Shown piece after piece: positions 1-64,000 of a stretch of 64,000 bases of DNA. This stretch comes from an uncultured Peptostreptococcaceae bacterium (lineage in GTDB: Bacteria; Bacillota; Clostridia; Peptostreptococcales; Anaerovoracaceae). The notes under the pieces are model-generated. The model ran no database searches. It was not told the origin of the DNA and was given only the letters and a program-made list of their open reading frames with translations. A program made the translations under genes and the position numbers. The stretch is taken from NCBI GenBank assembly GCA_905235115.1, contig CAJOKT010000003.1, positions 11,774 to 75,773 on the forward strand, read 5' to 3'. Numbering within the stretch: the stretch's first letter is position 1; the number at the start of each line of letters is the position of its first letter.

Positions 1-1
1 G

Positions 2-280
2 GGAGAAAATACTCACGCCAAGGAAAGACTGCTGTTTTATCTTGATTGGTATATGGATCCATACTACAAGAAGGATCTGTCCGATATAGAGGGAGCATTA
101 AAAGAACTCCTGCAGAGAATCGTCATTACCGACAATGATATCGGTATCGTTGAGGAAGCTCTTCATTTACTGGAAGCTTACACTGATGGACCGTATGCCA
201 TATTGGAGAACAATATTGACAATGTAGCTGAAGAATTCAAGCCAGAAATTCTGTTCTTGCTGAATGAGGGTAATGAGTAA
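2..280 (+). CDS. Hypothetical protein, 5'-truncated by the window edge
   Basis: The frame of ORF 53..280 stays open back to nt 2 with no stop, so the gene probably starts upstream of the window. No recognisable motif. Confidence 0.4.
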   Translation, partial: GENTHAKERLLFYLDWYMDPYYKKDLSDIEGALKELLQRIVITDNDIGIVEEALHLLEAYTDGPYAILENNIDNVAEEFKPEILFLLNEGNE

Positions 281-351
281 CGCAAAAACAAATTCCCGTT
301 TGTCGAGATGAAAAGTAAATTGTATCGGACCTTTAGGTCATCCACCTTACC

Positions 352-382
352 AACCGGTAGGCATCACGCTTACCGGTTTTTT
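352..382 (+). terminator. Rho-independent terminator
   Basis: AACCGGTA (352..359) pairs with TACCGGTT (371..378), followed by a T-run to 382. Confidence 0.6.
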
Positions 383-413
383 CTATGCTCAGTTTTAAAA
401 GGAGAGGAAGAAA

Positions 414-749
414 ATGATTAATTATGAGAATGAAATTGCAGTCAAGTGCGGTGTGAATGCTGCTTTGATTGCAGATTATTTATGGAATATGAAGCAGGAT
501 CACCGCTTCAGTAATAATAAGAGCACATATCGTCACGGCAAGGTTTGGGTCAGATGTTCCCAGCCCATGATCACAAGTGATATAAGATTTCTTTCAATCG
601 ATATGGTCAAGGGTGCTGTGAAGACGTTAGTAGAAAAGAATATTTTACGCAAAGCCTGCTTTAATGAGGATAAGTTCGATCATACCAACTGGTATACCTT
701 TACTGAATATGGTGAAAGTCTGGTTCGGAAAGGAAGGTATATGCCGTGA
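414..749 (+). CDS. Hypothetical ICE protein (possible winged-helix DNA-binding protein)
   Basis: 111-aa ORF preceded by an AAAGGAGAGGAAG SD. No diagnostic motif recognised. Confidence 0.5.
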   Translation: MINYENEIAVKCGVNAALIADYLWNMKQDHRFSNNKSTYRHGKVWVRCSQPMITSDIRFLSIDMVKGAVKTLVEKNILRKACFNEDKFDHTNWYTFTEYGESLVRKGRYMP

Positions 750-845
750 AGATATTTTGCGATGAAGACTGTATTTACAGAAACAAATACGCACCGTTTT
801 GCGGATTCTGTTTACAGAAAATAATGGAAAGCGAGGGAAAAAGAC

Positions 846-1199
846 GTGGCGATGGACAAGCGAAAGACTGGCGTTTTGGAGAAGCTGGCCTTATATGGGA
901 AAGATACGGAAAAGAAGATCAATGAGCTCAAAGATAGAGACTACTATTATCTTCTTACGGACGGAGGCGTGAAGCCTCAGGAGATGATCATTCTTATCGA
1001 ACTTAAAGAAGCGATCGATAAAGGAAGAGGAGTTTCATATATTCTGGGCGGAACGGATGAAAAGGAGGACAAGAAGAATGGAACTATTAGACACCCTGTG
1101 GGAACCGAGAACCGAGAAAAAGCTGGAGATTCTGAAGGAACTCATACAGAACATGCCGGAGGGAACGGTAATATCCATCAGTTTAGAAGGGGTGAATGA
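846..1199 (+). CDS. Hypothetical ICE protein
   Basis: 117-aa ORF with a GTG start at 846 or ATG at 852. Its stop overlaps the radC-like start (ATGA). Confidence 0.45.
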   Translation: MAMDKRKTGVLEKLALYGKDTEKKINELKDRDYYYLLTDGGVKPQEMIILIELKEAIDKGRGVSYILGGTDEKEDKKNGTIRHPVGTENREKAGDSEGTHTEHAGGNGNIHQFRRGE

Positions 1200-1687
1200 T
1201 GCCGAAGAAGAAGGAGAATGAGCTTAAAGTCGTGAATGTCCGATTGGTGAGGGAGCCATCGCTGTACAGTGACGAGCCCATAAGAACGCCTCAGGACGTA
1301 CTTAAGCTCATAGCAAAGGAGCTTTCTCTGTATGACAGGGAGGTGTTTCTGATCCTGAATCTGAAGTATAACGGACAGGTGATCAACATGAATATATGCA
1401 GCGTGGGGACTCTGAACGCTTCACTGGTAAGCCCCAGGGAGGTGTTCAAGTCTTCCATACTGTCAAATGCTGGAGCATTCATAGCGATCCATAATCATCC
1501 TTCCGGGAACCTCAGCCCCAGCGAGGAAGACAAGCAGCTGACCAAAAGACTGATGGAGTGCGGCAGGCTGCTGGATATACGACTGATCGATCACATCATT
1601 GTTGCCGCTGAGACCGGAGAGATGTTCAGTTTCAAGGAGGAAGGGCTGATGGATAGACTGGGTGGAAAGGATGGATGGGAGAGATAA
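1196..1687 (+). CDS. radC: RadC-like JAB/MPN domain protein
   Basis: HNHPSG...SPSEEDKQLT motif typical of the RadC/JAB metal site. The ~160-aa size matches the short mobile-element RadC forms. Confidence 0.85.
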   Translation: MMPKKKENELKVVNVRLVREPSLYSDEPIRTPQDVLKLIAKELSLYDREVFLILNLKYNGQVINMNICSVGTLNASLVSPREVFKSSILSNAGAFIAIHNHPSGNLSPSEEDKQLTKRLMECGRLLDIRLIDHIIVAAETGEMFSFKEEGLMDRLGGKDGWER

Positions 1688-1976
1688 AAAAAGAAGCCAA
1701 TCTGTTCCGTCTGTTGCCACTGGGGACAACTCAGGACGGGGCTCGGCTTCTAAAGGAAGCGACGAACGCAGGCCGGGAGAATCCCGGGCAAGCAAGCCTA
1801 TCGCTTCCTCAAACTATTATACCAAAAGTCTCGCTAAAAACAATACAGAAAAGGAAATTACCGGTAGCATTATCGGTCAATGAGACAGAATCTCACGCCG
1901 AATCTACCGGCAACTACAGTAACAATATATCATCTTTGACCGCTAAAAGCAATATCAAAAGGCGCCTTAGATAGTA

Positions 1977-2038
1977 GAAGAGAGACGTTTGCAACCGAGT
2001 TAATCCCGGAGGTTAGCAAGCCGCCTCTCTTCTTTTTT
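1977..2038 (+). terminator. Long imperfect hairpin plus T6 (terminator of the radC-downstream transcript)
   Basis: GAAGAGAG (1977..1984) pairs with CTCTCTTC (2025..2032). An inner TTGCAACC/GGTTaGCAA helix is present, followed by TTTTTT. Confidence 0.6.
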
Positions 2039-2087
2039 AAATATATCACAATTTATAACTAAAGACAATGTTAGGAAGGAAAAATGT

Positions 2088-3005
2088 ATGGAAAACACAA
2101 ACAATACTAATAATCCTGACCGTAAGACGACCCGTGAGCAGGTCAATGAGATCATGGAGCAGCTTGAAAAAGGAGTCACGGAACTCTTCGAGAGCGTGAA
2201 ATATAAGGAGTATCTGACCTGCATGAGCAAGTTTCACAGCTACTCTTTCAACAATACTTTGCTCATTGCCATGCAGAAACCGAATGCGTCGCTGGTCGCA
2301 GGATACAATGCCTGGCGGGACAAGCACGGCAGGGCAGTTAAGAAAGGTGAGAAAGGAATCAAGATCCTGGCACCGTATACCTACAAGGTTGAAGTCGAGA
2401 GTGAGGTGGAAGGCGAGCCTCCGAAGGAGGTTGAGAGACGAGGTTTCAAGCCTACATATGTATTCGACGTGAGCCAGACCGAAGGGAAAGAGCTGCCGGC
2501 CATCGGAGTCAACGAGCTTTCAGGGGACGTTAACGGCTACGATAAGCTGTTCAGAGCGCTCAGACTTGTATGCCCTGCCCGGGTGGATTTCGAGGATATC
2601 GAGACCGGAGCCAAGGGCTATTACAACGTGAACGAGAAGCGTATTGCTCTCAAGACTGGCATGAGCCAGATCCAGACAATCAAGACTTTGGTCCATGAGG
2701 CTGCACATGCAATGCTCCATTCCAACGATGCGATTGATCAGGAGCATCCTGTCGATCAGCGCACAAAGGAAGTAGAAGCAGAAAGCGTTGCCTTCACAGT
2801 CTGCAAAAGATACGGCCTGGACACCGACAATTATTCCTTCGGATACATCGCAGGCTGGTCGACGGACAAGGATGTAAAGGAACTCAGATCGTCCCTTGAG
2901 AGGATCAGAGAGACCGCAGACAAGATGATTACCGGTATCGACAGGTACATAGAAAAGCAAACTTTGCTGGAGAAAGCATCGAAAGACGATGACAGGGAGA
3001 GGTAA
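2088..3005 (+). CDS. ardC: ArdC-like antirestriction protein (N-terminal ssDNA-binding domain plus zincin metalloprotease domain)
   Basis: The N-terminal segment YSFNNTLLIAMQ...AGYNAWRDKHGRAVKKGEKGIKI resembles the ArdC N-domain. The C-terminal domain has HEAAHAMLH (HExxH). Confidence 0.8.
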   Translation: MENTNNTNNPDRKTTREQVNEIMEQLEKGVTELFESVKYKEYLTCMSKFHSYSFNNTLLIAMQKPNASLVAGYNAWRDKHGRAVKKGEKGIKILAPYTYKVEVESEVEGEPPKEVERRGFKPTYVFDVSQTEGKELPAIGVNELSGDVNGYDKLFRALRLVCPARVDFEDIETGAKGYYNVNEKRIALKTGMSQIQTIKTLVHEAAHAMLHSNDAIDQEHPVDQRTKEVEAESVAFTVCKRYGLDTDNYSFGYIAGWSTDKDVKELRSSLERIRETADKMITGIDRYIEKQTLLEKASKDDDRER

Positions 3006-3009
3006 AGCC

Positions 3010-3951
3010 ATGACAAGGATAAGCCGAAAGGAACTGGAAAAGGCCAGAGAGATGGATCTCCTGACATACTTTATGAGTTATGAACCCGATGAACTCATTA
3101 AGATATCACAGAACAATTACACTACCAGGGAACACAGAAGCCTGAAAATGTCCAACGGGATGTGGATGTGGTGGTCCCATGGGATAGGAGGACGATCCGC
3201 TTTAGACTATCTTGTAAAGGTAAGGAACATACCTTTTCGGGAAGCAATCACCATAATTATCGACCCAAGGGAGCATGAAACTCCTGTTTTTTGTGCGAAA
3301 ATACCCCCAAAAACAGACAAGAAACTCCAGCTTCCTGAGAGAAATCTTACAGATAACAGGATAATTCCGTACCTCAGAAGCAGAGGAATAGACATGGATC
3401 TAATCAGATGCTGCATCAACAAGGGAATGCTTTATGAGGACACCGGCCACAATTTAGTATTTGTCGGTTTCGATGAGCAAGGTAAACCGCGTTATGCGAG
3501 CATCAGAGCTGCAGATGGAAGAAGTGACGATAAGCATGAAGCATCGGGATCGGACAAGAGGTATTCCTTCAGAATTATGCATCCTTCGGACACGCTTCAT
3601 GTCTTTGAAGGAGCTATCGATCTTTTGTCATATATGACTTTGAAGAAGCTTACAGACGGAAAATGGATAAGGGAAGCCATGATTTCACTGGGAGGCGTGG
3701 CGATTTCAAAGTGCAATAATTGCACTTTGAAAATCCCAATTTCCCTTCAAAGTGCCATCGATAGCATGGACAATCTGAAGACAATTGTCCTTCATCTGGA
3801 CAGAGACGAAGCGGGAAGGACCGCATCAAAAGCAATAGCGGAAGCACTTCAGGATAAGTTTGAAGTGCTTGATCAACCACCCAAATATGGAAAAGACATG
3901 AATGATTATCTGATTATGAAAGGAGCACTGTATGATAAAAGACTCGAGTGA
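3010..3951 (+). CDS. Toprim domain protein (DUF3991/Toprim type common in Clostridia ICEs)
   Basis: ATG at 3010 follows a GGGAGAGG SD. The C-terminal VFEGAIDLLS...LHLDRDEAG pattern is Toprim-like (E...DxD). Position after ardC is typical. Confidence 0.65.
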   Translation: MTRISRKELEKAREMDLLTYFMSYEPDELIKISQNNYTTREHRSLKMSNGMWMWWSHGIGGRSALDYLVKVRNIPFREAITIIIDPREHETPVFCAKIPPKTDKKLQLPERNLTDNRIIPYLRSRGIDMDLIRCCINKGMLYEDTGHNLVFVGFDEQGKPRYASIRAADGRSDDKHEASGSDKRYSFRIMHPSDTLHVFEGAIDLLSYMTLKKLTDGKWIREAMISLGGVAISKCNNCTLKIPISLQSAIDSMDNLKTIVLHLDRDEAGRTASKAIAEALQDKFEVLDQPPKYGKDMNDYLIMKGALYDKRLE

Positions 3952-4375
3952 AGAACAGATCAAAGTGATCTACTGTGAGGCCGGACACAAGGCCAGGATC
4001 GCAGAGGTTGACAACAATCTCGGAGCATTCCAGGGCCTGGTTGGAGGATGGATCGAAGAGTATATGCCTTTTGAAGATGAGGATGTAGCCATCGTCTGCA
4101 ATGAGGAAGGAAAGACCATGGGACTTCCCCTGAACCGTGCAGTAAAAGATGAAGACGGTCAGCTGCTAGATATAATCGCAGGTGACTTTTTTATCTGCTA
4201 CGCACCTATAGAAAGCGAGAAGTGGCTTGAACTTCCACCTGAACTTCAGGAAAAATATCTGGAAAAGTTCAAATATCCGGAGCAGTTTTTCAGAGAAAAC
4301 GGCGAGATAAAGGCTGTCAAGTATGATCCGGGAGACCTTCCGATCAACAGAAAAAGTGTGGAATATGAACGCTGA
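3932..4375 (+). CDS. DUF3846-like protein
   Basis: 147-aa ORF overlapping the Toprim gene end. The layout and sequence (IVCNEEGK...LPLNR) recall DUF3846 proteins that follow Toprim genes in such elements. Assignment is from memory. Confidence 0.5.
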   Translation: MIKDSSEEQIKVIYCEAGHKARIAEVDNNLGAFQGLVGGWIEEYMPFEDEDVAIVCNEEGKTMGLPLNRAVKDEDGQLLDIIAGDFFICYAPIESEKWLELPPELQEKYLEKFKYPEQFFRENGEIKAVKYDPGDLPINRKSVEYER

Positions 4376-4487
4376 CACCCGGGGCGGAATCCGCTGACAA
4401 ATGTAGCAAGCATATCCTTCGTACTCCCACGGTTCGACTCAGGAATACTTAAGGGCTCTGCCCCTAAAACCCCGTGAAATAAGACGA

Positions 4488-5726
4488 TTAGTTTGTGTCA
4501 GAATCAGCCAGACAACAACTCAGTATCATAGCAGCCATCTGATCATCTGTTAGCAAATCGAAATTCAATTGAAGAATCTCTTCAAGCCTGCGGATCCTGT
4601 ATATTAGGGTATTACGATGAACTTTAAGAGATAAAGATGTGCGAGATAAGCTCCTTCCGTTCAAAAGATATGCTTTGAGGCAGGTAATGAGGATCCTGTC
4701 TGATTTTTTAGAACTGTTTGCTAATGATGCCAGCGAGGGAATGAGCAGAACGTCACAGGCGTTATCTTTTAAAATAACCTCCTTCATATGTTTGAATTGC
4801 ACATCTCGGTATTCTTTTATTCGAATATCTTTATTCTTTCCGGAAATACTGGCAGCATAAGAAGCCTGTTTCCAGTATATACTACAGTTATCGAAGCCAA
4901 CAAAGGGATAGCTCACTCCTCCATACAGGTCATATTGTTCCATAAAGGATGTTAATGAAGAGCATCTATTCTGTCGGGTAAGATCCGTGCAAACGATCAC
5001 CTGGTCTATGAAAGGTGCAACCATTGTATTGGGAAACTGCATTTTCACAAGACTCAAGCAGGACGCCATTTCTGTATCGCTTCTAACAATGTCGGAGAAA
5101 TCGAATGCTGTAACCTCAAACTCATCATTATCATCCCATCCCAGTGATAAAAGTTCATCTGTTATTGCGGAAGGAACTGAGTTTCCGTTTATTATGGAAG
5201 AGAGGGCAATGCTCGCAAGCTCATCACTTGCAGAAGAGATCATTTCGTTTCTCAGATACACTTCAAGCATATCCCTGACCACACAAAGTAGCTCAAGCTG
5301 TTCCTGATCAAGAGGAGCATGGCTGTCCATGGTACCGATGCTTCCTATGCGCTTGCCCTCGTTAAAGAGAGCAATAGAACAATACGTGTGATTTGGGTCG
5401 CGCTCAGCAGTATAGAGTACAGGTTTACTGCCGGCAACGGTGAAATTTGCTGATAGTTTTTTCCACTCTTCAGTAGAATAAAAGTCAAAGATGTTCAAGG
5501 AATTCCCTTTAAGCATGTCCCAGATGGTTCCGGCAGGAATATCATCATATCCTGCTGACCTCCCAATTATGAAACTGTTGTTGTCCAGAACGCTGAAAGG
5601 ATTCAATATTTTTCGTGCAATTATATCTAATATATCCTGCAGACTTTTCTTTTCCAGCATTGCCATAAGCACATCAGACTTCCAAGATGCCAGGTCGAAC
5701 GCCTTTGTTTTAGGGATTACTTCCAT
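4488..5726 (-). CDS. PucR-family transcriptional regulator
   Basis: 412 aa. The C-terminal HTH (SLSRTSLSLKVHRNTLIYRIRRLEEIL) is typical of the PucR C-terminal domain. It is divergent from the aminomethyltransferase gene. Confidence 0.75.
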   Translation of the reverse strand: MEVIPKTKAFDLASWKSDVLMAMLEKKSLQDILDIIARKILNPFSVLDNNSFIIGRSAGYDDIPAGTIWDMLKGNSLNIFDFYSTEEWKKLSANFTVAGSKPVLYTAERDPNHTYCSIALFNEGKRIGSIGTMDSHAPLDQEQLELLCVVRDMLEVYLRNEMISSASDELASIALSSIINGNSVPSAITDELLSLGWDDNDEFEVTAFDFSDIVRSDTEMASCLSLVKMQFPNTMVAPFIDQVIVCTDLTRQNRCSSLTSFMEQYDLYGGVSYPFVGFDNCSIYWKQASYAASISGKNKDIRIKEYRDVQFKHMKEVILKDNACDVLLIPSLASLANSSKKSDRILITCLKAYLLNGRSLSRTSLSLKVHRNTLIYRIRRLEEILQLNFDLLTDDQMAAMILSCCLADSDTN

Positions 5727-5868
5727 TTCATTCCTCCAGAATATGTTTTCGGTTAAAAATAACGAAAATAGGTTTGTTTATTTCATAATAATACCATATT
5801 ATTATTGCGTCAATAATAATACAATAAAAGCAGTAAAAGACCTTCAGATGAAAGAAAGGAGAACTGAA

Positions 5869-7221
5869 ATGGCAGAAAAAATGAATCCCGCACTTATGGG
5901 TGCTACTACTTTAATTCCCCAGGGGCCTGGTTATGTGGCAGCATTTTCTTACAGCGGAGTAGCAGATGAAATCAAAGCTTACCAGACGAGCGCCTGGATT
6001 GGAACTTCCCTAATGACATCACCTGTATATGATGTATACGGACCTGATGCAGTAAAACTGTTCAGCCAGGTATGCACCAATGATTTTACAACGCTTGGAA
6101 TGAATGGAATACGTCATGCAGTTCTTTGTAATGATAAAGGGCAGATACTTACAGACGGCGTTGTTATACGCATAGGTGAAGACAGATACAGAACATACTG
6201 GCTTGATCCTGTCATTTCATATTATGTGGAACATTCAGATCTTGATGTTCACGGAGAGAACATGTCCGGAACAGAATACTTTATCCAGATAGATGGTGAG
6301 AAATCTTTGGAGATCCTGGAGGAAGCCTTCCAGGCAGATCTTCATGACATCAGATTCGGACGTCATAGAATTCAGGAAGTGAATGGTAAAGAAGTCAGAG
6401 TTATCCGTCTTGGAATGTCCGGCAATCTTGCTTATGAGATCCATGGTGATATAGCAGATTTTGAAGAAATATATGATCTTGTATGGTCAGCCGGAGAGAA
6501 ATTCGGTGCTAGAAAGCTCGGCCTTCAGGCATATAACCTGTTCAACCATACTGAAGCCGGATTCCCCAATATCAATCTTCACTATCCACTTCCTTGGTTT
6601 GAGACATCCGAAGAGATGACACAGTATATGTATCAGCATCCGGAAATGTCATTCTATAACCTTAATCGTAAGCTTTGCGGAAGTGTTGGAGACGAGCTTG
6701 ATACACGTTTCGTGACACCTTATGATGTCGGTTGGGAGTTCCTCATCAAACCGAATCATGATTTTATTGGTAAAGAAGCTCTCGAAGAACTGGCAGATAA
6801 GCCTCACAAAACGGTAGCAACTCTGGAATGGAATCCCGAAGATGTAGCAAAGGTATTTGCCACAATGATCACACCCGGTGAAGAACCTTGTGAGGATATA
6901 ACACAGCCATGCAGCGTTGACTATTCTGTGACATGCAGAGAATTCAGATTCAGCTACAATGCAGATAAAGTATTCGATAAAGATAAAGAGATAGGCATCA
7001 GCTCAGGCCGTATCATCTCCTACACCTACAATAGCATGATCTCACTTGGGTTCATTGACAGCGAATATGCTGAAGAAGGACGCGAACTTGAAGTGCTTTG
7101 GGGAACACCGGGAACAAGACAGATGAGGGTCAGGGCCAAAGTAGCAAGATTCCCTTATAACCAGGACTATGTACGTAATGAGAAGAGGGATGTATCAGAT
7201 ATTGCGTCATTCGAGAAGTAA
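5869..7221 (+). CDS. Aminomethyltransferase-family (GcvT/LigM/DesA-like, tetrahydrofolate-dependent) enzyme
   Basis: ATG 5869 has an AAGGAG SD. The 450-aa product has a GcvT-like fold signature (AWIGTS...VYGPDA..., GMSGNLAYEIHG, C-terminal barrel). The upstream part of ORF 5491.. overlaps pucR and is rejected. Confidence 0.7.
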   Translation: MAEKMNPALMGATTLIPQGPGYVAAFSYSGVADEIKAYQTSAWIGTSLMTSPVYDVYGPDAVKLFSQVCTNDFTTLGMNGIRHAVLCNDKGQILTDGVVIRIGEDRYRTYWLDPVISYYVEHSDLDVHGENMSGTEYFIQIDGEKSLEILEEAFQADLHDIRFGRHRIQEVNGKEVRVIRLGMSGNLAYEIHGDIADFEEIYDLVWSAGEKFGARKLGLQAYNLFNHTEAGFPNINLHYPLPWFETSEEMTQYMYQHPEMSFYNLNRKLCGSVGDELDTRFVTPYDVGWEFLIKPNHDFIGKEALEELADKPHKTVATLEWNPEDVAKVFATMITPGEEPCEDITQPCSVDYSVTCREFRFSYNADKVFDKDKEIGISSGRIISYTYNSMISLGFIDSEYAEEGRELEVLWGTPGTRQMRVRAKVARFPYNQDYVRNEKRDVSDIASFEK

Positions 7222-7281
7222 TGACCAGAACAGATAAAGAATCAAATATGATGGCGGCATACTTTTGTAAAAGAGAGTATG

Positions 7282-7318
7282 TCGCTTATTAATTTCACCT
7301 CGCATAAGCGAGATTTTT
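7282..7318 (+). terminator. Hairpin plus T-run after the GcvT-like gene; alternative reading is an oriT inverted repeat
   Basis: TCGCTTAT (7282..7289) pairs with ATAAGCGA (7304..7311), with a 14-nt loop, followed by GATTTTTCTTTT. It lies immediately upstream of mobC and the relaxase. Confidence 0.5.
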
Positions 7319-7345
7319 CTTTTACTTGGAAAGGAGGATGATAAC

Positions 7346-7681
7346 ATGGGACGAAAAGGGATCAAGAAGCAGTTCTGGATGACCAAAGAACTGACCGAAG
7401 AACTATCCTGGAAAGCATCAAAGGCATGCCTTACAGAATCCGCACTTATCAGGATGCTCATAAGAGGATATCATCCTCCGGCTGCTCCGGGTGAAGAGTT
7501 CTATAAAGCCCTGAACGAACTCATACAGAAAGCTGACCGTATGCAGCTGACATCTGAAATCGTCAACAACTTGGATATCAAAACAGTTCTGACTGAGACA
7601 GCTGCAGATCTAAAGAAGCTGTCATTTGAGATAAGACAGAGATATCTCAAAGGAGAGAGGGAGAAGATAGAATGGCGGTAA
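7346..7681 (+). CDS. mobC: MobC-like relaxosome accessory protein
   Basis: Small protein directly upstream of, and overlapping, the relaxase gene. The SALIRMLIRG segment is typical of MobC-family proteins. Confidence 0.7.
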   Translation: MGRKGIKKQFWMTKELTEELSWKASKACLTESALIRMLIRGYHPPAAPGEEFYKALNELIQKADRMQLTSEIVNNLDIKTVLTETAADLKKLSFEIRQRYLKGEREKIEWR

Positions 7682-9006
7682 CAAAGATATGGAAGGTGAG
7701 AGGCAATGCCGGAACTGTCATAGATTATGCTGACAACCCTGAGAAGGTAGCAGGATATATTTCTAATGAAGACCTAGAAGATGTACTTGGCTATGCAGAC
7801 GATGATGTCAAAACAGAGAGTCATGCATATACCACTGCAATCAACTGCACCAGGGAATATGCCAAGGAAGAATTTGAACTGGTCAAGGAACTGTTCGCCA
7901 AGGAGGGAGGCACTGTAGCACTCCATGCGTATCAAAGCTTCGAAGAAAACATATCTCCCAGAGAAGCTCATGAGATAGGTGTGCAGATGGCAAAGGAACT
8001 TTGGGGAGACAAGTTCCAGGTAATAGTTGCAACTCATCTTAACACAGATCATGTTCATAACCATTTCGTTATAAACAGCGTGTCATTTGTTGATGGCAAG
8101 AGGTTCCATACAACAAACTACAGCTGGCTGGATATGGTTAGGGTATCAGACAGGCTTTGCAAAGAACACGGGCTTTCGGTGATTGAAAAAACTCAGGGTA
8201 AGCGGATCCCATACAATCTGTATATGAGAGAAAAGAATGGTGATCCTGTAAGATACAATATTGCAAGGGATGCCATTGACTATGCTGTGAAGAGAAGTCT
8301 CAATATGGAGGAGTTTAAAGCTGAACTCAGGGCTCTGGGATACAGTTTTCAGTTCGACCAAAACAGGAAGTATTGGACCGTTACTGTTCCAGGGTGGGAA
8401 AGACCGATAAGAACTTACAGGCTTGGATTCGAATACACCAGGGACAGGATCGTTGAAAGGATATATTCCAATGACGAAAGTGTAAGGACGAACAAGTACA
8501 GAGAAGCATACTATCATCGCCCAAACAACTATCATATGAGAAGACGGATCCATAGGATAAACACAAGGACGGGGTTGGAGAAACTGTATCTAAGAGTCTG
8601 CTATGAAATGGGATACCTTCCCAAGTACCGGCAGGATCCTCTTAAGGTCCACTATATCTTCCGTGATGAACTTCTTCGTTGTGATACCTATGGAAAGGAA
8701 GCCAGTTTGCTTTCACAGAATCATATTTCCACAATAGATGAGCTGACAAAACTTAAGAACGATAAGGCGAATGAAATCGATGACCTGATGGCCAGGAGAA
8801 CAGAACTCAGAAAGATGGCTAAACGAAACATACCGGAGGAACAGAAGGAAGTTTTGAAGGATAAGATTACAGATCTTACAGATCAAATCAAAAGGATAAG
8901 GTCAGACCTGAAGCTCATAGATGACATAGCCGAGAGATCCGGGATTCTGGAAGAAAAAATAAGAGAAGTTGACAGAGAAAGAAATGGAAAGGAGTTGATC
9001 AGATGA
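7672..9006 (+). CDS. Relaxase/mobilisation nuclease (MobA/VirD2 family)
   Basis: Histidine triad HLNTDHVHNHFVINSV. N-terminal relaxase domain with a coiled-coil C-terminus. Confidence 0.85.
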   Translation: MAVTKIWKVRGNAGTVIDYADNPEKVAGYISNEDLEDVLGYADDDVKTESHAYTTAINCTREYAKEEFELVKELFAKEGGTVALHAYQSFEENISPREAHEIGVQMAKELWGDKFQVIVATHLNTDHVHNHFVINSVSFVDGKRFHTTNYSWLDMVRVSDRLCKEHGLSVIEKTQGKRIPYNLYMREKNGDPVRYNIARDAIDYAVKRSLNMEEFKAELRALGYSFQFDQNRKYWTVTVPGWERPIRTYRLGFEYTRDRIVERIYSNDESVRTNKYREAYYHRPNNYHMRRRIHRINTRTGLEKLYLRVCYEMGYLPKYRQDPLKVHYIFRDELLRCDTYGKEASLLSQNHISTIDELTKLKNDKANEIDDLMARRTELRKMAKRNIPEEQKEVLKDKITDLTDQIKRIRSDLKLIDDIAERSGILEEKIREVDRERNGKELIR

Positions 9007-9614
9007 ACGTATCATCCGATGCAGCGGAACAGATAGTGAGAATGTCACTGGAAGGAATGGAAGTAGCGATTAAGATATCCGGTCAGGGGGCCAAGCTTGC
9101 AGCAGTCAGAATCGCAGCGGCACTCAATGAAGAGCAGAAGACCAGAGGCAGATCTCGTCTGACAGCCATGCTTAAGACAGGCAAGCCTTTAAAAGTATAT
9201 GAGATCCAGCAGAAGGACCTCAAGACTTTTGCCCAGGAGGCAAAACGATATGGAGTACTGTATACAGTTCTTAGGAGCAAGGATAAAAACGATACTACGA
9301 TAGATATCATCTCCAGAGTAGAGGATGCATCAAAGATCCAGAGGATAACAGAGAGGTTCAGACTTACAACTGTGGATGCAGCTGATGTGAACAATGGATT
9401 CAAAGAAAGAAAGTTCCCCAGAAGAGGAAACCCCACTATGGCTCAGACAGAAAGAGGAGATCTGTCCGGGCCAAACTCCATCAGGACAGACTCCTCACGG
9501 CAGACGATATCAAATTCTGAGAAGCCATCAGTAAGGAATAAGCTGGAAGGCTACAGGAAGGAGATAGAACTCAAGAAGGCAGTGCCGGTGATCGAGAAAG
9601 AGAAGGCCAGATGA
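9003..9614 (+). CDS. PcfB/DUF3801-like protein
   Basis: GKPLKVYEIQQKDLKTFAQEAKRYGVLYTVL matches my memory of the PcfB family. It sits between the relaxase and the coupling protein. Confidence 0.65.
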   Translation: MNVSSDAAEQIVRMSLEGMEVAIKISGQGAKLAAVRIAAALNEEQKTRGRSRLTAMLKTGKPLKVYEIQQKDLKTFAQEAKRYGVLYTVLRSKDKNDTTIDIISRVEDASKIQRITERFRLTTVDAADVNNGFKERKFPRRGNPTMAQTERGDLSGPNSIRTDSSRQTISNSEKPSVRNKLEGYRKEIELKKAVPVIEKEKAR

Positions 9615-9615
9615 T

Positions 9616-11433
9616 ATGAACGCGAGAGAAAAGACGAGTGATCTCATACTCTATGCCTTAGTCGGAGCCATACCAGTAATATGGATAGGCCTTGTATTAG
9701 CTCCATACTCAAATGAAGGTATTGTATATATTGCATCGCATATTGACGATATATTCAGCGATCCATTTGATATAAGGCTGAATGGAAGCAGCATCAGAAC
9801 GGTGCTGCTTTTCCTTTTGGCCTATGCTATGGGAATAGGCATTTATCTGTCGTCAAGGAAAAATTACAGACGGGGTGAGGAGCATGGCTCGGCTAAATGG
9901 GGTGCACCTTTTGCACTGAATAAGAAGTATGCAGACCACGACTATGAAAATAATAAACTACTGACTCAGAATGTCAGGATCGGACTTGATGGCAGGAAGC
10001 ACAGAAGAAATCTTAATGTGATTGTGATCGGCGGTTCAGGTGCAGGTAAGACCAGATTCTACTGCAAGCCCAACCTCATGCAGTCCAATACTTCGTTTGT
10101 CGTGCTCGACCCAAAAGGTGAGCAGTTAAGAGATACAGGTCACCTACTTGAAGAAAAGGGATATGAGATTAGAGTGTTGGACCTTATTAATATGGACAGA
10201 TCTCACTGCTATAATCCATTCGTCTATTTACGAAATGACAATGATGTACAGAGACTTGTGACCAACCTGTTCAAGGCAACTACACCCAAAGGATCGCAAA
10301 CCAGTGATCCGTTCTGGGATACAGCAGCACAAATGCTTTTGCTTGCACTCATATTCTATCTTCTGTATGAAGCACCTGTAGAGGAGCAGAATTTTGCAAT
10401 GGTTATGGAGATGATCAGAGCTGGGGAAGTCGATGAAGTAAACAACTTACCAAGTGCATTGGACAATCTTTTTAATGATCTGAGGAAGACAGATCCGTAT
10501 CACATATCGTTAAAATACTATGATGCCTATCATACAGGAGCTGCAAAGACTATCCAGTCCATTCAGATCACTCTGGCATCCAGACTTGAGAAGTTCAACC
10601 TTGAGAGCTTGGCTAAACTTACAATAACCGATGAGATGGATCTGGAGCAGCTTGGAGAGAAGAAGTATGCCATCTTTGCACTTATACCGGATAATGACAC
10701 CTCCTTCAACTTCCTGGTATCGATGCTGTATACTCAGCTTTTCCAACAGCTATTTGAAGTAGCCGATAAGAAGTATGGAGGAAGCCTGCCTGTACATGTG
10801 CATTTCCTTATGGATGAGTTTGCAAATGTTTCTCTTCCGGATGACTTCGATAAGATCCTTTCAGTAATGAGATCCAGAGGAGTATCAGTCAGTATAATTT
10901 TGCAGAACCTTGCACAGCTCAAGGCACTATTTGAGAAGCAGTGGGAGAGTATCGTAGGTAACTGCGACGAGTTCGTATACCTGGGAGGAAACGAACAGGC
11001 GACTCATAAATATGTGAGTGAGCTTCTTGGCAAGGAGACCATAGACCAGGATACCTTTAACAGAACGTTTGGGTCCAAAGGATCATACACAAGAAACGGA
11101 TCCCTTCAGGGAAGAGACCTGATGACAGCAGATGAAGTTCGAATGTTGGATAACAGAAACGCAATATTATTTATACGAGGAGAAAGACCTGTGATGGATC
11201 TCAAGTATGACATCATGAAGCATCCAAATGTGGCGCTTTCAGCAGATGGAAAAGCCGAACCATATATCCATGGTGACACCAAGGATGCTATGGGAACCAT
11301 CGTTATAACAGGTCAGGTGGATACAGATGAAGGAGAAAAAAGAGAGCCTCAGGAAAGCAGATTTGAGCTGCTTACGGAGGATGAAATCGAAAACGAAATA
11401 CAACGTACGGAAGGAGAAAGAAAAAATGACTAA
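9616..11433 (+). CDS. Type IV coupling protein (VirD4/TraG family)
   Basis: Two N-terminal TM helices, Walker A VIGGSGAGKT and Walker B HFLMDEF. Confidence 0.9.
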   Translation: MNAREKTSDLILYALVGAIPVIWIGLVLAPYSNEGIVYIASHIDDIFSDPFDIRLNGSSIRTVLLFLLAYAMGIGIYLSSRKNYRRGEEHGSAKWGAPFALNKKYADHDYENNKLLTQNVRIGLDGRKHRRNLNVIVIGGSGAGKTRFYCKPNLMQSNTSFVVLDPKGEQLRDTGHLLEEKGYEIRVLDLINMDRSHCYNPFVYLRNDNDVQRLVTNLFKATTPKGSQTSDPFWDTAAQMLLLALIFYLLYEAPVEEQNFAMVMEMIRAGEVDEVNNLPSALDNLFNDLRKTDPYHISLKYYDAYHTGAAKTIQSIQITLASRLEKFNLESLAKLTITDEMDLEQLGEKKYAIFALIPDNDTSFNFLVSMLYTQLFQQLFEVADKKYGGSLPVHVHFLMDEFANVSLPDDFDKILSVMRSRGVSVSIILQNLAQLKALFEKQWESIVGNCDEFVYLGGNEQATHKYVSELLGKETIDQDTFNRTFGSKGSYTRNGSLQGRDLMTADEVRMLDNRNAILFIRGERPVMDLKYDIMKHPNVALSADGKAEPYIHGDTKDAMGTIVITGQVDTDEGEKREPQESRFELLTEDEIENEIQRTEGERKND

Positions 11434-11758
11434 GATCAAGAACACAGAAGAAAAGAATCATATGAAGAGTGACCGTCTGGCCATGGCAGTCTATACAGGA
11501 ACTGTTCTTGCCATGACGCTTGGTGCAGGGATGGCATTCGCAGACGGGGATCCGATTGCTGTAGTGAACAATCTGTCCAACTTCATATTCTCTCTGATCC
11601 GGGCCATCGGTCTGATACTCCTGGGACTTGGTATCATGCAGGTAGGACTTTCTCTTAAGTCCCATGATCCGTCCCAGAGAGCTAACGGATTCCTGACTCT
11701 GGCAGGTGGAATTATAATCACATTCACGAAGGAGATACTGACTATGATTACAGGGTAG
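11426..11758 (+). CDS. Maff2-like / VirB2-like small membrane protein
   Basis: ATG 11426 follows a GGAAGGAG SD and overlaps the T4CP stop. The ~110-aa product has a signal-like segment and two hydrophobic helices. Confidence 0.5.
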   Translation: MTKIKNTEEKNHMKSDRLAMAVYTGTVLAMTLGAGMAFADGDPIAVVNNLSNFIFSLIRAIGLILLGLGIMQVGLSLKSHDPSQRANGFLTLAGGIIITFTKEILTMITG

Positions 11759-11768
11759 CATTTTAAAA

Positions 11769-11806
11769 AGCAAGGTGCTATTTAGAATGAATGCACCTTG
11801 CTTTGT
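11769..11806 (+). terminator. Rho-independent terminator inside the T4SS cluster
   Basis: 10-bp stem AGCAAGGTGC (11769..11778) pairs with GCACCTTGCT (11793..11802), followed by TTGT. Confidence 0.6.
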
Positions 11807-11905
11807 ATAAGTCGCTTCCGAGTTTACCTTATATATCCTTCTTTTGCATATAATAACATCAGAAAAGTAAAAGATGATATAATAATAAAAAAGGAGGATT
11901 CGGTT

Positions 11906-12739
11906 ATGTCAGAAGAATTATATAATAACGACCCTTTTATGAAATTAAACCCGTTGATTGAGGAGTGCATTGATGAGTTTTATATGAATCCGGATGATGC
12001 CGGGAAAATCAGTAACCTATTTGACACAATCATTATAGCGATGGCTCAGGATGGTCATATCCTCATTCCAGTTGAAACTCCAGACGCTGCTTTAAAAATA
12101 TTCGACCCTGATAAAATCAAGGTTGGAGATACTATACAGGCTGAAGAAGATCTTCACTGGAAGCTAATACATCTCACAAATGATGAAGGCAAAATATGCA
12201 TGCCGATTTTTACTAGTCAGGACAAGATGGAAGAGAGCGGTGCAGGTGGCTGCTCTGTTATATCGTTTTTTATGGATGAGTATTTTAAACAGTTTCTGGA
12301 GATGGAAAATGTTGAGGGCATCATTATTAATCCTGGTGAAAGAAGTATTTTCCTTAATAGAGATATCGTGGCAAGACTGCTTGCTGATTGTCAGGCACAC
12401 AAATCGAAGCCCCACACACCGGGCAAAGATGCATACTTTGTAAATCCACAAAATATTAAAGCAGGACTAAGAGAAACAATGGCGGAATATGTCGATAATA
12501 ATATTCCTGAAGTAGAAAAAATCTGGTTTACTGGAATCCATGACGGCGAGGAAGACAGCTTGCTGTTTGCAGTAAAAATGGATACTGATAATCAGCAACA
12601 AATTTTTGATCGTATGAATACAATGATTATTCTGATGAGAGTAGATATGCCTGTAGATTTTATGGCGTGCGAAGATAAACCATGGGAAGGAGCAGAACTG
12701 ATATATGAGAGGAAGATTGCGGATAAAAAGTATAACTAG
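11906..12739 (+). CDS. SseB-like protein (tentative)
   Basis: ATG 11906 follows an AAGGAGGA SD. The segments HILIPVE..., ICMPIFTSQDKMEE and GIIINPG resemble the SseB N-domain pattern. Low certainty. Confidence 0.45.
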   Translation: MSEELYNNDPFMKLNPLIEECIDEFYMNPDDAGKISNLFDTIIIAMAQDGHILIPVETPDAALKIFDPDKIKVGDTIQAEEDLHWKLIHLTNDEGKICMPIFTSQDKMEESGAGGCSVISFFMDEYFKQFLEMENVEGIIINPGERSIFLNRDIVARLLADCQAHKSKPHTPGKDAYFVNPQNIKAGLRETMAEYVDNNIPEVEKIWFTGIHDGEEDSLLFAVKMDTDNQQQIFDRMNTMIILMRVDMPVDFMACEDKPWEGAELIYERKIADKKYN

Positions 12740-12768
12740 CAGGAATCAATCTAAGGAGGATAAAGGTC

Positions 12769-13008
12769 ATGATGATATCACCAATGGGTTTTATTGAAAT
12801 GCACAAAGAAAAAAGGTACAAGGACTTGATCAAAGTTAGAGACGAACTGATAGATGATTTACGATCTTTTGAAGCGAATCCGGATCAGACGGGCTTTATC
12901 AATCCTTCACCTGAAGTTGTCTATCAAATGAATCTTCAATATCTGGGAAAACTGTGCGAACTGATTGCTGATAAGTATAACAAGGAATACGTTTGGGGAG
13001 AAGAATAA
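12769..13008 (+). CDS. Hypothetical small protein
   Basis: 79-aa ORF with an AAGGAGGA SD. Confidence 0.45.
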   Translation: MMISPMGFIEMHKEKRYKDLIKVRDELIDDLRSFEANPDQTGFINPSPEVVYQMNLQYLGKLCELIADKYNKEYVWGEE

Positions 13009-13110
13009 GAATAAGCAAAGAATCTAATTAGTATTTTTTACAGCCGACATCTATTTGCATGGTGCCGGCTTTTATCATATACAAACACTTTCAGAAGGGA
13101 GGACCCACAA

Positions 13111-13203
13111 TTGAATAAAGGTATAGTCATCGCTCTGGCTGCTGCCGGAGCTTTTTTTGTAGGCTTAAGAATCAGTACGGCGGTATTAGAAAGGAGATCA
13201 TAA
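13111..13203 (+). CDS. Candidate 30-aa single-TM peptide (below the ORF-track cutoff)
   Basis: A GAAGGGAGGA SD lies 7 nt before TTG 13111. It translates to (M)NKGIVIALAAAGAFFVGLRISTAVLERRS. Its TAA overlaps the next ATG (TAATG). Confidence 0.35.
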   Translation: MNKGIVIALAAAGAFFVGLRISTAVLERRS

Positions 13204-13439
13204 TGGAAAATATAAGTGAACCTAAATATTATCAGATTTACCAATTGCACATGAAGAACGGAGAGGTCATAAGCATAGGCGAGGATTACGATATCCCGGT
13301 AGAAAAGGGATTAATAGGTGATTTTAAAAGAGGAAAGAAGAAATTCTTGGAATTCAGCGATATTTTGTGCGGATATACTATTCCGTTTGACCAAATCTCA
13401 TTTATCGCTGCGACTGAAGTTAAAAAGGTATGGGAGTGA
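13203..13439 (+). CDS. Hypothetical small protein
   Basis: 78-aa ORF, translationally coupled to the upstream mini-ORF. Confidence 0.45.
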   Translation: MENISEPKYYQIYQLHMKNGEVISIGEDYDIPVEKGLIGDFKRGKKKFLEFSDILCGYTIPFDQISFIAATEVKKVWE

Positions 13440-13455
13440 TGAAAGGAGGTAAGCC

Positions 13456-14292
13456 ATGTCTGACAACTGGGTAGTACAGCACCTCATAAACACACTGGAT
13501 ACCTGGAATGAGAAGTTGGCTGAAGTATGGCAGCTTCTCACAATGTCCCCCTCGGCTTTCAAAGGTGGTGGCATATGGAGAGTAATTCTGAATATCAACG
13601 GATCCTTACAGGCGATAGGACTGGCTTTGCTGGTCCTTTTTTTCTTGTCCGGAGTTGTTAAGACAAGCGCGAACCTGGGTGAGATCAAACGGCCTGAGCA
13701 TGCTCTTAAGCTGTTCATTAGATTTGCCATTGCTAAGGGTGTCGTCACATATGGTCTTAGCCTAATGATGGCGATATTCAATATAATTCAAGGGATCATA
13801 ACCAGGATCATGAACACTTCAGGCATAAGCGGAGCAACCAAAACCACTCTTCCAGGTGAGATGGTTACTGCCATAGAGGACTGCGGATTCTTTGAAAGCA
13901 TCCCGCTCTGGGCAGTGACAATCATAGGATCACTGTTTGTTACAGTGCTGTCCTTCATCATAATACTCACCGTGTATGGCAGATTCTTCAGGATATATAT
14001 GTATACGGCCATAGCTCCCATACCGTTATCGACCTTTGCAGGACAGCCGACACAGAATATCGGAAAGAGTTTCGTCAAAGGTTATGCCGCAGTATGCCTT
14101 GAGGGTGCCATCATAGTGATAGCGTGCGTGATCTTCAGTATGTTTGCAGCGAGTCCGCCCCAGGTGGATGCAGATGCTGCACCAGCCGCCATGGTATGGA
14201 AGTATATAGGAGAATTGGTATTCAATATGCTGGTGCTTGTAGGAACAGTCAAGATAAGCGACAGATTAGTAAGAGAAATGTTAGGACTATAA
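13456..14292 (+). CDS. VirB6/TrbL-like polytopic T4SS membrane protein
   Basis: 278 aa with at least 5 hydrophobic helices, a GAAAGGAGG SD and a conserved position before prgI/virB4. Confidence 0.6.
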   Translation: MSDNWVVQHLINTLDTWNEKLAEVWQLLTMSPSAFKGGGIWRVILNINGSLQAIGLALLVLFFLSGVVKTSANLGEIKRPEHALKLFIRFAIAKGVVTYGLSLMMAIFNIIQGIITRIMNTSGISGATKTTLPGEMVTAIEDCGFFESIPLWAVTIIGSLFVTVLSFIIILTVYGRFFRIYMYTAIAPIPLSTFAGQPTQNIGKSFVKGYAAVCLEGAIIVIACVIFSMFAASPPQVDADAAPAAMVWKYIGELVFNMLVLVGTVKISDRLVREMLGL

Positions 14293-14304
14293 AGGAGGAA
14301 AAGA

Positions 14305-15276
14305 ATGGGAAACATCAAAGAATTTATGGAACTTGCCAGAACTGAGATCGAAGAGATGATGCCTGCGGACATCATGAAAAACATTACTCTCGAGGAGACT
14401 ACCGTGACCAAGATCAATGACCAGGTACTGCACGGTATCACCTTCAAGAGAGAGGACAATGAGCCGTCTCCAACCATATATATGGATGAGCCTTTCAGAC
14501 AGTATATGGAAGGAGAGAGCACTCTCAAGGGACTTATCAGCCGTACCATACAGGATTATCTCCAGTCACTTAATCAGAAGCCGGAGACTATCATGGAGGA
14601 CTTCAGCTTCGATAACGTGAAGGACAGCCTGACCGTAAGACTTGTTGAAGTCAGCCGCAACAGACAGTTCCTGTCAAACGTACCGTATATGCTTGTAGGA
14701 AACGGCTTCGCATATGTGGCTGACATTAAGGTGAATGACGGCAGTGACGGATACTGGAAGACTACTGTAACAAGAACGCTCATGGACAGTGAGCAGTACA
14801 ACAAGACAGAACTATTCACCAAGGCACTTGCGGGATCTGTAAAGGAAGCTCCTGCCGTAATGAGATCTATGCAGGAGACTTTGTTCGGATTTGAGGAATC
14901 TGAAAACCTGCTTCTTAGTGATGAAGTTATACCCAATAACGATAAGGACCATATGTATGTCCTCTCTTCTGAGGATGGTATCTATGGAGCATCCGTTCTG
15001 TATTATCCGGAAGTGAAGGAGCAGATCGCCGAGAAGCTTGGAGAAAACTATTACGCGCTTCCCAGCTCACTTCATGAGTTCCTCATAGTGCCTGAATCAG
15101 CGGGCATGGATCCTGTGGACCTCGGAAGAATGGTATACGAAGCTAACCACCAGCTGGTGGATCCAAAAGATGTCCTGTCCGACAACGTGCTTCACTATGA
15201 CAGGGATACTAAGTCACTTGAGACCATCCCGAGTGAGATGGTAAGAGACACAAAGGATCAGGAAAGGGTGTGCTAG
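14305..15276 (+). CDS. Conserved hypothetical ICE protein
   Basis: 323-aa soluble ORF with an AAGGAGGA SD, between the VirB6-like and PrgI-like genes. Confidence 0.5.
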   Translation: MGNIKEFMELARTEIEEMMPADIMKNITLEETTVTKINDQVLHGITFKREDNEPSPTIYMDEPFRQYMEGESTLKGLISRTIQDYLQSLNQKPETIMEDFSFDNVKDSLTVRLVEVSRNRQFLSNVPYMLVGNGFAYVADIKVNDGSDGYWKTTVTRTLMDSEQYNKTELFTKALAGSVKEAPAVMRSMQETLFGFEESENLLLSDEVIPNNDKDHMYVLSSEDGIYGASVLYYPEVKEQIAEKLGENYYALPSSLHEFLIVPESAGMDPVDLGRMVYEANHQLVDPKDVLSDNVLHYDRDTKSLETIPSEMVRDTKDQERVC

Positions 15277-15277
15277 G

Positions 15278-15610
15278 ATGGAAGTCAGGATAAACAGAGA
15301 AATAAGGGAATATACGGAAAGTATGTTTTTCGGACTGTCCATGAGGCAGTTCTTTTTTTCTGTCCTGGCTATTATTGCAGCTGTCGGTTTCTACTTCGCT
15401 TTGAGACCGGTCCTTCCAATGGAAACGGTAAGCTGGGTATGTATCCTGGCTGCCGTTCCCTTCGGGGCCATGGGTTTCATAAAGTATAACGGAATGACAG
15501 CAGAACAGTTCGTCATAGCCTGGATAAGATCTCAGATACTAATGCCGAAAAGACTGCTTTTCGGAAACACCAACATCTACTGGAAGTTATTAAAGGAGGG
15601 AAAGAAATGA
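15278..15610 (+). CDS. PrgI/TcpE-like small T4SS membrane protein
   Basis: 110 aa with two TM helices. It overlaps the virB4 start, as is typical of MPF-FA systems. Confidence 0.6.
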   Translation: MEVRINREIREYTESMFFGLSMRQFFFSVLAIIAAVGFYFALRPVLPMETVSWVCILAAVPFGAMGFIKYNGMTAEQFVIAWIRSQILMPKRLLFGNTNIYWKLLKEGKK

Positions 15611-17955
15611 TAAGGACACTGTCTAATACGATAAAACAGGACAGGGTGAAGTTCAGGATACCTAAGATCGTGCAGGATATATTCCCCATGAGGATCGCAT
15701 TCAAAGATGGGATATTCATGGAAGAAAACGGATTGTTTTCGATCATGCTCAAGTTTGAGGATATAAACTATGCTGTGGCTTCCCGCGAAGACAAGGAGAT
15801 GATGTTCCTTAAGTATTCAGATCTCCTTAATTCCCTGGACAGTGGTGCTACGACCAAGATCACCATAAACAACAGGAAGTTCAATAAGACAGACTTTGAA
15901 GAAAAGATCATGATGAAGTTCAAAGGTGATGGCCTGGATGATTACAGAAGCGAATATAACAGGATACTTCTTGATAAGGTTACAGGCGCAAATGCCATCG
16001 TTCAGGATAAGTATATTACGATCTCTGTTCATAAGAAGAATATCGAGGAAGCCAGAAACTACTTTGCAAGAGTAACATCAGATCTCATAGCAAAGTTCAA
16101 CCGTTTGGGATCTGTGTGCACTGTGCTTGATGCCAGGGAAAGACTCAGGATATATCATGATTTTTTCAGATCCGGTGAAGAAACGGACTATTACTTCGAT
16201 ATATCTGACAAGACCAGAAAAGGTCACGACTTCCGCGACTATATATCCCCTGACACTTTTGAATGCAACAGCGACTATTTCAAGATCGGAAATCGTTTCG
16301 GTCGTGTTCTGTTCCTGAGAGGCTACGCTTCATATATCAAGGATTCCATGGTAACGGAACTTACCGATATCAACAGGAACCTGATGTTCTCGATAGATGT
16401 TGTCCCGGTTCCCACGGATGAGGCAGTAAAAGAAGTCGAGCAGAGGCTTCTCGGGGTAGAGACCAATATAACGAACTGGCAGAGGAAGCAGAACATGAAT
16501 AATAACTTCTCCGCCGTTGTTCCTTATGACATGGAGCAGCAGAGGAAAGAAGCAAAGGAATTCCTGGACGACCTTACAACGAGAGACCAGAGAATGATGT
16601 TCTCCGTTATGACTGTTGTCCATACTGCAGACAGTTTAAAGGAACTGGATAACGATACTGAGGCGATCCTGACTACTGCCAGAAAGCATCTCTGCCAGAT
16701 GGCTGTTTTAAGATATCAGCAGCTTGACGGACTTAAGACTGCAGTACCATTCGGTGTGAGAAAGATAAATGCATTCAGGACCCTCACAACTGAGAGCCTT
16801 GCCGTATTCATGCCCTTCCGCGTTCAGGAGATCAGGCATCAGAACGGCATTTGCTTCGGACTGAATGCCATTTCAAAGAATCTGATTATAGCATGCGTTG
16901 AGGAACTCATGAACGGTAACTGCTTCATACTGGGCACATCCGGTTCTGGTAAATCCATGATGGCCAAGTGGTATGCGGAGCTCAAAGCCCTTCAGAAGGA
17001 CGGAGACGTAGTGATCATAGACCCGGAAAGAGAATATCATAATCTGGTAAAGGCCCTCGGAGGAGAGGTCATACAGATATCCGCCACATCCCCCAACCAC
17101 ATCAATGCTCTCGATATGTCGAGGGATTACGGCGAGATAGATCCCGTCATAGAGAAATCCCAGTTCATTATGAGTTTATGCGAGCAGATCATAGCTGGAC
17201 ACAGGTTCACCAAGGGGCAGCAGTCTATCATAGACCGCTGCACTGAGAACGTATACAGGGAGTATCAGGAGCCAAACTATACCATCAAGCCTCCGACACT
17301 GGCAGATTTCAGAGAGGAGCTCCTAAGGCAGCCTGAAAGGGAAGCCAAATCCCTTGCCCTGGAACTGGAACTCTTCACTAAGGGATCACTCAACACCTTT
17401 TCCAAGCAGACGAATGTTGATACGAATAACAGCTTGATTTGCTATGACATTCTGGAACTCGGTGAGCAGCTCAAGGCTGTAAGCATGCTGGTCATACTCG
17501 ATTCGATCCTGAACAAGATCATCGAAAACAGGAAAAAAGGAAGAAAGACATATATCTTCATCGATGAGATATATCTGCTTTTCATGCATGAATACTCCGC
17601 ACAGTTCCTTTTCAAGCTCTGGAAGAGAGTAAGGAAGTACGGAGCCTTCTGCACGGGTATCACACAGAATGTGGAGGATCTTCTCCAGTCTCATACCGCA
17701 CGCACCATGCTGTCAAACTCCGAGTTCATCATCATGCTGAATCAGGCGGCGACGGATAGAAAAGAACTCGCAAAGCTTCTCAATATCTCCGATCTTCAGA
17801 TGTCCCACATAACCAATGTGGACCCCGGACACGGTCTCATAAAGATGGGACCGAACCTGGTACCGTTCGAGAACAGCATTCCGAGAGATACCAAACTGTA
17901 TCAGCTTATGACGACAAAGTTCAACGAAGGCGTAAGGCCCGGTGGTGTTTCATGA
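15607..17955 (+). CDS. virB4: VirB4-family T4SS ATPase
   Basis: 782 aa with Walker A ILGTSGSGKS and Walker B TYIFIDEIY. Confidence 0.9.
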   Translation: MIRTLSNTIKQDRVKFRIPKIVQDIFPMRIAFKDGIFMEENGLFSIMLKFEDINYAVASREDKEMMFLKYSDLLNSLDSGATTKITINNRKFNKTDFEEKIMMKFKGDGLDDYRSEYNRILLDKVTGANAIVQDKYITISVHKKNIEEARNYFARVTSDLIAKFNRLGSVCTVLDARERLRIYHDFFRSGEETDYYFDISDKTRKGHDFRDYISPDTFECNSDYFKIGNRFGRVLFLRGYASYIKDSMVTELTDINRNLMFSIDVVPVPTDEAVKEVEQRLLGVETNITNWQRKQNMNNNFSAVVPYDMEQQRKEAKEFLDDLTTRDQRMMFSVMTVVHTADSLKELDNDTEAILTTARKHLCQMAVLRYQQLDGLKTAVPFGVRKINAFRTLTTESLAVFMPFRVQEIRHQNGICFGLNAISKNLIIACVEELMNGNCFILGTSGSGKSMMAKWYAELKALQKDGDVVIIDPEREYHNLVKALGGEVIQISATSPNHINALDMSRDYGEIDPVIEKSQFIMSLCEQIIAGHRFTKGQQSIIDRCTENVYREYQEPNYTIKPPTLADFREELLRQPEREAKSLALELELFTKGSLNTFSKQTNVDTNNSLICYDILELGEQLKAVSMLVILDSILNKIIENRKKGRKTYIFIDEIYLLFMHEYSAQFLFKLWKRVRKYGAFCTGITQNVEDLLQSHTARTMLSNSEFIIMLNQAATDRKELAKLLNISDLQMSHITNVDPGHGLIKMGPNLVPFENSIPRDTKLYQLMTTKFNEGVRPGGVS

Positions 17956-19169
17956 GAGATATAAAGACAAGGGAATCCAGAGTAGGCTCGGTCAAGACGA
18001 TTGACCGGGCCTCCATGCTCGGAGACAGGATGAAACAGGCAAGCATAAAAGGAAAAGAGCAGATCATAGGGTTCGATCAAAGTGATGATCAGACAGAGAC
18101 TGCATATGCAGAAGAAAAGACGCTTAGTATGGCTGAAGACTCAGTATATGCAGCCGAACATACCGGGGAAAATGCTGTTGAACGAGGCAGGGAACTTGCC
18201 AAAATGGCAAGTGAAAAGAGAAAAGTTGCCAATATGGCAACAGAGTATTACCAATCTGGCAATATGGAGGGAATAAAAAGTGCCAATTTGGCAAGTCTAA
18301 GAAGAGATGTTGCCAATCCGGCAAGTGAGGTTACCAATATGGCAAGTCATTCGGGTAATGTTGCCAATATGGCAAGTCAGACTTGCCAATTTGGCAAGTC
18401 CCGAAGAAGAACAACTGGATCTCCGGACCTGACTCAGGGAATCTCAAGAGATAAAGCCGAATCCATGCTTAAGAGACAATACCAGATCAGGAAAGCAAGA
18501 GAGAGTGTAACCCGTAAAGCCGAAAGAAGCGGAAAGAGGATACTTGCATCCTTAAGAAGAGTCATAAGAGATTCAAAGTTCATCACGGGCTCCCTTGCTG
18601 TAGCGGGAAGTGTCGCATTAATTGCGATAATTGTTTGCACGTTCTTTGGATCAGCCTTCTATATTCTGGGAGATGAGAACAATGAAGGATATATCCTGGG
18701 AGGTTTCGAAGGAATCGGAGATGCAGGGATCGTTGCAGTAGCTGCAAGCCAGGTGGGAAACATTGGAGGAGAGCCATACTGGAGCTGGTATGGCTTCAAT
18801 GACAGAGTTGAATGGTGCGCCTGCTTCGTATCCTGGTGTGCGAACCAATGCGGATATATATCAGACGGGATCATACCTAAGTTTGCAGGAGTAGGCACCG
18901 GTATCAACTGGTTCCAAAACCGCGGACAGTGGCAAGGAAGAGGTTATCATCCAAAGCCAGGGGATATAATCTTCTTTGACTGGGATGGAGACGGATACGG
19001 CAACCATGTCGGAATCGTAGAGAGCAGTGATGACACATATGTCTATACCATCGAAGGAAACTCTGGCGACAGGTGTAAGAGACGAACATACTTCATTACC
19101 AGCAGCATGATCATGGGATATGGGATACCTGCATATCCTGCTGCTGCCATACCACAACCGGAAGAATAA
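17952..19169 (+). CDS. CHAP-domain peptidoglycan hydrolase (T4SS lytic enzyme) with an N-terminal repeat linker and a TM segment
   Basis: The C-terminal domain has WCACFVSWC (Cys) and GNHVGIVE (His). A TM helix (LAVAGSVALIAIIVC) is present, and an ATGA overlap links it to virB4. Confidence 0.85.
   Translation: MRDIKTRESRVGSVKTIDRASMLGDRMKQASIKGKEQIIGFDQSDDQTETAYAEEKTLSMAEDSVYAAEHTGENAVERGRELAKMASEKRKVANMATEYYQSGNMEGIKSANLASLRRDVANPASEVTNMASHSGNVANMASQTCQFGKSRRRTTGSPDLTQGISRDKAESMLKRQYQIRKARESVTRKAERSGKRILASLRRVIRDSKFITGSLAVAGSVALIAIIVCTFFGSAFYILGDENNEGYILGGFEGIGDAGIVAVAASQVGNIGGEPYWSWYGFNDRVEWCACFVSWCANQCGYISDGIIPKFAGVGTGINWFQNRGQWQGRGYHPKPGDIIFFDWDGDGYGNHVGIVESSDDTYVYTIEGNSGDRCKRRTYFITSSMIMGYGIPAYPAAAIPQPEE
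18196..18397. repeat. Array of eight 15-bp palindromes TTGCCA-N3-TGGCAA embedded in the CHAP gene
   Basis: Sites start at 18196, 18226, 18248, 18280, 18310, 18331, 18361 and 18383, giving spacings of 30, 22, 32, 30, 21, 30 and 22 bp. Six sites sit at codon offset 1 and two (18248, 18383) at offset 2. Confidence 0.8.
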
Positions 19170-19212
19170 CTACCAAAATCCGACATAAACGACATATTAC
19201 AGAATGATAATA

Positions 19213-19263
19213 AACAGCCTTTAAGACCTCTGGAGTGAAGATTCGGAGGTTTAGGCTGTTTTT
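19213..19263 (+). terminator. Rho-independent terminator after the T4SS operon
   Basis: AACAGCCT (19213..19220) pairs with AGGCTGTT (19253..19260). An inner ACCTC/GAGGT helix is present, followed by TTT. Confidence 0.7.
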
Positions 19264-19316
19264 GTCGAATTATGACAGATATTTAGCATAAAAACAGGGA
19301 GAAAAGGTAATAGCAA

Positions 19317-19345
19317 TTGTCAGAAAAGTGGCAAGATGGTATAAT
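19317..19345 (+). promoter_or_regulatory. Sigma-70-type promoter for the cargo/defence island
   Basis: TTGTCA (19317..19322), a 17-nt spacer ending in TGg, then TATAAT (19340..19345), about 46 nt upstream of mod. Confidence 0.6.
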
Positions 19346-19391
19346 AAAAATGTATTGATATCAGTTTTTGTAATATAGAAAGAGGAAAAGA

Positions 19392-21287
19392 ATGGCTAAT
19401 CTTTCAAAAGAACGTCGAGATCGCATGATTTCTAAGTTAGAGGAATTGAAGCAGTTACATAATGATGATGTTTCAATAGCCGCTTTAAATGAGATAGAGA
19501 ATGCTCTGCGTGAAAAAAAATATGGTTTGGTTTGGGAAGAACACTCTGAGGCTGTTGATGATATGTTGCGTGACAATATCCCTGTTCTTATAGCAGATCC
19601 TGAAAGAAGGCTGTGCAAGAACGAGAAATTGCCATGGAGTTTTATTATCGAGGGTGACAATCTTCAAGCACTTTATCTGTTGGAGAAAACCCATCGTGGC
19701 AAAGTGGACTGCATATATATTGACCCGCCATATAATACTGGTGCACGTGATTGGAAATATAACAATGATTATGTTGATGGCAATGACGATTATAGGCATA
19801 GTAAGTGGTTGTCTATGATGAAAAGTCGTTTATTAGTTGCAAAACGATTATTGAATCCCTACGATTCTGTTCTTATTTGTACAATTGATGAGAAAGAGTA
19901 TTTACATCTGGGTTGTTTGTTAGAAGAGTTGTTCCCAGAAGCAACCATGCAAATGATAAGCTCTAATATTCATCATGGAGGCTCAAATCGATTAGGAGAA
20001 TTCTCTAGAACAAATGAGTTTATCTTCTTTTTAAGATTTGGCACCGCAACTATAGTGAGAGAAGTATCAAATGAAAGTGAGCCGATTCCCTGGAGAGGTT
20101 TCTCTCGCGGTAATTGGAAGAGAAAAGATAGGCCGAATCTTTTCTATCCTATTTTCATTAATAAAGAAACTGATAAGATTGAAATAATAGGAGATTCGAT
20201 GCCCCTGGAACTGGACAGGCATTCAATATCAGATATTGATGGTTGTGAAACCATTTTTCCATTGACTAAAAACGGTGATGAGACTATTTGGTGTCTGTCC
20301 CCCGGATCAGCAAGAGAACTAAATGAAAAAGGCTATTTAAAAGTATCGGTAAAAAGATCGAAAAAAAGTATCAAGTATTCTTTGTCTTATCTTACGGAAG
20401 GAATAATAAATGATTTAAACTCTGGAAAAGCTATTATTGACGGAATAGATGCTAATGGGTACGTTATGGCTCATTATCCTAAGGGAAAAGAGATGATTCC
20501 TGCAACACAGTGGAATAGAGATTCGCATGATGCAACAGTCTATGGTTCCACAATTTTAAAATCAATGATTGGTGAACGTTTTAATTTCCCAAAATCGCTA
20601 TATGCAGTGCGTGACTGTATTAATTATTTTGTGGCTAATAAGCCCAATGCTATTATCGTGGATTTTTTTGCCGGATCAGGGACAACTCTACATGCCGTAA
20701 ATTTGCTTAATGCAGAAGATAAAGGGCAACGAAAGTGTGTTTTGGTTACAAATAATGAATTATCTGAAGAAGAACAAAAGTTGTTTAAAGAAAGGAATAT
20801 TTATCAAGGGGATAAAGAATGGGAAGAACATGGCATAGCTAAGTATGTTACTTGGCCACGTAGTATTTGTTCAATTGAAGGCCATGATGTACACGGAAAG
20901 CCACTAAAAGGCAATTATCTTGGCAGTAATCTGCCTATGGCAGATGGGTTCGATGCGAATGTAAAGTATTTTAAATGCGATTGGATTCCGCGAAAACCAG
21001 ATGACTATTTGCTTTCAAATATGCTCTGCTTACACATTAAAGAGCTTATAGAATTAAAGACCGCAAGGGAAATTGACAACAAGAAAAATGTACTTATTCT
21101 TAGCAAAAGTGATTTCAATAGAGTGTTTAATGATTCTGCGGTTTCAGAAGGTATTGAATGTGTTTGGGTAAATGAAAACATAGTTTTCAATTCAACCGAA
21201 TTGAGAAAACTTAGAGAAAAAAACTTCCGCTATATCCCAAGAGAGTTTTTCAGCCAAGAGCTAAAGGAGGTTGGGGAGTATGTTTAA
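19392..21287 (+). CDS. mod: Type III restriction-modification methyltransferase (Mod)
   Basis: KYGLVWEEH N-terminal box, motif IV IYIDPPYNTG, motif I VDFFAGSGTT near the C-terminus (beta-class order), and an 8-nt overlap with res. Confidence 0.8.
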   Translation: MANLSKERRDRMISKLEELKQLHNDDVSIAALNEIENALREKKYGLVWEEHSEAVDDMLRDNIPVLIADPERRLCKNEKLPWSFIIEGDNLQALYLLEKTHRGKVDCIYIDPPYNTGARDWKYNNDYVDGNDDYRHSKWLSMMKSRLLVAKRLLNPYDSVLICTIDEKEYLHLGCLLEELFPEATMQMISSNIHHGGSNRLGEFSRTNEFIFFLRFGTATIVREVSNESEPIPWRGFSRGNWKRKDRPNLFYPIFINKETDKIEIIGDSMPLELDRHSISDIDGCETIFPLTKNGDETIWCLSPGSARELNEKGYLKVSVKRSKKSIKYSLSYLTEGIINDLNSGKAIIDGIDANGYVMAHYPKGKEMIPATQWNRDSHDATVYGSTILKSMIGERFNFPKSLYAVRDCINYFVANKPNAIIVDFFAGSGTTLHAVNLLNAEDKGQRKCVLVTNNELSEEEQKLFKERNIYQGDKEWEEHGIAKYVTWPRSICSIEGHDVHGKPLKGNYLGSNLPMADGFDANVKYFKCDWIPRKPDDYLLSNMLCLHIKELIELKTAREIDNKKNVLILSKSDFNRVFNDSAVSEGIECVWVNENIVFNSTELRKLREKNFRYIPREFFSQELKEVGEYV

Positions 21288-23544
21288 TGGAACACTATTA
21301 CCATTTCAGGAATTGCATAAAAACAATCTTTTAAAGGCTTGCGCGGATAATACAAAACTTATTTTACAAGCACCAACAGGATCTGGAAAAACGGTTTTAG
21401 TAACAAAACTGATTGATGACTATCTAGAAGAAAATCCAGATACGGTCTTTATTTGGTTATGCCCAGGTGCAGGGGGGCTTCAGAATCAGTCAAGAAAAGT
21501 ATTTGAAGATTTTACAGCAGGAATTAATACGGGGGATTTATTTGGCTTTATTTCAAATTATCGTCCCTCGGGAGGCGTCTATTTCATAAATTGGGACAAA
21601 ATAAACAAATCAACAAATATTGTACTGAGGGATGGAGAAGACAAAAATCTTTTGGAAAAAATCATAGAATGTAGGACTGCATGCTTAGATTTTTTCATGA
21701 TTATTGATGAAGAACATCTTAATAAAAAAGCTGCAGAAATGTATGAGAATATATTTAAACCATCGCACATACTACGTATTTCTGCAACAACAAAGACAAC
21801 AGGGGGATATAAAGAAGTAATAAGCGATGATGAAGTAATAGCTGCAGGTCTAATTACATCAGGTATTTCTATTAATGAAGACCTAACAATGCAGGCTGCT
21901 TATAATGATAATTACGTGGATGATCTTCTTTTGCTTCAAATGGCAGATAGGAAGAGAAGAGAAATACAAGCAGAATATGATAAACGTAACCTTAATATAC
22001 GGCCTTTAGTTCTCATTCAATTTTCCAACGGCAGCGACGAATGGATTGCAAAAGTCAAAGCAGAATTGGCAAATATGGGCTATACGGAAAAAAACGGTCT
22101 CGTAACATCATGGTTTAGCGGAGATCACCCGAACAATCCAGAGGAGTTATCGAAACTAAACGGCAAATATGCCTTCCTGCTTTTTAAACAAGCAATTGCA
22201 ACAGGATGGGATTGCCCTCGAGCAAAGATTTTAGTAAAACTACGTGAAGGTACTACTGAAACTTTTGACATACAGACAATTGGAAGAATCAGGCGCATGC
22301 CGGAACGCCATCACTACGAGTCGGAATTACTTGACCACTGTTACGTTTATACGCTAGATGAAAAATTTAATGAGGGATTAACATCTAGTGTTAATGACTC
22401 TTTCTATATCAGTAGATATATGCGTAAGGATGATGCTCCGAGCTTTATATTAGAACATGAATATCTTGCAGAAAGTGATAAAGATGCTTTAGATGAGGAG
22501 GCAGTAGTAAAAGCAATTCGAGAAAAGTTGTTAATGGAGTGCGACTTAGATCAAAATGGATTCCTTTCCAAGAAGGAATTAGAACTTTCAAAAGGAATAA
22601 CGTTTGGCCTGAAACTAAAGACGAGGGCGGTCGAAGGATTTGCAAGGACCACCCATGATATCACAAAACTCAAGACCACCTTCTGCGGGGAGCACGAAAT
22701 AAACATTCACGATGATGGTCTGGTTATACGTGATGCAAAAAGAAGAATAGCTCAAGCAATTGGAATAGACGAAAAGATTTCAAGTAAAGCTTTATCTATT
22801 CTGTTTGATTCATCCAGGATGAAAGTTCCGTTTGGCGATGGCGGTCAAATTTCGCTTTTCTCAGATGAAGATCTGCAGATAGATAAGCAGTATAAAGTTA
22901 TAAAAGACATGGGCCATCGAGAGTATAGCGCATTTCTTGTAAATAACTGGGAAATACTAGCAGATTTGTTACGTGATATCGACAAAACGGGAATTGAACT
23001 GGTCGATATAAAGACTGATAAGTTGAAGTGGTCTATTCCCAAAATGCAAGATTATAAAAAGCATAATAAGAGTAGCGGTGGCACATTGCTCGAAAAGAAT
23101 GTATTTATGGGATATACCAATGACATTCTTGTTCAACCCAATAGATCTTTACCCGAGATAACCTTTGAAAACTGGTGCGAGATAAATGATGATGTCAAGT
23201 GGGTATACAAGAATGGGGATAAAGGACAAGACTTCTTCTCCATTGTATACAGGGTTACTTTTAGGAGATATAATTTTTACCCCGACTACATCATCCAACT
23301 TAAAAATGGCGATAAATGGATCATCGAGACTAAAGGTGGTGCTGGAGCTGATGGCTCATCGCAGAATATTGATAAATATGCAGCCCAGAAGTTTGACGCT
23401 TTAAAGGAATATGGGCAACAGCATCCCGATATTAAATGGGGTTTTGTTCGTAATATAGGAGCAAAACTATTGATATCAACTACAGAATGGGACGAGAACT
23501 TGCTTAACGATAACGTATGGAAACCAATCGCAGAAGTCATGTAA
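21280..23544 (+). CDS. res: Type III restriction enzyme Res subunit (SF2 helicase plus C-terminal PD-(D/E)xK nuclease)
   Basis: ATG 21280 follows an AAGGAGG SD. Walker A is QAPTGSGKT and motif II is IIDEEH. The C-terminal FYPDYII...WIIETKGG is a PD...ExK motif. Confidence 0.8.
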   Translation: MFNGTLLPFQELHKNNLLKACADNTKLILQAPTGSGKTVLVTKLIDDYLEENPDTVFIWLCPGAGGLQNQSRKVFEDFTAGINTGDLFGFISNYRPSGGVYFINWDKINKSTNIVLRDGEDKNLLEKIIECRTACLDFFMIIDEEHLNKKAAEMYENIFKPSHILRISATTKTTGGYKEVISDDEVIAAGLITSGISINEDLTMQAAYNDNYVDDLLLLQMADRKRREIQAEYDKRNLNIRPLVLIQFSNGSDEWIAKVKAELANMGYTEKNGLVTSWFSGDHPNNPEELSKLNGKYAFLLFKQAIATGWDCPRAKILVKLREGTTETFDIQTIGRIRRMPERHHYESELLDHCYVYTLDEKFNEGLTSSVNDSFYISRYMRKDDAPSFILEHEYLAESDKDALDEEAVVKAIREKLLMECDLDQNGFLSKKELELSKGITFGLKLKTRAVEGFARTTHDITKLKTTFCGEHEINIHDDGLVIRDAKRRIAQAIGIDEKISSKALSILFDSSRMKVPFGDGGQISLFSDEDLQIDKQYKVIKDMGHREYSAFLVNNWEILADLLRDIDKTGIELVDIKTDKLKWSIPKMQDYKKHNKSSGGTLLEKNVFMGYTNDILVQPNRSLPEITFENWCEINDDVKWVYKNGDKGQDFFSIVYRVTFRRYNFYPDYIIQLKNGDKWIIETKGGAGADGSSQNIDKYAAQKFDALKEYGQQHPDIKWGFVRNIGAKLLISTTEWDENLLNDNVWKPIAEVM

Positions 23545-23589
23545 GTATTGGCCTGTTATCTCTATAAGTATTATATAGTTTGATCATTA

Positions 23590-25350
23590 ATGAAACCAAA
23601 GAAGTATTTAATCGAGTATCCTGATCTATTGAAAGAGTGGGATTATGAAAAAAATGAAGAAATGGGCCTAAAACCAGACAAAGTTTCTATTGGAAGCAAC
23701 AAGATAGTCTGGTGGCTATGTCCGTTAGGTCATAGTTATGATATGAGACTGGCAACACGAAAGCGTGGTTCTGGTTGCCCATATTGTTCTGGTCGACGAG
23801 TGCTAAAAGGTTTTAATGATTTAGCTACCAAGGTTCCACAAGCGCTGAAATATTGGGATTACAATAAGAATGCCATTAGCCCAGAAGAGGTGTCACCAGG
23901 ATCAAACGAGGTGGCATGGTGGAAGTGCAATAACGGACATAGTTATGACATGACTATACACAAGAGAGTATCCAGAAACCTCGGCAGTTGTCCTATATGT
24001 TCCGGACATAAAACGGTATCAGGAATTAATGATTTTGCAACACTCTATCCCGAAATAGCTAAAGAATGGCATCCTACTAAAAATGGGGACGTTACGCCTA
24101 ACACTATTTCAAAGAAGAACGGCAACAAATATTGGTGGCAATGTAAGTATGGCCACGAATGGCAAGCAACGCCGCATGACAGGGCTGAAGGAACGGGTTG
24201 TCCTGAGTGCTTCAGGAGGTTCCAAACTTCCTTTTTCGAGCAGGCCATTTATTACTATGTAAAACAACTGTATCCAAACACAAAAAACCGGTACAAAGAT
24301 ATATTTGATAACGGAATGGAACTTGATGTTTACGTCCCTGATATCAAGCTTGGAATAGAATTTGATGGCATAAACTGGCATCAAGCAGAAGACAATAAAA
24401 GACGTGACAAGGAGAAGTTTAGAATTTGTTCTGAAAAGGGCATAAAGCTGATTCGAATTATTGAAACAAAAGAACGAGACTGGGATAATTCGACTGCCAC
24501 GTACCATATACGAAAGAAGAATAAAGAGGATCTTCAGGGTGCTGTCCAAGATATTCTGAATAGGATAGATCCGGAATCCAATATGTGGACTAGAAAGAAT
24601 CCACTGCAGCACTACAGTAGGATTATTGTTGACATTGAACGAGATGAAATAGACATAAGGTCATCATATATGAGTGTCATTCCGAATTCTTTGGTTGATT
24701 TCCGGCCTGATTTACTAGAAGACTGGAATTATGAAAGAAACGGTAAACTAAAGCCCGAGATGTTCGGTATTAATTCAAACGATCGCGTTTGGTGGAAGTG
24801 CCATAAATGCGGGCATGAATGGCAAACTACCGTAATACATAGAGGTGGTAAACGAAACAGCGGTTGTCCCGAATGTTCTAAAGAAAAAAAGGGCAAAACG
24901 TTTACTGCAAAACGGGTCTCCGAAAGAGGATCACTGGCAGATAAAAATCCTGAACTGGCTAAACAGTGGCATCCAACCAAAAACGGTGATTTAAAACCAA
25001 CTGATATTACAGAAAAAAGATTCAAGCCCGTATGGTGGCTTTGCCCGGTATGTGGTCATGAGTGGGAAGCATCACCTAACAGTAGAACGCAGGGAATAGG
25101 ATGCCCATGCTGCAGCGGAAGGGTTCCAAGGGTTGGCGTAAATGATCTGAAGACACTATTTCCAGACATAGCAAAAGAATGGAACTATGAAAAGAATGGC
25201 GATGTAAAACCTGAAGATCGTCTGCCTGGCAGCGGAAAGAAAGCATGGTGGAGATGTTCGGTTTGTGGTTGCGAGTGGGAAGCTATCATTAAGAATAGGA
25301 CAAAAGGAAGCGGATGCCCAAATTGGAGACATCATTTTAGAAAGAGTTAA
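23590..25350 (+). CDS. Multi-zinc-ribbon protein with a central Vsr/DUF559-like endonuclease domain
   Basis: Six copies of the pattern WW.C..GH.W......R..G.GCP.C, three on each side of the block MELDVYVPDIKLGIEFDGINWH...RRDKEKF...GIKLIRI. The start codon is uncertain because there is no clear SD. Confidence 0.7.
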   Translation: MKPKKYLIEYPDLLKEWDYEKNEEMGLKPDKVSIGSNKIVWWLCPLGHSYDMRLATRKRGSGCPYCSGRRVLKGFNDLATKVPQALKYWDYNKNAISPEEVSPGSNEVAWWKCNNGHSYDMTIHKRVSRNLGSCPICSGHKTVSGINDFATLYPEIAKEWHPTKNGDVTPNTISKKNGNKYWWQCKYGHEWQATPHDRAEGTGCPECFRRFQTSFFEQAIYYYVKQLYPNTKNRYKDIFDNGMELDVYVPDIKLGIEFDGINWHQAEDNKRRDKEKFRICSEKGIKLIRIIETKERDWDNSTATYHIRKKNKEDLQGAVQDILNRIDPESNMWTRKNPLQHYSRIIVDIERDEIDIRSSYMSVIPNSLVDFRPDLLEDWNYERNGKLKPEMFGINSNDRVWWKCHKCGHEWQTTVIHRGGKRNSGCPECSKEKKGKTFTAKRVSERGSLADKNPELAKQWHPTKNGDLKPTDITEKRFKPVWWLCPVCGHEWEASPNSRTQGIGCPCCSGRVPRVGVNDLKTLFPDIAKEWNYEKNGDVKPEDRLPGSGKKAWWRCSVCGCEWEAIIKNRTKGSGCPNWRHHFRKS

Positions 25351-25369
25351 TCATAAGGAAGGAAAGAAA

Positions 25370-25651
25370 ATGAAACTTGATTTTCCCGTAACAGTTTGTC
25401 TTGGTGGAGGAGATGGAGGGGACGTTTCCGTAAGGATTGACGTTACAAAAGAGGAGTTCGATTTACTTGTTGAAGCATGTGAAGATGGAGACGAGATAAA
25501 TGAATGCGAGTCATTGAGTGACTTGTATGACAGAATAGTCTCTGCTGCAGATGAAGAGTGTGATTGGGATTATGGCGGCGATGAATCAGACTTAGATGAA
25601 GCCACGTATCTTGTATCATATCCTGAGAAAGTAGCCGATGCTGTTTTATAG
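25370..25651 (+). CDS. Small, highly acidic protein (93 aa)
   Basis: ATG 25370 follows an AAGGAAGG SD. By my count about 28 of 93 residues are Asp/Glu and about 5 are basic. Confidence 0.55.
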   Translation: MKLDFPVTVCLGGGDGGDVSVRIDVTKEEFDLLVEACEDGDEINECESLSDLYDRIVSAADEECDWDYGGDESDLDEATYLVSYPEKVADAVL

Positions 25652-25693
25652 GAGTAAAAACTACATTCTAACATATGGAATGGAGAGGTTAGC

Positions 25694-26818
25694 ATGATAT
25701 ATAAGTACATCTATGATATTGATCGAGTCGAAAGTATTATAGACTTATTTTTGGAATACGTTTCAAAACAGCCTCGGCAGATAGGAAAGAAGGTTTCGTT
25801 CTCATCTGGATATTTGCATTATATGGAAGGCTATAAGCCTGCCGTCTATGTAAAAACGGCTGATATCTTAGAGATTAAAAAATGGGATAAAAGAACATCC
25901 CCCGAAGACATTGTTGCACGAGCAATCAAAGCAATTAAGTTAAGCGAGAATAATCTTGTAGACTGGAGGGAAAAGTCTCGTTTTGAAGAAAGGTTGCTGG
26001 AGGACACAACAACTGGAGGAAACTTACTTCAGAGGTTGTTTTGCACTGAAAACGATGATCAGACTGCAGAGGACCTTGCTGGATTTTTTGGGCGAAGGTA
26101 TGACATGATAGCCTATTTGTTTTTTATTAAAGATCCGGACCGATATTATCCATGCAGGCCTACTGTGTTTAAAAAGGCGTTCGATGATCTTGGAGTGGAC
26201 TCAACTTGTTTTGGACGATTTACCTATGATAAGTACGTACAGTACAACGACACACTAAGGGAACTTGCAAACCTGTATTCTTCGTACAGGGACCATATCA
26301 GTGTTTTGGATGCTCATTCTTTTGCCTGGATAGTCGGGAAATATAAAGATGTGAGGAATTACATCTTTGAATGTGATGAAGAAGAGACAACAGTTAAAGA
26401 CCAAACCGGGAAAAAAGAAAAGCTGGCTGTAGTCAAGACAAGGGTGAATCAAAGTGAGTTCCGGAGAAAAGTAGTTGAATACTGGGGAGAAGAGTGTTCG
26501 GTTACGGGGTGTAAACAGACCGATCTTTTGGTAGCATCACATATAAAACCATGGAGGGATTGTACGCTTAATAGCGAAAGCTCAAACAAGTTTAATGGCT
26601 TGCTGCTTACACCAAATCTGGATGCACTATTTGACGCAGGATACATTTCGTTTAAAGATGACGGAACAATCCTGATTTCCGAAAGGTTGTCTGATTCCAC
26701 AATAAAGATCTTTGGGCTGTCTAATGACATGAAACTTCGCTGGATTGAGGATACGCACAAAGGATTCCTCCAGTATCACAGGGAGAATATCTTCAGGCAG
26801 TTAATTACGAGCAAATAA
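25694..26818 (+). CDS. HNH endonuclease (HNH_2-type C-terminal domain) with an uncharacterised ~240-aa N-terminal domain
   Basis: C-terminal segment FRRKVVEYWGEECSVTGC...LLVASHIKPW...NGLLLTPNLDALFDAGYISF. Confidence 0.8.
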   Translation: MIYKYIYDIDRVESIIDLFLEYVSKQPRQIGKKVSFSSGYLHYMEGYKPAVYVKTADILEIKKWDKRTSPEDIVARAIKAIKLSENNLVDWREKSRFEERLLEDTTTGGNLLQRLFCTENDDQTAEDLAGFFGRRYDMIAYLFFIKDPDRYYPCRPTVFKKAFDDLGVDSTCFGRFTYDKYVQYNDTLRELANLYSSYRDHISVLDAHSFAWIVGKYKDVRNYIFECDEEETTVKDQTGKKEKLAVVKTRVNQSEFRRKVVEYWGEECSVTGCKQTDLLVASHIKPWRDCTLNSESSNKFNGLLLTPNLDALFDAGYISFKDDGTILISERLSDSTIKIFGLSNDMKLRWIEDTHKGFLQYHRENIFRQLITSK

Positions 26819-26831
26819 CACAGGCATTATC

Positions 26832-27839
26832 ATGAAAGACCAAGAAGCTAACACAACTAAACGCCCGCCCAAGGCACCAAACTCCGAGAAAACTCGCCTT
26901 CTAGTTCTTTACAAGTTCTTCTACGAGAATACCGATGAGGACCATCAGGTAACATATGATGATATTTTCCAATATCTTAAGGAGCATGATGTTCTTGCCA
27001 ATCACATGACCGTCCGCGACGATATCCGACTATTGATGGACCTGGGTTACGATATAGTGCGTGTTCCAAGCAGACCGGTCAAATATTTTATGGGGCAGCG
27101 TGAAATGGAGGCTGCCGAAGTCAAGCTTCTTATAGATGCAGTTTCATCATCGCGTTTCATCACGTCCAAGAAGAGCCGCGATCTCGCCAAGAAGCTGGGT
27201 AACCTTACAAGCCAGTATCAGCGCAAGGAACTCAAGAGGAACATCTATGCCACTCACCGTGCCAAGACAGACAACGAAGAAATCTACTACACGGTTGACG
27301 TGGTGAATACGGCGATCAACTCCAAGAAAAAGATTTCCTTCCAGTACACAGAGTACACGCCTAAAGAAGGCAAGGTGCTGCGTAACGACGGTGAAGTCTA
27401 TGAGCTGAGCCCATACGCCCTTTTTTGGAATGAGGACTACTATTATGTGGTCGGCTGGTCTGATAAGCATCAGAATGTATCTGTTTTCAGGACAGACAGG
27501 TTATATAAGCCGCAGGTACTGAAAGAGAAAGCAGTCAAGAAACCAGATGACTTCAGTCTGGACGCATACTCCAAGAGGATCTTTGAGATGTATGACGGAG
27601 ATCCCGTGGAAGTCAGGCTGAAATGCAAGAACGAACTCATGAAGTATATTGTGGATCGGTTCGGGCCGGATTTCGAAATGAAACCTGCAGCCAAGGACAG
27701 CTTTATCGCTACCGTGGAAGTATCGCTGAGCCCAACGTTTTACGCCTGGGTATTCACCTTCGGCGGGGGAATAAGGATAATGACCCCGAAGAAGGCCGTT
27801 ACTGAGTTCAGAGATATGGCGAAAGCGGTGCTGGAGTAG
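26832..27839 (+). CDS. WYL-domain transcriptional regulator (wHTH plus WYL plus C-terminal extension)
   Basis: N-terminal HTH segment, then ISFQYTEYT...YELSPYALFWNEDYYYVVGW...FRTDRL, the canonical WYL-domain pattern. Confidence 0.85.
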   Translation: MKDQEANTTKRPPKAPNSEKTRLLVLYKFFYENTDEDHQVTYDDIFQYLKEHDVLANHMTVRDDIRLLMDLGYDIVRVPSRPVKYFMGQREMEAAEVKLLIDAVSSSRFITSKKSRDLAKKLGNLTSQYQRKELKRNIYATHRAKTDNEEIYYTVDVVNTAINSKKKISFQYTEYTPKEGKVLRNDGEVYELSPYALFWNEDYYYVVGWSDKHQNVSVFRTDRLYKPQVLKEKAVKKPDDFSLDAYSKRIFEMYDGDPVEVRLKCKNELMKYIVDRFGPDFEMKPAAKDSFIATVEVSLSPTFYAWVFTFGGGIRIMTPKKAVTEFRDMAKAVLE

Positions 27840-27853
27840 AGAAAGGAGACAAT

Positions 27854-28564
27854 ATGTTAAAAAAGTTTGAACCATTTGAAAGCGTGGACATTAAGGCTTT
27901 TGAAAGATTCAATCGGGATTTGAGAACAATCCTTGAAAAAATGGATGCCGGCGAGATAAACCTTAAAGGACGGCATGCAAAGGAGGAATTCCAATCTTTA
28001 ATAGAGTCTTTTGTTACAGGACAAAGAGGGTCGTTAGGAAGAACAAAAGAAGGAAGTTGGTCTATTGTACCTAACGATGAAGGGATGGATTCCGATAACA
28101 GAGTAGACTATATCTTTATACCTACATATTTGGTCACTGCAATCTTGTCAAGGACACTGTGCGATTTTCCATTGATTGCTATTTCCATTCCTGGCTTCGG
28201 GGAAGCTCTAAAAAAGGGGATGCTCTTCTGCTCGTATCGAAATTTACATGGACATGGGTTTGAAAGCGATATAGGTGCAGCAGAGGCCTTGACTATATTA
28301 TCTATGGGGAAAATACCATGGCTTTTAGAGAAAGATCCAGCATTTTGTCCAGACCTATATAAGGCAATCAAAACAGTCAGTAGAGATATGGAAAGGCGTT
28401 TATCTTTGGGCACGGCTGTTGGACCTTGGGGAGAAAACCTGCAGGATATTTTCAGCTCCTCTTTAGAGACATTATATGTGAAAAATGATATAGAGATGTA
28501 TGAGACTATACAGCATACCAACAAAGACTCCGAACTAGTTGGAAAGGAGGCTTTATTATGGTAA
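27854..28564 (+). CDS. Unknown 236-aa protein in the antitoxin position of a YoeB-like toxin
   Basis: AAAGGAGA SD. The stop TAA (28562..28564) overlaps the toxin ATG (28558) as ATGGTAA. I recognise no known motif. Confidence 0.6.
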   Translation: MLKKFEPFESVDIKAFERFNRDLRTILEKMDAGEINLKGRHAKEEFQSLIESFVTGQRGSLGRTKEGSWSIVPNDEGMDSDNRVDYIFIPTYLVTAILSRTLCDFPLIAISIPGFGEALKKGMLFCSYRNLHGHGFESDIGAAEALTILSMGKIPWLLEKDPAFCPDLYKAIKTVSRDMERRLSLGTAVGPWGENLQDIFSSSLETLYVKNDIEMYETIQHTNKDSELVGKEALLW

Positions 28565-28827
28565 GGTGGCAGGTCGTATTTACAAAGAAGGCACAACGAG
28601 ACTCGGAATTACTCAAAGCAGCAAAGTTGGATAATAAAGCAAAGAGAATAATCAATGAATTAGAGGAAGATCCATACAGAATTCCTCCGCCCTTTGAAAA
28701 GTTAAAAGCTGATTTAAGCGGAAAGTTTTCACGTAGAATTAACATTAAGCATAGAATTGTATATGAAATAATACCAGGTGACAATACAGTTCTTGTTTAT
28801 GGTATGTTCTCACATTATGGAGAATAA
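28558..28827 (+). CDS. yoeB: Txe/YoeB-family toxin (RelE superfamily mRNA interferase)
   Basis: LSGKFSRRINIKHRIVYEI...VLVYGMFSHYGE aligns with E. coli YoeB LSGFWSRRITEEHRLVYAV...RYHY, including the catalytic-position Glu, Arg and His-Tyr. Confidence 0.8.
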   Translation: MVRWQVVFTKKAQRDSELLKAAKLDNKAKRIINELEEDPYRIPPPFEKLKADLSGKFSRRINIKHRIVYEIIPGDNTVLVYGMFSHYGE

Positions 28828-28866
28828 CCCAATAACTCAGAGCAGGCGACTTTTATAACCGAAAGC

Positions 28867-28899
28867 AAAGATGACATATATTTGTCATCTTTTGTTTTT
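28867..28899 (+). terminator. Rho-independent terminator closing the cargo island
   Basis: AAAGATGACA (28867..28876) pairs with TGTCATCTTT (28883..28892), followed by TGTTTTTG. Confidence 0.75.
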
Positions 28900-28989
28900 G
28901 CTTTGATAAAAATCAAGAACATATGTTCTCTTTTGGAAATGACTGTGATATACTATGACCATCACGAGAGACAGAGAGCAGGTGACCAT

Positions 28990-29256
28990 ATGAAAAGACT
29001 AAACAGACCGGTAGAGATGGTGTCTGTGTTCCATGAAGACTGCTCTTATCCCAAACCTGTAAAGTTCAAGCATAAACTTGATAACGGTAGGGTGATCACT
29101 ATCAATGTGGACAGGATCATATCTGAGCGAAAGCGAAAATGGGGTGAGATCATTACTGTGGAGTATGACTGCGAGAGTACTGTAATGGGACAGTACCGGA
29201 GATACCTTTTGGAATTTACAGGCAATAGGCTTGAATGGAAACTGGTAAAGATGTGA
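28990..29256 (+). CDS. Hypothetical small protein
   Basis: The internal ATG 28990 of ORF 28882..29256 is preferred because the upstream part overlaps the terminator/promoter region. No motif recognised. Confidence 0.4.
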   Translation: MKRLNRPVEMVSVFHEDCSYPKPVKFKHKLDNGRVITINVDRIISERKRKWGEIITVEYDCESTVMGQYRRYLLEFTGNRLEWKLVKM

Positions 29257-29269
29257 CGGAGGAGTGGAC

Positions 29270-29551
29270 ATGAAATTCGAATTAAAAGGTTTTGATGTCA
29301 CATACAGCAAAGAAAAACATACTGCAATCGTTTCTAAGGACGAAAATGCAGTAATGGGGGTCGACTTTGATGAAGATACAGATATTTTTAATATAGTCGC
29401 AGGTGTCGCACTCATGATGGTTTTCGACGGACTGCTGACAGAGGAAGACATAGAAGATGTTATGGAGGCCTGCGGCATGCCGATGGAGAACGTAAGAGAA
29501 GAGCTCCAAAGGATGAGGAAATCCAAGCGCAGAATTCACATAGCAAGCTGA
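29270..29551 (+). CDS. Hypothetical small acidic protein
   Basis: ATG 29270 lies 7 nt after a GGAGGAG SD. Confidence 0.45.
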   Translation: MKFELKGFDVTYSKEKHTAIVSKDENAVMGVDFDEDTDIFNIVAGVALMMVFDGLLTEEDIEDVMEACGMPMENVREELQRMRKSKRRIHIAS

Positions 29552-29638
29552 ATGAGCTGATCCGGGTTCTTTTCCCTTTCCCGGAACAGACAAACTCAGT
29601 TTGATGAAATAATCATGTGACAAGGGAGGAAATAAGGC

Positions 29639-29731
29639 ATGGTGTTTAAGGTATTAGGAGTTGATAATCTAAAGAAAAAAATGACCGGGTTGTATTTTGA
29701 GAATTTGAGAATGGAAAGGAGGACCTGGTGA
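29639..29731 (+). CDS. Candidate 30-aa upstream ORF coupled to the HTH regulator gene
   Basis: GGGAGGA SD. It translates to MVFKVLGVDNLKKKMTGLYFENLRMERRTW. Its TGA overlaps the next ATG (TGATG at 29729..29733). Confidence 0.3.
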   Translation: MVFKVLGVDNLKKKMTGLYFENLRMERRTW

Positions 29732-30324
29732 TGCGCAGTTATCTTACAGACGTAGATAAGAGAATACAGAGGAAATGTTCTCTTGCGATGACTGACGAGG
29801 AGGAGATGGCGGCTTTAGGGGGAAGGCTGCTGGAGATCTTCCATGACGTTTGCAGCTGCAATACTTCGAAGGCGAACGATACAGTCAATGAGATCTGCTA
29901 CTCAGACGGTGAGTACTACGATCCTTGTGAAGAGATGAGAGTGATGGAGGAATCACTGATTAAACTTGAATACTTCACTGCGGATTCAAAGAGAGATAAA
30001 TACGAAAGAGAGATCAGGAGTATACTTCAGACCGGCCATATGATCCGTATAATGGATGCATTAAAGTGCAAGGTCTACAGTTACGGAAAGTATGGGCCTG
30101 ACTTCGTAAGCATTCTGTCTACGTGCTATATGAACTCATTCGAATATACAAATGAGCAAGCGTGCGAAGTACTTAATATGTCGCTGAGCAGCTTTTACAG
30201 GAAGAAGAGAAGAGCAGTAGTGCTCTTCGGCCTCTCATTTCTCGAATATAAGGCTGAGATACAGGGACATGATCTGTTGCTCGAATGGGAGCCGGACGGA
30301 TCCCAGTTATCCATGGCAATTTGA
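29731..30324 (+). CDS. Putative HTH / sigma-70 region-4-like ICE regulator
   Basis: The C-terminal EQACEVLNMSLSSFYRKKRRAVVLFG looks like a region-4-type HTH. It sits next to the sigma factor gene, as in the Tn916-family regulatory end. Confidence 0.45.
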   Translation: MRSYLTDVDKRIQRKCSLAMTDEEEMAALGGRLLEIFHDVCSCNTSKANDTVNEICYSDGEYYDPCEEMRVMEESLIKLEYFTADSKRDKYEREIRSILQTGHMIRIMDALKCKVYSYGKYGPDFVSILSTCYMNSFEYTNEQACEVLNMSLSSFYRKKRRAVVLFGLSFLEYKAEIQGHDLLLEWEPDGSQLSMAI

Positions 30325-30327
30325 AAA

Positions 30328-30411
30328 ATGACAGTAAGCATGACAGTAAGGATGACAGTAACAGTGACAGTAAGCATGACAGTCTCCATGACAGTAAAGA
30401 TGACAACAAAC
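30328..30411 (+). repeat. Seven tandem 12-nt direct repeats (consensus ATGACAGTAAGN)
   Basis: Copies start at 30328, 30340, 30352, 30364, 30376, 30388 and 30400 (the last is degenerate). A partial copy GTGACATGACAG lies at about 30443. Confidence 0.85.
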
Positions 30412-30526
30412 CCGGCAGTAACAAAGACAAGTACCACGGTAGTGACATGACAGAGTCTAGGGGTTACAATGTACATGCTGGGAGATCAGCAGCAAATTAC
30501 AAATGAATAATATAAGGAGCATATGA

Positions 30527-30556
30527 GCCTCACATCCAAATAGGTGTGGGGCTTTT
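30527..30556 (+). terminator. Rho-independent terminator
   Basis: GCCTCACATCC pairs with GGTGTGGGGC (one bulge, one wobble), followed by TTTT. Confidence 0.6.
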
Positions 30557-30652
30557 ATTATGCCCTGATTTGCGCGCGTCTGCCAGACACCGAAGAAAGG
30601 AGCATGGCAGATGCGTGTACAAATGACCAACAAAGGCAGATCGCCTTAACTT

Positions 30653-30694
30653 CCTGATTTTTCGTTAGTAGTTATCACTTTCAGAAAAATCAGG
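30653..30694 (+). promoter_or_regulatory. Leader hairpin partly sequestering the SD of the sigma-factor gene
   Basis: A perfect 11-bp stem CCTGATTTTTC (30653..30663) pairs with GAAAAATCAGG (30684..30694). The SD GGAGG is at 30693..30697 and the ATG at 30703. Confidence 0.45.
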
Positions 30695-30702
30695 AGGAAA
30701 AA

Positions 30703-31092
30703 ATGAAATACAATTATGAATTTTTAGATGAAACCGTTGAGGTTGAAGTCAGCAAGGAATGGATGGAAGTTCTGCTGGAATTAGACAAAAGAGAATATAA
30801 CAACGATCATGCTGAAACAAGAAGGCATATCTCGTTAGATATGTTCGATGATAGGAGTGAAGTTCTTATTTCTCAAGATCCCGAACTGCCAGATTTAATG
30901 ATCCTTAAAGAAGACGAGCAGAGAATCATGCATGCGATTGCATTCCTGAATCAGACACAGCAGGAAGTGATCAATGAGATATGTCTTTATGGAATGAGTA
31001 TATCTGATTTTGCTGTATCGAAGGGGATCACTCCCGACGCAGTATACAAAAGACTGAAAAGTGCGAAAAAAAGTTTGAAAAACTTTCTGTAA
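30703..31092 (+). CDS. Sigma-70-family (region 4 only, Tn916 Orf7-like) RNA polymerase sigma factor
   Basis: QQEVINEICLYGMSISDFAVSKGITPDAVYKRLKSAKKSLKNFL is a typical sigma region 4.2 HTH. Confidence 0.7.
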   Translation: MKYNYEFLDETVEVEVSKEWMEVLLELDKREYNNDHAETRRHISLDMFDDRSEVLISQDPELPDLMILKEDEQRIMHAIAFLNQTQQEVINEICLYGMSISDFAVSKGITPDAVYKRLKSAKKSLKNFL

Positions 31093-31576
31093 GACCCTCT
31101 AATTTTTGACCTTCCCGTGGCCTATATATAGGAGGGTAAATAAGAGACCCTTCATTGGACAACTTAATACCCATTCATCAGGTACTTTCTTTCCGATATC
31201 ACGAAAGTGTAAGCGCCGTCAGCGGATGCGCCATGACCCTTTAAGGCGAGCGAATAATCATCCGGCTGTAAAGTAGGATAGTCCCCTACATGCGCAATGA
31301 CCATCGGAAAGGACAATGATACTCCCGTCCAGTCACAGCCCCGCAGAGATGCAGGATCACGCAATGAGGGCGGCCCTGAGAGACCCTCAGAGGGGCGAAG
31401 ACCCGTGAGGCAGAAAGCTGACTGCCGCCTGAATGACTTCCCGCGATCCGGGGGTGTCGAGGACAAATGCAGATCGGAGATAAAAGAAGCAAGGCGTGTC
31501 AGGGATGGTTATCATCCGTCCCGGCACGCCTATGATAAAAATGATCAGGATATGAAAGGTATAAGGAGAGATAGAG

Positions 31577-31807
31577 ATGGATTACACGCATGACTATTAC
31601 TATGAATCACTGGCAGAAGGCATAGTGGCTGAAGCCTGCAAGGATTTCCGAAAAGCAGCAAAGAGATTAAAAAAGAATCCAGCTGACTATAGTGCATTCC
31701 TTTGTAAAAGGGAATGCGAGAGATTTTTCAGATCTAAATATTTCGGCATTATCTGTGACGTTGACCCGGAGATGCTGATGACGAAGATAGTGGAGATATA
31801 TGTATAA
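31577..31807 (+). CDS. Hypothetical 76-aa protein upstream of int (a recombination directionality factor role is possible but unsupported)
   Basis: AAGGAGAG SD. No Xis-type HTH recognised. Confidence 0.4.
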   Translation: MDYTHDYYYESLAEGIVAEACKDFRKAAKRLKKNPADYSAFLCKRECERFFRSKYFGIICDVDPEMLMTKIVEIYV

Positions 31808-31887
31808 GCTACATATATAAATATAAAGAGGCTCGGGACAGATCTCCGGGCCGATGATCATTACTGGTGGAAAGGAGGTGCCGTTGT

Positions 31888-33168
31888 ATGGCAGGTATTC
31901 CGGATACTAAGAGAATAAATCTATCATCGGCATCTTTTTCTGCCGAGGACATATTAGCATTTCTGATCCAAAGTGGTAAAATAGACTTGGATGATGCGGA
32001 AGATAATATGAAGAAATCCCAAATGGATCAAATCTTAGAACAGCATCCGTACAGCATATATCAAGGTTCTGATGGTAAATGGTACACGAACTTACCCGAT
32101 GACACCAAGCCAGACAAGCGCAGAAAGATAAAAAGAACTTCCTTGGAAGATCTGAAGCATGCTCTGTATGAATACTACACCGGTGTTTCGGAACATAAAA
32201 GACTCGATGCTATAACGATAGAGAAGCTGTATCCTCAATGGCTCGAGTTCAAAGCACTTCATACCAGTGCCCCAGCATATATTTCCAGACTGAAGTCGGA
32301 CTGGAAATCATATTATGAGGGGACCCCAATAATCAAGATCCCGATCAGGAGACTGAAGAAACTGGACCTGGATGAGTGGGCACATAAGCTCATAAGAGAA
32401 AGAGAGCTGACCCATAAAGCATTCACGAACGTTGCAACGATAGTCAATCAGGTTCTTGATTATGCGGTAGATCTTGAAATAATCGAGACAAATCTGTTTA
32501 GAAAAGTCAAAATCAAAGACAGGCATCTGTTCAAACCGGAGAAGAAGCAGGAAAGCAAAACCCAGGTTTACAGCAGGGAAGAACTTCGTGAGCTGAAGAA
32601 GCTTGCGATGTCTGACTTTGAAAACGAAGTTAAAAGATACGTGCTTTCGCCGCTGGCAGTGCTTTTTCAGTTCGAAACAGGGGTGCGTATCGGGGAACTC
32701 GTAGTACTTAGATACGAAGATATCGATGGCGACTTCATTACGGTCCAGAGAATGTTTCGCAGAGATTCAAATGAAGTCGTTGATTATACCAAGGGAACTT
32801 ATGGTGACAGAAGAGTGATCCTTACCACAGAAGCGAAGAGAATAATAGGACTTTGCAGACAGTATCAGAACGATCATAACTGTGAAACCGACGGCTATAT
32901 CTTCTCGATAAACGGTGAACCTTGCGGATACACTCCGACAAGAGAACTGTATGAAAAGTATTGCAAGAAGCTCGGAATCGTAAAAAAATCTTCGCACAAA
33001 GCAAGAAAAACATATATTTCTACTTTGCTGGACGGAAATGTCAACGTTAATTCCGTAAGAGAAATGGTAGGCCATCGCGACGAGAGAACTACGATGTCCA
33101 ACTACTATTATGACAGGAGTTCAGACGAAGAAAAGGTAAAACTTGTTGAAGCAGCGCTCTCCTGTTAA
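31888..33168 (+). CDS. int: Tyrosine site-specific integrase
   Basis: ATG 31888 lies 9 nt after an AAAGGAGG SD. Catalytic pattern: ETGVRIGEL (Arg), HKARKTYIS (HxxR) and GHRDERTTMSNYYY (His, Tyr). Confidence 0.9.
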   Translation: MAGIPDTKRINLSSASFSAEDILAFLIQSGKIDLDDAEDNMKKSQMDQILEQHPYSIYQGSDGKWYTNLPDDTKPDKRRKIKRTSLEDLKHALYEYYTGVSEHKRLDAITIEKLYPQWLEFKALHTSAPAYISRLKSDWKSYYEGTPIIKIPIRRLKKLDLDEWAHKLIRERELTHKAFTNVATIVNQVLDYAVDLEIIETNLFRKVKIKDRHLFKPEKKQESKTQVYSREELRELKKLAMSDFENEVKRYVLSPLAVLFQFETGVRIGELVVLRYEDIDGDFITVQRMFRRDSNEVVDYTKGTYGDRRVILTTEAKRIIGLCRQYQNDHNCETDGYIFSINGEPCGYTPTRELYEKYCKKLGIVKKSSHKARKTYISTLLDGNVNVNSVREMVGHRDERTTMSNYYYDRSSDEEKVKLVEAALSC

Positions 33169-33185
33169 AAAACGCTTGTATAATT

Positions 33186-33220
33186 GTGTACCTTTTCCAA
33201 AAAGGTACACAGAGGTACAC
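33186..33220. repeat. Putative integrase arm-type sites: GGTACAC motif, one inverted pair plus one direct copy
   Basis: GTGTACCTTTT-cca-AAAAGGTACAC occupies 33186..33210, followed by GGTACAC at 33214..33220, just after the int stop. Confidence 0.5.
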
Positions 33221-33304
33221 AAAGTAAAATTTATAACTCCAACCCGTTATTTAGGCTTTAATCATCTAAAAAAACGTCAAACCCCTTGAAAATCAAGGGT
33301 TCTC

Positions 33305-33341
33305 GGAAAAGAAAAACCCCGAGGAGAAATCCTCGGGGTTT
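33305..33341 (-). terminator. Terminator downstream of tRNA-Lys (12-bp stem, GAAA loop)
   Basis: AAACCCCGAGGA (33314..33325) pairs with TCCTCGGGGTTT (33330..33341). On the minus strand it is followed by TTTTCTTTTCC. Confidence 0.7.
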
Positions 33342-33349
33342 CTAGAAAC

Positions 33350-33425
33350 TGGTGGACCATCAGGGGCTCGAACCCTGGGCACCCTGATTAAGAGTCAGGT
33401 GCTCTTCCAGCTGAGCTAATGGTCC
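33350..33425 (-). tRNA. tRNA-Lys (anticodon CTT), 76 nt with encoded CCA
   Basis: The reverse complement is GGACCAT-TA-GCTC-AGCTGGAA-GAGC-A-CCTGA-CTCTTAA-TCAGG-GTGCC-CAGGG-TTCGAGC-CCCTG-ATGGTCC-A-CCA, a complete cloverleaf. Confidence 0.9.
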
Positions 33426-33457
33426 ACATCGATCCCGTATTCAATTGGAACATAAGT

Positions 33458-33486
33458 ACCTTAACATCTTTTAGGTGGTTTGTCAA
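33458..33486 (-). promoter_or_regulatory. Possible promoter of tRNA-Lys
   Basis: On the minus strand: TTGACA (33481..33486), a 17-nt spacer, then TAAGGT (33458..33463), about 30 nt upstream of the tRNA 5' end. Confidence 0.3.
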
Positions 33487-33818
33487 CAATGAAATTCAGT
33501 TGAATATGGTTATTTTTTGTACATGGCCTTCGGCATGTGGCGGTGTGTACCTTTTATGTCAGCTCAATCTGTCTTGCCTGGAAAGTAATGTTACAGACAG
33601 CGGCGGACCCGCCGTCCTTTGCCATAGGTACCGGATTTTATCATATGGTTCAGGTAGTGCGCACTTTATGGCGATGATCTGTGTACTTTAGTTTACCGTT
33701 TACACCCCGTACCGCAGGATCTTCCGGGACCGGGGCCCCGCAATGGGCGTATTGAAATGCTGTTTCAGTGCGCACTAACTCACGGTCACGAGCGGAATGG
33801 GGTTTTTTTGCTCCTGCG

Positions 33819-33847
33819 TTGCAAAATAGACACATCTGATGTATAAT
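33819..33847 (+). promoter_or_regulatory. Sigma-70-type promoter for the 33921.. operon
   Basis: TTGCAA (33819..33824), a 17-nt spacer, then TATAAT (33842..33847). Confidence 0.55.
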
Positions 33848-33920
33848 CCTAGTATCTATAGTCATAGTGGGGGCGTGTGTCCTGATGCGCCCCGATAATT
33901 CGACGAAAGGATGAGATCTG

Positions 33921-35312
33921 TTGAATATTTTCAACTCATTTGCAGACTGGATAGGGAGCATCGGATCCTTCATTCAGTCGCTCTATGAATCGAATCCCAA
34001 CGCCTTCATGACAGCGGTCTTTGCGGTGATACTGATCCTTATAGTTATTATCGTCGCACTGGCGAGAGCAAAGAGAAGGGCTGAGGGACATAGGGCAATT
34101 AAATATGAAGATATAGATTTTTCAACTGAAGCTGAGAGGAAGGCTGCCAGTGCTTCTTCGGAGTCACCGAAGACGATAAGCAGAGGTCTTCCCGAGCCGG
34201 CAACTGAGGAGGAACTGAGGCCCAAGTACGGTGCCTTCGATGTGCCCACATGGATGACCAAGCAGACCATGAGCCTGGACGAAGCGGACATGATGGATGC
34301 TGAGCAGTGGATCGGGGAACAGCTGGACGCGGCCCGTCATACCGACATACAGGGTGCCGAAGGGGACACCTTAAGCGCTGTGGAATTTGCGGCGGCTGCT
34401 GCTACCGGAGTGATCATGTCGAGAGAACCCGGCGAGCCTTTGAGAGAGGTGACCGTGAAGGTCCCCGACAGGAAGCCTCCGGAGCCTCAGGAACCTGCTC
34501 CGGCCGCGGAAGAGGAGGTGATCCACCTGAACCGGCCGGATCTCTCTGAACGTGGCGCAGTACCTGAAGAGGGGGCTTATGGTGAGGAGGATGCGGAGCC
34601 CAGGGTGATCCATCTGAACGAATCAAATCTTTCGGAACGCATAACGGAGCCCGTGATCACATCAGGACCCGGTTTCCCGGAGGAGTATCCGAACACATCG
34701 GAAGCCGTGAACACAGCAGCGCCTGCAGCCGCTGAAAATTCAATTATACGGCCGGACTTTGAGACCGCGCCGGGTCACATTGATCTGCAGGAGCCCCCGC
34801 AGCCTGCAGAGCCTCAGAACGCAGTCTTCGATACCGACACTCTTGCCAAGATCATGAAGGAGCAGGAGGAAATGGCGGGGGACGGATCTGGTACAGGCAT
34901 CAGCGATGTTCCGGAAGGCGCCGTGGACGGCGATGATCTGGGTTCCGGCGTCCGCGCAGCTCTGGATCAGGCCAGGGAGGGTGAGTCTTACGGCACTGCG
35001 ATGAGCGATGCCATAAGGGACGAAAAGCCCGGACTCATCACCATGCGGACTCTGGGCGAAGACCCCTCTGCCGCGGAGGTCAGCAGAGAGTACAGCGAAC
35101 TTTTGGAAGGAAATATAGATTTTGCTGGAAACGGTATACCGGGACTGAGAGGGCAGTCCGGCAACGGATCAGACGGCGAGAACGGCAGGTCACAAGGTGC
35201 CTTCGCCTCCGGAGCCAAGGGGCGGATACATTACGGACCACACAACAGAGATACAAACCGCTCCGGCGTTAAGTTCACTGAAGACGAGCTGATGGAAAAG
35301 ATCAGAGATTGA
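33921..35312 (+). CDS. Membrane-anchored acidic Pro/Glu-rich low-complexity protein
   Basis: TTG start after GAAAGGA. N-terminal TM helix AFMTAVFAVILILIVIIVALA. Internal duplicated VIHLN(R/E)xxLSER. Confidence 0.6.
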   Translation: MNIFNSFADWIGSIGSFIQSLYESNPNAFMTAVFAVILILIVIIVALARAKRRAEGHRAIKYEDIDFSTEAERKAASASSESPKTISRGLPEPATEEELRPKYGAFDVPTWMTKQTMSLDEADMMDAEQWIGEQLDAARHTDIQGAEGDTLSAVEFAAAAATGVIMSREPGEPLREVTVKVPDRKPPEPQEPAPAAEEEVIHLNRPDLSERGAVPEEGAYGEEDAEPRVIHLNESNLSERITEPVITSGPGFPEEYPNTSEAVNTAAPAAAENSIIRPDFETAPGHIDLQEPPQPAEPQNAVFDTDTLAKIMKEQEEMAGDGSGTGISDVPEGAVDGDDLGSGVRAALDQAREGESYGTAMSDAIRDEKPGLITMRTLGEDPSAAEVSREYSELLEGNIDFAGNGIPGLRGQSGNGSDGENGRSQGAFASGAKGRIHYGPHNRDTNRSGVKFTEDELMEKIRD

Positions 35313-35338
35313 CGCGCCGTACAAGGGAAGGAGATAAA

Positions 35339-38300
35339 ATGTTTTGCACTAATTGCGGTAAGGAAATCAAACCCAATGACAAGTTTTGCGCCAACTGCGG
35401 AGCGCCCGTGAATCAGGGTTCTCAGGGAGGCAGGTACGACAACGTGGTGTTCAATCCCCCCTTCAGGAAGGAGGCTGACAAGAAGTCCAGCGAGATCCTG
35501 AACAGCAGGGGAGATTTCACCAAATTCACTGATCTGGCTCAGGAGGAAAACCGCCGCCAGCAGAGGTCCAAGGCGAGAATGGACTGGAATCTTGACGGGT
35601 TCCCTGCCAGCTCAAGAGTGGACAACACTCCGCTTTTCGACTGGGATTCTGTTGCCGAGCGCAAAAGATCCGCTGCGCCTGATCCCGACATGGGCTCTAC
35701 TCAGGAACATATCAGGGTGACTCCCCAGCAGGAAAGATCATACGGCCTTCCATCTGACGACGACAGGGTAGTGCCGCTGGACGAGCTGGAGAAGGAGCTT
35801 TATGCGCTGGAGGACGACCTGAAGTCAGAGACAGCCAGAACCGCCGAATATGACAAGGCCAAGGTCAAGGAAATAGAAAACAGCGTGGAGCTGGATTCAT
35901 ATCTGGACGGGATCTCCCCGGAGGGCAAAAGACCCGAGAAGGCTTCTGAGGTTGCAGCCAGGGAGAGGAAGGCACAGAGCGAGGCCCAGGCTTTAGCAGA
36001 GGCCGCCAGAAAGAAGGAGGAGGCAAGATATGCCTCCATGACTAAGGCAGAGCGTGTCATCGCTGCCATGAAGAAGGACGCAGGAATGAAGTGGGACCTG
36101 GAGGAGCCTGCCCACAAGGAGGACGTCAAAGCTGCTTCATCCATGGGTCTCAACTGGGATATGGATCCCGCTGAAGCTGCCAGAAAGAAGAGAGCAGAGA
36201 AGCTTGCTTCCGGCGAGAAGAAGATGATCTGGAACGCTGAAGAGCGTGAGGCTCAGCTTAAGGCGCAGGAGGCTGCCCGCAGGGAGGCTCTTCTCAGGGC
36301 GCAGATGGAGGCCGAGGCGGCACGCCGCGCTAAGGAAGAGGCTGAGCGCAAGACCAGAGAAGAGGCGGAGGCGGCAGCCAGAGCACAGGCGGAAGCCGAG
36401 GCTGAGGCTCTTGCAAGAGCCAGGGCTGAAGAGGAAGCCGCAGAGGCCGCCAGGATCCAGGCGGAGGCAGAAGAACTTGCCAGGCGGAAGGCTGAAGAAG
36501 AGGCCAGAGCACTGGCTGAGGCCGAAGAAAGAGCCAGACAGGAGGCTGCTGCGCAGGCAGCGGCCGCAATGGCTGAGCAGGAGGCCAGACGCCAGGCTGA
36601 ACAGGCCAGAAAGGCAGCTGAACAGGAAGCGGCCAGGATCGAGGCTGAAACTTCCGAAAAGATCAGCTCCGATGTGAGCCTTGAGTTCGATGAGCTCATG
36701 AGGGAAGCCCAGCCTGCAGGATTTGAAAAGACCAGAGTATTCGACCAGGAAGCGCTGGATGCTCTTAACAGAGAAGCAAAAGAAAGGGCGGACTCCTCAA
36801 ACGCCGGATCCGGCGCAGCACTTGGGGCAGCGGCATTAGGAGCCGCGGGTCTTGGAGCTGCGGCGTCCCTGACCGGCCGGGAAAGACCGGTTCGCAGCCC
36901 TTACCAGTCTGACTTCGTTCCCGCATGGGAGAGAGAGCAGACCGAAAAGAATCCGGATGCCGCAGGGCACGTCGCAAGCAGGACCGAGGAAATGGCCAGA
37001 CTGGACGCGCTTCTTGAGGAACTTACGGCTGAGAAGAAACATCTGGAGGAAGAGGTAAAAGCGGAGGCACCGGCAGAGGAGCCCGCATCCGGGCATGCCG
37101 CGGATGAGCTTGAGACACCGGCTCCGGAGCCCTTTGATACAGAAACCGAAACCGAACACACAGCAGGACCCCGGACTGAGTCTGCACCGGAGCCGGAAGC
37201 AACTGCCGCGGCTGAAGAAGAGACACCCGGGATCGTGGACCTTACAGGCAAGGGAGACGAAAGGTTTTACACCTTCTCCCAGAAGAACGCGGAATTCCAG
37301 GAACTTCTTCAGAAGGAAAAGGAAAGACTGAGGGAGATGGGTTCCGGATACGTTCCCAGGAACACCCTTTCTCAGAACGCTGTACTCGCCAACTTCGGCG
37401 TGCTTCCCGCGCTGGCCTATGAGGAAAACGGCGTCTACGTGGAGGGCATCGACCAGCCCAAGGCTTCGGAGGGAGTCGACTATTCCGGATACGGCGAGCC
37501 CAATCAGGGCACCGCGTGGAAACCTGGACAGGGCGGCGACCTTCTTTCCGAACTGGCTGACGAAGCACCGTCTCCTGCCAAAAAGACCAGACTCAGATAT
37601 TCGGATCTTTTCCCTGCGGAGGACGTGAATCACGCGGAGAATCAGAAGAAGGCAGCGGAGGCTGCTGCAGCTGCGGCAGCTGCAGGACTTGCATCGGAGG
37701 CCGCGAAAGAGACAGATGCAGTTCCTCAGGAAAGATATCAGACTGCCACCGGGATCTCCGGCGCTACAGGCATCACAAATGCAGTGGATACTGAGGACGT
37801 TCCCGACATCAACAAGATCTTCGACGAGGACGAAGAGCAGAAGCCCAGGAAGCACATCGTAGGCAATATCATCATTGCCATCCTTGTACTTCTCATCCTC
37901 TTCGAAGCATCCATTCTTGCGGCCAAGCTCATCGCTCCGGACAGCGCATATTCCAGACTGACGGATCCTGTGATCGAGAAGATCATGGATCTTGCCACAT
38001 CCATCGGAAAGGATGAGGAACCTGAACAACCTGCCATAGATGACGAGGCTCTTGAGAGAGAAGCAGCGGCCATCACTCTTGAACAGACCATTTCGGAGCT
38101 TTCCGCTGAGGCTGAGACTCTGGGCGAAGTAAGGTACAACGCGGACCTTACATATGATAAGGTGGACAATCCCCACTTCGACGGCATCGTGGACATGATC
38201 CCCCTGGACAACGGACTTTTCACCATAAATGAGAACGGTGAGGGAGTGTCCTACGCTGAAGCCATCGCCAGAGAGGTGATCCAGTACTATGACGGATGGC

Positions 38301-38512
38301 AGGCAGATAATACAGATGAGACTTACGTCGGAATCAATACTCTTGAGATCGGCGACATAAGAACAGACGGAACCAACTTCTATGTTTTGACGAGGGCGAT
38401 CTACGCGAAGAACGACGGAACCACGGCGACCTACGTCAGGTCATGCCGCCTGACGGCTTCCGATGACAGGATGGTCCTTGAAGAGATCGGAGAGGAGCAG
38501 TTTAATGGATAG
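35339..38512 (+). CDS. Zinc-ribbon protein with a long Ala/Glu/Arg-rich helical segment, a TM helix and a C-terminal globular domain
   Basis: ATG 35339 follows a GGAAGGAG SD. MFCTNCGKEIKPNDKFCANCGAP is the zinc ribbon. An E/A/R/K-rich stretch of about 140 aa follows, and the TM helix is IVGNIIIAILVLLILF. Confidence 0.75.
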   Translation: MFCTNCGKEIKPNDKFCANCGAPVNQGSQGGRYDNVVFNPPFRKEADKKSSEILNSRGDFTKFTDLAQEENRRQQRSKARMDWNLDGFPASSRVDNTPLFDWDSVAERKRSAAPDPDMGSTQEHIRVTPQQERSYGLPSDDDRVVPLDELEKELYALEDDLKSETARTAEYDKAKVKEIENSVELDSYLDGISPEGKRPEKASEVAARERKAQSEAQALAEAARKKEEARYASMTKAERVIAAMKKDAGMKWDLEEPAHKEDVKAASSMGLNWDMDPAEAARKKRAEKLASGEKKMIWNAEEREAQLKAQEAARREALLRAQMEAEAARRAKEEAERKTREEAEAAARAQAEAEAEALARARAEEEAAEAARIQAEAEELARRKAEEEARALAEAEERARQEAAAQAAAAMAEQEARRQAEQARKAAEQEAARIEAETSEKISSDVSLEFDELMREAQPAGFEKTRVFDQEALDALNREAKERADSSNAGSGAALGAAALGAAGLGAAASLTGRERPVRSPYQSDFVPAWEREQTEKNPDAAGHVASRTEEMARLDALLEELTAEKKHLEEEVKAEAPAEEPASGHAADELETPAPEPFDTETETEHTAGPRTESAPEPEATAAAEEETPGIVDLTGKGDERFYTFSQKNAEFQELLQKEKERLREMGSGYVPRNTLSQNAVLANFGVLPALAYEENGVYVEGIDQPKASEGVDYSGYGEPNQGTAWKPGQGGDLLSELADEAPSPAKKTRLRYSDLFPAEDVNHAENQKKAAEAAAAAAAAGLASEAAKETDAVPQERYQTATGISGATGITNAVDTEDVPDINKIFDEDEEQKPRKHIVGNIIIAILVLLILFEASILAAKLIAPDSAYSRLTDPVIEKIMDLATSIGKDEEPEQPAIDDEALEREAAAITLEQTISELSAEAETLGEVRYNADLTYDKVDNPHFDGIVDMIPLDNGLFTINENGEGVSYAEAIAREVIQYYDGWQADNTDETYVGINTLEIGDIRTDGTNFYVLTRAIYAKNDGTTATYVRSCRLTASDDRMVLEEIGEEQFNG

Positions 38513-41501
38513 TAAAGTAACGCAAAAATTCCAGCACAAGGTACTTCTGATCGTGGCCATCGTAGTTGTGGTCCTGTCGCTGTTCCTTTCGCTGGTGAAC
38601 TTCATAGGTGACTTTCTCTGGTTCAAGGAGATGGGCTACCTGGATGTTTTCTTCAAGCAGCTGGTGACGCAGCTCAAGGTAGGCATACCTACCTTCGTGG
38701 TGATCAGCGCCTTGCTCTACGTGTACCTCACCAGGCTCAGGAAGGGGTACTTCAAAAAGATCGCTTCCGGTGAGGAGACCAACATGAAGAGGCTGAAGAG
38801 GATCACCCTGATCCTTGCCCTGGTGTTCGGTCTGATCGTGACCTTCATCACGGTGAGCAGGCTGTGGTTCGAGATACTGAAGTTCGCAAACGCTTCATAT
38901 TTCGATATCACTGATCCCTTGTTCCATATAGACATTTCGTTCTATATCTTCAAACTTGATTTCCTGACACAGCTCAATGAGCTGCTCATCGGGGTCATTG
39001 TAGGATTCGTTATCCTGACTGTGATCTATTATGTGATCCTCATGACGGTGCACACCCCGGATCTTTTCGAGGAAAAGCCCAACACCGGGGAGACCTCATA
39101 TCAGGAGTCCTCTGAGGAAGCCAGATATACCGGTTCCTCCAACCCATTCGGACAGAACGGAAATCCCTTCGGACAGGCAGGCGACTTCTTCGAGAAGATG
39201 GGATTCAAGAGACCGGAACCCAAGCCCAAAAAGCAGCTGGACGACGATAATTTCCGCCAGCTCATGAGCATCGCATCAGGCAAGCTCACAGCTCTTGGGT
39301 GCATCTTCTTCCTGATGCTTGCGGTGGATTTCTTCCTTAAGCAGTTCGACCTTCTCCACGTCCACACCGGCGTGGTCTACGGCGCAGGTTTCACTGATGT
39401 GACCGTCACTCTATGGATGTACAGGATACTCTGTTTCCTGGCGGCTGCTGCCGCGGTGATGTTCGTCATCTTCATGAAAAAAAGGGACTATAAGAAGCTT
39501 CTGACGATCCCGGTGCTGATGATCCTGGTCGGCCTTCTGGGCACGGGCGCTTCCGCAGTGGTACAGAACTTCATCGTATCTCCCGACGAGCTTCAGAAGG
39601 AGACGCCTTATCTTCTTAACAACATCGAATATACGCAGTATGCTTATGATCTTGAAGACGTGGCGATAAAAAGTTTTGCGGCGGACAACACCCTGACCGC
39701 CCAGTCTATCGCTGACAACATGGAGACCATCACCAATATCAGGATCAACGACTTCGAGCCTGCTGAACAGTTCTATAACCAGACTCAGTCCATCCGTCAG
39801 TACTACACCTTCAATGACGTGGATAACGACAGGTACATGGTAAACGGTGAATACACCCAGACTTTCCTGTCGGCCCGTGAGATCGATGAGAACAAAATAT
39901 CCGATACCTGGCTGAACAGGCATCTGAAGTACACTCACGGATATGGCGTTTCGATGTCCCGCGTGGATAAGGTCACATCTTCAGGACAGCCTGACATCAT
40001 AGTTGGAAACATTCCCCCTGAGACGGCTGTGGATGAGATAAAGATCACAAGACCGGAGATATACTTCGGCGAGCTCTCCAACGAGTATGTGGTGGTGGGG
40101 ACCGACGAGCAGGAGTTCGACTACCCCAACGGGGACACCAACTCATACACCATGTATGAGGGTACGGCAGGCATAAAGATGAACCTGTTCAACCGTCTGG
40201 TATTCTCCATCAGAGAGGGCAGCGTCCAGCTTCTGGTATCCTCCAACATCGACAGCAGCTCCAGGATCATCATCAACAGGAACGTGGTAGACAGGGTCCG
40301 CAGGATCATGCCCTACTTAAGCTATGAGGACGATCCCTACATGGTGACCGTGGACGGAAAACTCTACTGGATAATCGATGCATACACGGTATCCAACATG
40401 TATCCGTATTCAGAGCCTTACACCAATGAGACCAACTTGAACTACATACGTAACTCCGTGAAGGTGGTCATCGATGCATACAACGGAACTACCGACTATT
40501 ATGTGATAGACGATCAGGACCCCATCGCCATGACTTATCAGAAGATCTATCCCACTCTGTTCAAGTCTATCAGCGACCTTCCGGACAGCCTCAGGGAACA
40601 CCTGAGATATCCCAACGCCCTGTTCCAGATCCAGGCCAAGGTATATGCCAAGTACCACATGGAGGACGTGAACGTCTTCTATCAGTCAGAGGACCTTTGG
40701 GACATCGCCAATGAGATCTACGGAATGGATAAACAGCAGATCATCCCCAACTACTACATCGCCAAGCTTCCAGGGGAGACCAGAGCCGAGTTCTTCAACT
40801 CCGTTCCTTTCACACCCAGATCGAAGCAAAACATGACAGCTCTCATGGTGGCCAGGAACGACGGGGAAAACTACGGTCAGCTGGTGCTGTATCAATTCCC
40901 CAAATCCAAGACGGTTTACGGAACTGAACAGATCGAGGCGCAGATCGACCAGAACACCGAGATCTCCAAAGACTTCACTCTGTGGGCTTCCAACGGCACC
41001 TCATACAGGAGAGGAAACCTCTTCGTAATACCCATCAACACGTCAGTTCTATACGTTGAGCCGGTATATCTGGAGGCTCAGAACTCCTCCATTCCTGAGG
41101 TCAAGAGGATCATCGTGGTCTATAAGGATCAGATCGCATACGGAGAGACCCTGGCGGAATGTATCCAGGAACTCTTCAGATATGACATCACAAAAGATCA
41201 GAACAACGCATCGATAATAGACGATGGATCTGGTGAGCCGAACGATCAGAATGAAAACACCGAACCAGAAGGTAATTACACCCAGGACGAGCTTATCGTG
41301 AAGGCTCAGCAGGCCTTTGACGATGCTCAGGATGCCCTGAGAAACGGGGACTGGGCTAAATATGGCCAGTACATGGATCAGCTGTCTGAATATCTTGCTC
41401 AGCTTTCGGGAGAAGGAGGCAGCACCTCCGGCTTCACTGATGTCACGGATGATGAATATTCCGGAACCGAGGGCGAAGAGACTGAGGAGACGGGCAACTG
41501 A
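38505..41501 (+). CDS. UPF0182-family large membrane protein
   Basis: ATG 38505 overlaps the upstream stop. The ~1000-aa product has an N-terminal multi-TM region and a large extracytoplasmic domain. Family assignment is from memory of the UPF0182 architecture. Confidence 0.65.
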   Translation: MDSKVTQKFQHKVLLIVAIVVVVLSLFLSLVNFIGDFLWFKEMGYLDVFFKQLVTQLKVGIPTFVVISALLYVYLTRLRKGYFKKIASGEETNMKRLKRITLILALVFGLIVTFITVSRLWFEILKFANASYFDITDPLFHIDISFYIFKLDFLTQLNELLIGVIVGFVILTVIYYVILMTVHTPDLFEEKPNTGETSYQESSEEARYTGSSNPFGQNGNPFGQAGDFFEKMGFKRPEPKPKKQLDDDNFRQLMSIASGKLTALGCIFFLMLAVDFFLKQFDLLHVHTGVVYGAGFTDVTVTLWMYRILCFLAAAAAVMFVIFMKKRDYKKLLTIPVLMILVGLLGTGASAVVQNFIVSPDELQKETPYLLNNIEYTQYAYDLEDVAIKSFAADNTLTAQSIADNMETITNIRINDFEPAEQFYNQTQSIRQYYTFNDVDNDRYMVNGEYTQTFLSAREIDENKISDTWLNRHLKYTHGYGVSMSRVDKVTSSGQPDIIVGNIPPETAVDEIKITRPEIYFGELSNEYVVVGTDEQEFDYPNGDTNSYTMYEGTAGIKMNLFNRLVFSIREGSVQLLVSSNIDSSSRIIINRNVVDRVRRIMPYLSYEDDPYMVTVDGKLYWIIDAYTVSNMYPYSEPYTNETNLNYIRNSVKVVIDAYNGTTDYYVIDDQDPIAMTYQKIYPTLFKSISDLPDSLREHLRYPNALFQIQAKVYAKYHMEDVNVFYQSEDLWDIANEIYGMDKQQIIPNYYIAKLPGETRAEFFNSVPFTPRSKQNMTALMVARNDGENYGQLVLYQFPKSKTVYGTEQIEAQIDQNTEISKDFTLWASNGTSYRRGNLFVIPINTSVLYVEPVYLEAQNSSIPEVKRIIVVYKDQIAYGETLAECIQELFRYDITKDQNNASIIDDGSGEPNDQNENTEPEGNYTQDELIVKAQQAFDDAQDALRNGDWAKYGQYMDQLSEYLAQLSGEGGSTSGFTDVTDDEYSGTEGEETEETGN

Positions 41502-41555
41502 TAAAGGATCAAATATTAATGCATTCAGCTTAAGATTTTTTGCCGGAGTAAAACA

Positions 41556-43469
41556 ATGCGTGATTTTGATACGGAAAGGATGCTTTTCACCATACCGGAG
41601 AAGATGCATAACGAGGAAACTCTTCAGCGTCTTCTCAATGAGCATCCGGAAATTAAATTCATATCCCTGGCGGGCATAGATATCGCCGGGAACGATACTG
41701 ACGAGAGGATCCCTGCGGCGCTCTTCAAGGAAGGCATGGAGGACATGCTGCGCCACGGGGTCCAGACCGACGGGTCCAGCGTGAATCTGCCCAGGATCGC
41801 TGAACTCAACAATGCCAAGGTTGACATGATCCCCGACATGAAGGCGGACTGGCATGTGGACTACAATTTTTCCAACGTGGACCTGAAGACCGGTCTTCCG
41901 GTGGGGACACTCAGGATCCCGGCCACGCTGATCCACAACGGCAGGAAGGCTGTGGGGTCCAGAGCTATTCTGGAGAATTCGGTCCGGAAGTTCAGAACTG
42001 AGCTTCTGGAACTCCTCCGGGCGCACCCCTACGTGTTCAGTTATCTTCAGGGAGTGGATTCCCCGGATGAGATAGAGGACATCGTACTCACATCGGCCAC
42101 AGAACTGGAATTCTGGGTCAGGACACCGGAGGACAAGGCGGACAGGGAGGAACTGTTCACATCCCAGGAACTTAAGGAGCAGTACTGGAAGAGAACCTAT
42201 GGTCCGGTGCGCACCGCTCTGGAAAAGACCCTGGATATCCTGGACTGCTACGGACTCCACGTGGAAATGGGCCACAAAGAGGTTGGGGGAGTCAAATCCA
42301 GACTCACGTCCTCAGGGGGCATGGACCACATTATGGAGCAGCTGGAGATCGACTGGAAGTACGCGTCTCCCATGCAGGCCGCAGATAACGAGAAACTCGC
42401 AAAAAACATAGTCCGCGAGGTCTTCAACGAGTTCGGACTGGGCACCAGCTTCAAGGCTAAGCCTGTGGAGGGCGTAGCCGGCTCCGGCGAGCACACCCAT
42501 TTCGGAGTGGCTGCCAGACTGAAGTCAGGAAAGACTGTGAACCTTTTTAACACAAAGTCCATGGAGGAGGATTTTCTGAGCCCGGTGGGTTACGGAGCAC
42601 TCATGGGCATCCTGAAGAATTACGAGGCCCTCAACCCGTTCATAAGTTCCTCCACCAACTCTTTAAAAAGACTGAAGCCCGGTTTCGAGGCGCCGGTGTG
42701 CGTGGTGACGTCTCTTGGCCACGATCCCGGGGATCCGTCCAGGAACAGGACCATCCTGATCGGCCTGGTAAGAGATCTGACGAGCCCCATGTCTACCAGG
42801 TTCGAGTTGAGATCACCGAATCCCAAGAGCAACACATATCTTGTGCTGGCCACCGGATATATGGCCATGCTGGACGGCATCAGGGCAGCTCTGGAAGGGG
42901 AAAAGACCCCGGCTGATCTGGAACGCTCCATCTCAAAGAAGAGCGGTGAAGAGGACTTCTACCTTGAGCGGGACAGAGAATACCGCTCCGAGAAGAACGT
43001 TTTCACTGACTATTCGGAAGAGGACCGCAAAAAACTGTTCGGAGATCCTCCGGGCACAGTCTGGGAGAACCTGAAGAATCTGGACGAGTATCCGGAAAAG
43101 CTCAGAGCGGTGACCGAAGGGATCATGGACGACCAGTCCGTGGATTCCTACAGGACATGCATACTGTACGAGTGGGCCAAGGAGATGCAGCTCAGAAACA
43201 TCCCGAACGCCATAGACGACGTAAGGGGATGCTCGAAACTGGACGACTCCATGTCCAATGACCTCGATGACGTGAAGTGGGATAGGGTAAGCAAGCTGAA
43301 ACACTGCATCGCCAAGGACTCTCTTGAGTCCAGGAGCCTTTTGTCGAGAGCAGCTGAAGCCCTGGAAGAGGAGGACTACGAGACTGCGAGTGCTCTTCAG
43401 AAAGAGATCCAGGCCAAGCTGGAAGAGTTAAAGAAAGAATACGCATCATACAGGAGAAATCTGGTCTAG
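41556..43469 (+). CDS. glnA: Glutamine synthetase, type III-like
   Basis: GS catalytic motifs MGHKEVGG, GSGEHTHFG and RFELRSPNPKSNTYL. The 637-aa size exceeds type I. Confidence 0.7.
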   Translation: MRDFDTERMLFTIPEKMHNEETLQRLLNEHPEIKFISLAGIDIAGNDTDERIPAALFKEGMEDMLRHGVQTDGSSVNLPRIAELNNAKVDMIPDMKADWHVDYNFSNVDLKTGLPVGTLRIPATLIHNGRKAVGSRAILENSVRKFRTELLELLRAHPYVFSYLQGVDSPDEIEDIVLTSATELEFWVRTPEDKADREELFTSQELKEQYWKRTYGPVRTALEKTLDILDCYGLHVEMGHKEVGGVKSRLTSSGGMDHIMEQLEIDWKYASPMQAADNEKLAKNIVREVFNEFGLGTSFKAKPVEGVAGSGEHTHFGVAARLKSGKTVNLFNTKSMEEDFLSPVGYGALMGILKNYEALNPFISSSTNSLKRLKPGFEAPVCVVTSLGHDPGDPSRNRTILIGLVRDLTSPMSTRFELRSPNPKSNTYLVLATGYMAMLDGIRAALEGEKTPADLERSISKKSGEEDFYLERDREYRSEKNVFTDYSEEDRKKLFGDPPGTVWENLKNLDEYPEKLRAVTEGIMDDQSVDSYRTCILYEWAKEMQLRNIPNAIDDVRGCSKLDDSMSNDLDDVKWDRVSKLKHCIAKDSLESRSLLSRAAEALEEEDYETASALQKEIQAKLEELKKEYASYRRNLV

Positions 43470-43503
43470 GCAGGCTGCCGGACCATGAAAGGAAGTAGAG
43501 TAA

Positions 43504-44790
43504 ATGCTGGACATAAAGAGGATCAGGGAAGATTATGAAGGCGCAAAGGCCGGTGTTGAGAGAAGACTTAAGGGAAGCTTCGGAATAGAGAATATTCCTG
43601 CTCTTGATGAAAAGAGAAGAGACCTGCTTGCAAAGGTGGAAGCCATGAAGGCCACGCAGAACAAGGTGTCAAGGGAGATCCCGAAGATGAAGAAGGCAGG
43701 TGAGGACACCACAGCTGTCATGGCTGAGATGAAGGAACTGTCTCAGAGCATCAAGGAACTTGACGCAGAGGTCTCCCAGGTGGAGAACGACATCAGGGAT
43801 TGTTTACTGGGCATTCCAAACATTCCCGCGGACTTCGTGCAGGAAGGTGAGGACGACTCCGCCAACGTGGAGCTGAGGCGCTTCATGGAACCCACAAAAT
43901 TCGATTTCGAGCCCAAAGCCCACTGGGATATCGGTGCTGACCTGAATATTCTGGACTGGGAGAGGGCAGGCAAGATCGCAGGCACCAGATTCACCATCTA
44001 CAAGGGTCTCGGCGCCAGACTTGAGAGATCCATCGAGAACTTCATGCTGGATCTTCACACCGTGGATCAGGATTATCTGGAGATCCTTCCGCCCTTCATG
44101 GTGAACCGCATGGCCATGACCGGAACAGGACAGCTTCCCAAGTTCGAGGAGGACATGTTCTACGTTCCCCAGAAGGATTTCTTCCTCATTCCCACAGCGG
44201 AGGTGCCAGTTACCAACATGCTTGGCGGAGAGATCATCCCCGAGGCGGAGCTTCCCATCCACTACACTGCGTATACGCCGTGCTTCAGAGCTGAGGCAGG
44301 TTCCGCAGGCCGCGACACGAGAGGCCTGATCAGACAGCATCAGTTCAACAAGGTGGAACTGGTGAAGTTCACAAGACCGGAAGATTCCTGGGATGAACTT
44401 GAAGCGCTCACCGCCGATGCGGAGGCAGTGCTTAAGATCCTGGGCATACCATACAGAGTGGTGAGACTTTCCACCGGTGACCTGGGATTCTCCTCTGCAT
44501 GCACCTACGATATCGAGGTATGGATGCCCTCCTACGGAAGATACGTGGAGATCTCGTCCTGCTCCAACTTCCTGGACTTCCAGGCCAGAAGAGCCAACAT
44601 ACGCTTCAGAAGGACCGAAGGCGGAAAGCCCGAGTTCGTACACACACTGAACGGTTCCGGACTTGCCATCGGCCGCACCACAGCCGCAGTTCTGGAAAAC
44701 TTCCAGCAGGAAGACGGTTCCGTGGTGGTGCCTGAACCTTTGAGAAAATACATGGGCGTGGATGTCATCGGAAAGAACGAGAGATATTGA
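43504..44790 (+). CDS. serS: Seryl-tRNA synthetase
   Basis: [11 protein letters not shown]-terminal coiled coil. Class II motif 2 is [25 protein letters not shown] and motif 3 is GSGLAIGRT. Confidence 0.95.
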
Positions 44791-44833
44791 TGTATATAGA
44801 TCATCTGATCCGGAACCGATATTTAGCATAAGA

Positions 44834-44857
44834 AAGGCCCCGCCGCGGCGGGGCCTT
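44834..44857 (+). terminator. GC-rich hairpin terminator after serS
   Basis: AAGGCCCCGCC-GC-GGCGGGGCCTT. The T-tract is weak. Confidence 0.55.
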
Positions 44858-45015
44858 CGTGCGTTTCGCCGAAAAGGCAGGAGACGGTCCCTATCTTATT
44901 TAAGAATGCCCGGTACTTTCCGAGCATTCTTAAAGCTTGACATCACAAGCATTCGGCATTGATTTCAGGCTTCCGGTGATATAAAATCGAAACGGACATA
45001 GGTCAGGAGGATAAA

Positions 45016-46422
45016 ATGTATTCTTTGATAGATTTTTTGCCTGAGCATGCGGGGTCACGGCCGGTATCTTTTCACATGCCGGGGCACAAGGGAGCGGACT
45101 TTTTCAGACGCATGGGCTATGGAAAGCTCATGGGGAATCTGGTGGATATGGATATCACAGAGATCCCCGGAGCGGACAATCTTTTCCAGAACGAGGATGT
45201 GATCCTTGAGGTCATGGAGAAGTACAAAAAACTCTACTTAAGCCGGAGATCCTACCTTCTTGTAAACGGATCGTCGGTAGGGCTCATCGCGGCCATCCTG
45301 ACCACCGCACCAAGAGGCAGCAGGGTGCTCATAGCCAGAAACTCCCACAAATCCATATATAACGCGGTTTATCTCGGCGGGCTTGAAGCAGGATATCTCT
45401 ATCCTGAGATCCTGGAGGAGGAGGGGATCACCGGCGAGATCACACCGGATGAGGTCAGGCGTGCCCTGAAGGAAGACCCGGACACAGCATGCGTGGTGCT
45501 TCCTTCCCCCAATTACTACGGTATCTGTTCGGACATTCCGGCCATAAGCCGGATATGTCACGAGGCCGGCGCCGTGCTCATAGTGGATCAGGCTCACGGT
45601 GCTCATCTGAAATTCATGGATGACGGCACATATCCTGTGTCCGCCGAAGAGGGCGGCGCGGATATGGTGATCAATTCCACCCATAAGACTCTGGCCTCTC
45701 TCACCCAGACCGCTATACTCAATGTGATGACTGACAGGGCGGATCTGCCCGCTCTGGAAAACTGGCTCCAGATCCTGGAGTCGTCCAGCCCGTCGTATCC
45801 CCTCATGCTGAGCCTTGACGTGAACGCGGAGATACTCATGAGCCGAAATGGCAGAAAGGCCACGGAAGACTGGAGGGATGCGGTGGAAGGCTTTTACGCT
45901 CGGGTACATGAGGTGCCGGGGCTCAGGGTCCTCAGACACCCGTATCTTGACAGGACCAAGATCAATCTGGACATGAGCGGGGCGGGCTTAAGCGGCTCCG
46001 GTCTTGAAGCAGAACTGAACCAGAGGAACATCTGGCCTGAACTGGTCACGGGAAACATCGTAATGTGCATGACCGGGATCGGCACCACTGAAAGCCACAT
46101 CGAAAGGCTCCTCGAGGCCCTTAAGGACATCGCCGCATCTTCCGGAGACAGTCCGCAAAACAGCAGATCTCCGCAGTCTGTGAAGACAATGTTCAGACTT
46201 GAACGTAAAAATACCCCCGTAAAATACTGCTCTAGACCCGTGAAAGAGTGCGCAGGGCTAGTGTCCGCGGGACTGATCGTACCCTATCCGCCGGGGATAC
46301 CGCTGGCATGTCCCGGGGAGGTCCTTACTGAGGAACTGCTCACTTACGTGGCAGGACTCAGGGCCCGGGGAGAGAAGGTCATCGGCATAGATGAGGATAT
46401 GAAGATCAGAGTCGGAATATAA
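45016..46422 (+). CDS. Orn/Lys/Arg decarboxylase-family PLP enzyme
   Basis: SFHMPGHKG N-terminal motif, STHKTL (PLP lysine), about 470 aa. Confidence 0.8.
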   Translation: MYSLIDFLPEHAGSRPVSFHMPGHKGADFFRRMGYGKLMGNLVDMDITEIPGADNLFQNEDVILEVMEKYKKLYLSRRSYLLVNGSSVGLIAAILTTAPRGSRVLIARNSHKSIYNAVYLGGLEAGYLYPEILEEEGITGEITPDEVRRALKEDPDTACVVLPSPNYYGICSDIPAISRICHEAGAVLIVDQAHGAHLKFMDDGTYPVSAEEGGADMVINSTHKTLASLTQTAILNVMTDRADLPALENWLQILESSSPSYPLMLSLDVNAEILMSRNGRKATEDWRDAVEGFYARVHEVPGLRVLRHPYLDRTKINLDMSGAGLSGSGLEAELNQRNIWPELVTGNIVMCMTGIGTTESHIERLLEALKDIAASSGDSPQNSRSPQSVKTMFRLERKNTPVKYCSRPVKECAGLVSAGLIVPYPPGIPLACPGEVLTEELLTYVAGLRARGEKVIGIDEDMKIRVGI

Positions 46423-46434
46423 TGTATTAAAAAA

Positions 46435-46457
46435 AATGCCAGATAATGGCATTTTTT
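46435..46457 (+). terminator. Rho-independent terminator
   Basis: AATGCCA (46435..46441) pairs with TGGCATT (46447..46453), followed by TTTT. A preceding A-run makes it potentially bidirectional. Confidence 0.7.
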
Positions 46458-46478
46458 CATGCCGCAGCCGATGATTTT

Positions 46479-46506
46479 TTGTCAATTCTGTGTTATAGTC
46501 TAATAT
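46479..46506 (+). promoter_or_regulatory. Possible rnf operon promoter
   Basis: TTGTCA (46479..46484), a 16-nt spacer, then TAATAT (46501..46506). Confidence 0.35.
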
Positions 46507-46622
46507 GTATGGTTATGATTTCCTTTAAGAGAGAGGAAGGGTATTTTTTGCGCCTGCCCGATCCGGAGGGGGCATCATAACGGAATCATTCAGTATGTTA
46601 CAGAAAGGACGGTCTCATTAAC

Positions 46623-47936
46623 ATGGGCAAAAAACACCTGAGCAGTGTTCATGTTAGCCATCACAAGAATACCGCGGCATGCGTCTCGGAAGTGATGCCT
46701 ATACCTGACATTGTTAAGATTTCCATGTCTCAGCACATCGGTGCTCCGTGCAAGCCGCTGGTTGCCAAAGGCGATCATGTCAAGGTCGGCCAGAAGATCG
46801 GCGATACGGACGCCTTTGTCAGCGCTCCGATCCATTCCAGCGTTTCCGGTACCGTAACAGGTATCGAACAGGCGAGATCCGCTGCAGGCGGATATGATAC
46901 GCTGGTAGTTATCGAACCGGACAAGAAGCAGGAGATCTCTGAGGAGGTTCAGATCCCCGAAGAGCCCAAGGACCTGGCGGAGTTCGTGGCGGAAGTCCGC
47001 AAGGCAGGTATCGTTGGCTTAGGCGGAGCTGCATTCCCCACAAGCATCAAATTTAATCCCAAGAATCTCGATGACGTTCACTATCTGGTAGTAAACGCCG
47101 CCGAGTGCGAGCCCTACATCACTTCTGACCACAGGACCATGCTGGAAGACACTGAGGACCTTATCAGCGGCTGCCAGATGATCATGAAGTATGACGGACT
47201 CGACCACGGCTATATCGCCATCGAGGACAACAAGCCGGATGCCATCGAGCACATCAACCAGGCGCTCAGGGATCACGGCATCGACAACATTGAAACTTTC
47301 AGCCTTCAGGCCAGATACCCCAAGGGAGCTGAGCGTGTATTGGTTTACGAGATCTTCGGCAAGGTCATGAACGCCGGAGTGCTTCCCGCAGACATGGGCT
47401 GCATCCTGGACAATGTGAACACGGTCACAAAGGTCGGTCACTATTTCAGGACCGGAGTTCCCCTTATCGCCAAGAAGCTTACTGTTGACGGAGATGCGGT
47501 GAAGGAACCCAAGAACGTCATCGTTCCTATCGGCACCCTTATCCATGATGTCATCGACTTCTGCGGCGGGTACAAAGAAGAGCCGAGAAAAGTCCTCATG
47601 GGAGGCCCCATGATGGGAAGAGCGATCCCCACGGACGAGATGCCCATCGTGAAGAACAACAATGCGATCTTGGCATTCTCCAAGGAGAAGGCTCAGGTCA
47701 AGATGGAGACAGCCTGTATCAACTGCGGACGCTGCCACCAGGCCTGCCCCTTCGACCTGATCCCCACGGCTCTCGCAGACGCTTACGAGAGACATGACGC
47801 ACAGGCTCTGTTCGATCTGGACGTAAATCAGTGCATGAACTGCGGATCATGTTCATACATCTGCCCGGCTCACAGACCTCTCGCCTTCATGAATACCCTT
47901 GGTAAAACAATTGTAAAGGAGGCGGGAATCAAATGA
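46623..47936 (+). CDS. rnfC: Rnf complex subunit C
   Basis: SQHIGAPCKPLVAKGDHVKVGQ, NAAECEPY and two 4Fe-4S motifs (CINCGRCHQACP, CMNCGSCSYICP). Confidence 0.9.
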   Translation: MGKKHLSSVHVSHHKNTAACVSEVMPIPDIVKISMSQHIGAPCKPLVAKGDHVKVGQKIGDTDAFVSAPIHSSVSGTVTGIEQARSAAGGYDTLVVIEPDKKQEISEEVQIPEEPKDLAEFVAEVRKAGIVGLGGAAFPTSIKFNPKNLDDVHYLVVNAAECEPYITSDHRTMLEDTEDLISGCQMIMKYDGLDHGYIAIEDNKPDAIEHINQALRDHGIDNIETFSLQARYPKGAERVLVYEIFGKVMNAGVLPADMGCILDNVNTVTKVGHYFRTGVPLIAKKLTVDGDAVKEPKNVIVPIGTLIHDVIDFCGGYKEEPRKVLMGGPMMGRAIPTDEMPIVKNNNAILAFSKEKAQVKMETACINCGRCHQACPFDLIPTALADAYERHDAQALFDLDVNQCMNCGSCSYICPAHRPLAFMNTLGKTIVKEAGIK

Positions 47937-48901
47937 GCAATTACAAAAATAACTTAGTTGTATCTTCATCGCCCCATGTAGTTACGGCTCTGGATACCCG
48001 CATGACCATGCTCATGGTCATCATCGCGCTGGTACCGTCTCTCCTGGTGAGCACATACGTATTCGGACCAAGAGTCCTGCTGCTCACTGCCGTTTCCATG
48101 GCAGCGTGTGTTTGCCTGGAGTGGCTCTGGAATCTGCTGATGAAGAGAGATAACACTGCAGGCGATCTGTCAGCTGCTCTGACCGGTATGCTCATAGCGT
48201 TCAACGTCCCCGCAGGACTTCCCATCTGGATCCTGATCATCGGCGACATCTGTGCGATAATCGTTGTTAAACAGCTTTTCGGAGGCCTGGGCAAGAACCT
48301 GGTAAATCCTGCAATAACAGCAAGGATCATCCTGTTTATTTCCTTTGCCACAGAGATGACCACATGGCCGCTTCCCAGAATGGCTGCAGATGCCACATCA
48401 AAGGCTACTCCTCTGGGAGTGCTGGCTGAAGGTTCACTTGACAGCCTTCCTTCCAACATGCAGATGTTCCTGGGATTCGTAGGCGGATCTCTCGGCGAAG
48501 TTTCAGCACTGGCGCTTCTTATCGGCGGCATCTTCCTCATTTGGAGAAAGATCATAAACCCGGTGATCCCCTGCTGCTTCATCGGAACAGTATTCGTCTT
48601 CGCTCTCATCTACTATGCGGCTACAGGTCAGGGAGATCCTCTTCAGATGGCTCTCTTCCACATCCTGGCAGGCGGCGTTTTCCTCGGCGCATTCTTCATG
48701 GCCACGGACTACGTCACTTCACCGCTGCTTACAAAGGGCAAGATCGTATTCGGTATCGGATGCGGCATCATGACCATGGTCATCAGACTGTGGGGTCAGT
48801 ATCCTGAGGGAGTTTCCTTCTCGATCCTGCTCATGAACTGCCTGACACCTCTTATCGACAGCTTCTTCCAGAAGAGAATGTATGGAGGTAAGAAAAAATG
48901 A
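47933..48901 (+). CDS. rnfD: Rnf complex subunit D
   Basis: Polytopic membrane protein in the conserved position, with an NqrB/RnfD-like FFMATDYVTSP segment. Confidence 0.9.
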   Translation: MSNYKNNLVVSSSPHVVTALDTRMTMLMVIIALVPSLLVSTYVFGPRVLLLTAVSMAACVCLEWLWNLLMKRDNTAGDLSAALTGMLIAFNVPAGLPIWILIIGDICAIIVVKQLFGGLGKNLVNPAITARIILFISFATEMTTWPLPRMAADATSKATPLGVLAEGSLDSLPSNMQMFLGFVGGSLGEVSALALLIGGIFLIWRKIINPVIPCCFIGTVFVFALIYYAATGQGDPLQMALFHILAGGVFLGAFFMATDYVTSPLLTKGKIVFGIGCGIMTMVIRLWGQYPEGVSFSILLMNCLTPLIDSFFQKRMYGGKKK

Positions 48902-49455
48902 AGAGCAACACATTTAAAGAATATATCCAGCCTACACTGGTTCTGGTAGCGATATGCCTGGTAATGACTTTTGCTCTGGCATACGTGAACTCCATTACAG
49001 CTCCGGTGATCGCGGACAATTCTGCAAAGGCAGCAGATGCTGCGAGAGCTCAGCTGCTTCCCGCAGCCACGTCTTTTGAACAGTATGACGGCGAACTTGT
49101 CGAGTGCGTTCCGGGCAAGGTGTACGTGGATGACTGCTACATCGCGCCGGGAATCGGCATGGTAGTCACCGTCAAGACCCAGTCTTTCGGCGGAGTGCTT
49201 ACAGAGATGATAGGCATCGATGCTGACGGAGCCATTACAGGCGTAAAGGTCACAGAACATTCAGACACCAAGGGACTTGGAACAAAGGCTCACGCCACAA
49301 GCCACACCCAGCAGTATGTGGGACTCACCGAGCTCACATCCACTGACGCGAAAAGTGTAGGCATGCACGTGAGCGGAGCATCCATCTCCTCCAATGCCGT
49401 CCACTACGGCATATACGCTGCCCTTGAGCAGTTCAAGTCTGTGGGAGGTGTATGA
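48898..49455 (+). CDS. rnfG: Rnf complex subunit G (FMN-binding)
   Basis: N-terminal TM helix. FMN_bind-type motif HVSGASISS (S/TGAT/S flavinylation site). Confidence 0.85.
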   Translation: MKSNTFKEYIQPTLVLVAICLVMTFALAYVNSITAPVIADNSAKAADAARAQLLPAATSFEQYDGELVECVPGKVYVDDCYIAPGIGMVVTVKTQSFGGVLTEMIGIDADGAITGVKVTEHSDTKGLGTKAHATSHTQQYVGLTELTSTDAKSVGMHVSGASISSNAVHYGIYAALEQFKSVGGV

Positions 49456-50444
49456 TAATGGAAAACAAAACTAGCAGATTACAGATCCTTACAAAAGGCA
49501 TAATCAAAGAGAACCCCAACCTTGTTCTGCTTTTAGGTACGTGCCCCACGCTGGCCACCACAAGCTCCGCCTTTAACGGCATGGGCATGGGCATCGCGGC
49601 ATCCTTCGTGCTTATCTGCTCCAACATCGTTATCTCTCTTCTTGCCAAACTGATACCAGACAAGGTTCGTATTCCGTGCTACATCGTAGTCATCGCCGGA
49701 TTCGTAACGCTGGTACAGTTCATAGTCCAGGCATATGCAGTTCCTCTATACAATTCGCTGGGAGTATTCCTTCCGCTGATCGTAGTAAACTGCATCATCC
49801 TGGGTCGTGCGGAAATGTTCGCCAACAAGAACGGCGTCATCGACTCCGCACTTGACGGAATCGGAATGGGCCTGGGCTTCACTCTGGCACTCACCGTAAT
49901 GGGAGCCATCAGGGAACTCATCGGAAACGGCACACTGCTGTCCGGCTTCTTCCTTGGCGACGAAGCTCTTCAGGAGAGCCTGACCATCCATATTCCCTTC
50001 ATCAATGAACACCCGATGCTGATCATCGCGCTGGCACCCGGCGGATTCTTCGTCTATGCTGCCATCATCGCTTTCGTGAACTGGCTCATCAACCGCAAGG
50101 GCGGCACTCCGAGAGATTTCGCCTGCGGAGGATGCGCTCTGGCTTCAATGTGCACACAGGAAAAGTGTGTGGCTGAGCTTGGTGAGATCGAGATCCCGGC
50201 CCCCAAGGCAATGGCCCAGAAGGCTGAGGCCCCGAAAATGACCGAAGAAGAGAAGGCTGCCAAGATCGCTGCTGCCAAGGCTGCAAAGGCCGCAAAGGAA
50301 GCAGCCGCCGCTTCTGCTGCAACAGCTGAAGCAAGATCAGATAATCCGGATCCGGTGCTGGCCGCCGCTGAAAATGCCCTCGCAAGAAAGAAGGCTGCTG
50401 AAGCAGCAGAAGCTGCCGGAGAGAAGAAAGGAGATGAAGAGTAA
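49452..50444 (+). CDS. rnfE: Rnf complex subunit E with a ~115-aa C-terminal Cys- and Ala/Lys-rich extension
   Basis: RnfE/NqrD-like core (LLLGTCPTLA..., NCIILGRAE) followed by CGGCALASMCTQEKC and an AAKIAAAKAAKAAKEAAAA tail. Confidence 0.85.
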   Translation: MIMENKTSRLQILTKGIIKENPNLVLLLGTCPTLATTSSAFNGMGMGIAASFVLICSNIVISLLAKLIPDKVRIPCYIVVIAGFVTLVQFIVQAYAVPLYNSLGVFLPLIVVNCIILGRAEMFANKNGVIDSALDGIGMGLGFTLALTVMGAIRELIGNGTLLSGFFLGDEALQESLTIHIPFINEHPMLIIALAPGGFFVYAAIIAFVNWLINRKGGTPRDFACGGCALASMCTQEKCVAELGEIEIPAPKAMAQKAEAPKMTEEEKAAKIAAAKAAKAAKEAAAASAATAEARSDNPDPVLAAAENALARKKAAEAAEAAGEKKGDEE

Positions 50445-51019
50445 TGGGAGTATATTTCTCGATAATACTTGGAATGGTCCTGGTAAATAACTACCCGCTG
50501 GCTCAGTTCCTCGGCATCTGCCCATTCCTCGGAGTTTCCAAGAAACTCGATTCATCGCTGGGCATGGGTATTGCCGTTATCTTCGTAATGGTAATGGCTA
50601 CAGCTGCCACATGGCCCATCATGAGGCTGCTGGATTCGTGGAACATCGCTTATCTGCAGACCGTGGTATTCATCCTGGTTATAGCAGCTCTGGTACAGTT
50701 CGTTGAGATGGTTCTTAAGAAGTTCGTCCCGGCCCTTCACAAGGCTTTGGGCGTGTACCTTCCTCTGATCACCACAAACTGCGCTGTGCTGGGCGTATGC
50801 ATCAACAACATCGACCTGGGATACAACTATCCCCAGGCACTGGTAAACGCTTTCGGCGCAGGTGTAGGTTTTCTTCTCGCCATGATCATCTTCTCCGGAA
50901 TGAGGCAGAAGCTTGAGAATAACGATAAGGTGCCCAAGCCGTTCCAGGGCGTACCCATCACAATGACAACAGCCGCTCTCCTGTCCCTTGCTTTCATGGG
51001 ATTCGGCGGCCTGGTATAA
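50444..51019 (+). CDS. rnfA: Rnf complex subunit A
   Basis: 191-aa RnfA/NqrE-like membrane protein (LGICPFLG, TNCAVLG). Confidence 0.9.
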   Translation: MGVYFSIILGMVLVNNYPLAQFLGICPFLGVSKKLDSSLGMGIAVIFVMVMATAATWPIMRLLDSWNIAYLQTVVFILVIAALVQFVEMVLKKFVPALHKALGVYLPLITTNCAVLGVCINNIDLGYNYPQALVNAFGAGVGFLLAMIIFSGMRQKLENNDKVPKPFQGVPITMTTAALLSLAFMGFGGLV

Positions 51020-51031
51020 AGGAGGGACCGT

Positions 51032-51925
51032 ATGAACGCAATACTTACACCGGTATTACTGGTAGTGGTCATGGGCTTCGTTTTCGCGGTCATCCTTACG
51101 ATCGCATCGAAGGTGTTCTATGTACCCGTAGATGAAACAGTAACAAACCTTGCAGCTGTTCTTCCGGGAGCAAACTGCGGCGGATGCGGATTTGCCGGAT
51201 GCAGCGATTACGCCAACGCTCTGGCAGCAGATCCTGAAGGAGTAGGCCCCAACAAGTGTCCCGTAGGGGGCGCTGACGTGGCAGCCAAGCTTGCTGAGAT
51301 CCTGGGGATCGAGGCCGGCTCCTCCGAGCCTCAGGTGGCAGTCGTCATGTGCAACGGAAACTCCGCCAACGCCAAGAGCTTCGCTGAATATCAGGGACCT
51401 CTCACATGCTCCGCTGCGGCAACGCTTTTCGGCGGAAACAATGCCTGCAAGTACGGATGCTTAGGCCTGGGCGACTGCACCAGAGCCTGCAACTTCGGAG
51501 CGATAAAGGTCTGCGACGGCGTAGCCGTTGTTGCCAGAGAGCTCTGCACCGGATGTGGTGCCTGCGCATCCACCTGTCCGAAGCACATAATCAGGATCGC
51601 ACCTGCCAGGAACAAGGTGGTGGTCCAGTGCTCCAATACTGACAAGGGCGCCCAGACGAGAAAAGCCTGCGCTGTGGGCTGCATCGGCTGCGGCAAGTGC
51701 CAGAAGGTCTGCAAGTTCGAGGCTATTACCATCGAAAACAACCTTGCACACATCGATCCCGACAAGTGCAAGAACTGCGGACTTTGCTCCAAGGAATGCC
51801 CCACTCATGCCATCAACAACATGAGGGCCAAGAGGCAGACCGCAAAAAAGGAAGCTCCCAAGAAGGTGGAGGCAGCACCTGTTGTTCCTCCCACACAGGG
51901 AGAGTCCCCGAGAGTTAATGCTTAA
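51032..51925 (+). CDS. rnfB: Rnf complex subunit B (polyferredoxin)
   Basis: N-terminal TM helix, CGGCGFAGC, and several CxxCxxCxxxCP clusters. Confidence 0.9.
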
Positions 51926-51943
51926 AGACTGACTTTCTGTATT

Positions 51944-51971
51944 AAAAAGAGCCTCACATGAGGCTCTTTTT
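51944..51971. terminator. Bidirectional terminator between rnfB and the convergent Gx-transporter gene
   Basis: AAAAAGAGCCTC-ACAT-GAGGCTCTTTTT. Confidence 0.75.
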
Positions 51972-51990
51972 GCGTGCCATATTTTTTGCG

Positions 51991-52515
51991 CTAATTGAAT
52001 TCCGGGAGCCGTTTCTCGATGACGCAGGCCAGGATGCCTATGGCGATCCCGCTTATGAGACCGGAAAACAGCAGCACCGGGAAGTATGTAAGGATCGCGG
52101 TGTTCCTGAGAAGGACGCATGCGGTGATCAGCTGCCCCAGGTTGTGAGCCACGCCGCCGGCCATGCTTATCCCCACCAGACTGAATAAATTTGTCCGGTA
52201 CAAAATATACATGACGAGGATGCTCAGCACTCCTCCCGCAAAAGAGTATATCATGCCGAAGACTCCGCTGAAAAGAAGCCCCGAGAGGAGGATCCTTGCA
52301 CAGTTTATGGCGAAGGCGTGCCTGAAGTCCATGCGGACGATAGCGATGAGGATCACCAGATTGGCCAGTCCCAGCTTGATGCCCGGGATGGGCACGGGGA
52401 GGGGGATCAGGAATTCTATATAGCTGAATATGAGGGCTAGCGCCGCGAACATGGCACTTATGGCCGTAATACTTGTGCGACGGTCCTGTTTAGCCGGAGA
52501 TGACATCCACATCAC
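51991..52515 (-). CDS. Gx-transporter family membrane protein (formerly annotated as heptaprenyl diphosphate synthase component I-like)
   Basis: 174-aa polytopic protein overlapping the NusG_II gene. This pairing next to ApbE/Rnf is typical of Firmicutes. Confidence 0.6.
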   Translation of the reverse strand: MMWMSSPAKQDRRTSITAISAMFAALALIFSYIEFLIPLPVPIPGIKLGLANLVILIAIVRMDFRHAFAINCARILLSGLLFSGVFGMIYSFAGGVLSILVMYILYRTNLFSLVGISMAGGVAHNLGQLITACVLLRNTAILTYFPVLLFSGLISGIAIGILACVIEKRLPEFN

Positions 52516-52873
52516 CTCCTTTTCCGGTGGTTCCCACGATCTCTGCGACCACCTTGTTGGGCAGGCAGACTATGACCTGACCCCGGCCGGAAATGGGCCC
52601 GTGGTCCACGCAGATCTGGTTGCGGCAGCTGGCGGACTTCATGAAGCATTCTCCGTCCTTTATGACGAGAACGTTGGTGAAGGTGCCTGCTGAGGTATTT
52701 TGCACTATCTCTACAGTCCGGTCTTCGGACAGGGAATAGACCCCGTATGTCTCCCCGTTGACTGTGACCCGGACTTCCGGATCCTTCAGGGCGCCCCTTA
52801 GGGGAAGCAGGCTCACTGCCAGTCCTGCAGCTAATATGATTATGAAAAGTATAACGTCTGCTTTCTTGATCAT
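52490..52873 (-). CDS. NusG domain II-containing (DUF1312-like) membrane-anchored protein
   Basis: N-terminal TM helix plus a ~100-aa beta-rich domain containing CRNQICVDHGPIS. Confidence 0.6.
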   Translation of the reverse strand: MIKKADVILFIIILAAGLAVSLLPLRGALKDPEVRVTVNGETYGVYSLSEDRTVEIVQNTSAGTFTNVLVIKDGECFMKSASCRNQICVDHGPISGRGQVIVCLPNKVVAEIVGTTGKGGDVDVISG

Positions 52874-53096
52874 GGCCTCATTATATCACAGAATGGGGAT
52901 TTTTGAACCATTCTACACACACTCCGGCATATTTCTACAAGATATGTTCACAATTTCTTCAAATGACTGGGTTATTATATATACAACAAAAGAAAACTTC
53001 TTCATAATTTATCCTTTCTTAATATAAAAACATCTCTTTCCGGCGGCTTGAGCAACCGGGTGGAAAGAGATCTTTTTTTATGATAAAATAGGCACT

Positions 53097-54251
53097 ATGA
53101 AGGATATTTTGCTGAGAAAAATTAAGACGCTGGGCCTCTGCCTTATGGCGGCTGTCCTGGGTGTGGCGGGATTCGCGGCCTGCGGATCGTCCGGGACCGA
53201 CAACTGGGCAGGGTACAGCATGGATTCATACTACTTCGACACGATCTGCCGGATCACCATCTACGGACTGGATGACAGTTTGCTGGGGGAGGGCTTAAGC
53301 GAGGCGGAGTTCGGTGAAAAGTGCTCCGGGATCATCAGTGATGCATTCAAAGAGCTTTCCGCATATGAGAAACTGCTGAGCCGGACCGTGGAGGGTTCCG
53401 ACGTGGACAGGATAAACCGGTCTGCGGGAGAGACCGTGGAAGTTGACCTTAGGACCGCGGAGGTGCTTAAAAAGGGTCTGGAATTCGGAGACGTTTCAGG
53501 TGGGGCCTTCGACATCACCATCGGGGGAGTTACGAATCTTTGGAACTTCCACGCCCTGGACGAGGAGACGGCGGAGGCGGGGATGCCTGATGAGGCGGCT
53601 CTCGCCGAGGCACTGAGGCACGTAGACTACAAGATGATACAGGTGGACTTAGCGGATCATTCCGTGAAGCTGCTGGACCCCGGCGCAGTCATTGACCTGG
53701 GCGGGATCGCCAAAGGATACATCGCCGACAGGATCTCGGAGTTCCTTAAGGAGGAGGGCGTGACTGACGCTATCGTGAACCTTGGAGGGAACATCGAGGC
53801 TCTCGGAGGAAAACCCGGGAACCACCTGAAGCCTCGTGGCGAAGCCGGCTCCGAAAAGGACAGCACCGTTCGCCTTGGGATCAATGATCCGAGAAGCGCT
53901 GCAGGGCAGCTTCTGGAGACCTTCGATGCAAGGGACGTGACAGTGGTCACCTCGGGCACCTATGAGAGATTCATAGAAGTGGACGGCGTGAGATACCATC
54001 ACATTCTTGACCCAAAGACCGGGTACCCGGTGGATAACGGCCTTACCCAGGTCACCATCGTGGCACAAAGCGGACACTCAGTGGATTGCGACGGACTGTC
54101 CACGGTGTGCCTGGCTCTGGGAGCGGACCGGGGACGGACCCTCATCGACGAGCTGTCTGAAAAAGGCATCTACGGTCCGGTCTGGGCCATCTTTGTGTCT
54201 TCCGATGGGGAGGTCACAGAGGCCGGTGACAGGAGCACATTTGCCGGATAG
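53097..54251 (+). CDS. apbE: FAD:protein FMN transferase (ApbE) lipoprotein
   Basis: Lipobox GFAACGS. ApbE motifs FDITIGG, DLGGIAKGY and YHHILDPKTG. Confidence 0.9.
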   Translation: MKDILLRKIKTLGLCLMAAVLGVAGFAACGSSGTDNWAGYSMDSYYFDTICRITIYGLDDSLLGEGLSEAEFGEKCSGIISDAFKELSAYEKLLSRTVEGSDVDRINRSAGETVEVDLRTAEVLKKGLEFGDVSGGAFDITIGGVTNLWNFHALDEETAEAGMPDEAALAEALRHVDYKMIQVDLADHSVKLLDPGAVIDLGGIAKGYIADRISEFLKEEGVTDAIVNLGGNIEALGGKPGNHLKPRGEAGSEKDSTVRLGINDPRSAAGQLLETFDARDVTVVTSGTYERFIEVDGVRYHHILDPKTGYPVDNGLTQVTIVAQSGHSVDCDGLSTVCLALGADRGRTLIDELSEKGIYGPVWAIFVSSDGEVTEAGDRSTFAG

Positions 54252-54532
54252 GTCCCGGCGGATACGGCGGCATCAGGGCCGGAGAGAGCTTTTATGACAC
54301 GGAGCAGCGGCCAAAAGGCTCCGGATCCCACTTGAATGCGGCGAAAGCAGTACAGATGAACAACAATGAGAAACGCAGGTCCGAAGGGATTGCCTGCGTT
54401 TTTTGATGTTTTGCGAAGGGGAAATCGTATACAATTCCGGCATATTGCGCACCGACGGGACAGAGTGATATGCTTATTTTGACACATCCGTACAGTACTT
54501 TTGAGAAGCCATATCGATATGAGGGGGAAAGA

Positions 54533-55321
54533 ATGAGATTATCAAGGAACAACATAAAGGCGAGAGCGGATTATTTAATGGATCTGATCGCTGAAAAGTC
54601 TGTAGCTTTGGAGGGGTTATCCGGGGAAAAGATAAGAGTCAGCTCCGGGAAAAGCGGGAGACATTATTTGGTGAAATTCGAAGGCGGAACAGAAAAATAT
54701 CTTAGAAAATCAGAGATGGATCTCGCCAGAAAAATAGTTCAAGGAGAATATGACGAGAGAATAGTCGCAGCTGCCAGATCAGAGCTGGTGACCCTGAGAG
54801 CATTGCTAAACAAATATGATAAAGGAACAGTGGAAGAAATATATGATGCTCTTGCTCCGGCCAGGCGAGAACTCGTAGAACCGATTTTGATGCCTGATGA
54901 CGAATTCATCAGGAAGTGGCTGGATGAACCCTATGAAAAAGCATGGTTTGGACCCGGTGAACACGGCTACTGTACATCGAACCAACTGCTGGTAAGGTCA
55001 AAATCAGAGGTCATATTCGCAGACAAATATGCTGAACACAGTATACCTTATAAATATGAGTACCCTCTATATCTCGAGGGATTCGGGACAACAAGGCCTG
55101 ACTTCACGTTGCTTAAGATAAAGTACAGGCGAGTCATATATCATGAACACTTTGGAATGATGGACGATCCTGAGTACGCAGAAAGGGCAATCAGGAAAAT
55201 ACATGCCTACGAGGATAACGGGTATATTCTGGGAAGAGATCTGATTGCTACTTTCGAAACGAAATCTGATCCAATAGACGCCAGCGATGCGGAAATGTTG
55301 ATCAGAAGGTATTTGTTGTAG
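54533..55321 (+). CDS. Hypothetical protein with a PD-(D/E)xK-like C-terminal pattern
   Basis: ATG 54533 follows a GAGGGGGA SD. The C-terminal SKSEVIFADKY...RPDFTLL...VIYHEHFGM is reminiscent of restriction-endonuclease-fold proteins. Weak. Confidence 0.45.
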   Translation: MRLSRNNIKARADYLMDLIAEKSVALEGLSGEKIRVSSGKSGRHYLVKFEGGTEKYLRKSEMDLARKIVQGEYDERIVAAARSELVTLRALLNKYDKGTVEEIYDALAPARRELVEPILMPDDEFIRKWLDEPYEKAWFGPGEHGYCTSNQLLVRSKSEVIFADKYAEHSIPYKYEYPLYLEGFGTTRPDFTLLKIKYRRVIYHEHFGMMDDPEYAERAIRKIHAYEDNGYILGRDLIATFETKSDPIDASDAEMLIRRYLL

Positions 55322-55358
55322 CGTGTAGCTGGGCTGGACAGGGATAAACTTTCAATTC

Positions 55359-56228
55359 GCCCTGCCTGCAGGAAAAAACCGGCTCACAGGCAGGGCAGAA
55401 CCCTGTTTTCGCCCTGCCAGCAGGAAAAAACCGGCTCACAGGCAGGGCAGAGAGCCACTTTCGCCCTGCCTGTAGGAAAAAACCGGCTCACAGGCAGGGC
55501 AGAACCCTGTTTACGCCCTGCCTGTAGGAAAAAACCGGCTCACAGGCAGGGCAGAACCCTGTTTACGCCCTGCCTGCAGGAAAAAACCAGCTCACAGGCA
55601 GGGCAGAGAGACATTTTTGCCCTGTCTGCAGGAAAAAACCGGCTCACAGGCAGGGCAGAGAGCCACTTACACCCTGCCTGCAGGAAAAAACCGGCTCACA
55701 GGCAGGGCAGAGAGCCACTTACACCCTGCCTGTAGGAAAAAATCAGCGCACAGGCAGGGCAGAGAGCCACTTTCGCCCTGCCTGTAGGAAAAAATCAGCT
55801 CACAGGCAGGGCAGAACCCTGTTTTCGCCCTGCCTGTAGGAAAAAATCAGCGCACAGGCAGGGCAGAGAGACATTTTCGCCCTGCCTGTAGGAAAAAACC
55901 AGCTCACAGGCAGGGCAGAGAGCCACTTTCGCCCTGCCTGCAGGAAAAAATCAGCGCACAGGCAGGGCAGAGAGACACTTTCGCCCTGCCTGTAGGAAAA
56001 AACCGGCGCTCCGGCAGGGCAGAACCCTGTTTTCGCCCTGCCTGCAGGAAAAAATCAGCGCACAGGCAGGGCAGAGAGACATTTTTGCCCTGCCTGCAGA
56101 AAAAAACCGGCTCACAGGCAGGGCAGAACCCTGTTTTCGCCCTGCCTGCAGGAAAAAACCAGCTCACAGGCAGGGCAGAGAGCCACTTTCGCCCTGCCTG
56201 CAGGAAAAAATCAGCTCACAGGCAGGGC
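55359..56228 (+). repeat. Tandem array of 17 units with an exact 52-bp period; each unit is a 38-nt GC-stem hairpin plus a 14-nt linker
   Basis: Unit starts run from 55359 in steps of 52 to 56191. The stem is GCCCTGCCTG/CAGGCAGGGC. Loop and linker cassettes each occur in 3-5 variants. Confidence 0.95.
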
Positions 56229-56254
56229 AATCTTAAAAGGCGAGATCCAAACAT

Positions 56255-56281
56255 CAAAAATAGACCCCGCGCAGCGGGGTC
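56255..56281 (-). terminator. Terminator of the ECF S-component gene
   Basis: GACCCCGC-GCA-GCGGGGTC, followed on the minus strand by TATTTTTGATG. Confidence 0.75.
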
Positions 56282-56300
56282 TTCACATTCTATCGTTCTT

Positions 56301-56903
56301 TTATCTGTGAGCGAAAACGAAGTATTTTCCGGCGGGGGTCTTGAGCAGTGCGTGAGTCAGCAGCACCGCGACCACCATGGAGCACATGAACTGCCCGATG
56401 TTGCCGGGGATAGACATGAAGCCCACTGCGATGTTGCCGTATACAATTGCATTAACGAAGATGTAGATCACCACTTCCGTGAAGCCGCCCAGAATCATGG
56501 CCAGAAATTCGTAGGGGGCTATGCTCAGTATCAGGGTGGGCTTCCAGGTCTCGCCCTTGAGAGCGGATTCCTCCGCCAGCAGATCTTCACGCTTGTGGCC
56601 GCGCTCGACGATCTCGCCCATGACGAAGGCCATGAGGCCTTTTGCGATGAAGGTGCCTGGGGCAAAGATCACATAGCCGCCTAAGATGTCGGCCAGAGCC
56701 GCGCCGACTGAAGAGGCGATGGCTCCGTTTTTTTTGCCCAGGACCAGAACGCTCATGAATATGAAGGTATCCCCCAGGTGTACATAGCCCTGAGTCAGGG
56801 GGTTAGGCACTTTGAGGGCGAAGGTGGCAAGGCAGACCAGACCCAGCATGAGAGCTGTAAGTACCAGATCGTCTGTTTTATCTATCCTTCTCATTTGAAG
56901 CAC
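56301..56903 (-). CDS. ECF-transporter S component (substrate-capture subunit; possibly vitamin B6-related)
   Basis: ~200-aa membrane protein with 6 hydrophobic helices. It is divergent from a MocR/PdxR-type regulator. The substrate assignment is inference only. Confidence 0.6.
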   Translation of the reverse strand: MLQMRRIDKTDDLVLTALMLGLVCLATFALKVPNPLTQGYVHLGDTFIFMSVLVLGKKNGAIASSVGAALADILGGYVIFAPGTFIAKGLMAFVMGEIVERGHKREDLLAEESALKGETWKPTLILSIAPYEFLAMILGGFTEVVIYIFVNAIVYGNIAVGFMSIPGNIGQFMCSMVVAVLLTHALLKTPAGKYFVFAHR

Positions 56904-57005
56904 CTTCTTTCTGTTCTTTCTATTGATATGTTAGCAAAAAAGTGTTATTCTTTAAATATGCAGAAACATAAAATTAAAAGATAACAGTTATCATTTTTAA
57001 CTGAA

Positions 57006-58394
57006 ATGAAGCCCTTAATTCTTAATTTAGATAACAGAGATTACAAATTTAAGTATGAACAGTTGTACGAGGCCTTAAGAGAGCAGATCCTGGACGGATT
57101 CATTGCTGCCGATGAGAAGCTCCCATCACTGAGGGGACTCGCAGCCGATCTGGGGATCAGTGTCACCACGGTGGATCAGGCCTATGACCAGCTGGTGGTC
57201 GAGGGATACATAGTGTCAAGGCCCCAGCGGGGTTTTTTTGCGAAGAAGGTAAGCAGGGGACCTGCATGGAACGGCTCCGAAGGGACCCGCAGCCCGGCAG
57301 GCTCCGGGCAGGATGACATTGAGAGTGCCTACATCCACGACCCGTCATGCTTTGACTTTGTCAAATGGAAAAAATGTGTCAATGAGGTGCTGAATTACCA
57401 CTCGGAGAGGCTGCTTTATGAATCCGACCCTCAGGGTGAACCGGAGCTTCGGGAGCAGGTGGCTGAATATGTCATGAGATCCCGCGGAGTGGAGGCTTCA
57501 CCTGAGAGGATAGTGATCGGCGCGGGTACACAGCAGATGACATCTCACATTGCCAGGATCCTAAAGAAGATGGGTATCAACCTGGTGTCCATAGAGGAAC
57601 CGGGGTATCTGCCGGTGAGATCCATGCTAAGGGATGCCGGGTTCCAGATAAACAGGATACCCGTAAGGGAGGATGGGATCGACATAAGCATGCTTCCCGG
57701 GAACATTCAGTCGGCGGTCTACGTGAGTCCCTCCAACCAGTTTCCAACCGGTGCGGTGATGCCTGTGGGAAGAAGGTATGAGCTTCTCAGATGGGCAAGG
57801 GATAACGGGTCAGTCATCATCGAGGATGACTATGACAGCGAGCTCAGGTATTTCGGCCGGCCGGTGCCGGCAATGAAGAGTCTGGACGACGGGGATTCCG
57901 TGGCGTATCTGGGATCTTTTTCCTCAACGCTTTTCCCGGCAGTGAAGATCTCCTACATGGTCCTTCCCCGGAAGATGGCGGATATATATCAGGAGATCAA
58001 GGGCGAATATTCCCAGACCTGCTCCAAATCGGAGCAGCTGACTCTGGCGCTGTTCATGAAAAAGGGTTATTATTATACCAACATCAGGCGCCTCAGGTCA
58101 CTGAATTCACGCAAGCTGGAGCGGACCGTGAACGCTGTGGAGCAGCATCTCAGAGGCAGGGTGACGGTGCAAAACACCCGGTCCGGCCTGTCGGTGACAC
58201 TGAGGGTCGATCCCGATGGGCCACGTTCTTCCGCAGAACTTGCGGCGAAAGCCGCCTCGATCGGTCTGGACATGGACCCCATCAGCGCGGTGACAGGTCA
58301 GGATACTTCGGCACTCACATACTATTACAGTCAGATACCCATAGAACTTATCGATAAAAAGATCAGGGATCTGGAACAATTATGGGGATCCTGA
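57006..58394 (+). CDS. MocR-family regulator (GntR wHTH fused to an aminotransferase-fold domain)
   Basis: LPSLRGLAADLGISVTTVDQAYDQLVVEGYIVSRPQRGFF is the GntR HTH, followed by a ~350-aa AAT-like domain. Confidence 0.85.
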   Translation: MKPLILNLDNRDYKFKYEQLYEALREQILDGFIAADEKLPSLRGLAADLGISVTTVDQAYDQLVVEGYIVSRPQRGFFAKKVSRGPAWNGSEGTRSPAGSGQDDIESAYIHDPSCFDFVKWKKCVNEVLNYHSERLLYESDPQGEPELREQVAEYVMRSRGVEASPERIVIGAGTQQMTSHIARILKKMGINLVSIEEPGYLPVRSMLRDAGFQINRIPVREDGIDISMLPGNIQSAVYVSPSNQFPTGAVMPVGRRYELLRWARDNGSVIIEDDYDSELRYFGRPVPAMKSLDDGDSVAYLGSFSSTLFPAVKISYMVLPRKMADIYQEIKGEYSQTCSKSEQLTLALFMKKGYYYTNIRRLRSLNSRKLERTVNAVEQHLRGRVTVQNTRSGLSVTLRVDPDGPRSSAELAAKAASIGLDMDPISAVTGQDTSALTYYYSQIPIELIDKKIRDLEQLWGS

Positions 58395-58440
58395 AGCGAA
58401 GTTATTGATAAAGTAAGATCATGTTCAGAGGAGGCAGACT

Positions 58441-59229
58441 ATGGATGAAAGGTTAAAGAAACTCGTAGACGACAGCAATAACATAGTGTTTTTCGGAGGG
58501 GCAGGGGTGTCAACGGAATCCAATATTCCGGATTTCAGATCCGAGAACGGTCTCTACAGTGCCAAGTCGGAGTATGGGGTGAGTCCGGAGGAGATATTGT
58601 CACACAGCTTTTTCATGAACCGCACCAAGACTTTCTATGACTATTACTGGAAATACATAATCCACAGGGAGGCACAGCCTAACAGGGCTCACAGGGCCCT
58701 GGCAAAGCTGGAGAAGATGGGCAAGCTCAAGGCCGTGATCACCCAGAACATCGATGGGCTTCACCAGATGGCAGGTTCCGAGAAGGTCTATGAACTCCAC
58801 GGCTCCACCATGCGCTATAACTGCATGAACTGCTGCAGATCCTACGACCTGGACTTCGCGGCGGACCCGGCTCACCAGGCAGACGGCATCCCCAGGTGCC
58901 CGGTATGCGGTGGGATCATCAAGCCTGACGTGGTGCTCTACGAGGAGCCTCTGGACGGTTATCAGATAGACGGAGCGGTGTCCGCCATATCTCAGACTGA
59001 CCTCCTCATAGTGGGCGGCACGTCCCTGGTGGTATACCCGGCGGCGGGCTTTATCCGGTACTTCAGGGGCCGCAACATGGTCCTGATCAACAAGCAGCCC
59101 ACGGCCTACGATTCTCAGGCGGACCTGGTGATCCACGATTCCATTGGAGCCGTATTGGATCTGGACCGGGAGCAGCAGACCGCAAAAAATTTCTCTGAAG
59201 AGGGAAAGAGCGGGTCCTCAAGTACTTGA
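58441..59229 (+). CDS. cobB: NAD-dependent protein deacylase (Sir2 family)
   Basis: GAGVSTESNIPDFRS, QNIDGLH, and the Zn ribbon CMNC...CPVCGG. Confidence 0.9.
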   Translation: MDERLKKLVDDSNNIVFFGGAGVSTESNIPDFRSENGLYSAKSEYGVSPEEILSHSFFMNRTKTFYDYYWKYIIHREAQPNRAHRALAKLEKMGKLKAVITQNIDGLHQMAGSEKVYELHGSTMRYNCMNCCRSYDLDFAADPAHQADGIPRCPVCGGIIKPDVVLYEEPLDGYQIDGAVSAISQTDLLIVGGTSLVVYPAAGFIRYFRGRNMVLINKQPTAYDSQADLVIHDSIGAVLDLDREQQTAKNFSEEGKSGSSST

Positions 59230-59333
59230 TTTTGTACAAGGCTTGTGGTTTAATGTAATAGATAATGGGTTTATATGGCCCGTGTTCAATTGTTTATTCA
59301 ATTTTTCTATAAATCGCAGGAGGAAACAACACA

Positions 59334-60512
59334 ATGAAAGATGTAGTAATCGTTGGCGCAGCCAGAACGGCTATCGGCAAATTCGGCGGATCATTAAAGG
59401 ACGTTCCCACGAGAACTCTCGGTGCAGTCTGCATTGAGGAAGCTCTCAAGAGAGCAGGCGTTAAGCCCGAGCAGGTTGACGAAGTGATCATGGGATGCGT
59501 ACTTCAGGGCGGACTTGGTCAGAACGTTGCAAGACAGATGTCTCTCGACGCAGGTATCCCCGTAGAAGTTCCCGCACTTACGATCAACAAGGTCTGCGGT
59601 TCCGGTTTAAGAGCAGTTGAACTTGCAGCTCAGATCATCAAGGCCGGAGACGCTGACATCGTAGTTGCAGGCGGAGCTGAGAACATGTCCGCTACAGCAT
59701 ACTCAATGCCCAAGGCTCGCTGGGGAGCCAGAATGAACGAGACCAAGCTTGTGGACATGATGGTAAATGACGGACTTTGGGACGCATTCAACAACTACCA
59801 TATGGGTATCACAGCTGAGAACGTTGCTGAGCAGTGGGGACTTACAAGAGAAGAACTTGACGAGTTCGCAGTAGTTTCTCAGAACAGAACAGAAGCTGCC
59901 ATCAAGGAAGGCAGATTCAAGGATGAGATCGTTCCCGTGACAATTCCTCAGAGAAAGGGCGACCCCATCGTATTCGATACAGACGAGCACTACATGCCCG
60001 GCTACACCATCGAGAAGGCAGCCAAGCTTAAGCCCGCATTCAAGAAGGACGGCGTAGTTACAGCAGCTAACGCTTCCGGGATCAATGACTCCGGCGCTGC
60101 GGTAGTAGTAATGTCCAAGGAAAAGGCAGCTGAGCTTGGGATCGAGCCCCTCTGCGAGATCGTTTCCTACGCTTCCGGCGGAGTTGATCCCAAGATCATG
60201 GGAGTGGGCCCCGTTCCCGCAACCAAGAAGGCTCTGGCAAAGGCCGGTCTCACCATCGAGGACATCGACCTTGTTGAGGCTAACGAAGCATTCGCTACAC
60301 AGTCCCTGGCAGTAAGAAAAGAGCTTGGACTTGATCCTGAAAAGACCAATGTAAACGGCGGAGCTCTCGCTCTCGGACACCCCATCGGAGCATCCGGATG
60401 CCGTATCCTCATCACTCTGATCTACGCCATGAAGCACAGAGGAGCCCACACAGGACTGGCTACGCTCTGCATCGGCGGCGGCATGGGAACATCCCTGATC
60501 GTAAAGATGTGA
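59334..60512 (+). CDS. thl: Acetyl-CoA C-acetyltransferase (thiolase)
   Basis: [11 protein letters not shown] (active-site Cys), [19 protein letters not shown] and CIGGGMG. Confidence 0.95.
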
Positions 60513-60536
60513 TCACAGACCAAATAAATTGACCGA

Positions 60537-60562
60537 AAGGGCTGTCTCATGGCAGCCCTTTT
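60537..60562 (+). terminator. Rho-independent terminator after the thiolase gene
   Basis: AAGGGCTG (60537..60544) pairs with CAGCCCTT (60553..60560), followed by TT. Confidence 0.65.
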
Positions 60563-60622
60563 GTGATATAATTTTTTATCATATTTTCTTTATGCAAAAT
60601 ACATAGATCAGAAAGGTTTCAG

Positions 60623-61483
60623 ATGCAAGAGTTAAAGACAGGATTCGTGGACTGCGGAGGAGGCACACGCGGCATATTCGGTGCGGGAGTCTTCGACCGG
60701 CTGATGGATGAGGGCATAAGACCGGACTACTTCGTGGGAGTTTCGGCAGGCGCAGCCAACGGGACTTCGTATATTGCAGGGCAGAAGGGCCGGAACTTCA
60801 AGTTCTACAACGACTATGCCTTCAGAAAAGAGTATATGAGCTGGGAGAATTTCCGGAAGACCGGGTCATATATAGGACTTGACTATATCTACAGCACTCT
60901 CTCCGGCGAGGGAGGGGAGTATCCACTGGACTACAGGGCTATCGCCGAGGATCCCGCGGGATTCGAGGCTGTGGCCACCAATGCTCTTACGGGCAGGCCC
61001 GTGTATTTTCCTAAGTCGGACTTGAGGCAGGATGACTATGATGTGATCAAGGCATCATGCGCGGTGCCCGCGCTGAACAAGCCGTATTTAGTGGGGCTGA
61101 TCCCCTGCTATGACGGAGGGCTTTCCGACCCGATACCCTACAAGAGAGCCTTCAGGGCAGGCATGGACCGGGTGGTCGTGGTCATCACCAAGCCCAGAGA
61201 TTTCGTGAGAAGCTACGGAAAGGACAGGGCGCTCTCCAGGATCATAGCCGCCAAGTACCCTAAGGCCGCTGAGGCCTGGGCCAAAAGGGGAGAGGTCTAC
61301 AACAGACAGCTCCGGGAGGTGATGGAGCTTGAGGAGCAGGGCAAAGCGCTGATCGTCGCGCCGAGAGACATCGGGCATCTGAAGACCCTTTCCCAGGATC
61401 ACGCAGCCCTGGAGGACCTGTATCGGCAGGGCTGTGAAGAGGGGGCAAAGGTAGTGGAATTTTTTGCACGGAAAGCCATGTGA
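60623..61483 (+). CDS. Patatin-like phospholipase
   Basis: GGGTRG oxyanion motif, GVSAGA (GxSxG) and YDGGLSD (catalytic Asp). Confidence 0.85.
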   Translation: MQELKTGFVDCGGGTRGIFGAGVFDRLMDEGIRPDYFVGVSAGAANGTSYIAGQKGRNFKFYNDYAFRKEYMSWENFRKTGSYIGLDYIYSTLSGEGGEYPLDYRAIAEDPAGFEAVATNALTGRPVYFPKSDLRQDDYDVIKASCAVPALNKPYLVGLIPCYDGGLSDPIPYKRAFRAGMDRVVVVITKPRDFVRSYGKDRALSRIIAAKYPKAAEAWAKRGEVYNRQLREVMELEEQGKALIVAPRDIGHLKTLSQDHAALEDLYRQGCEEGAKVVEFFARKAM

Positions 61484-61579
61484 GACAGGCCTGAACATTG
61501 CGCGCAGGGGTTTTTAGTGGTAAAATCAATTAGTTAAGGATCAATTGGGGCCTTCAGGGCAGCAGGTTTAGGTGGTTCA

Positions 61580-62434
61580 ATGAAGATCAGAGACAATCTG
61601 CCCAAAATAGACATGTTCAAGGAGTACGTGGGACAGCTTATCCTGCGTATAGGGGTCTTCTTTTTCATCTTCTGGGCATACATTTTCAGACCGGAGTACT
61701 TCGACCTGATCATCACAAAGTCGGAGACGCTCAAGTGGCAGGCAAACGGATTCACCCTCGAAGAGATGAGGGAGATCCTTTACAGTCAGGCCAGCATCTG
61801 GTGGGTATGGGTGGTCTGGGCTTTCTTCATGCTGAACATGATCGCTCAGATGCTGCCGGACTTCAGGCGCATCACCATGGGATCCCGCAAGAACTTCGCG
61901 AAACATTTCCAGCCGGTGGAAGACTACGATGAACTGGAACTGTACCACTGGGTGCAGAAGAACAACCTGGGAGCCATAACCACTCTTCTCGTGTGGTTTG
62001 GCCTAAACGGCATCATCGGCGCTCTCTATGTGTTCGACATCATCGGCATCAAGGAACTGGTGCTCCTCACCGCCGCCTACTATGTCTGCGACCTGATCTG
62101 CGTGGTGATATGGTGTCCCTTCCAGAGGTTTTTCATCAAGAACCGCTGCTGCGTGAACTGCAGGATCTTCAACTGGGGATACTTCATGGTATTCACACCC
62201 ATGCTTTTCATAAGGAACTTCTTCACCTGGAGCCTTTTCTTCACCGCAGTGGTGCTGCTTATCAGGTGGGAGATAACACTGGTCCGCTACCCGGAGAGAT
62301 TCTGGGAGGGGTCCAACAAGGTGCTCAAGTGTGAAAACTGTCAGGACAAGATCTGCAAGCAAAAGGGCGCGAAGATCTTCGACGAGCAGGGACATATAGT
62401 CAAACTTAAGAAAAAGGAGCTAAAAAATGGCTGA
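61580..62434 (+). CDS. Cys-rich polytopic membrane protein of unknown function
   Basis: 284 aa with several TM helices and the Cys clusters [21 protein letters not shown] and CENCQDKIC. It overlaps the glnS start by 8 nt. Confidence 0.55.
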
Positions 62435-64000
62435 ATCTGTAAACTTCATACATCAGATCATAGAAAAGGACATCGAGGACAAAAAATACGGCGACAACCC
62501 CATAATCACCAGATTTCCGCCCGAACCCAACGGCTATCTTCACATCGGCCACGCCAAGTCCATCTGCCTGAACTTCTCCACTGCCATGAAATACGGCGGG
62601 CTCTGCAACTTAAGGTATGACGACACCAACCCCGTAAAAGAGGACGTGGAATACATCGATTCCATCGAAGAAGACGTGAGATGGCTGGGATTTAAGTGGA
62701 ACGAGAGGCTCTGGGCATCGGACTACTTCGACACCATGTATGAGGCGGCTTTGGAACTCATCAGGAAGGGCAAGGCCTACGTCTGCCAGCTGACTCCCGA
62801 GGAGATGAAGGAGTACCGCGGCACTCTGACTGAGCCCGGCAAGGAATCCCCCTACAGGAACCGTTCCGTTGAGGAGAACATGAAACTCTTCCGGGAGATG
62901 AAGGACGGAAAGTACGCGGACGGAGAAATGGTCCTCCGCGCCAAGATAGACATGGCCTCTCCCAACATCAACATGAGAGACCCCATCATCTACAGGATAG
63001 CCCACGCCACTCATCACAACACCGGCGATAAGTGGTGCATCTATCCCATGTACGACTTCGCGCATCCCATCGAGGACGCCATCGAAGGCATAACCCATTC
63101 TATCTGCACCCTTGAGTTTGAGGATCACAGACCCCTCTACGACTGGGTGGTGAGAGAGGTGGGCTTCTGGCCCAACCCGCCTCAGCAGATCGAGTTCGCA
63201 AGACTGAACATCACCAACACGGTGATGTCCAAGAGATATCTCAAAAAATTAGTGGAGGACGGCGTAGTGGACGGCTGGGACGATCCCAGGATGCCCACCA
63301 TCGCAGGCATCAGACGCAGGGGCTACACCCCGGAGGCGGTGAGAAACTTTTGCGAGGAGATCGGAGTCTCCAAGGCCAATTCCACCGTGGACATCGCCCA
63401 GCTGGAGCACTGCGTGAGGGACGACCTGAAGGAGAAGGTACCTTCCAGAAACGTGATCTTCGATCCTATCAAGGTGATCATCACCAACTATCCCGAAGGT
63501 CAGTACGAGGAGTGTGAGATCGAGAACAACCCGGCAGTGCCTGAGATGGGAAGCCGCAAGGTCACCTTCTCCAGAGAGATCTGGGTGGACAGGGCAGACT
63601 TCATGGAGATCCCCGAAAAGAAGTACTTCAGGCTTTATCCTCCGTATACCAAGGAGGACGGCACCGCTGTAGACGGCAACGAGGTCAGACTCAAGGGAGC
63701 CTACTTCGTCCGCTGTACAGGATACGACAAGGATGAGAACGGCAACGTCACCACGGTATACGCCACCTATGATCCCGAGACAAGGTCGGGTTCCGGATTC
63801 GAGGGCCGCAAGGTCAAGGGCACCATACACTTCGTGGACGCCGGGAGCGCCGTGCCCATCACGGTGAGACTTTTCGACTATCTGATGATCGACGATCCGG
63901 ATGAGCCCGGAAGACTCATGGCCAACCCGGAGTCCATGCATGTGATCACCTGCATGGCGGAAGCCTCCATACTGGACGCGGAGCCCGGGGACAGGTTCCA
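62427..64000 (+). CDS. glnS: Glutaminyl-tRNA synthetase, 3'-truncated by the window end
   Basis: ATG 62427 follows an AAGGAG SD. The frame is open to the window end, so it is absent from the ORF track. It contains [14 protein letters not shown] (HIGH) and VMSKR (KMSKS-like). Confidence 0.9.

Follow-up and report, generated by a model that had tools for sequence, protein, structure and literature searches.

An array of eight helically phased palindromes with the core TTGCCA-N3-TGGCAA lies inside the gene for a type IV secretion system (T4SS) cell-wall hydrolase of a Tn1549-like, MPF_FA-type integrative conjugative element (ICE) of gut Firmicutes, and comparison of relatives shows that it is under purifying selection at the DNA level, independent of reading frame. 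We put at about even the chance that it is an iteron-type binding array on double-stranded DNA whose likeliest binder is the winged-helix (wHTH) protein encoded by the same ICE at 414-749. Iteron arrays themselves are known; in our best reading, what is new is a phage-origin-type site array in an unexpected place, a conjugation gene of a mobile element. Searches of the literature by motif and by concept found no description of such an array. All coordinates, including those of the features below, refer to the window, the whole 64-kb stretch of DNA that was analyzed.

17952..19169, plus strand: T4SS cell-wall hydrolase gene (ORF, 405 aa), host of the array
18194..18399, no strand: palindrome array, eight phased sites with core TTGCCA-N3-TGGCAA, in the linker-coding part of the CHAP hydrolase gene
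18196..18210: site 1, TTGCCAAAATGGCAA, read LAKMAS
18226..18240: site 2, TTGCCAATATGGCAA, read VANMAT
18248..18262: site 3, TTACCAATCTGGCAA, one base out of register, YYQSGN
18280..18294: site 4, GTGCCAATTTGGCAA, read SANLAS
18310..18324: site 5, TTGCCAATCCGGCAA, read VANPAS
18331..18345: site 6, TTACCAATATGGCAA, read VTNMAS
18361..18375: site 7, TTGCCAATATGGCAA, read VANMAS
18383..18397: site 8, TTGCCAATTTGGCAA, one base out of register, TCQFGK

The original prediction placed eight TTGCCA-N3-TGGCAA sites at 18196-18397, and we found all of its positions and sequences as listed, with start-to-start spacings of exactly 30, 22, 32, 30, 21, 30, and 22 bp. All eight sites have at most one mismatch to the core. 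The first and last, sites 1 and 8, share a longer palindrome form, ACTTGCCA-N3-TGGCAAGT, and each extends into its flanks to give a 19-bp palindrome (ACTTGCCAAAATGGCAAGT at site 1). Outside the arms the unit is asymmetric, with the extended consensus RAAAS-TTGCCAATWTGGCAA-GT. The proposal that the sites fall on one face of the DNA was also borne out, as a Rayleigh test detected a common helical phase (R = 0.84 at 10.5 bp/turn and 0.89 at 10.3; p ~0.002 against a null of random spacings of 16 to 35 bp). Searching the rest of the element for the motif, as had been proposed, yielded a single further match with up to two mismatches in the window, at 9229; shuffled sequence gave a mean of 3.0 such matches, and at least nine in 0 of 100 shuffles. 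At up to one mismatch, no further site was present in the ICE part of the window or in the 10 kb upstream (L027), and no second set of sites was found in the 44 kb of ICE read.

Several other identities for the repeats were considered and rejected. The repeats are only 15 to 19 bp long (versus 23 to 50 bp for CRISPR), are separated by spacers of 6 to 17 bp, and all lie within an intact ORF, which argues against a CRISPR array. No internal promoter was found within the array, and the spacing is, by eye, wrong for a sigma-54-like reading. The core does contain GCC-N5-GGC, as a restriction-modification target might, but array-bearing relatives carry different downstream cargo, which leaves no association with a restriction-modification system.

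The hydrolase comprises a conserved N terminus, a linker that is hypervariable across homologues of the gene, a transmembrane helix, and a CHAP domain (residues 284 to 370; Pfam, E = 3.6e-17), and the array occupies the variable part upstream of the transmembrane helix. Most CHAP homologues do not have the array, and the plasmid database held no close relative of the gene. The linker is probably disordered and appears to tolerate almost any peptide, which would explain how the array can be read in any frame.

Comparison of five close relatives revealed 4 variable columns of 96 in the arms, versus 26 of 86 in the spacers and 36 of 85 in the flanks (62 of 171 for spacers and flanks together). 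None of 32 third codon positions vary within the arms, versus 25 of 57 elsewhere. Site offsets from the ORF start, modulo 3, are 1, 1, 2, 1, 1, 1, 1, and 2, in agreement with the earlier observation that the sites at 18248 (YQSGN) and 18383 (CQFGK) are read out of register. In L126, a 64%-identical orthologue, four sites are spread across all three frames (NLPIWQ, LANLAS, TCLFGK), and the sites of L001 are mostly in the YQNGK frame; in ICEs of the L001 type the sites have the form TTACCA-N3-TGGTAA. The claim that the DNA rather than the peptide is conserved is thus upheld: across orthologues the palindrome is retained while frame and peptide change, with the synonymous arm positions frozen, and this is the opposite of the contrary pattern named in the original prediction, a VANMAS-type peptide conserved over a scrambled palindrome. 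Three-frame use and the frozen synonymous positions rule out peptide selection on a VANMAS repeat. Overlapping ORFs in other frames (the LPxWQ frames, 18082-18276 on the plus strand and 18124-18324 on the minus strand) were also discarded, as orthologues do not all have the sites in the same register.

The same data bear on a reading in which the array has no function as DNA and is a VANMAS peptide repeat or a neutral minisatellite kept uniform through slippage or gene conversion. Its location in a hypervariable linker, its scarcity among homologues, and the weak periods of 21 and 51 bp that TRF reported in the array region would suit such an origin. However, this reading is already contradicted, and we consider it highly improbable: three frames are used, third positions are invariant in the arms alone, identical arms are separated by mutually unrelated spacers (the opposite of unit-wise homogenization), and the motif also occurs in unrelated genes and in noncoding DNA.

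The motif further recurs in replication initiator genes. Phased TTGCCA-N3-TGGCAA arrays (21 to 23 bp, up to eight sites) lie inside Pfam Phage_rep_O genes, directly after the wHTH domain, and loci with the identical core are L004, L023, L128, L147, L149, and L220. Two more genes, in L005 and L017, contain TTGCCA-AAA-TGGCAA, and their N-terminal domain fits the profile of the 414-749 family (E ~2e-6) and also matches phrog_6493. Direct homologues of 414-749 have 6-N3-6 palindromes of the form ..CA-AAA-TG.., 22 to 23 bp apart, immediately 3' of the wHTH domain; the sequence is GTATCA-AAA-TGATAC in the Staphylococcus phages Sebago and SP276 and TGCTCA-AAA-TGAGCA in L010. Among 24 viral-contig wHTH homologues, fused forms carry diverse iterons after the N-terminal domain, and the sole stand-alone form, L248, has no array within 10 kb. 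Some phages (L010) also use the motif as an operator at a promoter, so the motif alone is insufficient to name the family of its binder. Also, flanks and center differ between the ICE type of site (AAAC...AAT(C/T)...GT) and the Rep_O type (AGG...AAA...CC), so their binders may differ. The same type of array is present in three loci unrelated to the ICE (L134, L145, and L156), whose neighbors are restriction, DndB, HNH, and Schlafen-helicase genes; no wHTH homologue was found within the 8 to 10 kb examined there.

One of the small DNA-binding proteins named as candidates in the original prediction belongs to a family of phage initiator domains.

414..749, plus strand: stand-alone winged-helix (wHTH) protein, 111 aa, candidate (predicted) binder of the array

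Profile comparison matched this protein to phrog_11233 (E = 2.6e-17, residues 4 to 103) and phrog_6493 (E = 2.8e-7). Initiators of Staphylococcus and Lactobacillus phages are ~30% identical to it across ~90% of its length, tblastn matched it to 26 phage records, and its family has 6009 representatives. Its AF2 model (pLDDT 83.5) has a wHTH fold, H-H-beta-beta-H-H-beta-beta-H, for which the structural matches (MarR, PadR, TubR, and RepA-NTD [4pql]) are all weak (E >= 8e-3, TM 0.45 to 0.58). No Pfam family, Phage_rep_O (PF04492) included, was assigned at E <= 0.001, and we claim family membership solely for the PHROG families. By these comparisons, 414-749 is homologous to the origin-binding domain at the N terminus of phage "replication initiation / DnaD-like" proteins. 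When it was compared pairwise by BLAST with the initiators that have the identical motif, no significant similarity emerged, and the link to them is at the profile level only. The 414-749 gene is located 17.5 kb from the array, and its promoter has no array-type site nearby. The standing of 414-749 as the candidate is strengthened by homology to an initiator domain whose genes bear arrays built in the same way and sometimes identical in sequence, from which binding may be predicted. Two other ORFs, the neighboring orf117 and orf99, were tried as the absent C-terminal domain of an initiator and showed no similarity to one.

Related ICEs bear on this pairing. In L118 and L122 to L124, all eight sites are kept, the wHTH protein is 98% identical, and the CHAP protein is 93% identical. 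The relaxase module of these relatives has been swapped, and their relaxase and NikA-like protein are only 73% and 40 to 44% identical, respectively, which makes either an unlikely binder of an unchanged array. Five elements have both wHTH and array, 3 have the wHTH only, none has the array only, and 30 have neither; the five array-positive elements are close relatives, and this co-occurrence amounts to 1 or 2 independent events. Within this set, then, the array was found only in elements having a 414-749-type wHTH. L125 and L272 have neither, and L037/L125 has just two degenerate sites right after the CHAP stop codon and decayed traces in the linker. Three related ICEs with a 41 to 46% identical wHTH had no array within 10 kb on either side of the coupling protein (T4CP) gene, and a de novo search for other palindrome or dense k-mer arrays found none in 80 related ICEs and five with a 41 to 46% identical wHTH.

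The array is probably not a self-sufficient replication origin. Iteron origins have an AT-rich DNA unwinding element beside the iterons (PMC4980987), and no such element was found near the array, where the lowest GC content of any 40-bp segment within 250 bp is 33% in an element of 42% GC and this minimum falls inside the array itself. All phage and plasmid arrays checked have a sharp adjoining AT dip, to 3 to 28% GC (e.g., 10% in loci of 54 to 56% GC). Nor is there a DnaA box, a common though optional companion of iterons, near the array, as the nearest TTATCCACA-like sequences (one mismatch) are at 12718 and 20630, and the number of such matches in the window equals that expected by chance. 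Finally, no initiator with a replisome-recruiting domain was found, just the 111-aa homologue of an N-terminal domain 17.5 kb away. On these three grounds, the lack of an unwinding element, of a DnaA box, and of a recruiting domain in the binder, we read the array as a platform or sink for the wHTH protein.

From sequence comparisons we infer how such a platform might work. Each 15- to 19-bp palindrome would be occupied by one wHTH dimer, with a 414-749 dimer on the site ACTTGCCAATTTGGCAAGT as the candidate pairing. With sites two to three helical turns apart, bound dimers would be aligned on one face of the DNA and could build up a nucleoprotein complex of higher order, in the way that phage initiators assemble on iterons within their own genes. 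This platform or sink would act in the plasmid-like phase of the excised ICE, with possible roles in copy control, pairing, segregation, or activation by transcription through the T4SS operon; more broadly, the array may serve maintenance or control, act as a roadblock, or be a decoy. Orthologue comparison and binder homology thus support the original view of an embedded cis-acting array for a dimeric DNA-binding protein, with binding itself predicted. The description "centromere-like or operator" was loose, the nearest known kind being an iteron array.

It is unlikely that the array acts instead as eight small hairpins, or one long imperfect hairpin, on the transferred strand or on RNA, where they may provide a single-strand origin or priming signal for the Toprim primase of the ICE in the recipient or weak antisense terminators. 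The array region does fold far better than shuffled sequence (DNA minus strand, -48 kcal/mol, z = -9.2; RNA plus strand, z = -7.1), but good folding is common to any palindrome array, so the z-scores do not discriminate. Arm mismatches include 10 A.C versus 2 G.T on the coding strand and would be wobble-compatible G.T on the minus strand. The minus strand is the putative T-strand, given that the leading-region genes (ArdC, RadC, primase) and the relaxase are on opposite sides of oriT, an assignment that we presume to carry over from MOB_P systems. Furthermore, three of the eight sites are terminator-like on that strand, where the A-rich 5' flanks become T-runs after the hairpin. However, the stems are weak (6 to 8 bp with 3-nt loops), the strict spacing of two to three turns is relevant to duplex DNA and not to hairpins, and the arm sequence is invariant over eight copies and unrelated elements without covariation (122 of 144 arm pairs equal the consensus, and 3 are compensated, all in L001-type sites). 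Initiator genes share this motif and architecture, and the established mode there is for wHTH dimers to bind the duplex; moreover, Rfam returned no relevant match to a known RNA family. The RNA-hairpin alternative of the original prediction therefore retains its folding above shuffles, lacks an Rfam match and covariation, and is weakened. Quite unlikely, in our estimation, is a true vegetative origin of the excised ICE that is fired by T4SS-operon transcription, as the lambda ori is fired by transcription, and at which the wHTH protein recruits primase or host factors. The kind and placement of the array fit lambda-type origins in a transcribed gene, the ICE encodes a Toprim/DUF3991 primase and ParA/ParB, and iteron origins are known in integrative elements, e.g., SGI1 (PMC7433901). 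Against these stand the missing unwinding element and DnaA box, when every phage or plasmid array checked has an AT dip, a binder that is an N-terminal domain only, with orf117 not an initiator C-terminal domain, and the lack of any helicase or loader gene among the scanned ICE ORFs.

We assign little probability to a centromere for the ParA/ParB of the ICE, bound by ParB directly or with the wHTH protein as a site-specific adaptor. The left end of the ICE encodes ParA and a ParB_N protein, arrays of phased palindromes are a typical form of centromere (sopC, parC, tubC), and the weak structural matches of 414-749 include TubR and PadR-like folds. However, the array is ~24 kb from parAB, no TTGCCA-N3-TGGCAA site is near those genes, and long perfect palindromes directly upstream of parA are possible parS sites; co-occurrence cannot separate ParB from the wHTH protein, since L125 lacks both. 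Also improbable is a decoy, in which an array devoid of an unwinding element and a domain-only wHTH protein titrate or block the initiators of phages and plasmids with TTGCCA-N3-TGGCAA iterons. The core is identical to iterons in several phage and plasmid initiator genes, the ICE copy is without anything needed to fire, the array borders a defense-cargo region (type III restriction-modification and others), and the unrelated arrays of L134, L145, and L156 adjoin defense-type genes as well. Set against this are the differences in flanks and center between ICE-type and Rep_O-type sites, the poor titration expected of a single chromosomal copy, and the fact that no motif-bearing phage has been tied to the ICE host (tblastn of named phages with the L017 initiator gave no match). 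In a further form of this idea, which we hold to be a long shot, the ICE and the defense islands L134, L145, and L156 would share a replication-interference module made of a firing-incompetent origin copy and an initiator domain without its effector half. "Per," a phage-encoded resistance, is obtained by cloning a phage ori, and the decoy would be a natural version of it; the module, if real, would be the natural, chromosomally spread counterpart of this engineered origin-decoy resistance.

The platform or sink reading can be set beside several known systems. In lambda O/ori-lambda, phased sites of ~18 bp with internal dyad symmetry, about two turns apart, lie in a peptide-tolerant part of an ORF. 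The ICE array resembles this type of origin both in having phased dyad sites within a peptide-tolerant ORF part and in sharing its core with Phage_rep_O genes, right after the wHTH domain. Unlike it, the ICE array resides in a T4SS cell-wall hydrolase gene and not an initiator gene, alternates spacings of two and three turns, lacks an adjoining AT-rich unwinding element, and has a candidate binder that is a DNA-binding domain alone, encoded 17.5 kb away. The Firmicute phage DnaD-like loader/initiator family (phrog_6493 and phrog_11233; Sebago and SP276) has an N-terminal domain homologous to 414-749 and genes with 22- to 23-bp-spaced 6-N3-6 ..CA-AAA-TG.. palindromes after that domain (TTGCCA-AAA-TGGCAA in L005/L017). 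In contrast, the ICE protein has no C-terminal half and is only ~30% identical to its closest phage homologues, the array is neither in nor beside the gene for this protein, and arm sequences differ.

Non-origin iteron clusters offer another parallel. P1 incA and F incC effect copy control by titration or handcuffing and, like the ICE array, consist of iterons two to three turns apart, free of an unwinding element or origin function and able to sequester an initiator. However, they act against origin iterons of the same sequence in their replicon, and no second set was found in the ICE sequence read. RepA_N plasmids (pAD1, pSK41) have origin repeats in the central, poorly conserved part of repA, and there, as in the ICE, a cis-acting array occupies the variable central stretch of a gene on a Firmicute mobile element and has a wHTH dimer as its binder (predicted in the case of the ICE); unlike the ICE array, theirs is within the initiator's own gene and is the origin. 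F sopC, R1 parC, and pBtoxis tubC are partition centromeres of phased repeats, and tubC is bound by the wHTH protein TubR. They too are short phased sites for a small dimeric DNA-binding protein, and ParA and ParB are present on the ICE, but the ICE array is distant from the par operon and lies within a gene, and no link to ParB or to a TubZ-type motor was found. The oriV of SGI1, composed of four direct repeats, a DnaA box, and AT-rich regions in the intergenic space beside rep (PMC7433901), is similar in being a set of Rep-type binding repeats on an integrated mobile element that are used after excision, and the ICE array has none of its direct-repeat, DnaA-box, AT-rich, and intergenic rep-side features.

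The array constitutes natural dual coding, in which a putative protein-binding array is kept by selection inside an unrelated gene and is read in three frames across orthologues, and it is invisible to gene-based annotation. The ICE carries phage-type replication pieces, an origin-binding domain and iterons, split and placed 17.5 kb apart, and this may matter for the maintenance or control of ICEs in the excised state or for replication interference between elements. Since this array type recurs in unrelated islands and in many initiator genes, there may be a widespread recognition code, NNNNCA-N3-TGNNNN with ~21- to 31-bp phasing, that would help to locate origins and origin-like sites in metagenomes.

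The right two thirds of a Firmicute MPF_FA-type integrative conjugative element (ICE) lie in the window, followed by chromosomal genes; relatives occur in gut and rumen Clostridia, among them Lachnospiraceae and Oscillospiraceae. The genes of the ICE, and those of locus L027 upstream on the same contig, are as follows.

First block, in order: a small winged-helix (wHTH) protein (414-749, 111 aa), RadC, ArdC, DUF3991-Toprim primase, DUF3846
Second block: NikA-like protein, MobA/VirD2 relaxase, DUF3801, VirD4-type coupling protein (T4CP)
Third block: TrbL_2, DUF5688, PrgI, VirB4, CHAP hydrolase
17952-19169: CHAP hydrolase ORF, host of the array (CHAP domain, residues 284-370)
Cargo: type III R-M system, DUF4379/REase, HNH, WYL
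End of the ICE: two sigma-like proteins, then a tyrosine integrase (31867-33168)
L027: ParA, ParB_N protein, adhesin

The region downstream of CHAP is a cargo hot spot whose defence set differs in every close relative (window 19392-28564, type III R-M plus DUF4379/REase, HNH, and WYL; L036 from 5694, Dcm/Vsr; L037 from 11981, NgoFVII, Z1, Dcm/Vsr, and AIPR; L118 from 20873, a HATPase gene; L122 from 20457, a DUF4379 gene). An accessory insert between DUF3846 and the relaxase operon (4488-7221), encoding a PucR-type regulator (minus strand) and a folate-binding protein of the GCV_T family, is present in L125 and absent from L118 and L122. Two further repeat clusters were observed in the ICE. 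Seven head-to-tail 12-bp repeats (ATGACAGTAAGN; 30330-30410) lie directly 3' of a sigma-like ORF with a weak DUF1492 match (29728-30324) and upstream of a Sigma70_r4 gene (30703-31092), forming a second candidate protein-binding array, and a cluster of CACTTTGAA / TTCAAAGTG in both orientations (3637-3760, also 3960) lies in the 3' part of the primase gene.

A scan of the window recovered the eight TTGCCA-N3-TGGCAA palindromes of the original prediction (18196-18397), with every position and sequence correct. Allowing up to two mismatches, the only further match in the 64 kb was at 9229; shuffled sequences gave a mean of 3 matches, and none of 100 shuffles reached 9. The spacings (30, 22, 32, 30, 21, 30, and 22 bp) keep the sites at nearly the same helical phase (at 10.5 bp per turn, Rayleigh R = 0.84; p ~0.002 versus random spacings), consistent with sites on one face of the DNA. 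Sites one and eight extend to palindromes of 19 bp, ACTTGCCA-N3-TGGCAAGT, and outside the arms the repeat unit is asymmetric (consensus RAAAS-TTGCCAATWTGGCAA-GT). The array occupies a stretch, hypervariable among homologues, 5' of the part encoding the transmembrane helix. Six sites share one frame (LAKMAS, VANMAT, etc.), and those at 18248 and 18383 are, as had been noted, read one base later (YQSGN and CQFGK).

Comparison with related CHAP genes indicated that the DNA, rather than the peptide, is conserved. Five close relatives (CHAP 85 to 100% identical) retain all eight sites at identical spacing, and variation among them is rare in the arms.

Variable alignment columns among the five close relatives
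Arms: 4/96
N3 centres: 6/24
Spacers between sites: 26/86
Flanks: 36/85

The arms differ from the remaining column classes with Fisher p values of 1e-6 to 1e-10, and none of their 32 third codon positions varies, versus 25/57 elsewhere. In the more distant L126 (CHAP 64% identical), four sites occupy frame offsets 0, 1, 1, and 2 and are read as NLPIWQ, LANLAS, PANLAS, and TCLFGK. Most copies in L001 (50% identical) use the YQNGK frame, and several have changed to TTACCA-N3-(T/C)GGTAA. Homologues P0009 and P0011 likewise read the motif in multiple frames at the protein level; among the best 120 homologues, more than one signature peptide is found only in the closest clade and in P0010 and P0046. 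Because relatives keep the palindrome across frames and peptides, with synonymous positions in the arms fixed, the comparison favours the DNA-level element originally proposed over a conserved peptide repeat.

The same motif recurs in replication-initiator genes. Scanning for two adjacent sites gave 24 loci in a viral contig collection, versus ~1 expected by chance, and >120 loci in a metagenome collection. Many are arrays within Pfam Phage_rep_O genes, directly after the N-terminal winged-helix domain (L004, L023, L128, L147, L149, and L220); the last four have up to eight sites at 21 to 23 bp, and two or three frames are used (CQNGK, LPNWQ, VAKS). Gene-embedded iterons are textbook features of initiator genes such as lambda O and those of RepA_N plasmids, and in lambda the iterons, which have dyad symmetry, lie inside the linker-coding part of the gene, as the Phage_rep_O arrays do. 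The latter adjoin a sharp AT-rich dip (e.g., 10% GC in loci of 54 to 56% GC), and an AT-rich region is expected beside an origin (PMC4980987). Different palindromes occupy the same position in other initiator genes: phages Sebago and SP276 carry GTATCA-AAA-TGATAC sites 22 to 23 bp apart straight after the N-terminal domain, and the L010 initiator carries TGCTCA-AAA-TGAGCA (5625-5703). L010 also has TTGCCAAAATGGTAA sites that exactly fill the space separating a TTGACT -35 from a TATAAT -10 element (2062-2161), and L022, L012, and L015 are similar; there the palindrome of the ICE array is an operator in a switch region, separate from the rep-gene iterons of that phage.

Several observations point to the 414-749 protein as a candidate binder of the array. 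It matches phrog_11233 "replication initiation protein" (E = 2.6e-17) and phrog_6493 "DnaD-like helicase loader" (E = 2.8e-7), and is ~30% identical over ~90% of its length to the N-terminal domain of Staphylococcus and Lactobacillus phage initiators. An AF2 model of it (pLDDT 83.5) shows a winged-helix fold, with weak, generic PDB fold matches (MarR, PadR, TubR, RepA-NTD). The family is large (6009 representatives) and includes stand-alone proteins of ~110 aa and N termini of 250- to 330-aa proteins with a repeat-coded linker. A profile of the family (E ~2e-6), like phrog_6493, found initiators in L005 and L017 with five and three perfect TTGCCA-AWW-TGGCAA sites, respectively, after the N-terminal domain. 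In L118 and L122-124, the relaxase module has been swapped relative to window 7346-9006 (relaxase 73% and NikA-like protein 40 to 44% identical, versus 98% for the 414-749 protein, 95% for orf117, 97% for RadC, 95% for VirB4, and 93% for CHAP), and 8/8 sites are kept, which argues against relaxosome proteins as the binder and points instead to a component of the conserved part. Among elements with both positions in view, 5 had the wHTH gene and the array, 3 the wHTH gene only, none the array only, and 30 neither (Fisher p 1e-4, uncorrected for relatedness, the five positives being close kin). L125/L037 and L272 have neither; L037 shows two degenerate intergenic sites 21 bp apart just 3' of the CHAP stop (11266-11301, equal to L125 19271-19306) and decayed motif traces in the linker (~10409-10440).

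Other observations temper this assignment. The array is 17.5 kb from the 414-749 gene, whose own promoter has no motif site; a palindrome at that promoter is the upstream gene's terminator. Pairwise BLAST of the protein against initiators with the identical motif gave no significant match, and ICEs with a 41 to 46% identical wHTH protein lack arrays of every kind in the 10 kb on either side of the T4CP gene. The use of the motif as a -35/-10 operator by some phages (L010) also counts against it. With moderate confidence, we predict that the array is bound by the ICE's wHTH protein.

The ICE array differs from its phage counterparts in what surrounds it. Its GC minimum is 33%, versus 42% in the element, and lies within the array; the GC scan detected no unwinding element there and no DnaA box was found nearby, unlike at the phage arrays. 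We do not place the array among replication origins, since two features that define the class were looked for and not found. Nor does an effector domain accompany 414-749, orf117 and orf99 being without similarity to initiator C-domains. We therefore regard this as an iteron array without origin-firing parts. Such arrays serve in copy control (titration/handcuffing), pairing/segregation, or transcriptional roadblocks; P1 incA-type copy control, however, requires matching origin iterons elsewhere, and the 44 kb of ICE read contain none. An iteron origin in an integrative element is known from SGI1 (PMC7433901), and that the ICE array is itself a true origin, activated by transcription, seems quite unlikely. 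A centromere served by ParAB seems unlikely: long perfect palindromes adjoin parA, and no TTGCCA-N3-TGGCAA site lies there. Co-occurrence, however, does not discriminate between ParB and the wHTH protein, L125 having neither. Three perfect or near-perfect palindromes upstream of parA (L027 2167-2196, 2415-2441, and 2491-2530; 30, 27, and 40 bp) could be parS-like sites or element-end sequences.

Three loci carry 10 to 13 noncoding sites each with ICE-type flanks (AAAC-TTGCCAATCTGGCAA), spaced 31 or 20 bp apart (R 0.94 to 0.99 at 10.3 bp per turn): L134 (113-467), L145 (8603-9022), and L156 (8293-8844). The array is their sole homology with the ICE, so the element is portable and independent of the CHAP gene. 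In each, the main array is followed by a gap and two extra sites 21 bp apart, and the L156 array abuts a PreP peptidase gene. Their neighbours include restriction, DndB-like, HNH, GIY-YIG, and Schlafen-helicase genes, as might suit a decoy for phages or plasmids sharing the iterons, a role to which we give little credence. Low-GC metagenome contigs also contain perfect 42-bp tandem repeats, each with TTGCCA-AGG-TGGCAA or its CCT variant (L132 4371-4638, L183 11506-11814, L226 5393-5659, and L228 4962-5187; also L166, L215, L229, and L242). Nearly all six frames are open, and the repeats resemble sopC-type centromere repeats.

A further possible explanation is that the array would form hairpins on the minus strand in single-stranded form; by analogy with MOB_P systems, this should be the transferred strand. 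Both strands of the region fold far better than shuffled sequences, as expected of any palindrome array. Arm mismatches on the coding strand comprise 10 A.C versus 2 G.T across ICE-clade sites (window, L036, L118, L120, L122, L126, L177, L197, L001, and L037), an asymmetry that could reflect mutation bias or indicate that the minus strand occurs single-stranded; A-rich 5' flanks place short T-runs after the hairpin on that strand, where three sites have a terminator-like score. Against this, the arms are invariant rather than covarying (122/144 pairs are consensus and 3 are compensated), spacing by two or three turns matters for duplex DNA only, the stems are weak, and an Rfam search gave no match. 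The same architecture is used where wHTH dimers, as a rule, bind duplex DNA, and we consider hairpins unlikely.

Literature searches by motif and concept returned no account of an array that lies within a T4SS hydrolase gene, is unlinked from a domain-only initiator homologue, and lacks origin features. We propose, with low confidence as to its downstream role, that the array would serve the wHTH protein of the ICE as a platform or sink and that the complex may act on the duplex ICE, excised or integrated.

Follow-up and report, generated by a model that had tools for sequence, protein, structure and literature searches.

In the stretch of DNA analysed here (64,000 nt; hereafter the window), three genes form one co-directional string on the + strand, placed as in the initial annotation: a 335-aa transcription regulator with HTH–WYL–WCX architecture (26832..27839), a protein of 236 aa (27854–28564), which we named X, and an 89-aa toxin of the Txe/YoeB family of ribosome-dependent mRNA interferases (28558..28827). 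The stop codon of the WYL gene (TAG, 27837–27839) and the ATG of X at 27854 are separated by a spacer of 14 nt (27840..27853, + strand) that carries the ribosome-binding site of X (AAAGGAG, 27842–27848). The toxin gene starts (ATG, 28558) before X ends (TAA, 28562–28564), the two overlapping as ATGGTAA (28558–28564), and the Shine–Dalgarno sequence of YoeB (AAGGAGG, 28544–28550) is embedded in the final X codons. This junction (28544..28564, + strand) has the appearance of a translational-coupling element, and the NTGG–TAx overlap with GGAGG is repeated in 14 further lineages. Both the overlap and the 14-nt distance between the WYL gene and X had been read correctly in the initial annotation.

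Downstream of the toxin gene, a terminator-like hairpin (28867..28902; 10-bp stem, 6-nt loop, T-run) was found as inverted repeat I3 and was scored on both strands in the terminator scan; it would end the co-directional gene string. At the other end, an HNH gene precedes the WYL gene by 13 nt, leaving the latter without an upstream intergenic region. Promoter prediction gave no excess in the region and no convincing promoter between WYL and X. Owing to this and to the 14-nt spacer, X and YoeB are probably co-transcribed with the WYL gene in the element carried by the window.

YoeB is among the best-studied toxins and, to our knowledge, has until now been associated with antitoxins of the Phd/YefM type. 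With 78.1 bits (E 4.4e-22), the 89-aa product clears the cutoff of NCBIfam TIGR02116 (Txe/YoeB; 51.8 bits), and it also matches Pfam YoeB_toxin (PF06769; 2.1e-9, 37.7 bits, threshold 27). Among PDB sequences it matches the YoeB entries 7v5y and 2a6q, the top match being 7v5y (S. aureus YoeB, E 1.1e-11), with which its FEKL, HR(I/V)VY (HRIVY here) and SHY motifs line up. Residues E47, R66, H86 and Y87, which we take to be the equivalents of E46, R65, H83 and Y84 of E. coli YoeB (each protein in its own numbering), occupy the catalytic positions. These are invariant in 13 X-linked YoeBs (E313, R332, H352 and Y353 in the numbering of A3, in which X and YoeB were joined by a linker into one chain, with a paired alignment). 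Judged by its sequence, the protein is a bona fide Txe/YoeB toxin with intact catalytic positions, as had been proposed at the outset.

The partner is of another kind. The 64-kb window, read in all frames, contains no Phd-, YefM-, Axe- or RelB-like ORF, and the two ORFs downstream of YoeB carry no Pfam domain of these types. The nearest other YoeBs (P0338, P0340 and P0341; 52–56% identity) are each preceded by a PhdYeFM (PF02604) antitoxin of 82–83 aa, next to which X is indeed oversized, as the initial annotation had remarked. Since these closest toxins are paired with canonical Phd/YefM proteins, this comparison indicates that the canonical antitoxin has been replaced by X. The assignment of X to the antitoxin position also stands, YoeB being its constant partner: the pair, with a 4- or 7-nt overlap, was found in about 16 lineages, that of the window included, which comprise Bacillota-like bacteria, Actinobacteria (actinobacterial MAG L003) and Alphaproteobacteria (Hyphomicrobiales MAG L006). 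X is acidic and YoeB basic, and the pairwise identities of YoeB rise and fall with those of the X domain (r = 0.77, 105 pairs). Several of the pairs are stand-alone modules with upstream intergenic regions of their own (143–385 nt). Its recurrence and layout mark X–YoeB as a conserved module of two translationally coupled genes.

Relation of the WYL gene to the X–YoeB pair

The upstream regulator comprises a weak winged-helix match (residues 37–75), a WYL domain (155–225; Pfam, 2.3e-10) and a WCX domain (258–334; Pfam, 1.5e-7), and it matches the WYL model of PADLOC (9.4e-29). Among solved structures, its profile retrieved generic WYL-domain chains only, over the WYL–WCX part and at a distance (E 5e-5 to 2e-4). 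The initial annotation had proposed a three-gene, WYL-controlled toxin system in which the 236-aa protein acts as a sensor or neutraliser. The latter role is still the best reading of X, whereas WYL control as a general feature is not borne out: the genome survey suggested at the time found the trio in only two of about 16 X–YoeB lineages, namely that of the window (identical in L001 and L002) and L078, both of which are variants of one ICE family. In lineages without WYL, X–YoeB is preceded by unrelated genes, namely those for Mrr, REase-ARP, T5orf172, a cupin or an oppositely oriented Fic, or by small unknown ORFs, and no conserved regulator was found upstream in the 14 other lineages.

A genuine three-component toxin–antitoxin system of the omega-epsilon-zeta or PaaR–PaaA–ParE type, in which WYL would provide autoregulation and signal-responsive de-repression, would suit the short, apparently promoterless gap between WYL and X and the lack of a DNA-binding fold in X. 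The order WYL–X–YoeB is moreover kept in L078 behind different upstream cargo, so that a local functional tie is possible, and BrxR-family WYL regulators have been reported beside type II and type IV toxin–antitoxin systems (PMC9122601). We nevertheless consider such a system unlikely. Besides the 14 lineages that lack WYL or any conserved upstream regulator, the WYL family outnumbers that of X about 30-fold (more than 1,263 clusters against 45), and WYL homologues with 54–93% identity have varying neighbours on both sides; close homologues in related ICEs are followed by other, unrelated genes or directly by the ICE backbone. The WYL gene of the window is itself embedded mid-string, behind the HNH gene, rather than heading a dedicated operon. 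The comparison with L078 points in the same direction: the blastn match (80% identity over 989 nt) starts at 27840, directly after the WYL stop codon, the 14-nt spacer forming the left edge of the cassette common to both, and the proteins are 77.5% (X), 85% (YoeB) and only 54.5% (WYL) identical.

Because the X–YoeB DNA is so similar from the WYL stop codon onward and the WYL proteins are so much less so, X–YoeB behaves as a cassette that occupies a variable slot behind a resident WYL gene. The latter belongs to the cargo string of this ICE family, outside the conserved toxin module, and marks a slot for the exchange of defence-type cargo. A local influence of WYL on X–YoeB expression is plausible, as a non-defining feature.

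Core domain, family and tail of the X protein

The AlphaFold2 model of X (pLDDT 88.9, pTM 0.86) has 10 helices, and from this model and the conservation of the family, residues 1–211 (27854..28486, + strand) are predicted to form a novel all-alpha domain. Conservation, computed over 149 representatives, defines the core signature Q57, G67-S-W69, D81-x-R83-V-D-F, P90-T-Y92, G122, R129-x-L-x-G133-H-G135 and G152, of which Q57, W69, D81, R83, T91, Y92, R129 and H134 are invariant or nearly so across about 150 divergent representatives. The conserved polar motifs cluster in inter-helix loops, and such strong family-wide conservation of polar residues is unusual for antitoxins. X has no family match in Pfam (E ≤ 0.1; neither PF02604, Phd/YefM, nor DUF4065/PanA), NCBIfam, PADLOC or PHROGs, its profile retrieved only noise from PDB sequences, and neither PDB nor BFVD yielded a Foldseek match with E ≤ 0.001, the best reaching E 0.26 and 0.096, respectively. 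The initial annotation, which recognised no antitoxin DNA-binding fold in the protein, agrees with these empty searches. Faint Foldseek matches resemble alpha/alpha toroids (C3d TED, GH116; TM 0.35–0.40). A terpene-cyclase QW-motif or LanC-like reading of the Q...GSW and GHG motifs was rejected, as their spacing is wrong and structural support is lacking.

The X family comprises about 600 representative clusters (50% identity) at E ≤ 1e-3, and most members have no toxin partner. With neighbourhoods sampled at about 60 loci, members were found fused or adjacent mainly to amidohydrolase-type enzymes of the GGACT/AIG2 kind, the most frequent fusion partners, and once to an FGase; other homologues are fusions with separate wHTH domains. 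Fusion to wHTH domains and enzymes is usual for sensor or regulatory domains. Conserved HTH_11 regulators lie upstream of the X–GGACT fusions; these are not WYL-like (hhalign probability 0.4%), and the idea that WYL-type regulators recur with the X family was discarded. PADLOC contains no model for X or for the X–GGACT fusions. The plasmid collection yielded a single X match, a truncated X beside a divergent GGACT gene on an Azospirillum chromid, and the phage collection yielded none; plasmid addiction or a phage origin thus finds no support in either collection. At the level of titles and abstracts, the literature offered no pointer to YoeB with WYL or with a non-canonical antitoxin, nor to AIG2/GGACT in phage defence or toxin–antitoxin systems.

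From the negative net charge of the X domain (−1 to −17), the lack of a recurrent operator-like palindrome upstream of X–YoeB (11 loci), the separate wHTH fusions and the location of the polar motifs in modelled loops, we infer that X is not a DNA binder. Autoregulatory operators upstream of the stand-alone modules were considered and rejected, as no palindrome recurs and those present resemble terminators of the upstream genes. The sequence features of the core suggest that it is probably a co-opted ligand- or partner-binding module with a sensor or regulatory role.

The C-terminal tail of X (residues 212–236, NDIEMYETIQHTNKDSELVGKEALLW; 28487..28561, + strand) appears poorly modelled or disordered in the AlphaFold2 prediction, the block-mean pLDDT of residues 211–236 being 59, 46 and 43, with residues 225–236 below 50. 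It evolves faster than the domain (mean identity 31% against 50%), and its net charge, −3 in the window, ranges from −7 to +2 over 15 lineages; it is negative in 10 of these and 0 to +2 in L028/L030/L033, L035 and L040. Profile positions 211–236 are filled in just 6–16% of X-family representatives, the tail being restricted to the YoeB-linked clade. YoeB is always present where X has a profile match to positions 233–236 and room downstream, and always absent where X ends by about position 215 or runs on into other domains, so that the presence of the tail equals that of YoeB at every assessable locus. The solo X genes L021, L042 and L007 nest within the YoeB-linked clade, tail and toxin having been lost jointly. 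Since tail and toxin have this clade in common, their correlation is partly phylogenetic.

The tail also bears a weak resemblance to YefM C-termini. The last 42 residues of X align by hhalign with the YefMs that precede the 52–56% identical YoeBs over 39 columns (probability 83%, E 8.9e-6), the C-termini coinciding, and among 6,499 six-frame segments YefMs were the top non-X matches of X-tail HMMs. With the last 26 residues only, the probability falls to 5.7%. The signal comes chiefly from the ALETLYL helix, which is also found in X proteins without YoeB, and otherwise from the terminal EEDLxW, which is constrained in turn by the Shine–Dalgarno element GGAGGA embedded there and by the overlap with the NTGG start. 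A YefM origin of the tail is thus suggestive over 39 columns and lost for the tail alone, and we speak of resemblance, not homology. Given its distribution and sequence, the tail probably neutralises YoeB.

Alternatively, X may be an enzyme, whether of the type VII-like antitoxin kind or of an unrelated one, that neutralises or modulates YoeB catalytically or acts on a small molecule or peptide, its tail being a linker shaped by translational coupling. The nearly invariant polar residues and the association of the family with GGACT/AIG2 enzymes would fit such a role, and the embedded Shine–Dalgarno sequence and start codon could by themselves account for EEDLxW. We find this improbable, as X has no likeness to any enzyme fold or family, the tail tracks YoeB to the point of joint loss, and the overlap of genes for an acidic X and a basic YoeB is typical of stoichiometric type II pairs. 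It is very improbable that X, as a conventional type II antitoxin, autoregulates the operon through its globular domain, the latter being a DNA-binding domain of unrecognised type: gene order and coupling are classical and the stand-alone modules have upstream intergenic regions, but the negative charge of the domain, the missing palindromes, the separate wHTH domains of homologues and the toxin-free majority of the family argue against it.

Proposed function and comparison with known systems

Taken together, the sequence and model data make it fairly probable that X–YoeB is a two-gene, type II-like toxin–antitoxin module to which WYL is extraneous. YoeB, as predicted from its sequence, would be an active ribosome-dependent mRNase, and X would be a new kind of antitoxin, having an all-alpha domain of about 210 residues in place of the Phd/YefM DNA-binding N-terminal domain. 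We infer that X would bind and neutralise YoeB, its 25-residue tail wrapping around and blocking the toxin by analogy with the YefM C-terminus, that the globular domain would bind a ligand or partner, and not DNA, in a sensor or regulatory capacity, and that the module may serve in defence or addiction. In the window, the cassette sits directly behind the WYL gene resident in the defence-cargo string of an ICE, and its expression may be set by WYL.

A broader proposal, which we put forward only tentatively, is that the X domain is a widespread, hitherto unrecognised sensor or regulatory module of bacterial conflict systems, gating unrelated effectors: YoeB in trans through the appended YefM-like tail and GGACT/AIG2 enzymes in cis by fusion. 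The proposed conserved pocket consists of Q57, W69, D81, R83, T91-Y92, R129 and the G-H-G motif, and the effectors would be released once a ligand or protein of phage or stress origin binds there. If this holds, X–YoeB would be a sensor–antitoxin defence module and X–GGACT a new fused effector system. The two-gene module itself represents a natural swap of a Phd/YefM-type antitoxin for a large, structurally unassigned protein, and hence a tractable case for studying the transfer of toxin neutralisation to new scaffolds and the part played in sensing, stability or regulation by an antitoxin domain that does not bind DNA. The domain family, unnamed and absent from the libraries consulted, has a strong Rosetta-stone link to GGACT/AIG2.

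The WYL protein shares with BrxR and CapW (PMC9122601, PMC9122589) the HTH–WYL–WCX architecture, the location in a defence-gene island and a variable downstream cargo, a toxin–antitoxin pair included. In contrast to these, it lies mid-string with neither its own intergenic region nor an inverted-repeat operator, and the inverted-repeat scan of 26500–29100 revealed no palindrome upstream of it. Panacea (PanA, DUF4065) and NetFlax (PMC10440598) offer a parallel to X in that one non-DNA-binding domain occurs beside or fused to unrelated effectors, often in defence islands; X has no sequence relationship to DUF4065 (no Pfam match), and YoeB, GGACT and WYL are not mentioned in the main text of the NetFlax paper (PMC10440598). 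The omega-epsilon-zeta and PaaR2–PaaA2–ParE2 systems resemble the loci of the window and L078 in combining a regulator, an antitoxin without a DNA-binding domain and a toxin. Here, however, WYL is tied to the pair in one ICE family only and has other neighbours in most genomes, and the regulator is of the ligand-responsive WYL type instead of a dedicated small repressor. Compared with YefM–YoeB and Axe–Txe, X is much larger (236 against about 83 aa), has the novel all-alpha domain where these carry the Phd/YefM DNA-binding domain, and is encoded at loci in which no operator-like palindromes were found. X–YoeB nevertheless shares with them the toxin family and its catalytic positions, the antitoxin-then-toxin order of overlapping, coupled genes conserved as a pair, an acidic partner upstream of a basic toxin, and a partner C-terminus that weakly resembles those of YefMs (ETxYL ... 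EEDxxW).

The WYL, X and YoeB genes and their ICE setting

The three open reading frames singled out in the initial annotation lie on the forward strand, at exactly the coordinates it had assigned to them. The first (26832–27839) encodes a 335-aa WYL/WCX regulator (Pfam WYL E 2.3e-10, WCX 1.5e-7; PADLOC WYL model E 9.4e-29) with a weak N-terminal winged-helix match in Pfam; its similarity to solved WYL proteins is only distant, and the gene has no upstream operator region of its own. The second, 14 nt further on (27854–28564), encodes the 236-aa protein X, whose start is preceded, inside the 14-nt gap, by an AAAGGAG ribosome-binding site. The third (28558–28827) encodes the 89-aa toxin; the X stop and the YoeB start overlap as ATGGTAA, as had been noted, and a Shine–Dalgarno AAGGAGG for YoeB is embedded within the final X codons. 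Past the YoeB gene, at 28867–28892, lies a terminator-like hairpin with a T-run. The earlier reading of the 89-aa product as YoeB/Txe-like is borne out by the NCBIfam equivalog TIGR02116 (78.1 bits, cutoff 51.8). Its closest solved structure is YoeB 7v5y (E 1.1e-11), with which its FEKL, HR(I/V)VY and SHY motifs align. To judge from these matches, the toxin is an ordinary Txe/YoeB member.

The surrounding gene order was read from L001, a metagenomic contig identical to the window. A VirB4/TraG-like ATPase, a CHAP hydrolase, an N6/N4 methyltransferase, a ResIII helicase, a DUF4379 zinc-finger protein and an HNH_2 nuclease come before the three genes, and small backbone genes, a sigma-70 region-4 protein and an integrase come after them, a neighbourhood that fits an ICE with a defence-type cargo string. 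The 586-aa DUF4379 protein of the window (23590–25350) has six treble-clef zinc-finger repeats (E 4.5e-114), which flank a weak MTES_1575 restriction-endonuclease-like segment or break it up; it is probably a cargo-island nuclease. The 374-aa HNH_2 protein (25694–26818; PADLOC HNH 8e-27) has an N-terminal region of ~230 aa without domain assignment. Part of a 960-aa protein (locus L069, 10400–10993), whose gene lies downstream of WYL in both L069 and L071, shares 29% identity with this region, a hint of module shuffling between such islands.

The conserved pair and the WYL gene

Some 75 loci, from scans of genome and metagenome collections and from single-protein look-ups, were compared. Wherever X matched the full 236-position profile and there was room downstream, a YoeB gene always came next, with an overlap of 4 or 7 nt. 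The pair occurs in ~16 distinct lineages, represented by Bacillota-like contigs from the gut, freshwater contigs and two MAGs, one actinobacterial (L003) and one of the Hyphomicrobiales (L006). Its junction is uniform: GGAGG lies in the final codons of X, and the NTG start falls within the terminal Trp codon and stop; X is acidic and YoeB basic, and the identities of the X domain and YoeB co-vary pairwise (r=0.77, 105 pairs). The proposed three-gene, WYL-controlled system was not supported by this survey: a WYL gene lies upstream in 2 of the ~16 lineages, namely that of the window (identical in L001 and L002) and L078. Elsewhere the upstream gene encodes an Mrr endonuclease (L019), REase-ARP (L035), T5orf172 (L003), a cupin (L061) or, on the opposite strand, Fic (L056), or else is a small ORF without assignment, and several modules have an upstream intergenic region of their own (143–385 nt). 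The conserved unit is X–YoeB, not WYL–X–YoeB. The modules typically sit amid restriction/defence genes (Mrr, GmrSD, REase-ARP, HNH_2, DUF5677), company that would suit a defence function as well as one in stabilising the island or ICE.

The WYL protein family comprises more than 1,263 clusters at E≤1e-10. Close homologues (58–93% identity) lie in similar co-directional cargo strings with different genes on either side, among them LigT, a type I HsdR and a 966-aa protein without assignment upstream, and a MerR-like protein, a lipoprotein-like 397-aa protein and DUF4116 downstream. In locus L065 a 90-aa gene comes after the WYL gene (71% identity), and directly behind it lie homologues of the window's backbone genes orf88, orf95 and orf198 at 89%, 61% and 61% identity; X–YoeB is absent. 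In L078 the order WYL–X–YoeB recurs behind unlike cargo (Mrr-helicase, two Dcm-type methylases, BpuJI_N and Vsr), with protein identities to the window of 54.5% for WYL, 77.5% for X and 85% for YoeB, and DNA similarity of 80% starts exactly past the WYL stop codon. X–YoeB is thus a cassette: it fills a slot of variable content that has a resident regulator gene on one side and the ICE backbone on the other. A promoter scan of the window found no convincing promoter for X–YoeB, and the WYL–X gap is too short for one, so that read-through from the WYL-containing string is likely. Since BrxR-family WYL regulators co-localise with many defence systems, type II TAs included (PMC9122601), the adjacency of WYL and X–YoeB is in itself unsurprising.

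A conserved 90–91-aa gene stands directly before orf88 in L065 (6184–6456) and L078 (7422–7697); the window interval 28828–28989 is without it, being non-coding and holding the terminator hairpin. In related ICEs (window 26832–27839 compared with L064, L065, L067, L069 and L078) WYL is the constant gene, always 0–42 nt from whichever gene precedes it and flanked variously by LigT, HsdR, Dcm/Vsr, DUF4116, MerR-like or X–YoeB genes; it apparently marks a hotspot of cargo exchange.

The X family and its members without YoeB

X has no match in Pfam, NCBIfam, PADLOC, PHROGs or PDB sequences, and among 5.8 billion proteins its close relatives form only 45 clusters, each of ~236 aa and none named. 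The AlphaFold2 model built on an alignment of these relatives is all-alpha, with ten helices, and confident (pLDDT 88.9, pTM 0.86), the final 12 residues lying below pLDDT 50. Foldseek, a check suggested by the initial annotation, found no relative of the model at E≤0.001 (best PDB E 0.26, best BFVD 0.096), which, with the empty Pfam search, agrees with its failure to recognise an antitoxin DNA-binding fold. When 1.84 billion representatives were searched with a profile, a much larger family emerged (600 at E≤1e-3, 394 at E≤1e-10). Across the best 149, the signature consists of Q57, G67-S-W69, D81-x-R83-V-D-F and P90-T-Y92 in the first half and G122, R129-x-L-x-G133-H-G135 and G152 in the second, residues that lie mostly in inter-helix loops of the modelled secondary structure. 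At least 300 aa long are 44 of these 149, and a Pfam scan of the 44 finds fused GGACT (17), on the N- or C-terminal side of X, AIG2_2 (11), a MarR/IclR winged helix (a few), and FGase, Methylase_S and AH_C (one each).

Most multidomain members join X to one or two GGACT/AIG2 gamma-glutamyl-cyclotransferase-like domains, in either order (loci L010, 3773–6364; L011, 5902–7335; L014, 5914–7335; L048, 1783–2784; proteins P0053, P0099, P0126, P0129, P0160 and P0186). Some carry an additional C-terminal wHTH, one has an N-terminal domain that is metallo-beta-lactamase-like by eye, and PADLOC has no model for them; X with GGACT/AIG2 is an uncharacterised Rosetta-stone association. The two also occur as separate genes, overlapping and co-directional in Microbulbifer (L015, 5977–8224), where a 244-aa ORF two genes beyond is FGase-like by eye, and adjacent and divergent on an Azospirillum brasilense chromid (L072, 3273–4513), where the X ORF ends early, its profile match reaching about position 173. 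Directly upstream of X–GGACT fusion genes, an HTH_11 regulator family with the motif HPxFLxENLTQ is conserved (L011, 4660–5745; L014, 4691–5746; L048, 996–1697; L049, 351–1319; L050, 286–1290), the GGACT part being presumed in L049 and L050, whose X ORFs end at contig ends. These regulators have no detectable likeness to WYL (hhalign probability 0.4%).

In Thermoleophilia and Actinomycetes MAGs (L004, 5728–7797; L005) and related metagenome contigs (L023, 2790–5254; L026, L027, L032), X is fused to a C-terminal extension of ~400 aa without Pfam match and is always followed by an overlapping HD-domain gene (197–212 aa); this clade keeps the first half of the X tail (profile positions to 228), yet lacks YoeB. 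Tandem pairs of short X paralogues (181–191 aa) occur on rumen and buffalo-gut contigs (L012/L013, 5887–7258; L051–L055), adjoining in L012 and L013 a 691-aa ORF that is DUF2075-like by eye, and Haliangium (L009) has three tandem paralogues, each with a 170–215-aa C-terminal extension. In L025 (817–1233) and L031 (979–1395) a 138-aa ORF, HEPN-like by eye, precedes a tail-less X gene. A partial ORF downstream of X in L031 resembles the extension of the Thermoleophilia/Actinomycetes clade, so that these 'solo' X genes may be frameshifted fusions.

Proposed neutralisation of YoeB and role of X

No Phd/YefM, Axe or RelB-like ORF was found in any frame of the 64-kb window with approximate query sequences. 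The nearest YoeBs outside the X-linked group (52–56% identity) are each preceded by a canonical 82–83-aa PhdYeFM antitoxin, and relative to these the antitoxin was replaced by X. What sets the YoeB-linked X proteins apart within the family is a 25-residue C-terminal tail (residues 212–236): profile positions 211–236 are filled in just 6–16% of family representatives. The tail is modelled poorly by AlphaFold2, evolves faster than the domain (mean identity 31% vs 50%) and has a negative net charge in 10 of 15 lineages (−3 in the window) and one of 0 to +2 in the other five. Three solo X genes (L021, L042, L007) nest inside the YoeB-linked clade of a neighbour-joining tree, and each has lost both tail and YoeB. 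The last 42 residues of X align with the YefM partners of the nearest YoeBs (hhalign probability 83%, E 8.9e-6; 39 columns, C-termini coinciding), and these YefMs were the best non-X matches of X-tail HMMs run against 6,499 six-frame decoy segments (E 0.01–0.17). We regard this as resemblance rather than proven homology, because the probability falls to 5.7% with the last 26 residues alone, the ALETLY helix that supplies much of the signal occurs also in YoeB-less X proteins, and the embedded GGAGGA Shine–Dalgarno, together with the NTGG start overlap, partly determines the terminal EEDLxW.

In the reading that we favour, X would be a sensor or regulatory scaffold that has been co-opted and fitted with a toxin-binding tail; its fusion pattern is the one usual for ligand- or partner-binding regulatory domains. 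The main alternative is that X is an enzyme, type VII-like. The conserved polar loop motifs of the modelled domain point to a defined site, which may be a binding or a catalytic one. A DNA-binding role for the domain is unlikely, since it is net acidic, no recurrent palindromes lie upstream of stand-alone X–YoeB modules, and other family members have it joined to an enzyme or to a distinct wHTH domain. Of the tripartite WYL-controlled system first proposed, the idea of the 236-aa protein as a putative non-canonical neutraliser or sensor holds and has gained support, whereas the tripartite arrangement is not a conserved entity.

Neither X, nor the X–YoeB pairing, nor the X–GGACT association was found in the family and defence libraries searched or in the titles and abstracts returned by full-text literature searches. 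X–YoeB would work like a type II TA, yet it is not a YefM–YoeB system, lacking that system's defining antitoxin domain. It is akin to the Panacea-type promiscuous antitoxins in logic but unlike them in sequence, and its likeness to omega–epsilon–zeta-type tripartite systems is limited to the ICE lineage of the window.

What the first reader, a model, noticed from the sequence alone, without database searches (positions are those of the whole stretch)
55359..56228. Seventeen rigidly phased 52-bp hairpin units: a mosaic, non-coding, non-CRISPR array beside a nuclease-like gene
Layout. All 16 unit-to-unit intervals are exactly 52 bp with no indels. Each unit is a 38-nt palindromic module plus a 14-nt linker. 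The module has a 10-11 bp GC stem (GCCCTGCCTG/CAGGCAGGGC) and an A-rich loop (c/tAGGAAAAAA plus an 8-nt cassette).

Variation. It is confined to two cassettes that are shuffled combinatorially:
- Loop cassette: ccggctca, ccagctca, tcagctca, tcagcgca or ccggcgct.
- Linker: agaaccctgtttTc (6 units), agagagccacttTc (6 units) or agagagacaYtttY (4 units).
The aaccctg linker creates a second mini-hairpin, CAGGG-CAGAA-CCCTG, followed by TTTT.

Coding is unlikely. 52 is not a multiple of 3, and the C/T polymorphism creates TAG stops in all three plus-strand frames.

Context. The array lies directly downstream of, and co-oriented with, a PD-(D/E)xK-like gene (54533..55321). The terminator of the convergent ECF gene bounds it on the other side.

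Possible roles. I know of no described element class that matches. Candidates are a multi-hairpin RNA (a 3'UTR, sponge or scaffold), a protein-binding array for the neighbouring nuclease-like protein, a REP/BIME-like element, or a recombination or replication pause site.
Basis: seen in the sequence. Interest (0 to 1): 0.8.

Follow-up and report, generated by a model that had tools for sequence, protein, structure and literature searches.

The report
Nuclease gene with phased DNA-site array
The 17 repeats are real and are most likely a row of double-stranded DNA docking sites, spaced in whole turns of the DNA helix, for the nuclease encoded next door; this gene-plus-array pairing recurs in thousands of gut and rumen bacteria and I found no description of it.

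Summary
There are 17 units at 55359-56228 with an exact 52-bp period, and the sequence occurs nowhere else in the 64-kb window.

The neighbouring 262-aa gene has a C-terminal PD-(D/E)xK DNA-nuclease domain. It belongs to a large unannotated family with a fixed architecture of about 264 aa (2,502 clusters at E<=1e-10).

Family members from Clostridia, Fibrobacter, Treponema and Coriobacteriia carry arrays of the same design next to the gene. Each array has two 9-14-bp inverted arms about 29 bp apart. Arrays lie upstream, downstream or on both sides, and each has its own arm sequence.

Four results point to a double-stranded DNA binding array rather than an RNA or hairpin element:
- Core-to-core spacings over 70 arrays fall at 52, 63, 74, 85, 95 and 105 bp, a periodicity of 10.5 bp (Rayleigh R 0.79; null maximum 0.32).
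- In older arrays only the arms and the spacing are conserved.
- There is no strand polarity and no G·U bias.
- In three allele pairs the array-bearing upstream flank (where present) and the first ~80-110 codons are swapped as one block, while the nuclease half stays 90-100% identical.

The biological role is not established. Candidate roles are self-regulation or sequestration of the nuclease, or a platform for homing or recombination. No Pfam, NCBIfam, Rfam or literature match was found.

The parts
54420..54438 (.). Near-palindrome GGAAATCGTATACAATTCC immediately upstream of the -35 element. It is a possible operator; what binds it is unknown.
   Evidence: The core ATCGTATAC(A/G)AT is present 100-470 bp upstream of the gene in every fetched relative with at least 43% identity, including loci in other chromosomal contexts. 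It lies in the 100%-identical block of the L002/L013 pair, outside the swapped segment.
54445..54474 (+). Inferred promoter: -35 TTGCGC (54445-54450), TG at 54466-54467, -10 TATGCT (54469-54474).
   Evidence: Position and sequence are conserved in the window, L001, L094, L095, L096, L002 and L012. The simple consensus scan did not call it, so it rests on a phylogenetic footprint only.
54486..54500 (+). 5'UTR remnant GTACAGTAC that matches the 3' arm of the upstream array of relative L096. It is a likely relic of a lost upstream array with older arms.
   Evidence: Alignment of upstream regions; L096 units. Coordinates are approximate.
54533..54868 (+). Codons 1-112 of the gene: a variable N-terminal module (helix 2-27, three beta-strands 33-56, long helix 59-96). 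It is the inferred reader of the array arms.
   Evidence: AF2 models with pLDDT 92.5 and 84.7. No significant fold match; the weak hits are prefoldin- or V-ATPase-stalk-like coiled coils. Mean pairwise identity is 0.27 against 0.43 for the C half. The module is swapped as one block with the upstream flank in L002/L013 (both arrays seen) and L164/L165 (array seen in L164 only); in L166/L168 only the gene-internal swap is visible.
54968..55321 (+). Residues 146-262: PD-(D/E)xK nuclease domain with invariant K157, E159, D190, E205, H206 and K222.
   Evidence: PADLOC PDC-S68 C-terminus, E 7.6e-24. Foldseek hits: Bax1, DrdV, MunI and the R2 restriction-like endonuclease in PDB; Endonuclease I, restriction endonuclease, Holliday-junction resolvase, TnsA and homing endonuclease in BFVD. 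Invariant columns are listed. The same domain closes ~1200-aa RecD-like helicase proteins.
55359..56228 (.). Array of 17 units at an exact 52-bp period. Each unit has a 38-bp core (10-bp arm GCCCTGCCTG, 18-bp spacer with an A6 tract, inverted arm CAGGCAGGGC) and a 14-bp linker; the last unit has no linker.
   Evidence: The arm register relative to the dyad is the same as in 40 other arrays of the family (row L091).
56262..56282 (.). GC-rich hairpin AGACCCCGCGCAGCGGGGTCT, a bidirectional intrinsic terminator shared with the convergent ECF riboflavin S-component gene (56301-56903, minus strand).
   Evidence: A homologous hairpin is at the same place in L001, L011, L094 and L097.

Best explanation
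The array is a double-stranded DNA platform of 17 binding sites for the protein encoded next to it.

Each 38-bp core carries two inverted 10-bp half-sites whose centres are about 29 bp apart. A dimer of the 262-aa protein would read these half-sites with its variable N-terminal module. This reading step is inferred.

Successive cores sit exactly five helical turns apart (52 bp). Bound dimers would therefore line up on one face of the DNA and could bind cooperatively. The A6 tract repeated in phase should add intrinsic curvature.

The conserved C-terminal PD-(D/E)xK domain is a DNA nuclease.

What the complex is for is inference only. The most likely role is to hold and regulate a potentially dangerous sequence-specific nuclease. 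When the array lies in the transcribed leader, as in most relatives, it would repress the gene by roadblock. When it lies downstream, as here, it would sequester the protein in cis. This fits a selfish or defence-type module.

The present 17-unit array is a recent expansion by unequal recombination.
For: 1. The gene-array link holds across the family.
- At least 3 inverted-repeat units lie within 900 bp of the gene in 27 of 79 non-redundant loci, and at least 2 units in 40 of 79. The background is 3 of 550 windows.
- Tandem-repeat coverage is 10-20% in the 750 bp upstream against about 1% elsewhere.
- L072 carries two tandem array-gene modules, each with its own arms.

2. The spacing follows the DNA helix.
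- 110 spacings from 70 arrays cluster at 51-54, 61-65, 73-75, 83-86, 93-96 and 103-107 bp.
- Rayleigh R is 0.79 at 10.50-10.55 bp; the null maximum was 0.32 in 2000 simulations.
- The arm-to-arm distance is constant at about 28-31 bp. Only the linker changes, in steps of about 10.5 bp and with unrelated sequence.

3. In diverged arrays only the two arms are conserved. The information peak lies 9-20 bp from the dyad in 41 arrays.

- L002 and L013 are the same locus. Flanks, promoter and codons ~112-264 are 94-100% identical, but the array and the first ~110 codons are 32-66% identical.
- In L164/L165 the upstream flank and the first ~105 codons are swapped; L164 shows an array there, while the 162 bp available upstream in L165 show no arms. 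In L166/L168 only the first ~70-80 codons differ and almost no L168 upstream sequence is available, so the array swap itself is seen only in L002/L013.
- Across loci, arrays are shared only when N-terminal identity is at least 0.94.

5. Nothing points to RNA.
- G·T 137 against A·C 162 in the arms.
- No strand polarity.
- The central A- or T-tract occurs in either orientation.
- No Rfam match.

6. The nuclease domain is of a DNA-acting type. It is fused to RecD-like and RecQ-like helicases elsewhere and matches DNA endonucleases structurally.

7. The putative catalytic residues are invariant.
Against: - No binding or cleavage experiment exists.
- The N-terminal module has no recognisable DNA-binding fold.
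- Half-site centres about 29 bp apart (2.8 turns) are unusually distant for a dimer.
- About half of the family loci show no array with my detectors. This may reflect low sensitivity or contig ends.
- Upstream arrays are necessarily transcribed, so an RNA role is not excluded.
- Why a nuclease with intact catalytic residues tolerates many copies of its own site is unexplained.
- The window's arms (GCCCTGCCTG) lack the TTAC...GTAA ends common in relatives, and their cognate status is inferred from geometry only.
- L057 has same-arm arrays several kb from the gene.
Confidence: 0.6

Rival explanations
1. Homing or recombination platform, a DNA-level variant of the main model. The units are cleavage targets. 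Nuclease domains would dimerise over the non-conserved 18-bp spacer, much as FokI or TALEN pairs do. The resulting breaks, together with the array copies on both sides of the gene, would let the gene be copied into or excised from arrays and would drive array turnover and allele replacement.
For: - Some loci have array-gene-array with the same units in the same order on both sides (L094; L128 and L131).
- Syntenic relatives carry the array upstream, downstream or both, with 1 to 17 units.
- The spacer has a constant length but a free sequence.
- The catalytic residues are invariant.
- BFVD fold hits include homing and intron endonucleases.
- Different specificities occupy the same locus.
Against: - Classical homing genes disrupt their own site, whereas here intact sites persist beside the gene.
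- Helical phasing over many units is not needed for cleavage.
- The gene has stayed at one chromosomal site across species whose thiolase, ECF-S and ApbE proteins are 96%, 83% and 68% identical.
- No empty (gene-less) array at a syntenic site was found, although I could not scan for one.
Confidence: 0.15
2. Type III toxin-antitoxin-like RNA system. The array would be transcribed with the gene, and the repeated hairpin RNA units would bind and neutralise the nuclease toxin, as ToxI repeats neutralise ToxN.
For: - Tandem repeats lie directly upstream of a solitary nuclease gene, downstream of a conserved promoter, in most relatives.
- Repeats and protein co-vary.
- The module is self-contained and fast-evolving, with several copies per genome.
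Against: - Linker lengths are quantised by 10.5 bp, which has no meaning for single-stranded RNA.
- Only the stems are conserved, and loops and linkers are free, whereas proteins usually read loops rather than A-form stems.
- There is no G·U excess and no polarity.
- L001 units are inverted relative to the gene.
- Arrays also lie downstream or kilobases away.
- The protein is not ToxN, CptN, TenpN or AbiF (no Pfam hit).
- Its nuclease domain is otherwise fused to DNA helicases.
- No terminator separates array and gene in L001, L002, L012 or L096.
Confidence: 0.1
3. REP/BIME-like mobile palindromes with an associated enzyme, a REPIN-RAYT analogue. The units would be non-autonomous elements that fold as single-stranded hairpins, and the neighbouring nuclease would spread or amplify them. 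The arrays would be by-products of that activity.
For: - Palindromic units with mosaic linkers flank a low-copy gene, and each protein lineage has its own repeat.
- L057 shows three same-arm arrays within 7 kb, plus arrays with related arms in other intergenic regions.
- The module has persisted vertically at one locus, as REPIN-RAYT systems are reported to do (abstract of bioRxiv 10.1101/2021.07.10.451892, listed).
Against: - The window has no copy outside the array in 64 kb.
- Far arrays are rare: 3 of 550 windows, and one of them belongs to a second gene copy.
- The protein is not an HUH/Y1 transposase.
- The flanking arrays are direct, not inverted.
- Helical phasing and arm-only conservation indicate selection on duplex geometry.
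- Within-array stem variants are uncompensated.
Confidence: 0.1
4. A neutral minisatellite: a terminator-like palindrome amplified by slippage, with no function and only a chance position next to the gene.
For: The window's units are 77-100% identical to one another, which indicates recent expansion. Copy number differs between assemblies. The syntenic relative L001 has only a 97-bp gap at this position.
Against: - The family-wide association is statistically strong: 27 of 79 loci against 3 of 550 background windows.
- The same core geometry recurs in 41 arrays with unrelated arm sequences.
- Helical quantisation is strong.
- Arms are maintained while the rest of each unit diverges.
- The array and the N-terminal module are swapped together.
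Confidence: 0.03

Closest known systems
Iteron or centromere arrays next to the gene of their binding protein (F sopC/SopB, P1 incC-repA-incA, R1 parC/ParR). From my own knowledge; not checked against papers here.
   Same: Tandem binding sites lie in helical register directly beside, upstream of, downstream of or on both sides of the gene that encodes the binder. The sites may contain inverted repeats. Specificity co-evolves with the protein. Arrays that overlap the transcribed leader can autoregulate.
   Different: Here the protein is a PD-(D/E)xK nuclease with a new N-terminal module, not a Rep, ParB or ParR protein. There is no partner NTPase and no replicon. The loci are chromosomal, between housekeeping genes. 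No full-length member is found on 72,556 plasmids. The units are much longer, at 5-10 helical turns.
REP/BIME elements and REPIN-RAYT systems
   Same: Palindromic units with mosaic linkers form clusters. A low-copy associated enzyme gene is flanked by its own repeats. Repeat sequence is lineage-specific. Inheritance is long-term and vertical.
   Different: The enzyme has a different fold (PD-(D/E)xK, not HUH/Y1). The units are essentially confined to the gene's flanks. The flanking arrays are direct. The spacing is phased by the helix. There is no sign of selection for hairpin pairing.
Type III toxin-antitoxin systems (ToxIN, CptIN, TenpIN)
   Same: Short tandem repeats lie directly upstream of a solitary nuclease gene. 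The module is compact and rapidly diversifying. Repeat-protein specificity is pairwise.
   Different: The toxin family is unrelated. The array position and orientation are variable. Conservation is limited to the inverted arms. The spacing has 10.5-bp quantisation. There is no RNA-type substitution pattern.
PADLOC candidate defence protein PDC-S68 and ~1200-aa RecD-like helicase-nuclease proteins
   Same: The C-terminal nuclease domain is homologous: E 7.6e-24 in PADLOC, and 32-43% identity over residues ~148-262.
   Different: Those proteins are about 1200 aa long with helicase/ATPase modules. The N-terminal module found here is absent from them, and its top 150 profile hits are all ~264-aa or fragment proteins. 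The flanks of those loci were not scanned for repeat arrays.
CRISPR arrays
   Same: They are regularly spaced repeats with palindromic content and a period of 50-75 bp, non-coding, and adjacent to a nuclease-type gene.
   Different: The conserved elements alternate in inverted orientation rather than being direct repeats. In the window the 'spacers' are themselves repeated. No Cas family was hit among the ten nearby ORFs scanned against Pfam. Period changes go in helical turns.

Membership tests
CRISPR array | Direct repeats of 23-50 bp separated by unique spacers of similar length | tested here: not met
   Whole 52-bp units, linkers included, repeat at 77-100% identity. The conserved elements are two arms in inverted orientation.
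CRISPR array | cas genes nearby | tested here: not met
   Pfam on ten of the larger ORFs in 49.4-60.5 kb gives Rnf, ApbE, ECF-S, GntR-aminotransferase, Sir2 and thiolase, and no Cas family. Not every ORF in that span was scanned.
Type III toxin-antitoxin (ToxIN/CptIN/TenpIN) | Toxin belongs to the ToxN/AbiQ, CptN or TenpN families | tested here: not met
   No Pfam, NCBIfam or PHROG family for the protein or for 37 relatives. PADLOC gave only the PDC-S68 C-terminus match. The fold is PD-(D/E)xK.
Type III toxin-antitoxin (ToxIN/CptIN/TenpIN) | Repeat array upstream of the toxin gene, same strand, usually followed by a terminator | tested here: not met
   In the window the array is downstream. 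In relatives it is upstream, downstream or on both sides. L001 units are inverted. No terminator lies between array and gene in L001, L002, L012 or L096.
Type III toxin-antitoxin (ToxIN/CptIN/TenpIN) | Repeats act as RNA processed into unit-length antitoxins | not testable with these tools
   No transcript data are available. Indirect tests argue against it: wobble bias, polarity and helical quantisation.
REP/BIME with RAYT | Units dispersed in many intergenic regions of the genome | tested here: not met
   All 17 units and all 31 arm 9-mers in 64 kb lie in the array. Far arrays occur in 3 of 550 windows of related loci. One exception is L057. The whole genome of the window's organism was not available.
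REP/BIME with RAYT | Associated enzyme is an HUH/Y1 (IS200/IS605 TnpA-like) transposase | tested here: not met
   No Pfam match. The structure-based matches are PD-(D/E)xK nucleases.
Iteron/Rep or centromere/ParB-ParR arrays | Tandem sites in helical register beside the gene of the binding protein | tested here: met
   Periodicity of 10.5 bp with R 0.79, constant core geometry, and adjacency statistics.
Iteron/Rep or centromere/ParB-ParR arrays | Replicon or partition context (Rep, ParA, ParM; plasmid- or phage-borne) | tested here: not met
   The neighbours are housekeeping genes. No full-length homologue is present on 72,556 plasmids. One full-length homologue is on a 4.2-kb unannotated 'Bacteriophage sp.' fragment.
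PD-(D/E)xK nuclease superfamily (C-terminal domain only) | Restriction-endonuclease-like core with conserved acidic and lysine residues | tested here: met
   PADLOC match at E 7.6e-24 to a nuclease-type C-terminus. Foldseek probability 0.9-1.0 to Bax1, DrdV, Endonuclease I, restriction enzymes and TnsA, though E-values are only 1e-4 to 1e-1. Invariant E159, D190, E205, H206, K157 and K222. Catalysis was not tested.
Any Rfam RNA family | Covariance-model match at or near the gathering score | tested here: not met
   In the window only chance-level miRNA and snRNA hits far below gathering score. Nothing but tRNAs in 12 related loci.

The most novel reading that the evidence does not exclude
This would be a previously unrecognised class of self-contained chromosomal module. 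It consists of a small nuclease whose exchangeable N-terminal reader recognises roughly 20 bp of inverted half-sites, paired in cis with a helically phased DNA array of those sites. The array would act as a DNA-level antidote, regulator or landing pad, so that double-stranded DNA plays the part that RNA plays in type III toxin-antitoxin systems or that methylation plays in restriction-modification. Reader and array would diversify together under conflict. The family (2,502 clusters at E<=1e-10) would then be a natural library of modular, long-site DNA-recognition domains.
Probability: 0.35. Interest if true: 0.9.

Novelty: categorically new. Interest (0 to 1): 0.82.

Why it matters
If the model holds, three things follow.
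- It defines a large unannotated protein family and gives it a testable partner, its own flanking DNA array.
- It shows a rule that can be read straight from sequence: site spacing is restricted to whole helical turns. That is rare direct genomic evidence for a cooperative nucleoprotein assembly.
- It offers natural allele pairs in which the specificity module and its sites have been swapped (L002/L013, and probably L164/L165). These are ready-made experiments for working out a new DNA-recognition domain of about 110 residues attached to a nuclease, which could be of practical interest.

It also adds a possible new logic for keeping a chromosomal nuclease in check. On the practical side, it explains why contigs break next to these genes in short-read metagenomes.

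Tried and rejected
**Searches that found nothing**
- Rfam on the window region (E-value mode) and on 12 related loci gave nothing relevant.
- Pfam, NCBIfam, PHROGs and PDB sequence searches gave no family for the protein.
- Foldseek on the N-terminal domain alone gave no significant match, only coiled-coil stalk proteins and a chemokine-like beta-beta-beta-alpha fragment. An AP2- or integrase-type DNA-binding fold, which I suspected from the topology, is therefore not supported.
- Seven literature searches found no description (type III TA repeats, tandem repeats with restriction-endonuclease-like/hairpin/Lachnospiraceae, PDC-S68, Butyrivibrio intergenic repeats, REPIN/RAYT, PD-DExK with helical repeat). 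One search failed on syntax.
- The exact unit is absent from the viral contig collection.

**Analyses that were not informative**
- RNA folding of four units on either strand gave similar z-scores (-7.2 and -6.8) with promiscuous inter-unit pairing.
- The simple promoter scan did not call the conserved promoter.
- TRF alone under-detects the arrays because loops and linkers diverge (against 41, 53). I replaced it with an inverted-7-mer chain detector.

**Ideas considered and dropped**
- I first thought the L001 array might be homologous to the window's in reverse orientation. It is better read as an array with the central A/T-tract in the other orientation.
- Cruciform extrusion or Holliday-junction-type recognition was dropped because 9-12-bp arms with 14-20-nt loops are poor cruciforms and the stems are not compensated.
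- The extra ~10.5 bp in longer linkers are not extra arm copies.

**What I could not do**
I could not scan genomes for orphan or empty arrays.
Full report
**1. The observation**

The array is exactly as described. TRF finds one array at 55356-56229 with period 52, 16.8 copies and score 1218. Cutting from 55359 in steps of 52 puts all 17 units in register without any indel.

A 20-nt unit pattern matches 17 times against 0.02 expected. The 9-nt arm occurs 31 times in the 64-kb window, always inside the array.

Units are 77-100% identical to each other, with a mean of 87%. Stops occur in all six frames.

Another assembly of the same strain shows the same first 13 units followed by a different order. 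A third contig ends at the array.

**2. The neighbouring gene**

ORF 54533-55321 (262 aa) has no Pfam, NCBIfam or PHROG family. Its residues 146-259 match the C-terminus of the PADLOC candidate PDC-S68 at E 7.6e-24.

An AlphaFold2 model built with 37 homologues has pLDDT 92.5. Its C-terminal ~115 residues resemble several PD-(D/E)xK DNA nucleases:
- In PDB: Bax1, DrdV, MunI and the R2 restriction-like endonuclease.
- In BFVD: Endonuclease I, restriction enzymes, a Holliday-junction resolvase, TnsA and homing endonucleases.

The Foldseek E-values are modest, between 1e-4 and 1e-1.

K157, E159, D190, E205, H206 and K222 are invariant.

The same nuclease domain closes ~1200-aa RecD-like helicase proteins and one RecQ-like protein in viral contigs and plasmids. 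This argues for a DNA substrate.

The N-terminal 140 residues form a helix, a three-stranded sheet and a long helix. They have no significant structural match.

A profile of this N-terminal part finds 3,979 cluster representatives at E<=1e-3 and 2,502 at E<=1e-10. All of the top 150 are about 264 aa long or are fragments. This is a large family with a fixed architecture.

Members occur in Lachnospiraceae, Butyrivibrio, other Clostridia, Fibrobacter, Treponema and Coriobacteriia, and some genomes carry several copies.

**3. The gene-array association**

Syntenic relative L001 has 55% protein identity and the same Rnf-ApbE-gene-ECF-S-GntR-Sir2-thiolase order. It has no array downstream (only a 97-bp gap) but has four 52-bp hairpin-type units upstream, with a different stem.

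Other close relatives carry units upstream, downstream or on both sides, with copy numbers from 1 to about 6. Their stems are again different: TTACTGCTTG, TTACTGTACA and TTACGGCTT.

The association holds statistically across 83 loci:
- Tandem-repeat coverage is 10-20% in the 750 bp upstream of the gene and about 1% elsewhere.
- An inverted-7-mer detector was needed because TRF misses diverged arrays such as those of L002, L012 and L013. With it, 27 of 79 non-redundant loci have at least 3 units within 900 bp, and 40 of 79 have at least 2. The background is 3 of 550 windows.
- One of the three background arrays sits in front of a second family gene in L072.

**4. Anatomy shared by the arrays**

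Each unit has a core of two inverted arms of 9-14 bp. The distance between the arms is nearly constant at about 28-31 bp.

When aligned on the dyad, 41 arrays place their conserved bases in the same register, 9-20 bp from the dyad, although the arm sequences differ.

In older arrays (L065, L066, L124, L030, L076, L109) the spacer between the arms and the linker between cores are unrelated from unit to unit. Only the arms and the distances are kept.

The window's array is the same design in a young, homogeneous state.

**5. Helical phasing**

Core-to-core spacings from 70 non-redundant arrays cluster at 51-54, 61-65, 73-75, 83-86, 93-96 and 103-107 bp and their sums. Intermediate values are nearly absent: among the 175 spacings only isolated outliers (41, 44, 81, 101, 114 and 122 bp) fall between the classes.

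A Rayleigh scan peaks at 10.50-10.55 bp with R = 0.79. In 2,000 random sets the maximum R was 0.32.

The core is constant, and the linker takes values of about 14, 25, 35, 46, 57 or 67 bp. Within one array, neighbouring linkers can differ by one or two turns and have unrelated sequence.

So the 'rigid 52 bp' of the window is the five-turn member of a series from five to ten turns. A period equal to the B-DNA repeat is what would be expected if proteins bound to successive cores must face the same side of a duplex. It has no evident meaning for RNA or for single-stranded hairpins.

**6. Tests for an RNA or hairpin role**

- Within arrays, arm variants are not compensated: window units 2, 6, 7, 8 and 13. 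L094 shows all four C/T x G/A combinations at one pair.
- Over 29 arrays, sense-strand G·T mismatches (137) do not exceed A·C mismatches (162), p = 0.17.
- Spacer and linker A/T and G/C skews relative to the gene are positive in 14-21 of 32 upstream arrays, so they show no polarity.
- The central A- or T-tract occurs in either orientation.
- Rfam finds nothing.
- Folding is uninformative.

**7. Co-variation of array and N-terminal module**

L002 and L013 are the same chromosomal locus in related genomes:
- The flanks, the promoter and palindrome region, and codons ~112-264 are 94-100% identical at the DNA level.
- The array and the first ~110 codons are only 32-66% identical, and the arms differ completely (TCCTACT against TAGTACT).
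- At the protein level, N-terminal identity is 0.54 and C-terminal identity 0.98.

A second case is L164/L165 (N 0.50, C 0.96). The upstream flank and the first ~105 codons are 40-65% identical, and the rest of the gene plus 180 bp downstream are 90-100% identical. L164 shows an array upstream, but the 162 bp available upstream in L165 show no arms. A third case is L166/L168 (N 0.62, C 0.97), where only the first ~70-80 codons diverge and almost no L168 upstream sequence is available. The array swap itself is therefore seen directly only in L002/L013.

Across loci, arrays are shared only when N-terminal identity is at least 0.94. The N half is generally more variable than the C half, at 0.27 against 0.43 mean identity.

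I infer that the N-terminal ~110 residues read the arms.

**8. Context and evolution**

Between the window and L001, thiolase, ECF-S and ApbE are 96%, 83% and 68% identical, while this protein is 55% identical. The module is therefore old at this site and evolves fast.

A palindrome (core ATCGTATAC(A/G)AT) and a promoter-like element precede the module in all relatives with at least 43% identity, even in other chromosomal contexts. Both lie outside the swapped block.

No full-length member is present on 72,556 plasmids. One is on a 4.2-kb unannotated phage-labelled fragment.

L057 is an exception to strict adjacency. It has three arrays with the same arms within 7 kb, one of them behind a transporter and a two-component system, plus arrays with related arms.

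**9. Interpretation**

What the data show:
- A specific, conserved gene-array pairing.
- Duplex-type geometry.
- Co-variation of the array with the N-terminal module.

What is inferred:
- The protein binds the cores as a dimer and binds cooperatively along one face of the DNA.
- The complex regulates or sequesters the nuclease.

Rival explanations are listed with their evidence in the rivals section: a homing or recombination platform, a type III toxin-antitoxin-like RNA, a REP/RAYT-like mobile repeat, and a neutral minisatellite.

I found no curated family or paper describing this pairing in the resources available. I therefore rate it as a new kind of system, with the caveat that its function is untested.

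Noticed in passing
window 18195-18400: At least nine copies of a 15-16-bp palindrome (TTGCCAAT-N-TGGCAA and variants) lie about 21-30 bp apart. They are inside the 5' part of a CHAP-domain ORF (17952-19169), in a conjugative-element-like region with a TraG/VirB4-type ATPase (15607-17955) and a DNA methylase (19392-21287). TRF reported part of it as period 51 and 21. It could be a binding-site array (centromere, oriT or regulator) embedded in coding sequence.
   Followed up: partly
window 54420-54438: A near-palindrome, GGAAATCGTATACAATTCC, abuts the -35 element. Its core is conserved in all relatives with at least 43% identity, independently of the array's arm sequence and of chromosomal context. 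What binds it is unknown; the conserved nuclease half or a host regulator are possibilities.
   Followed up: partly
window 54486-54500 (approximate): The 5'UTR contains GTACAGTAC, which matches the 3' arm of the upstream array of relative L096. This suggests that the window's lineage once had an upstream array with different arms and lost it.
   Followed up: partly
L057 4845-5383, 6830-7227 and 10978-11496; also 2107-2357 and 9303-9376: One Lachnospiraceae genome has three arrays with identical arms (TACCGAAGTA/TACTTCGGTA). One of them lies 4.3 kb from the gene, behind EamA and two-component-system genes. There are also arrays with related arms (TTACGGAAGTA) in other intergenic regions. This is the only sign of REP-like dispersal that I saw.
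   Followed up: partly
L072 2092-3309 and 5635-6771: Two array-gene modules of the family lie in tandem on one contig, each with its own arm sequence (TACGGGT against TACGCGC).
   Followed up: partly
L003-L010 (protein P0052) and L092: Many short-read contigs start or end 50-290 bp from the gene, at the position of the array. The arrays therefore systematically break metagenome assemblies, and family members are over-represented on very short contigs.
   Followed up: no
L142-L160 (viral contigs); plasmids NZ_AP028130.1, NZ_CP013539.1, NZ_CP047896.1: Proteins of about 1200-1330 aa with a Walker-A helicase core (annotated as AAA ATPase or RecD-like helicase) end in the same nuclease domain. They correspond to the PADLOC candidate PDC-S68. 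L161 has the domain on a RecQ-like helicase.
   Followed up: partly
window 30324-30405 and 36335-36626: There are further short tandem repeats: a 12/36-bp period at 30.3 kb and several 18-24-bp GA-rich periods at 36.3-36.6 kb. They are probably coding repeats and were not examined.
   Followed up: no
L094, L095, L096, L012 (first unit of each array): The promoter-proximal or gene-proximal first unit often has a T-rich spacer, while the following units have an A6 tract. L128's upstream and downstream arrays begin with the same two units. The arrays may have a distinct first unit.
   Followed up: no
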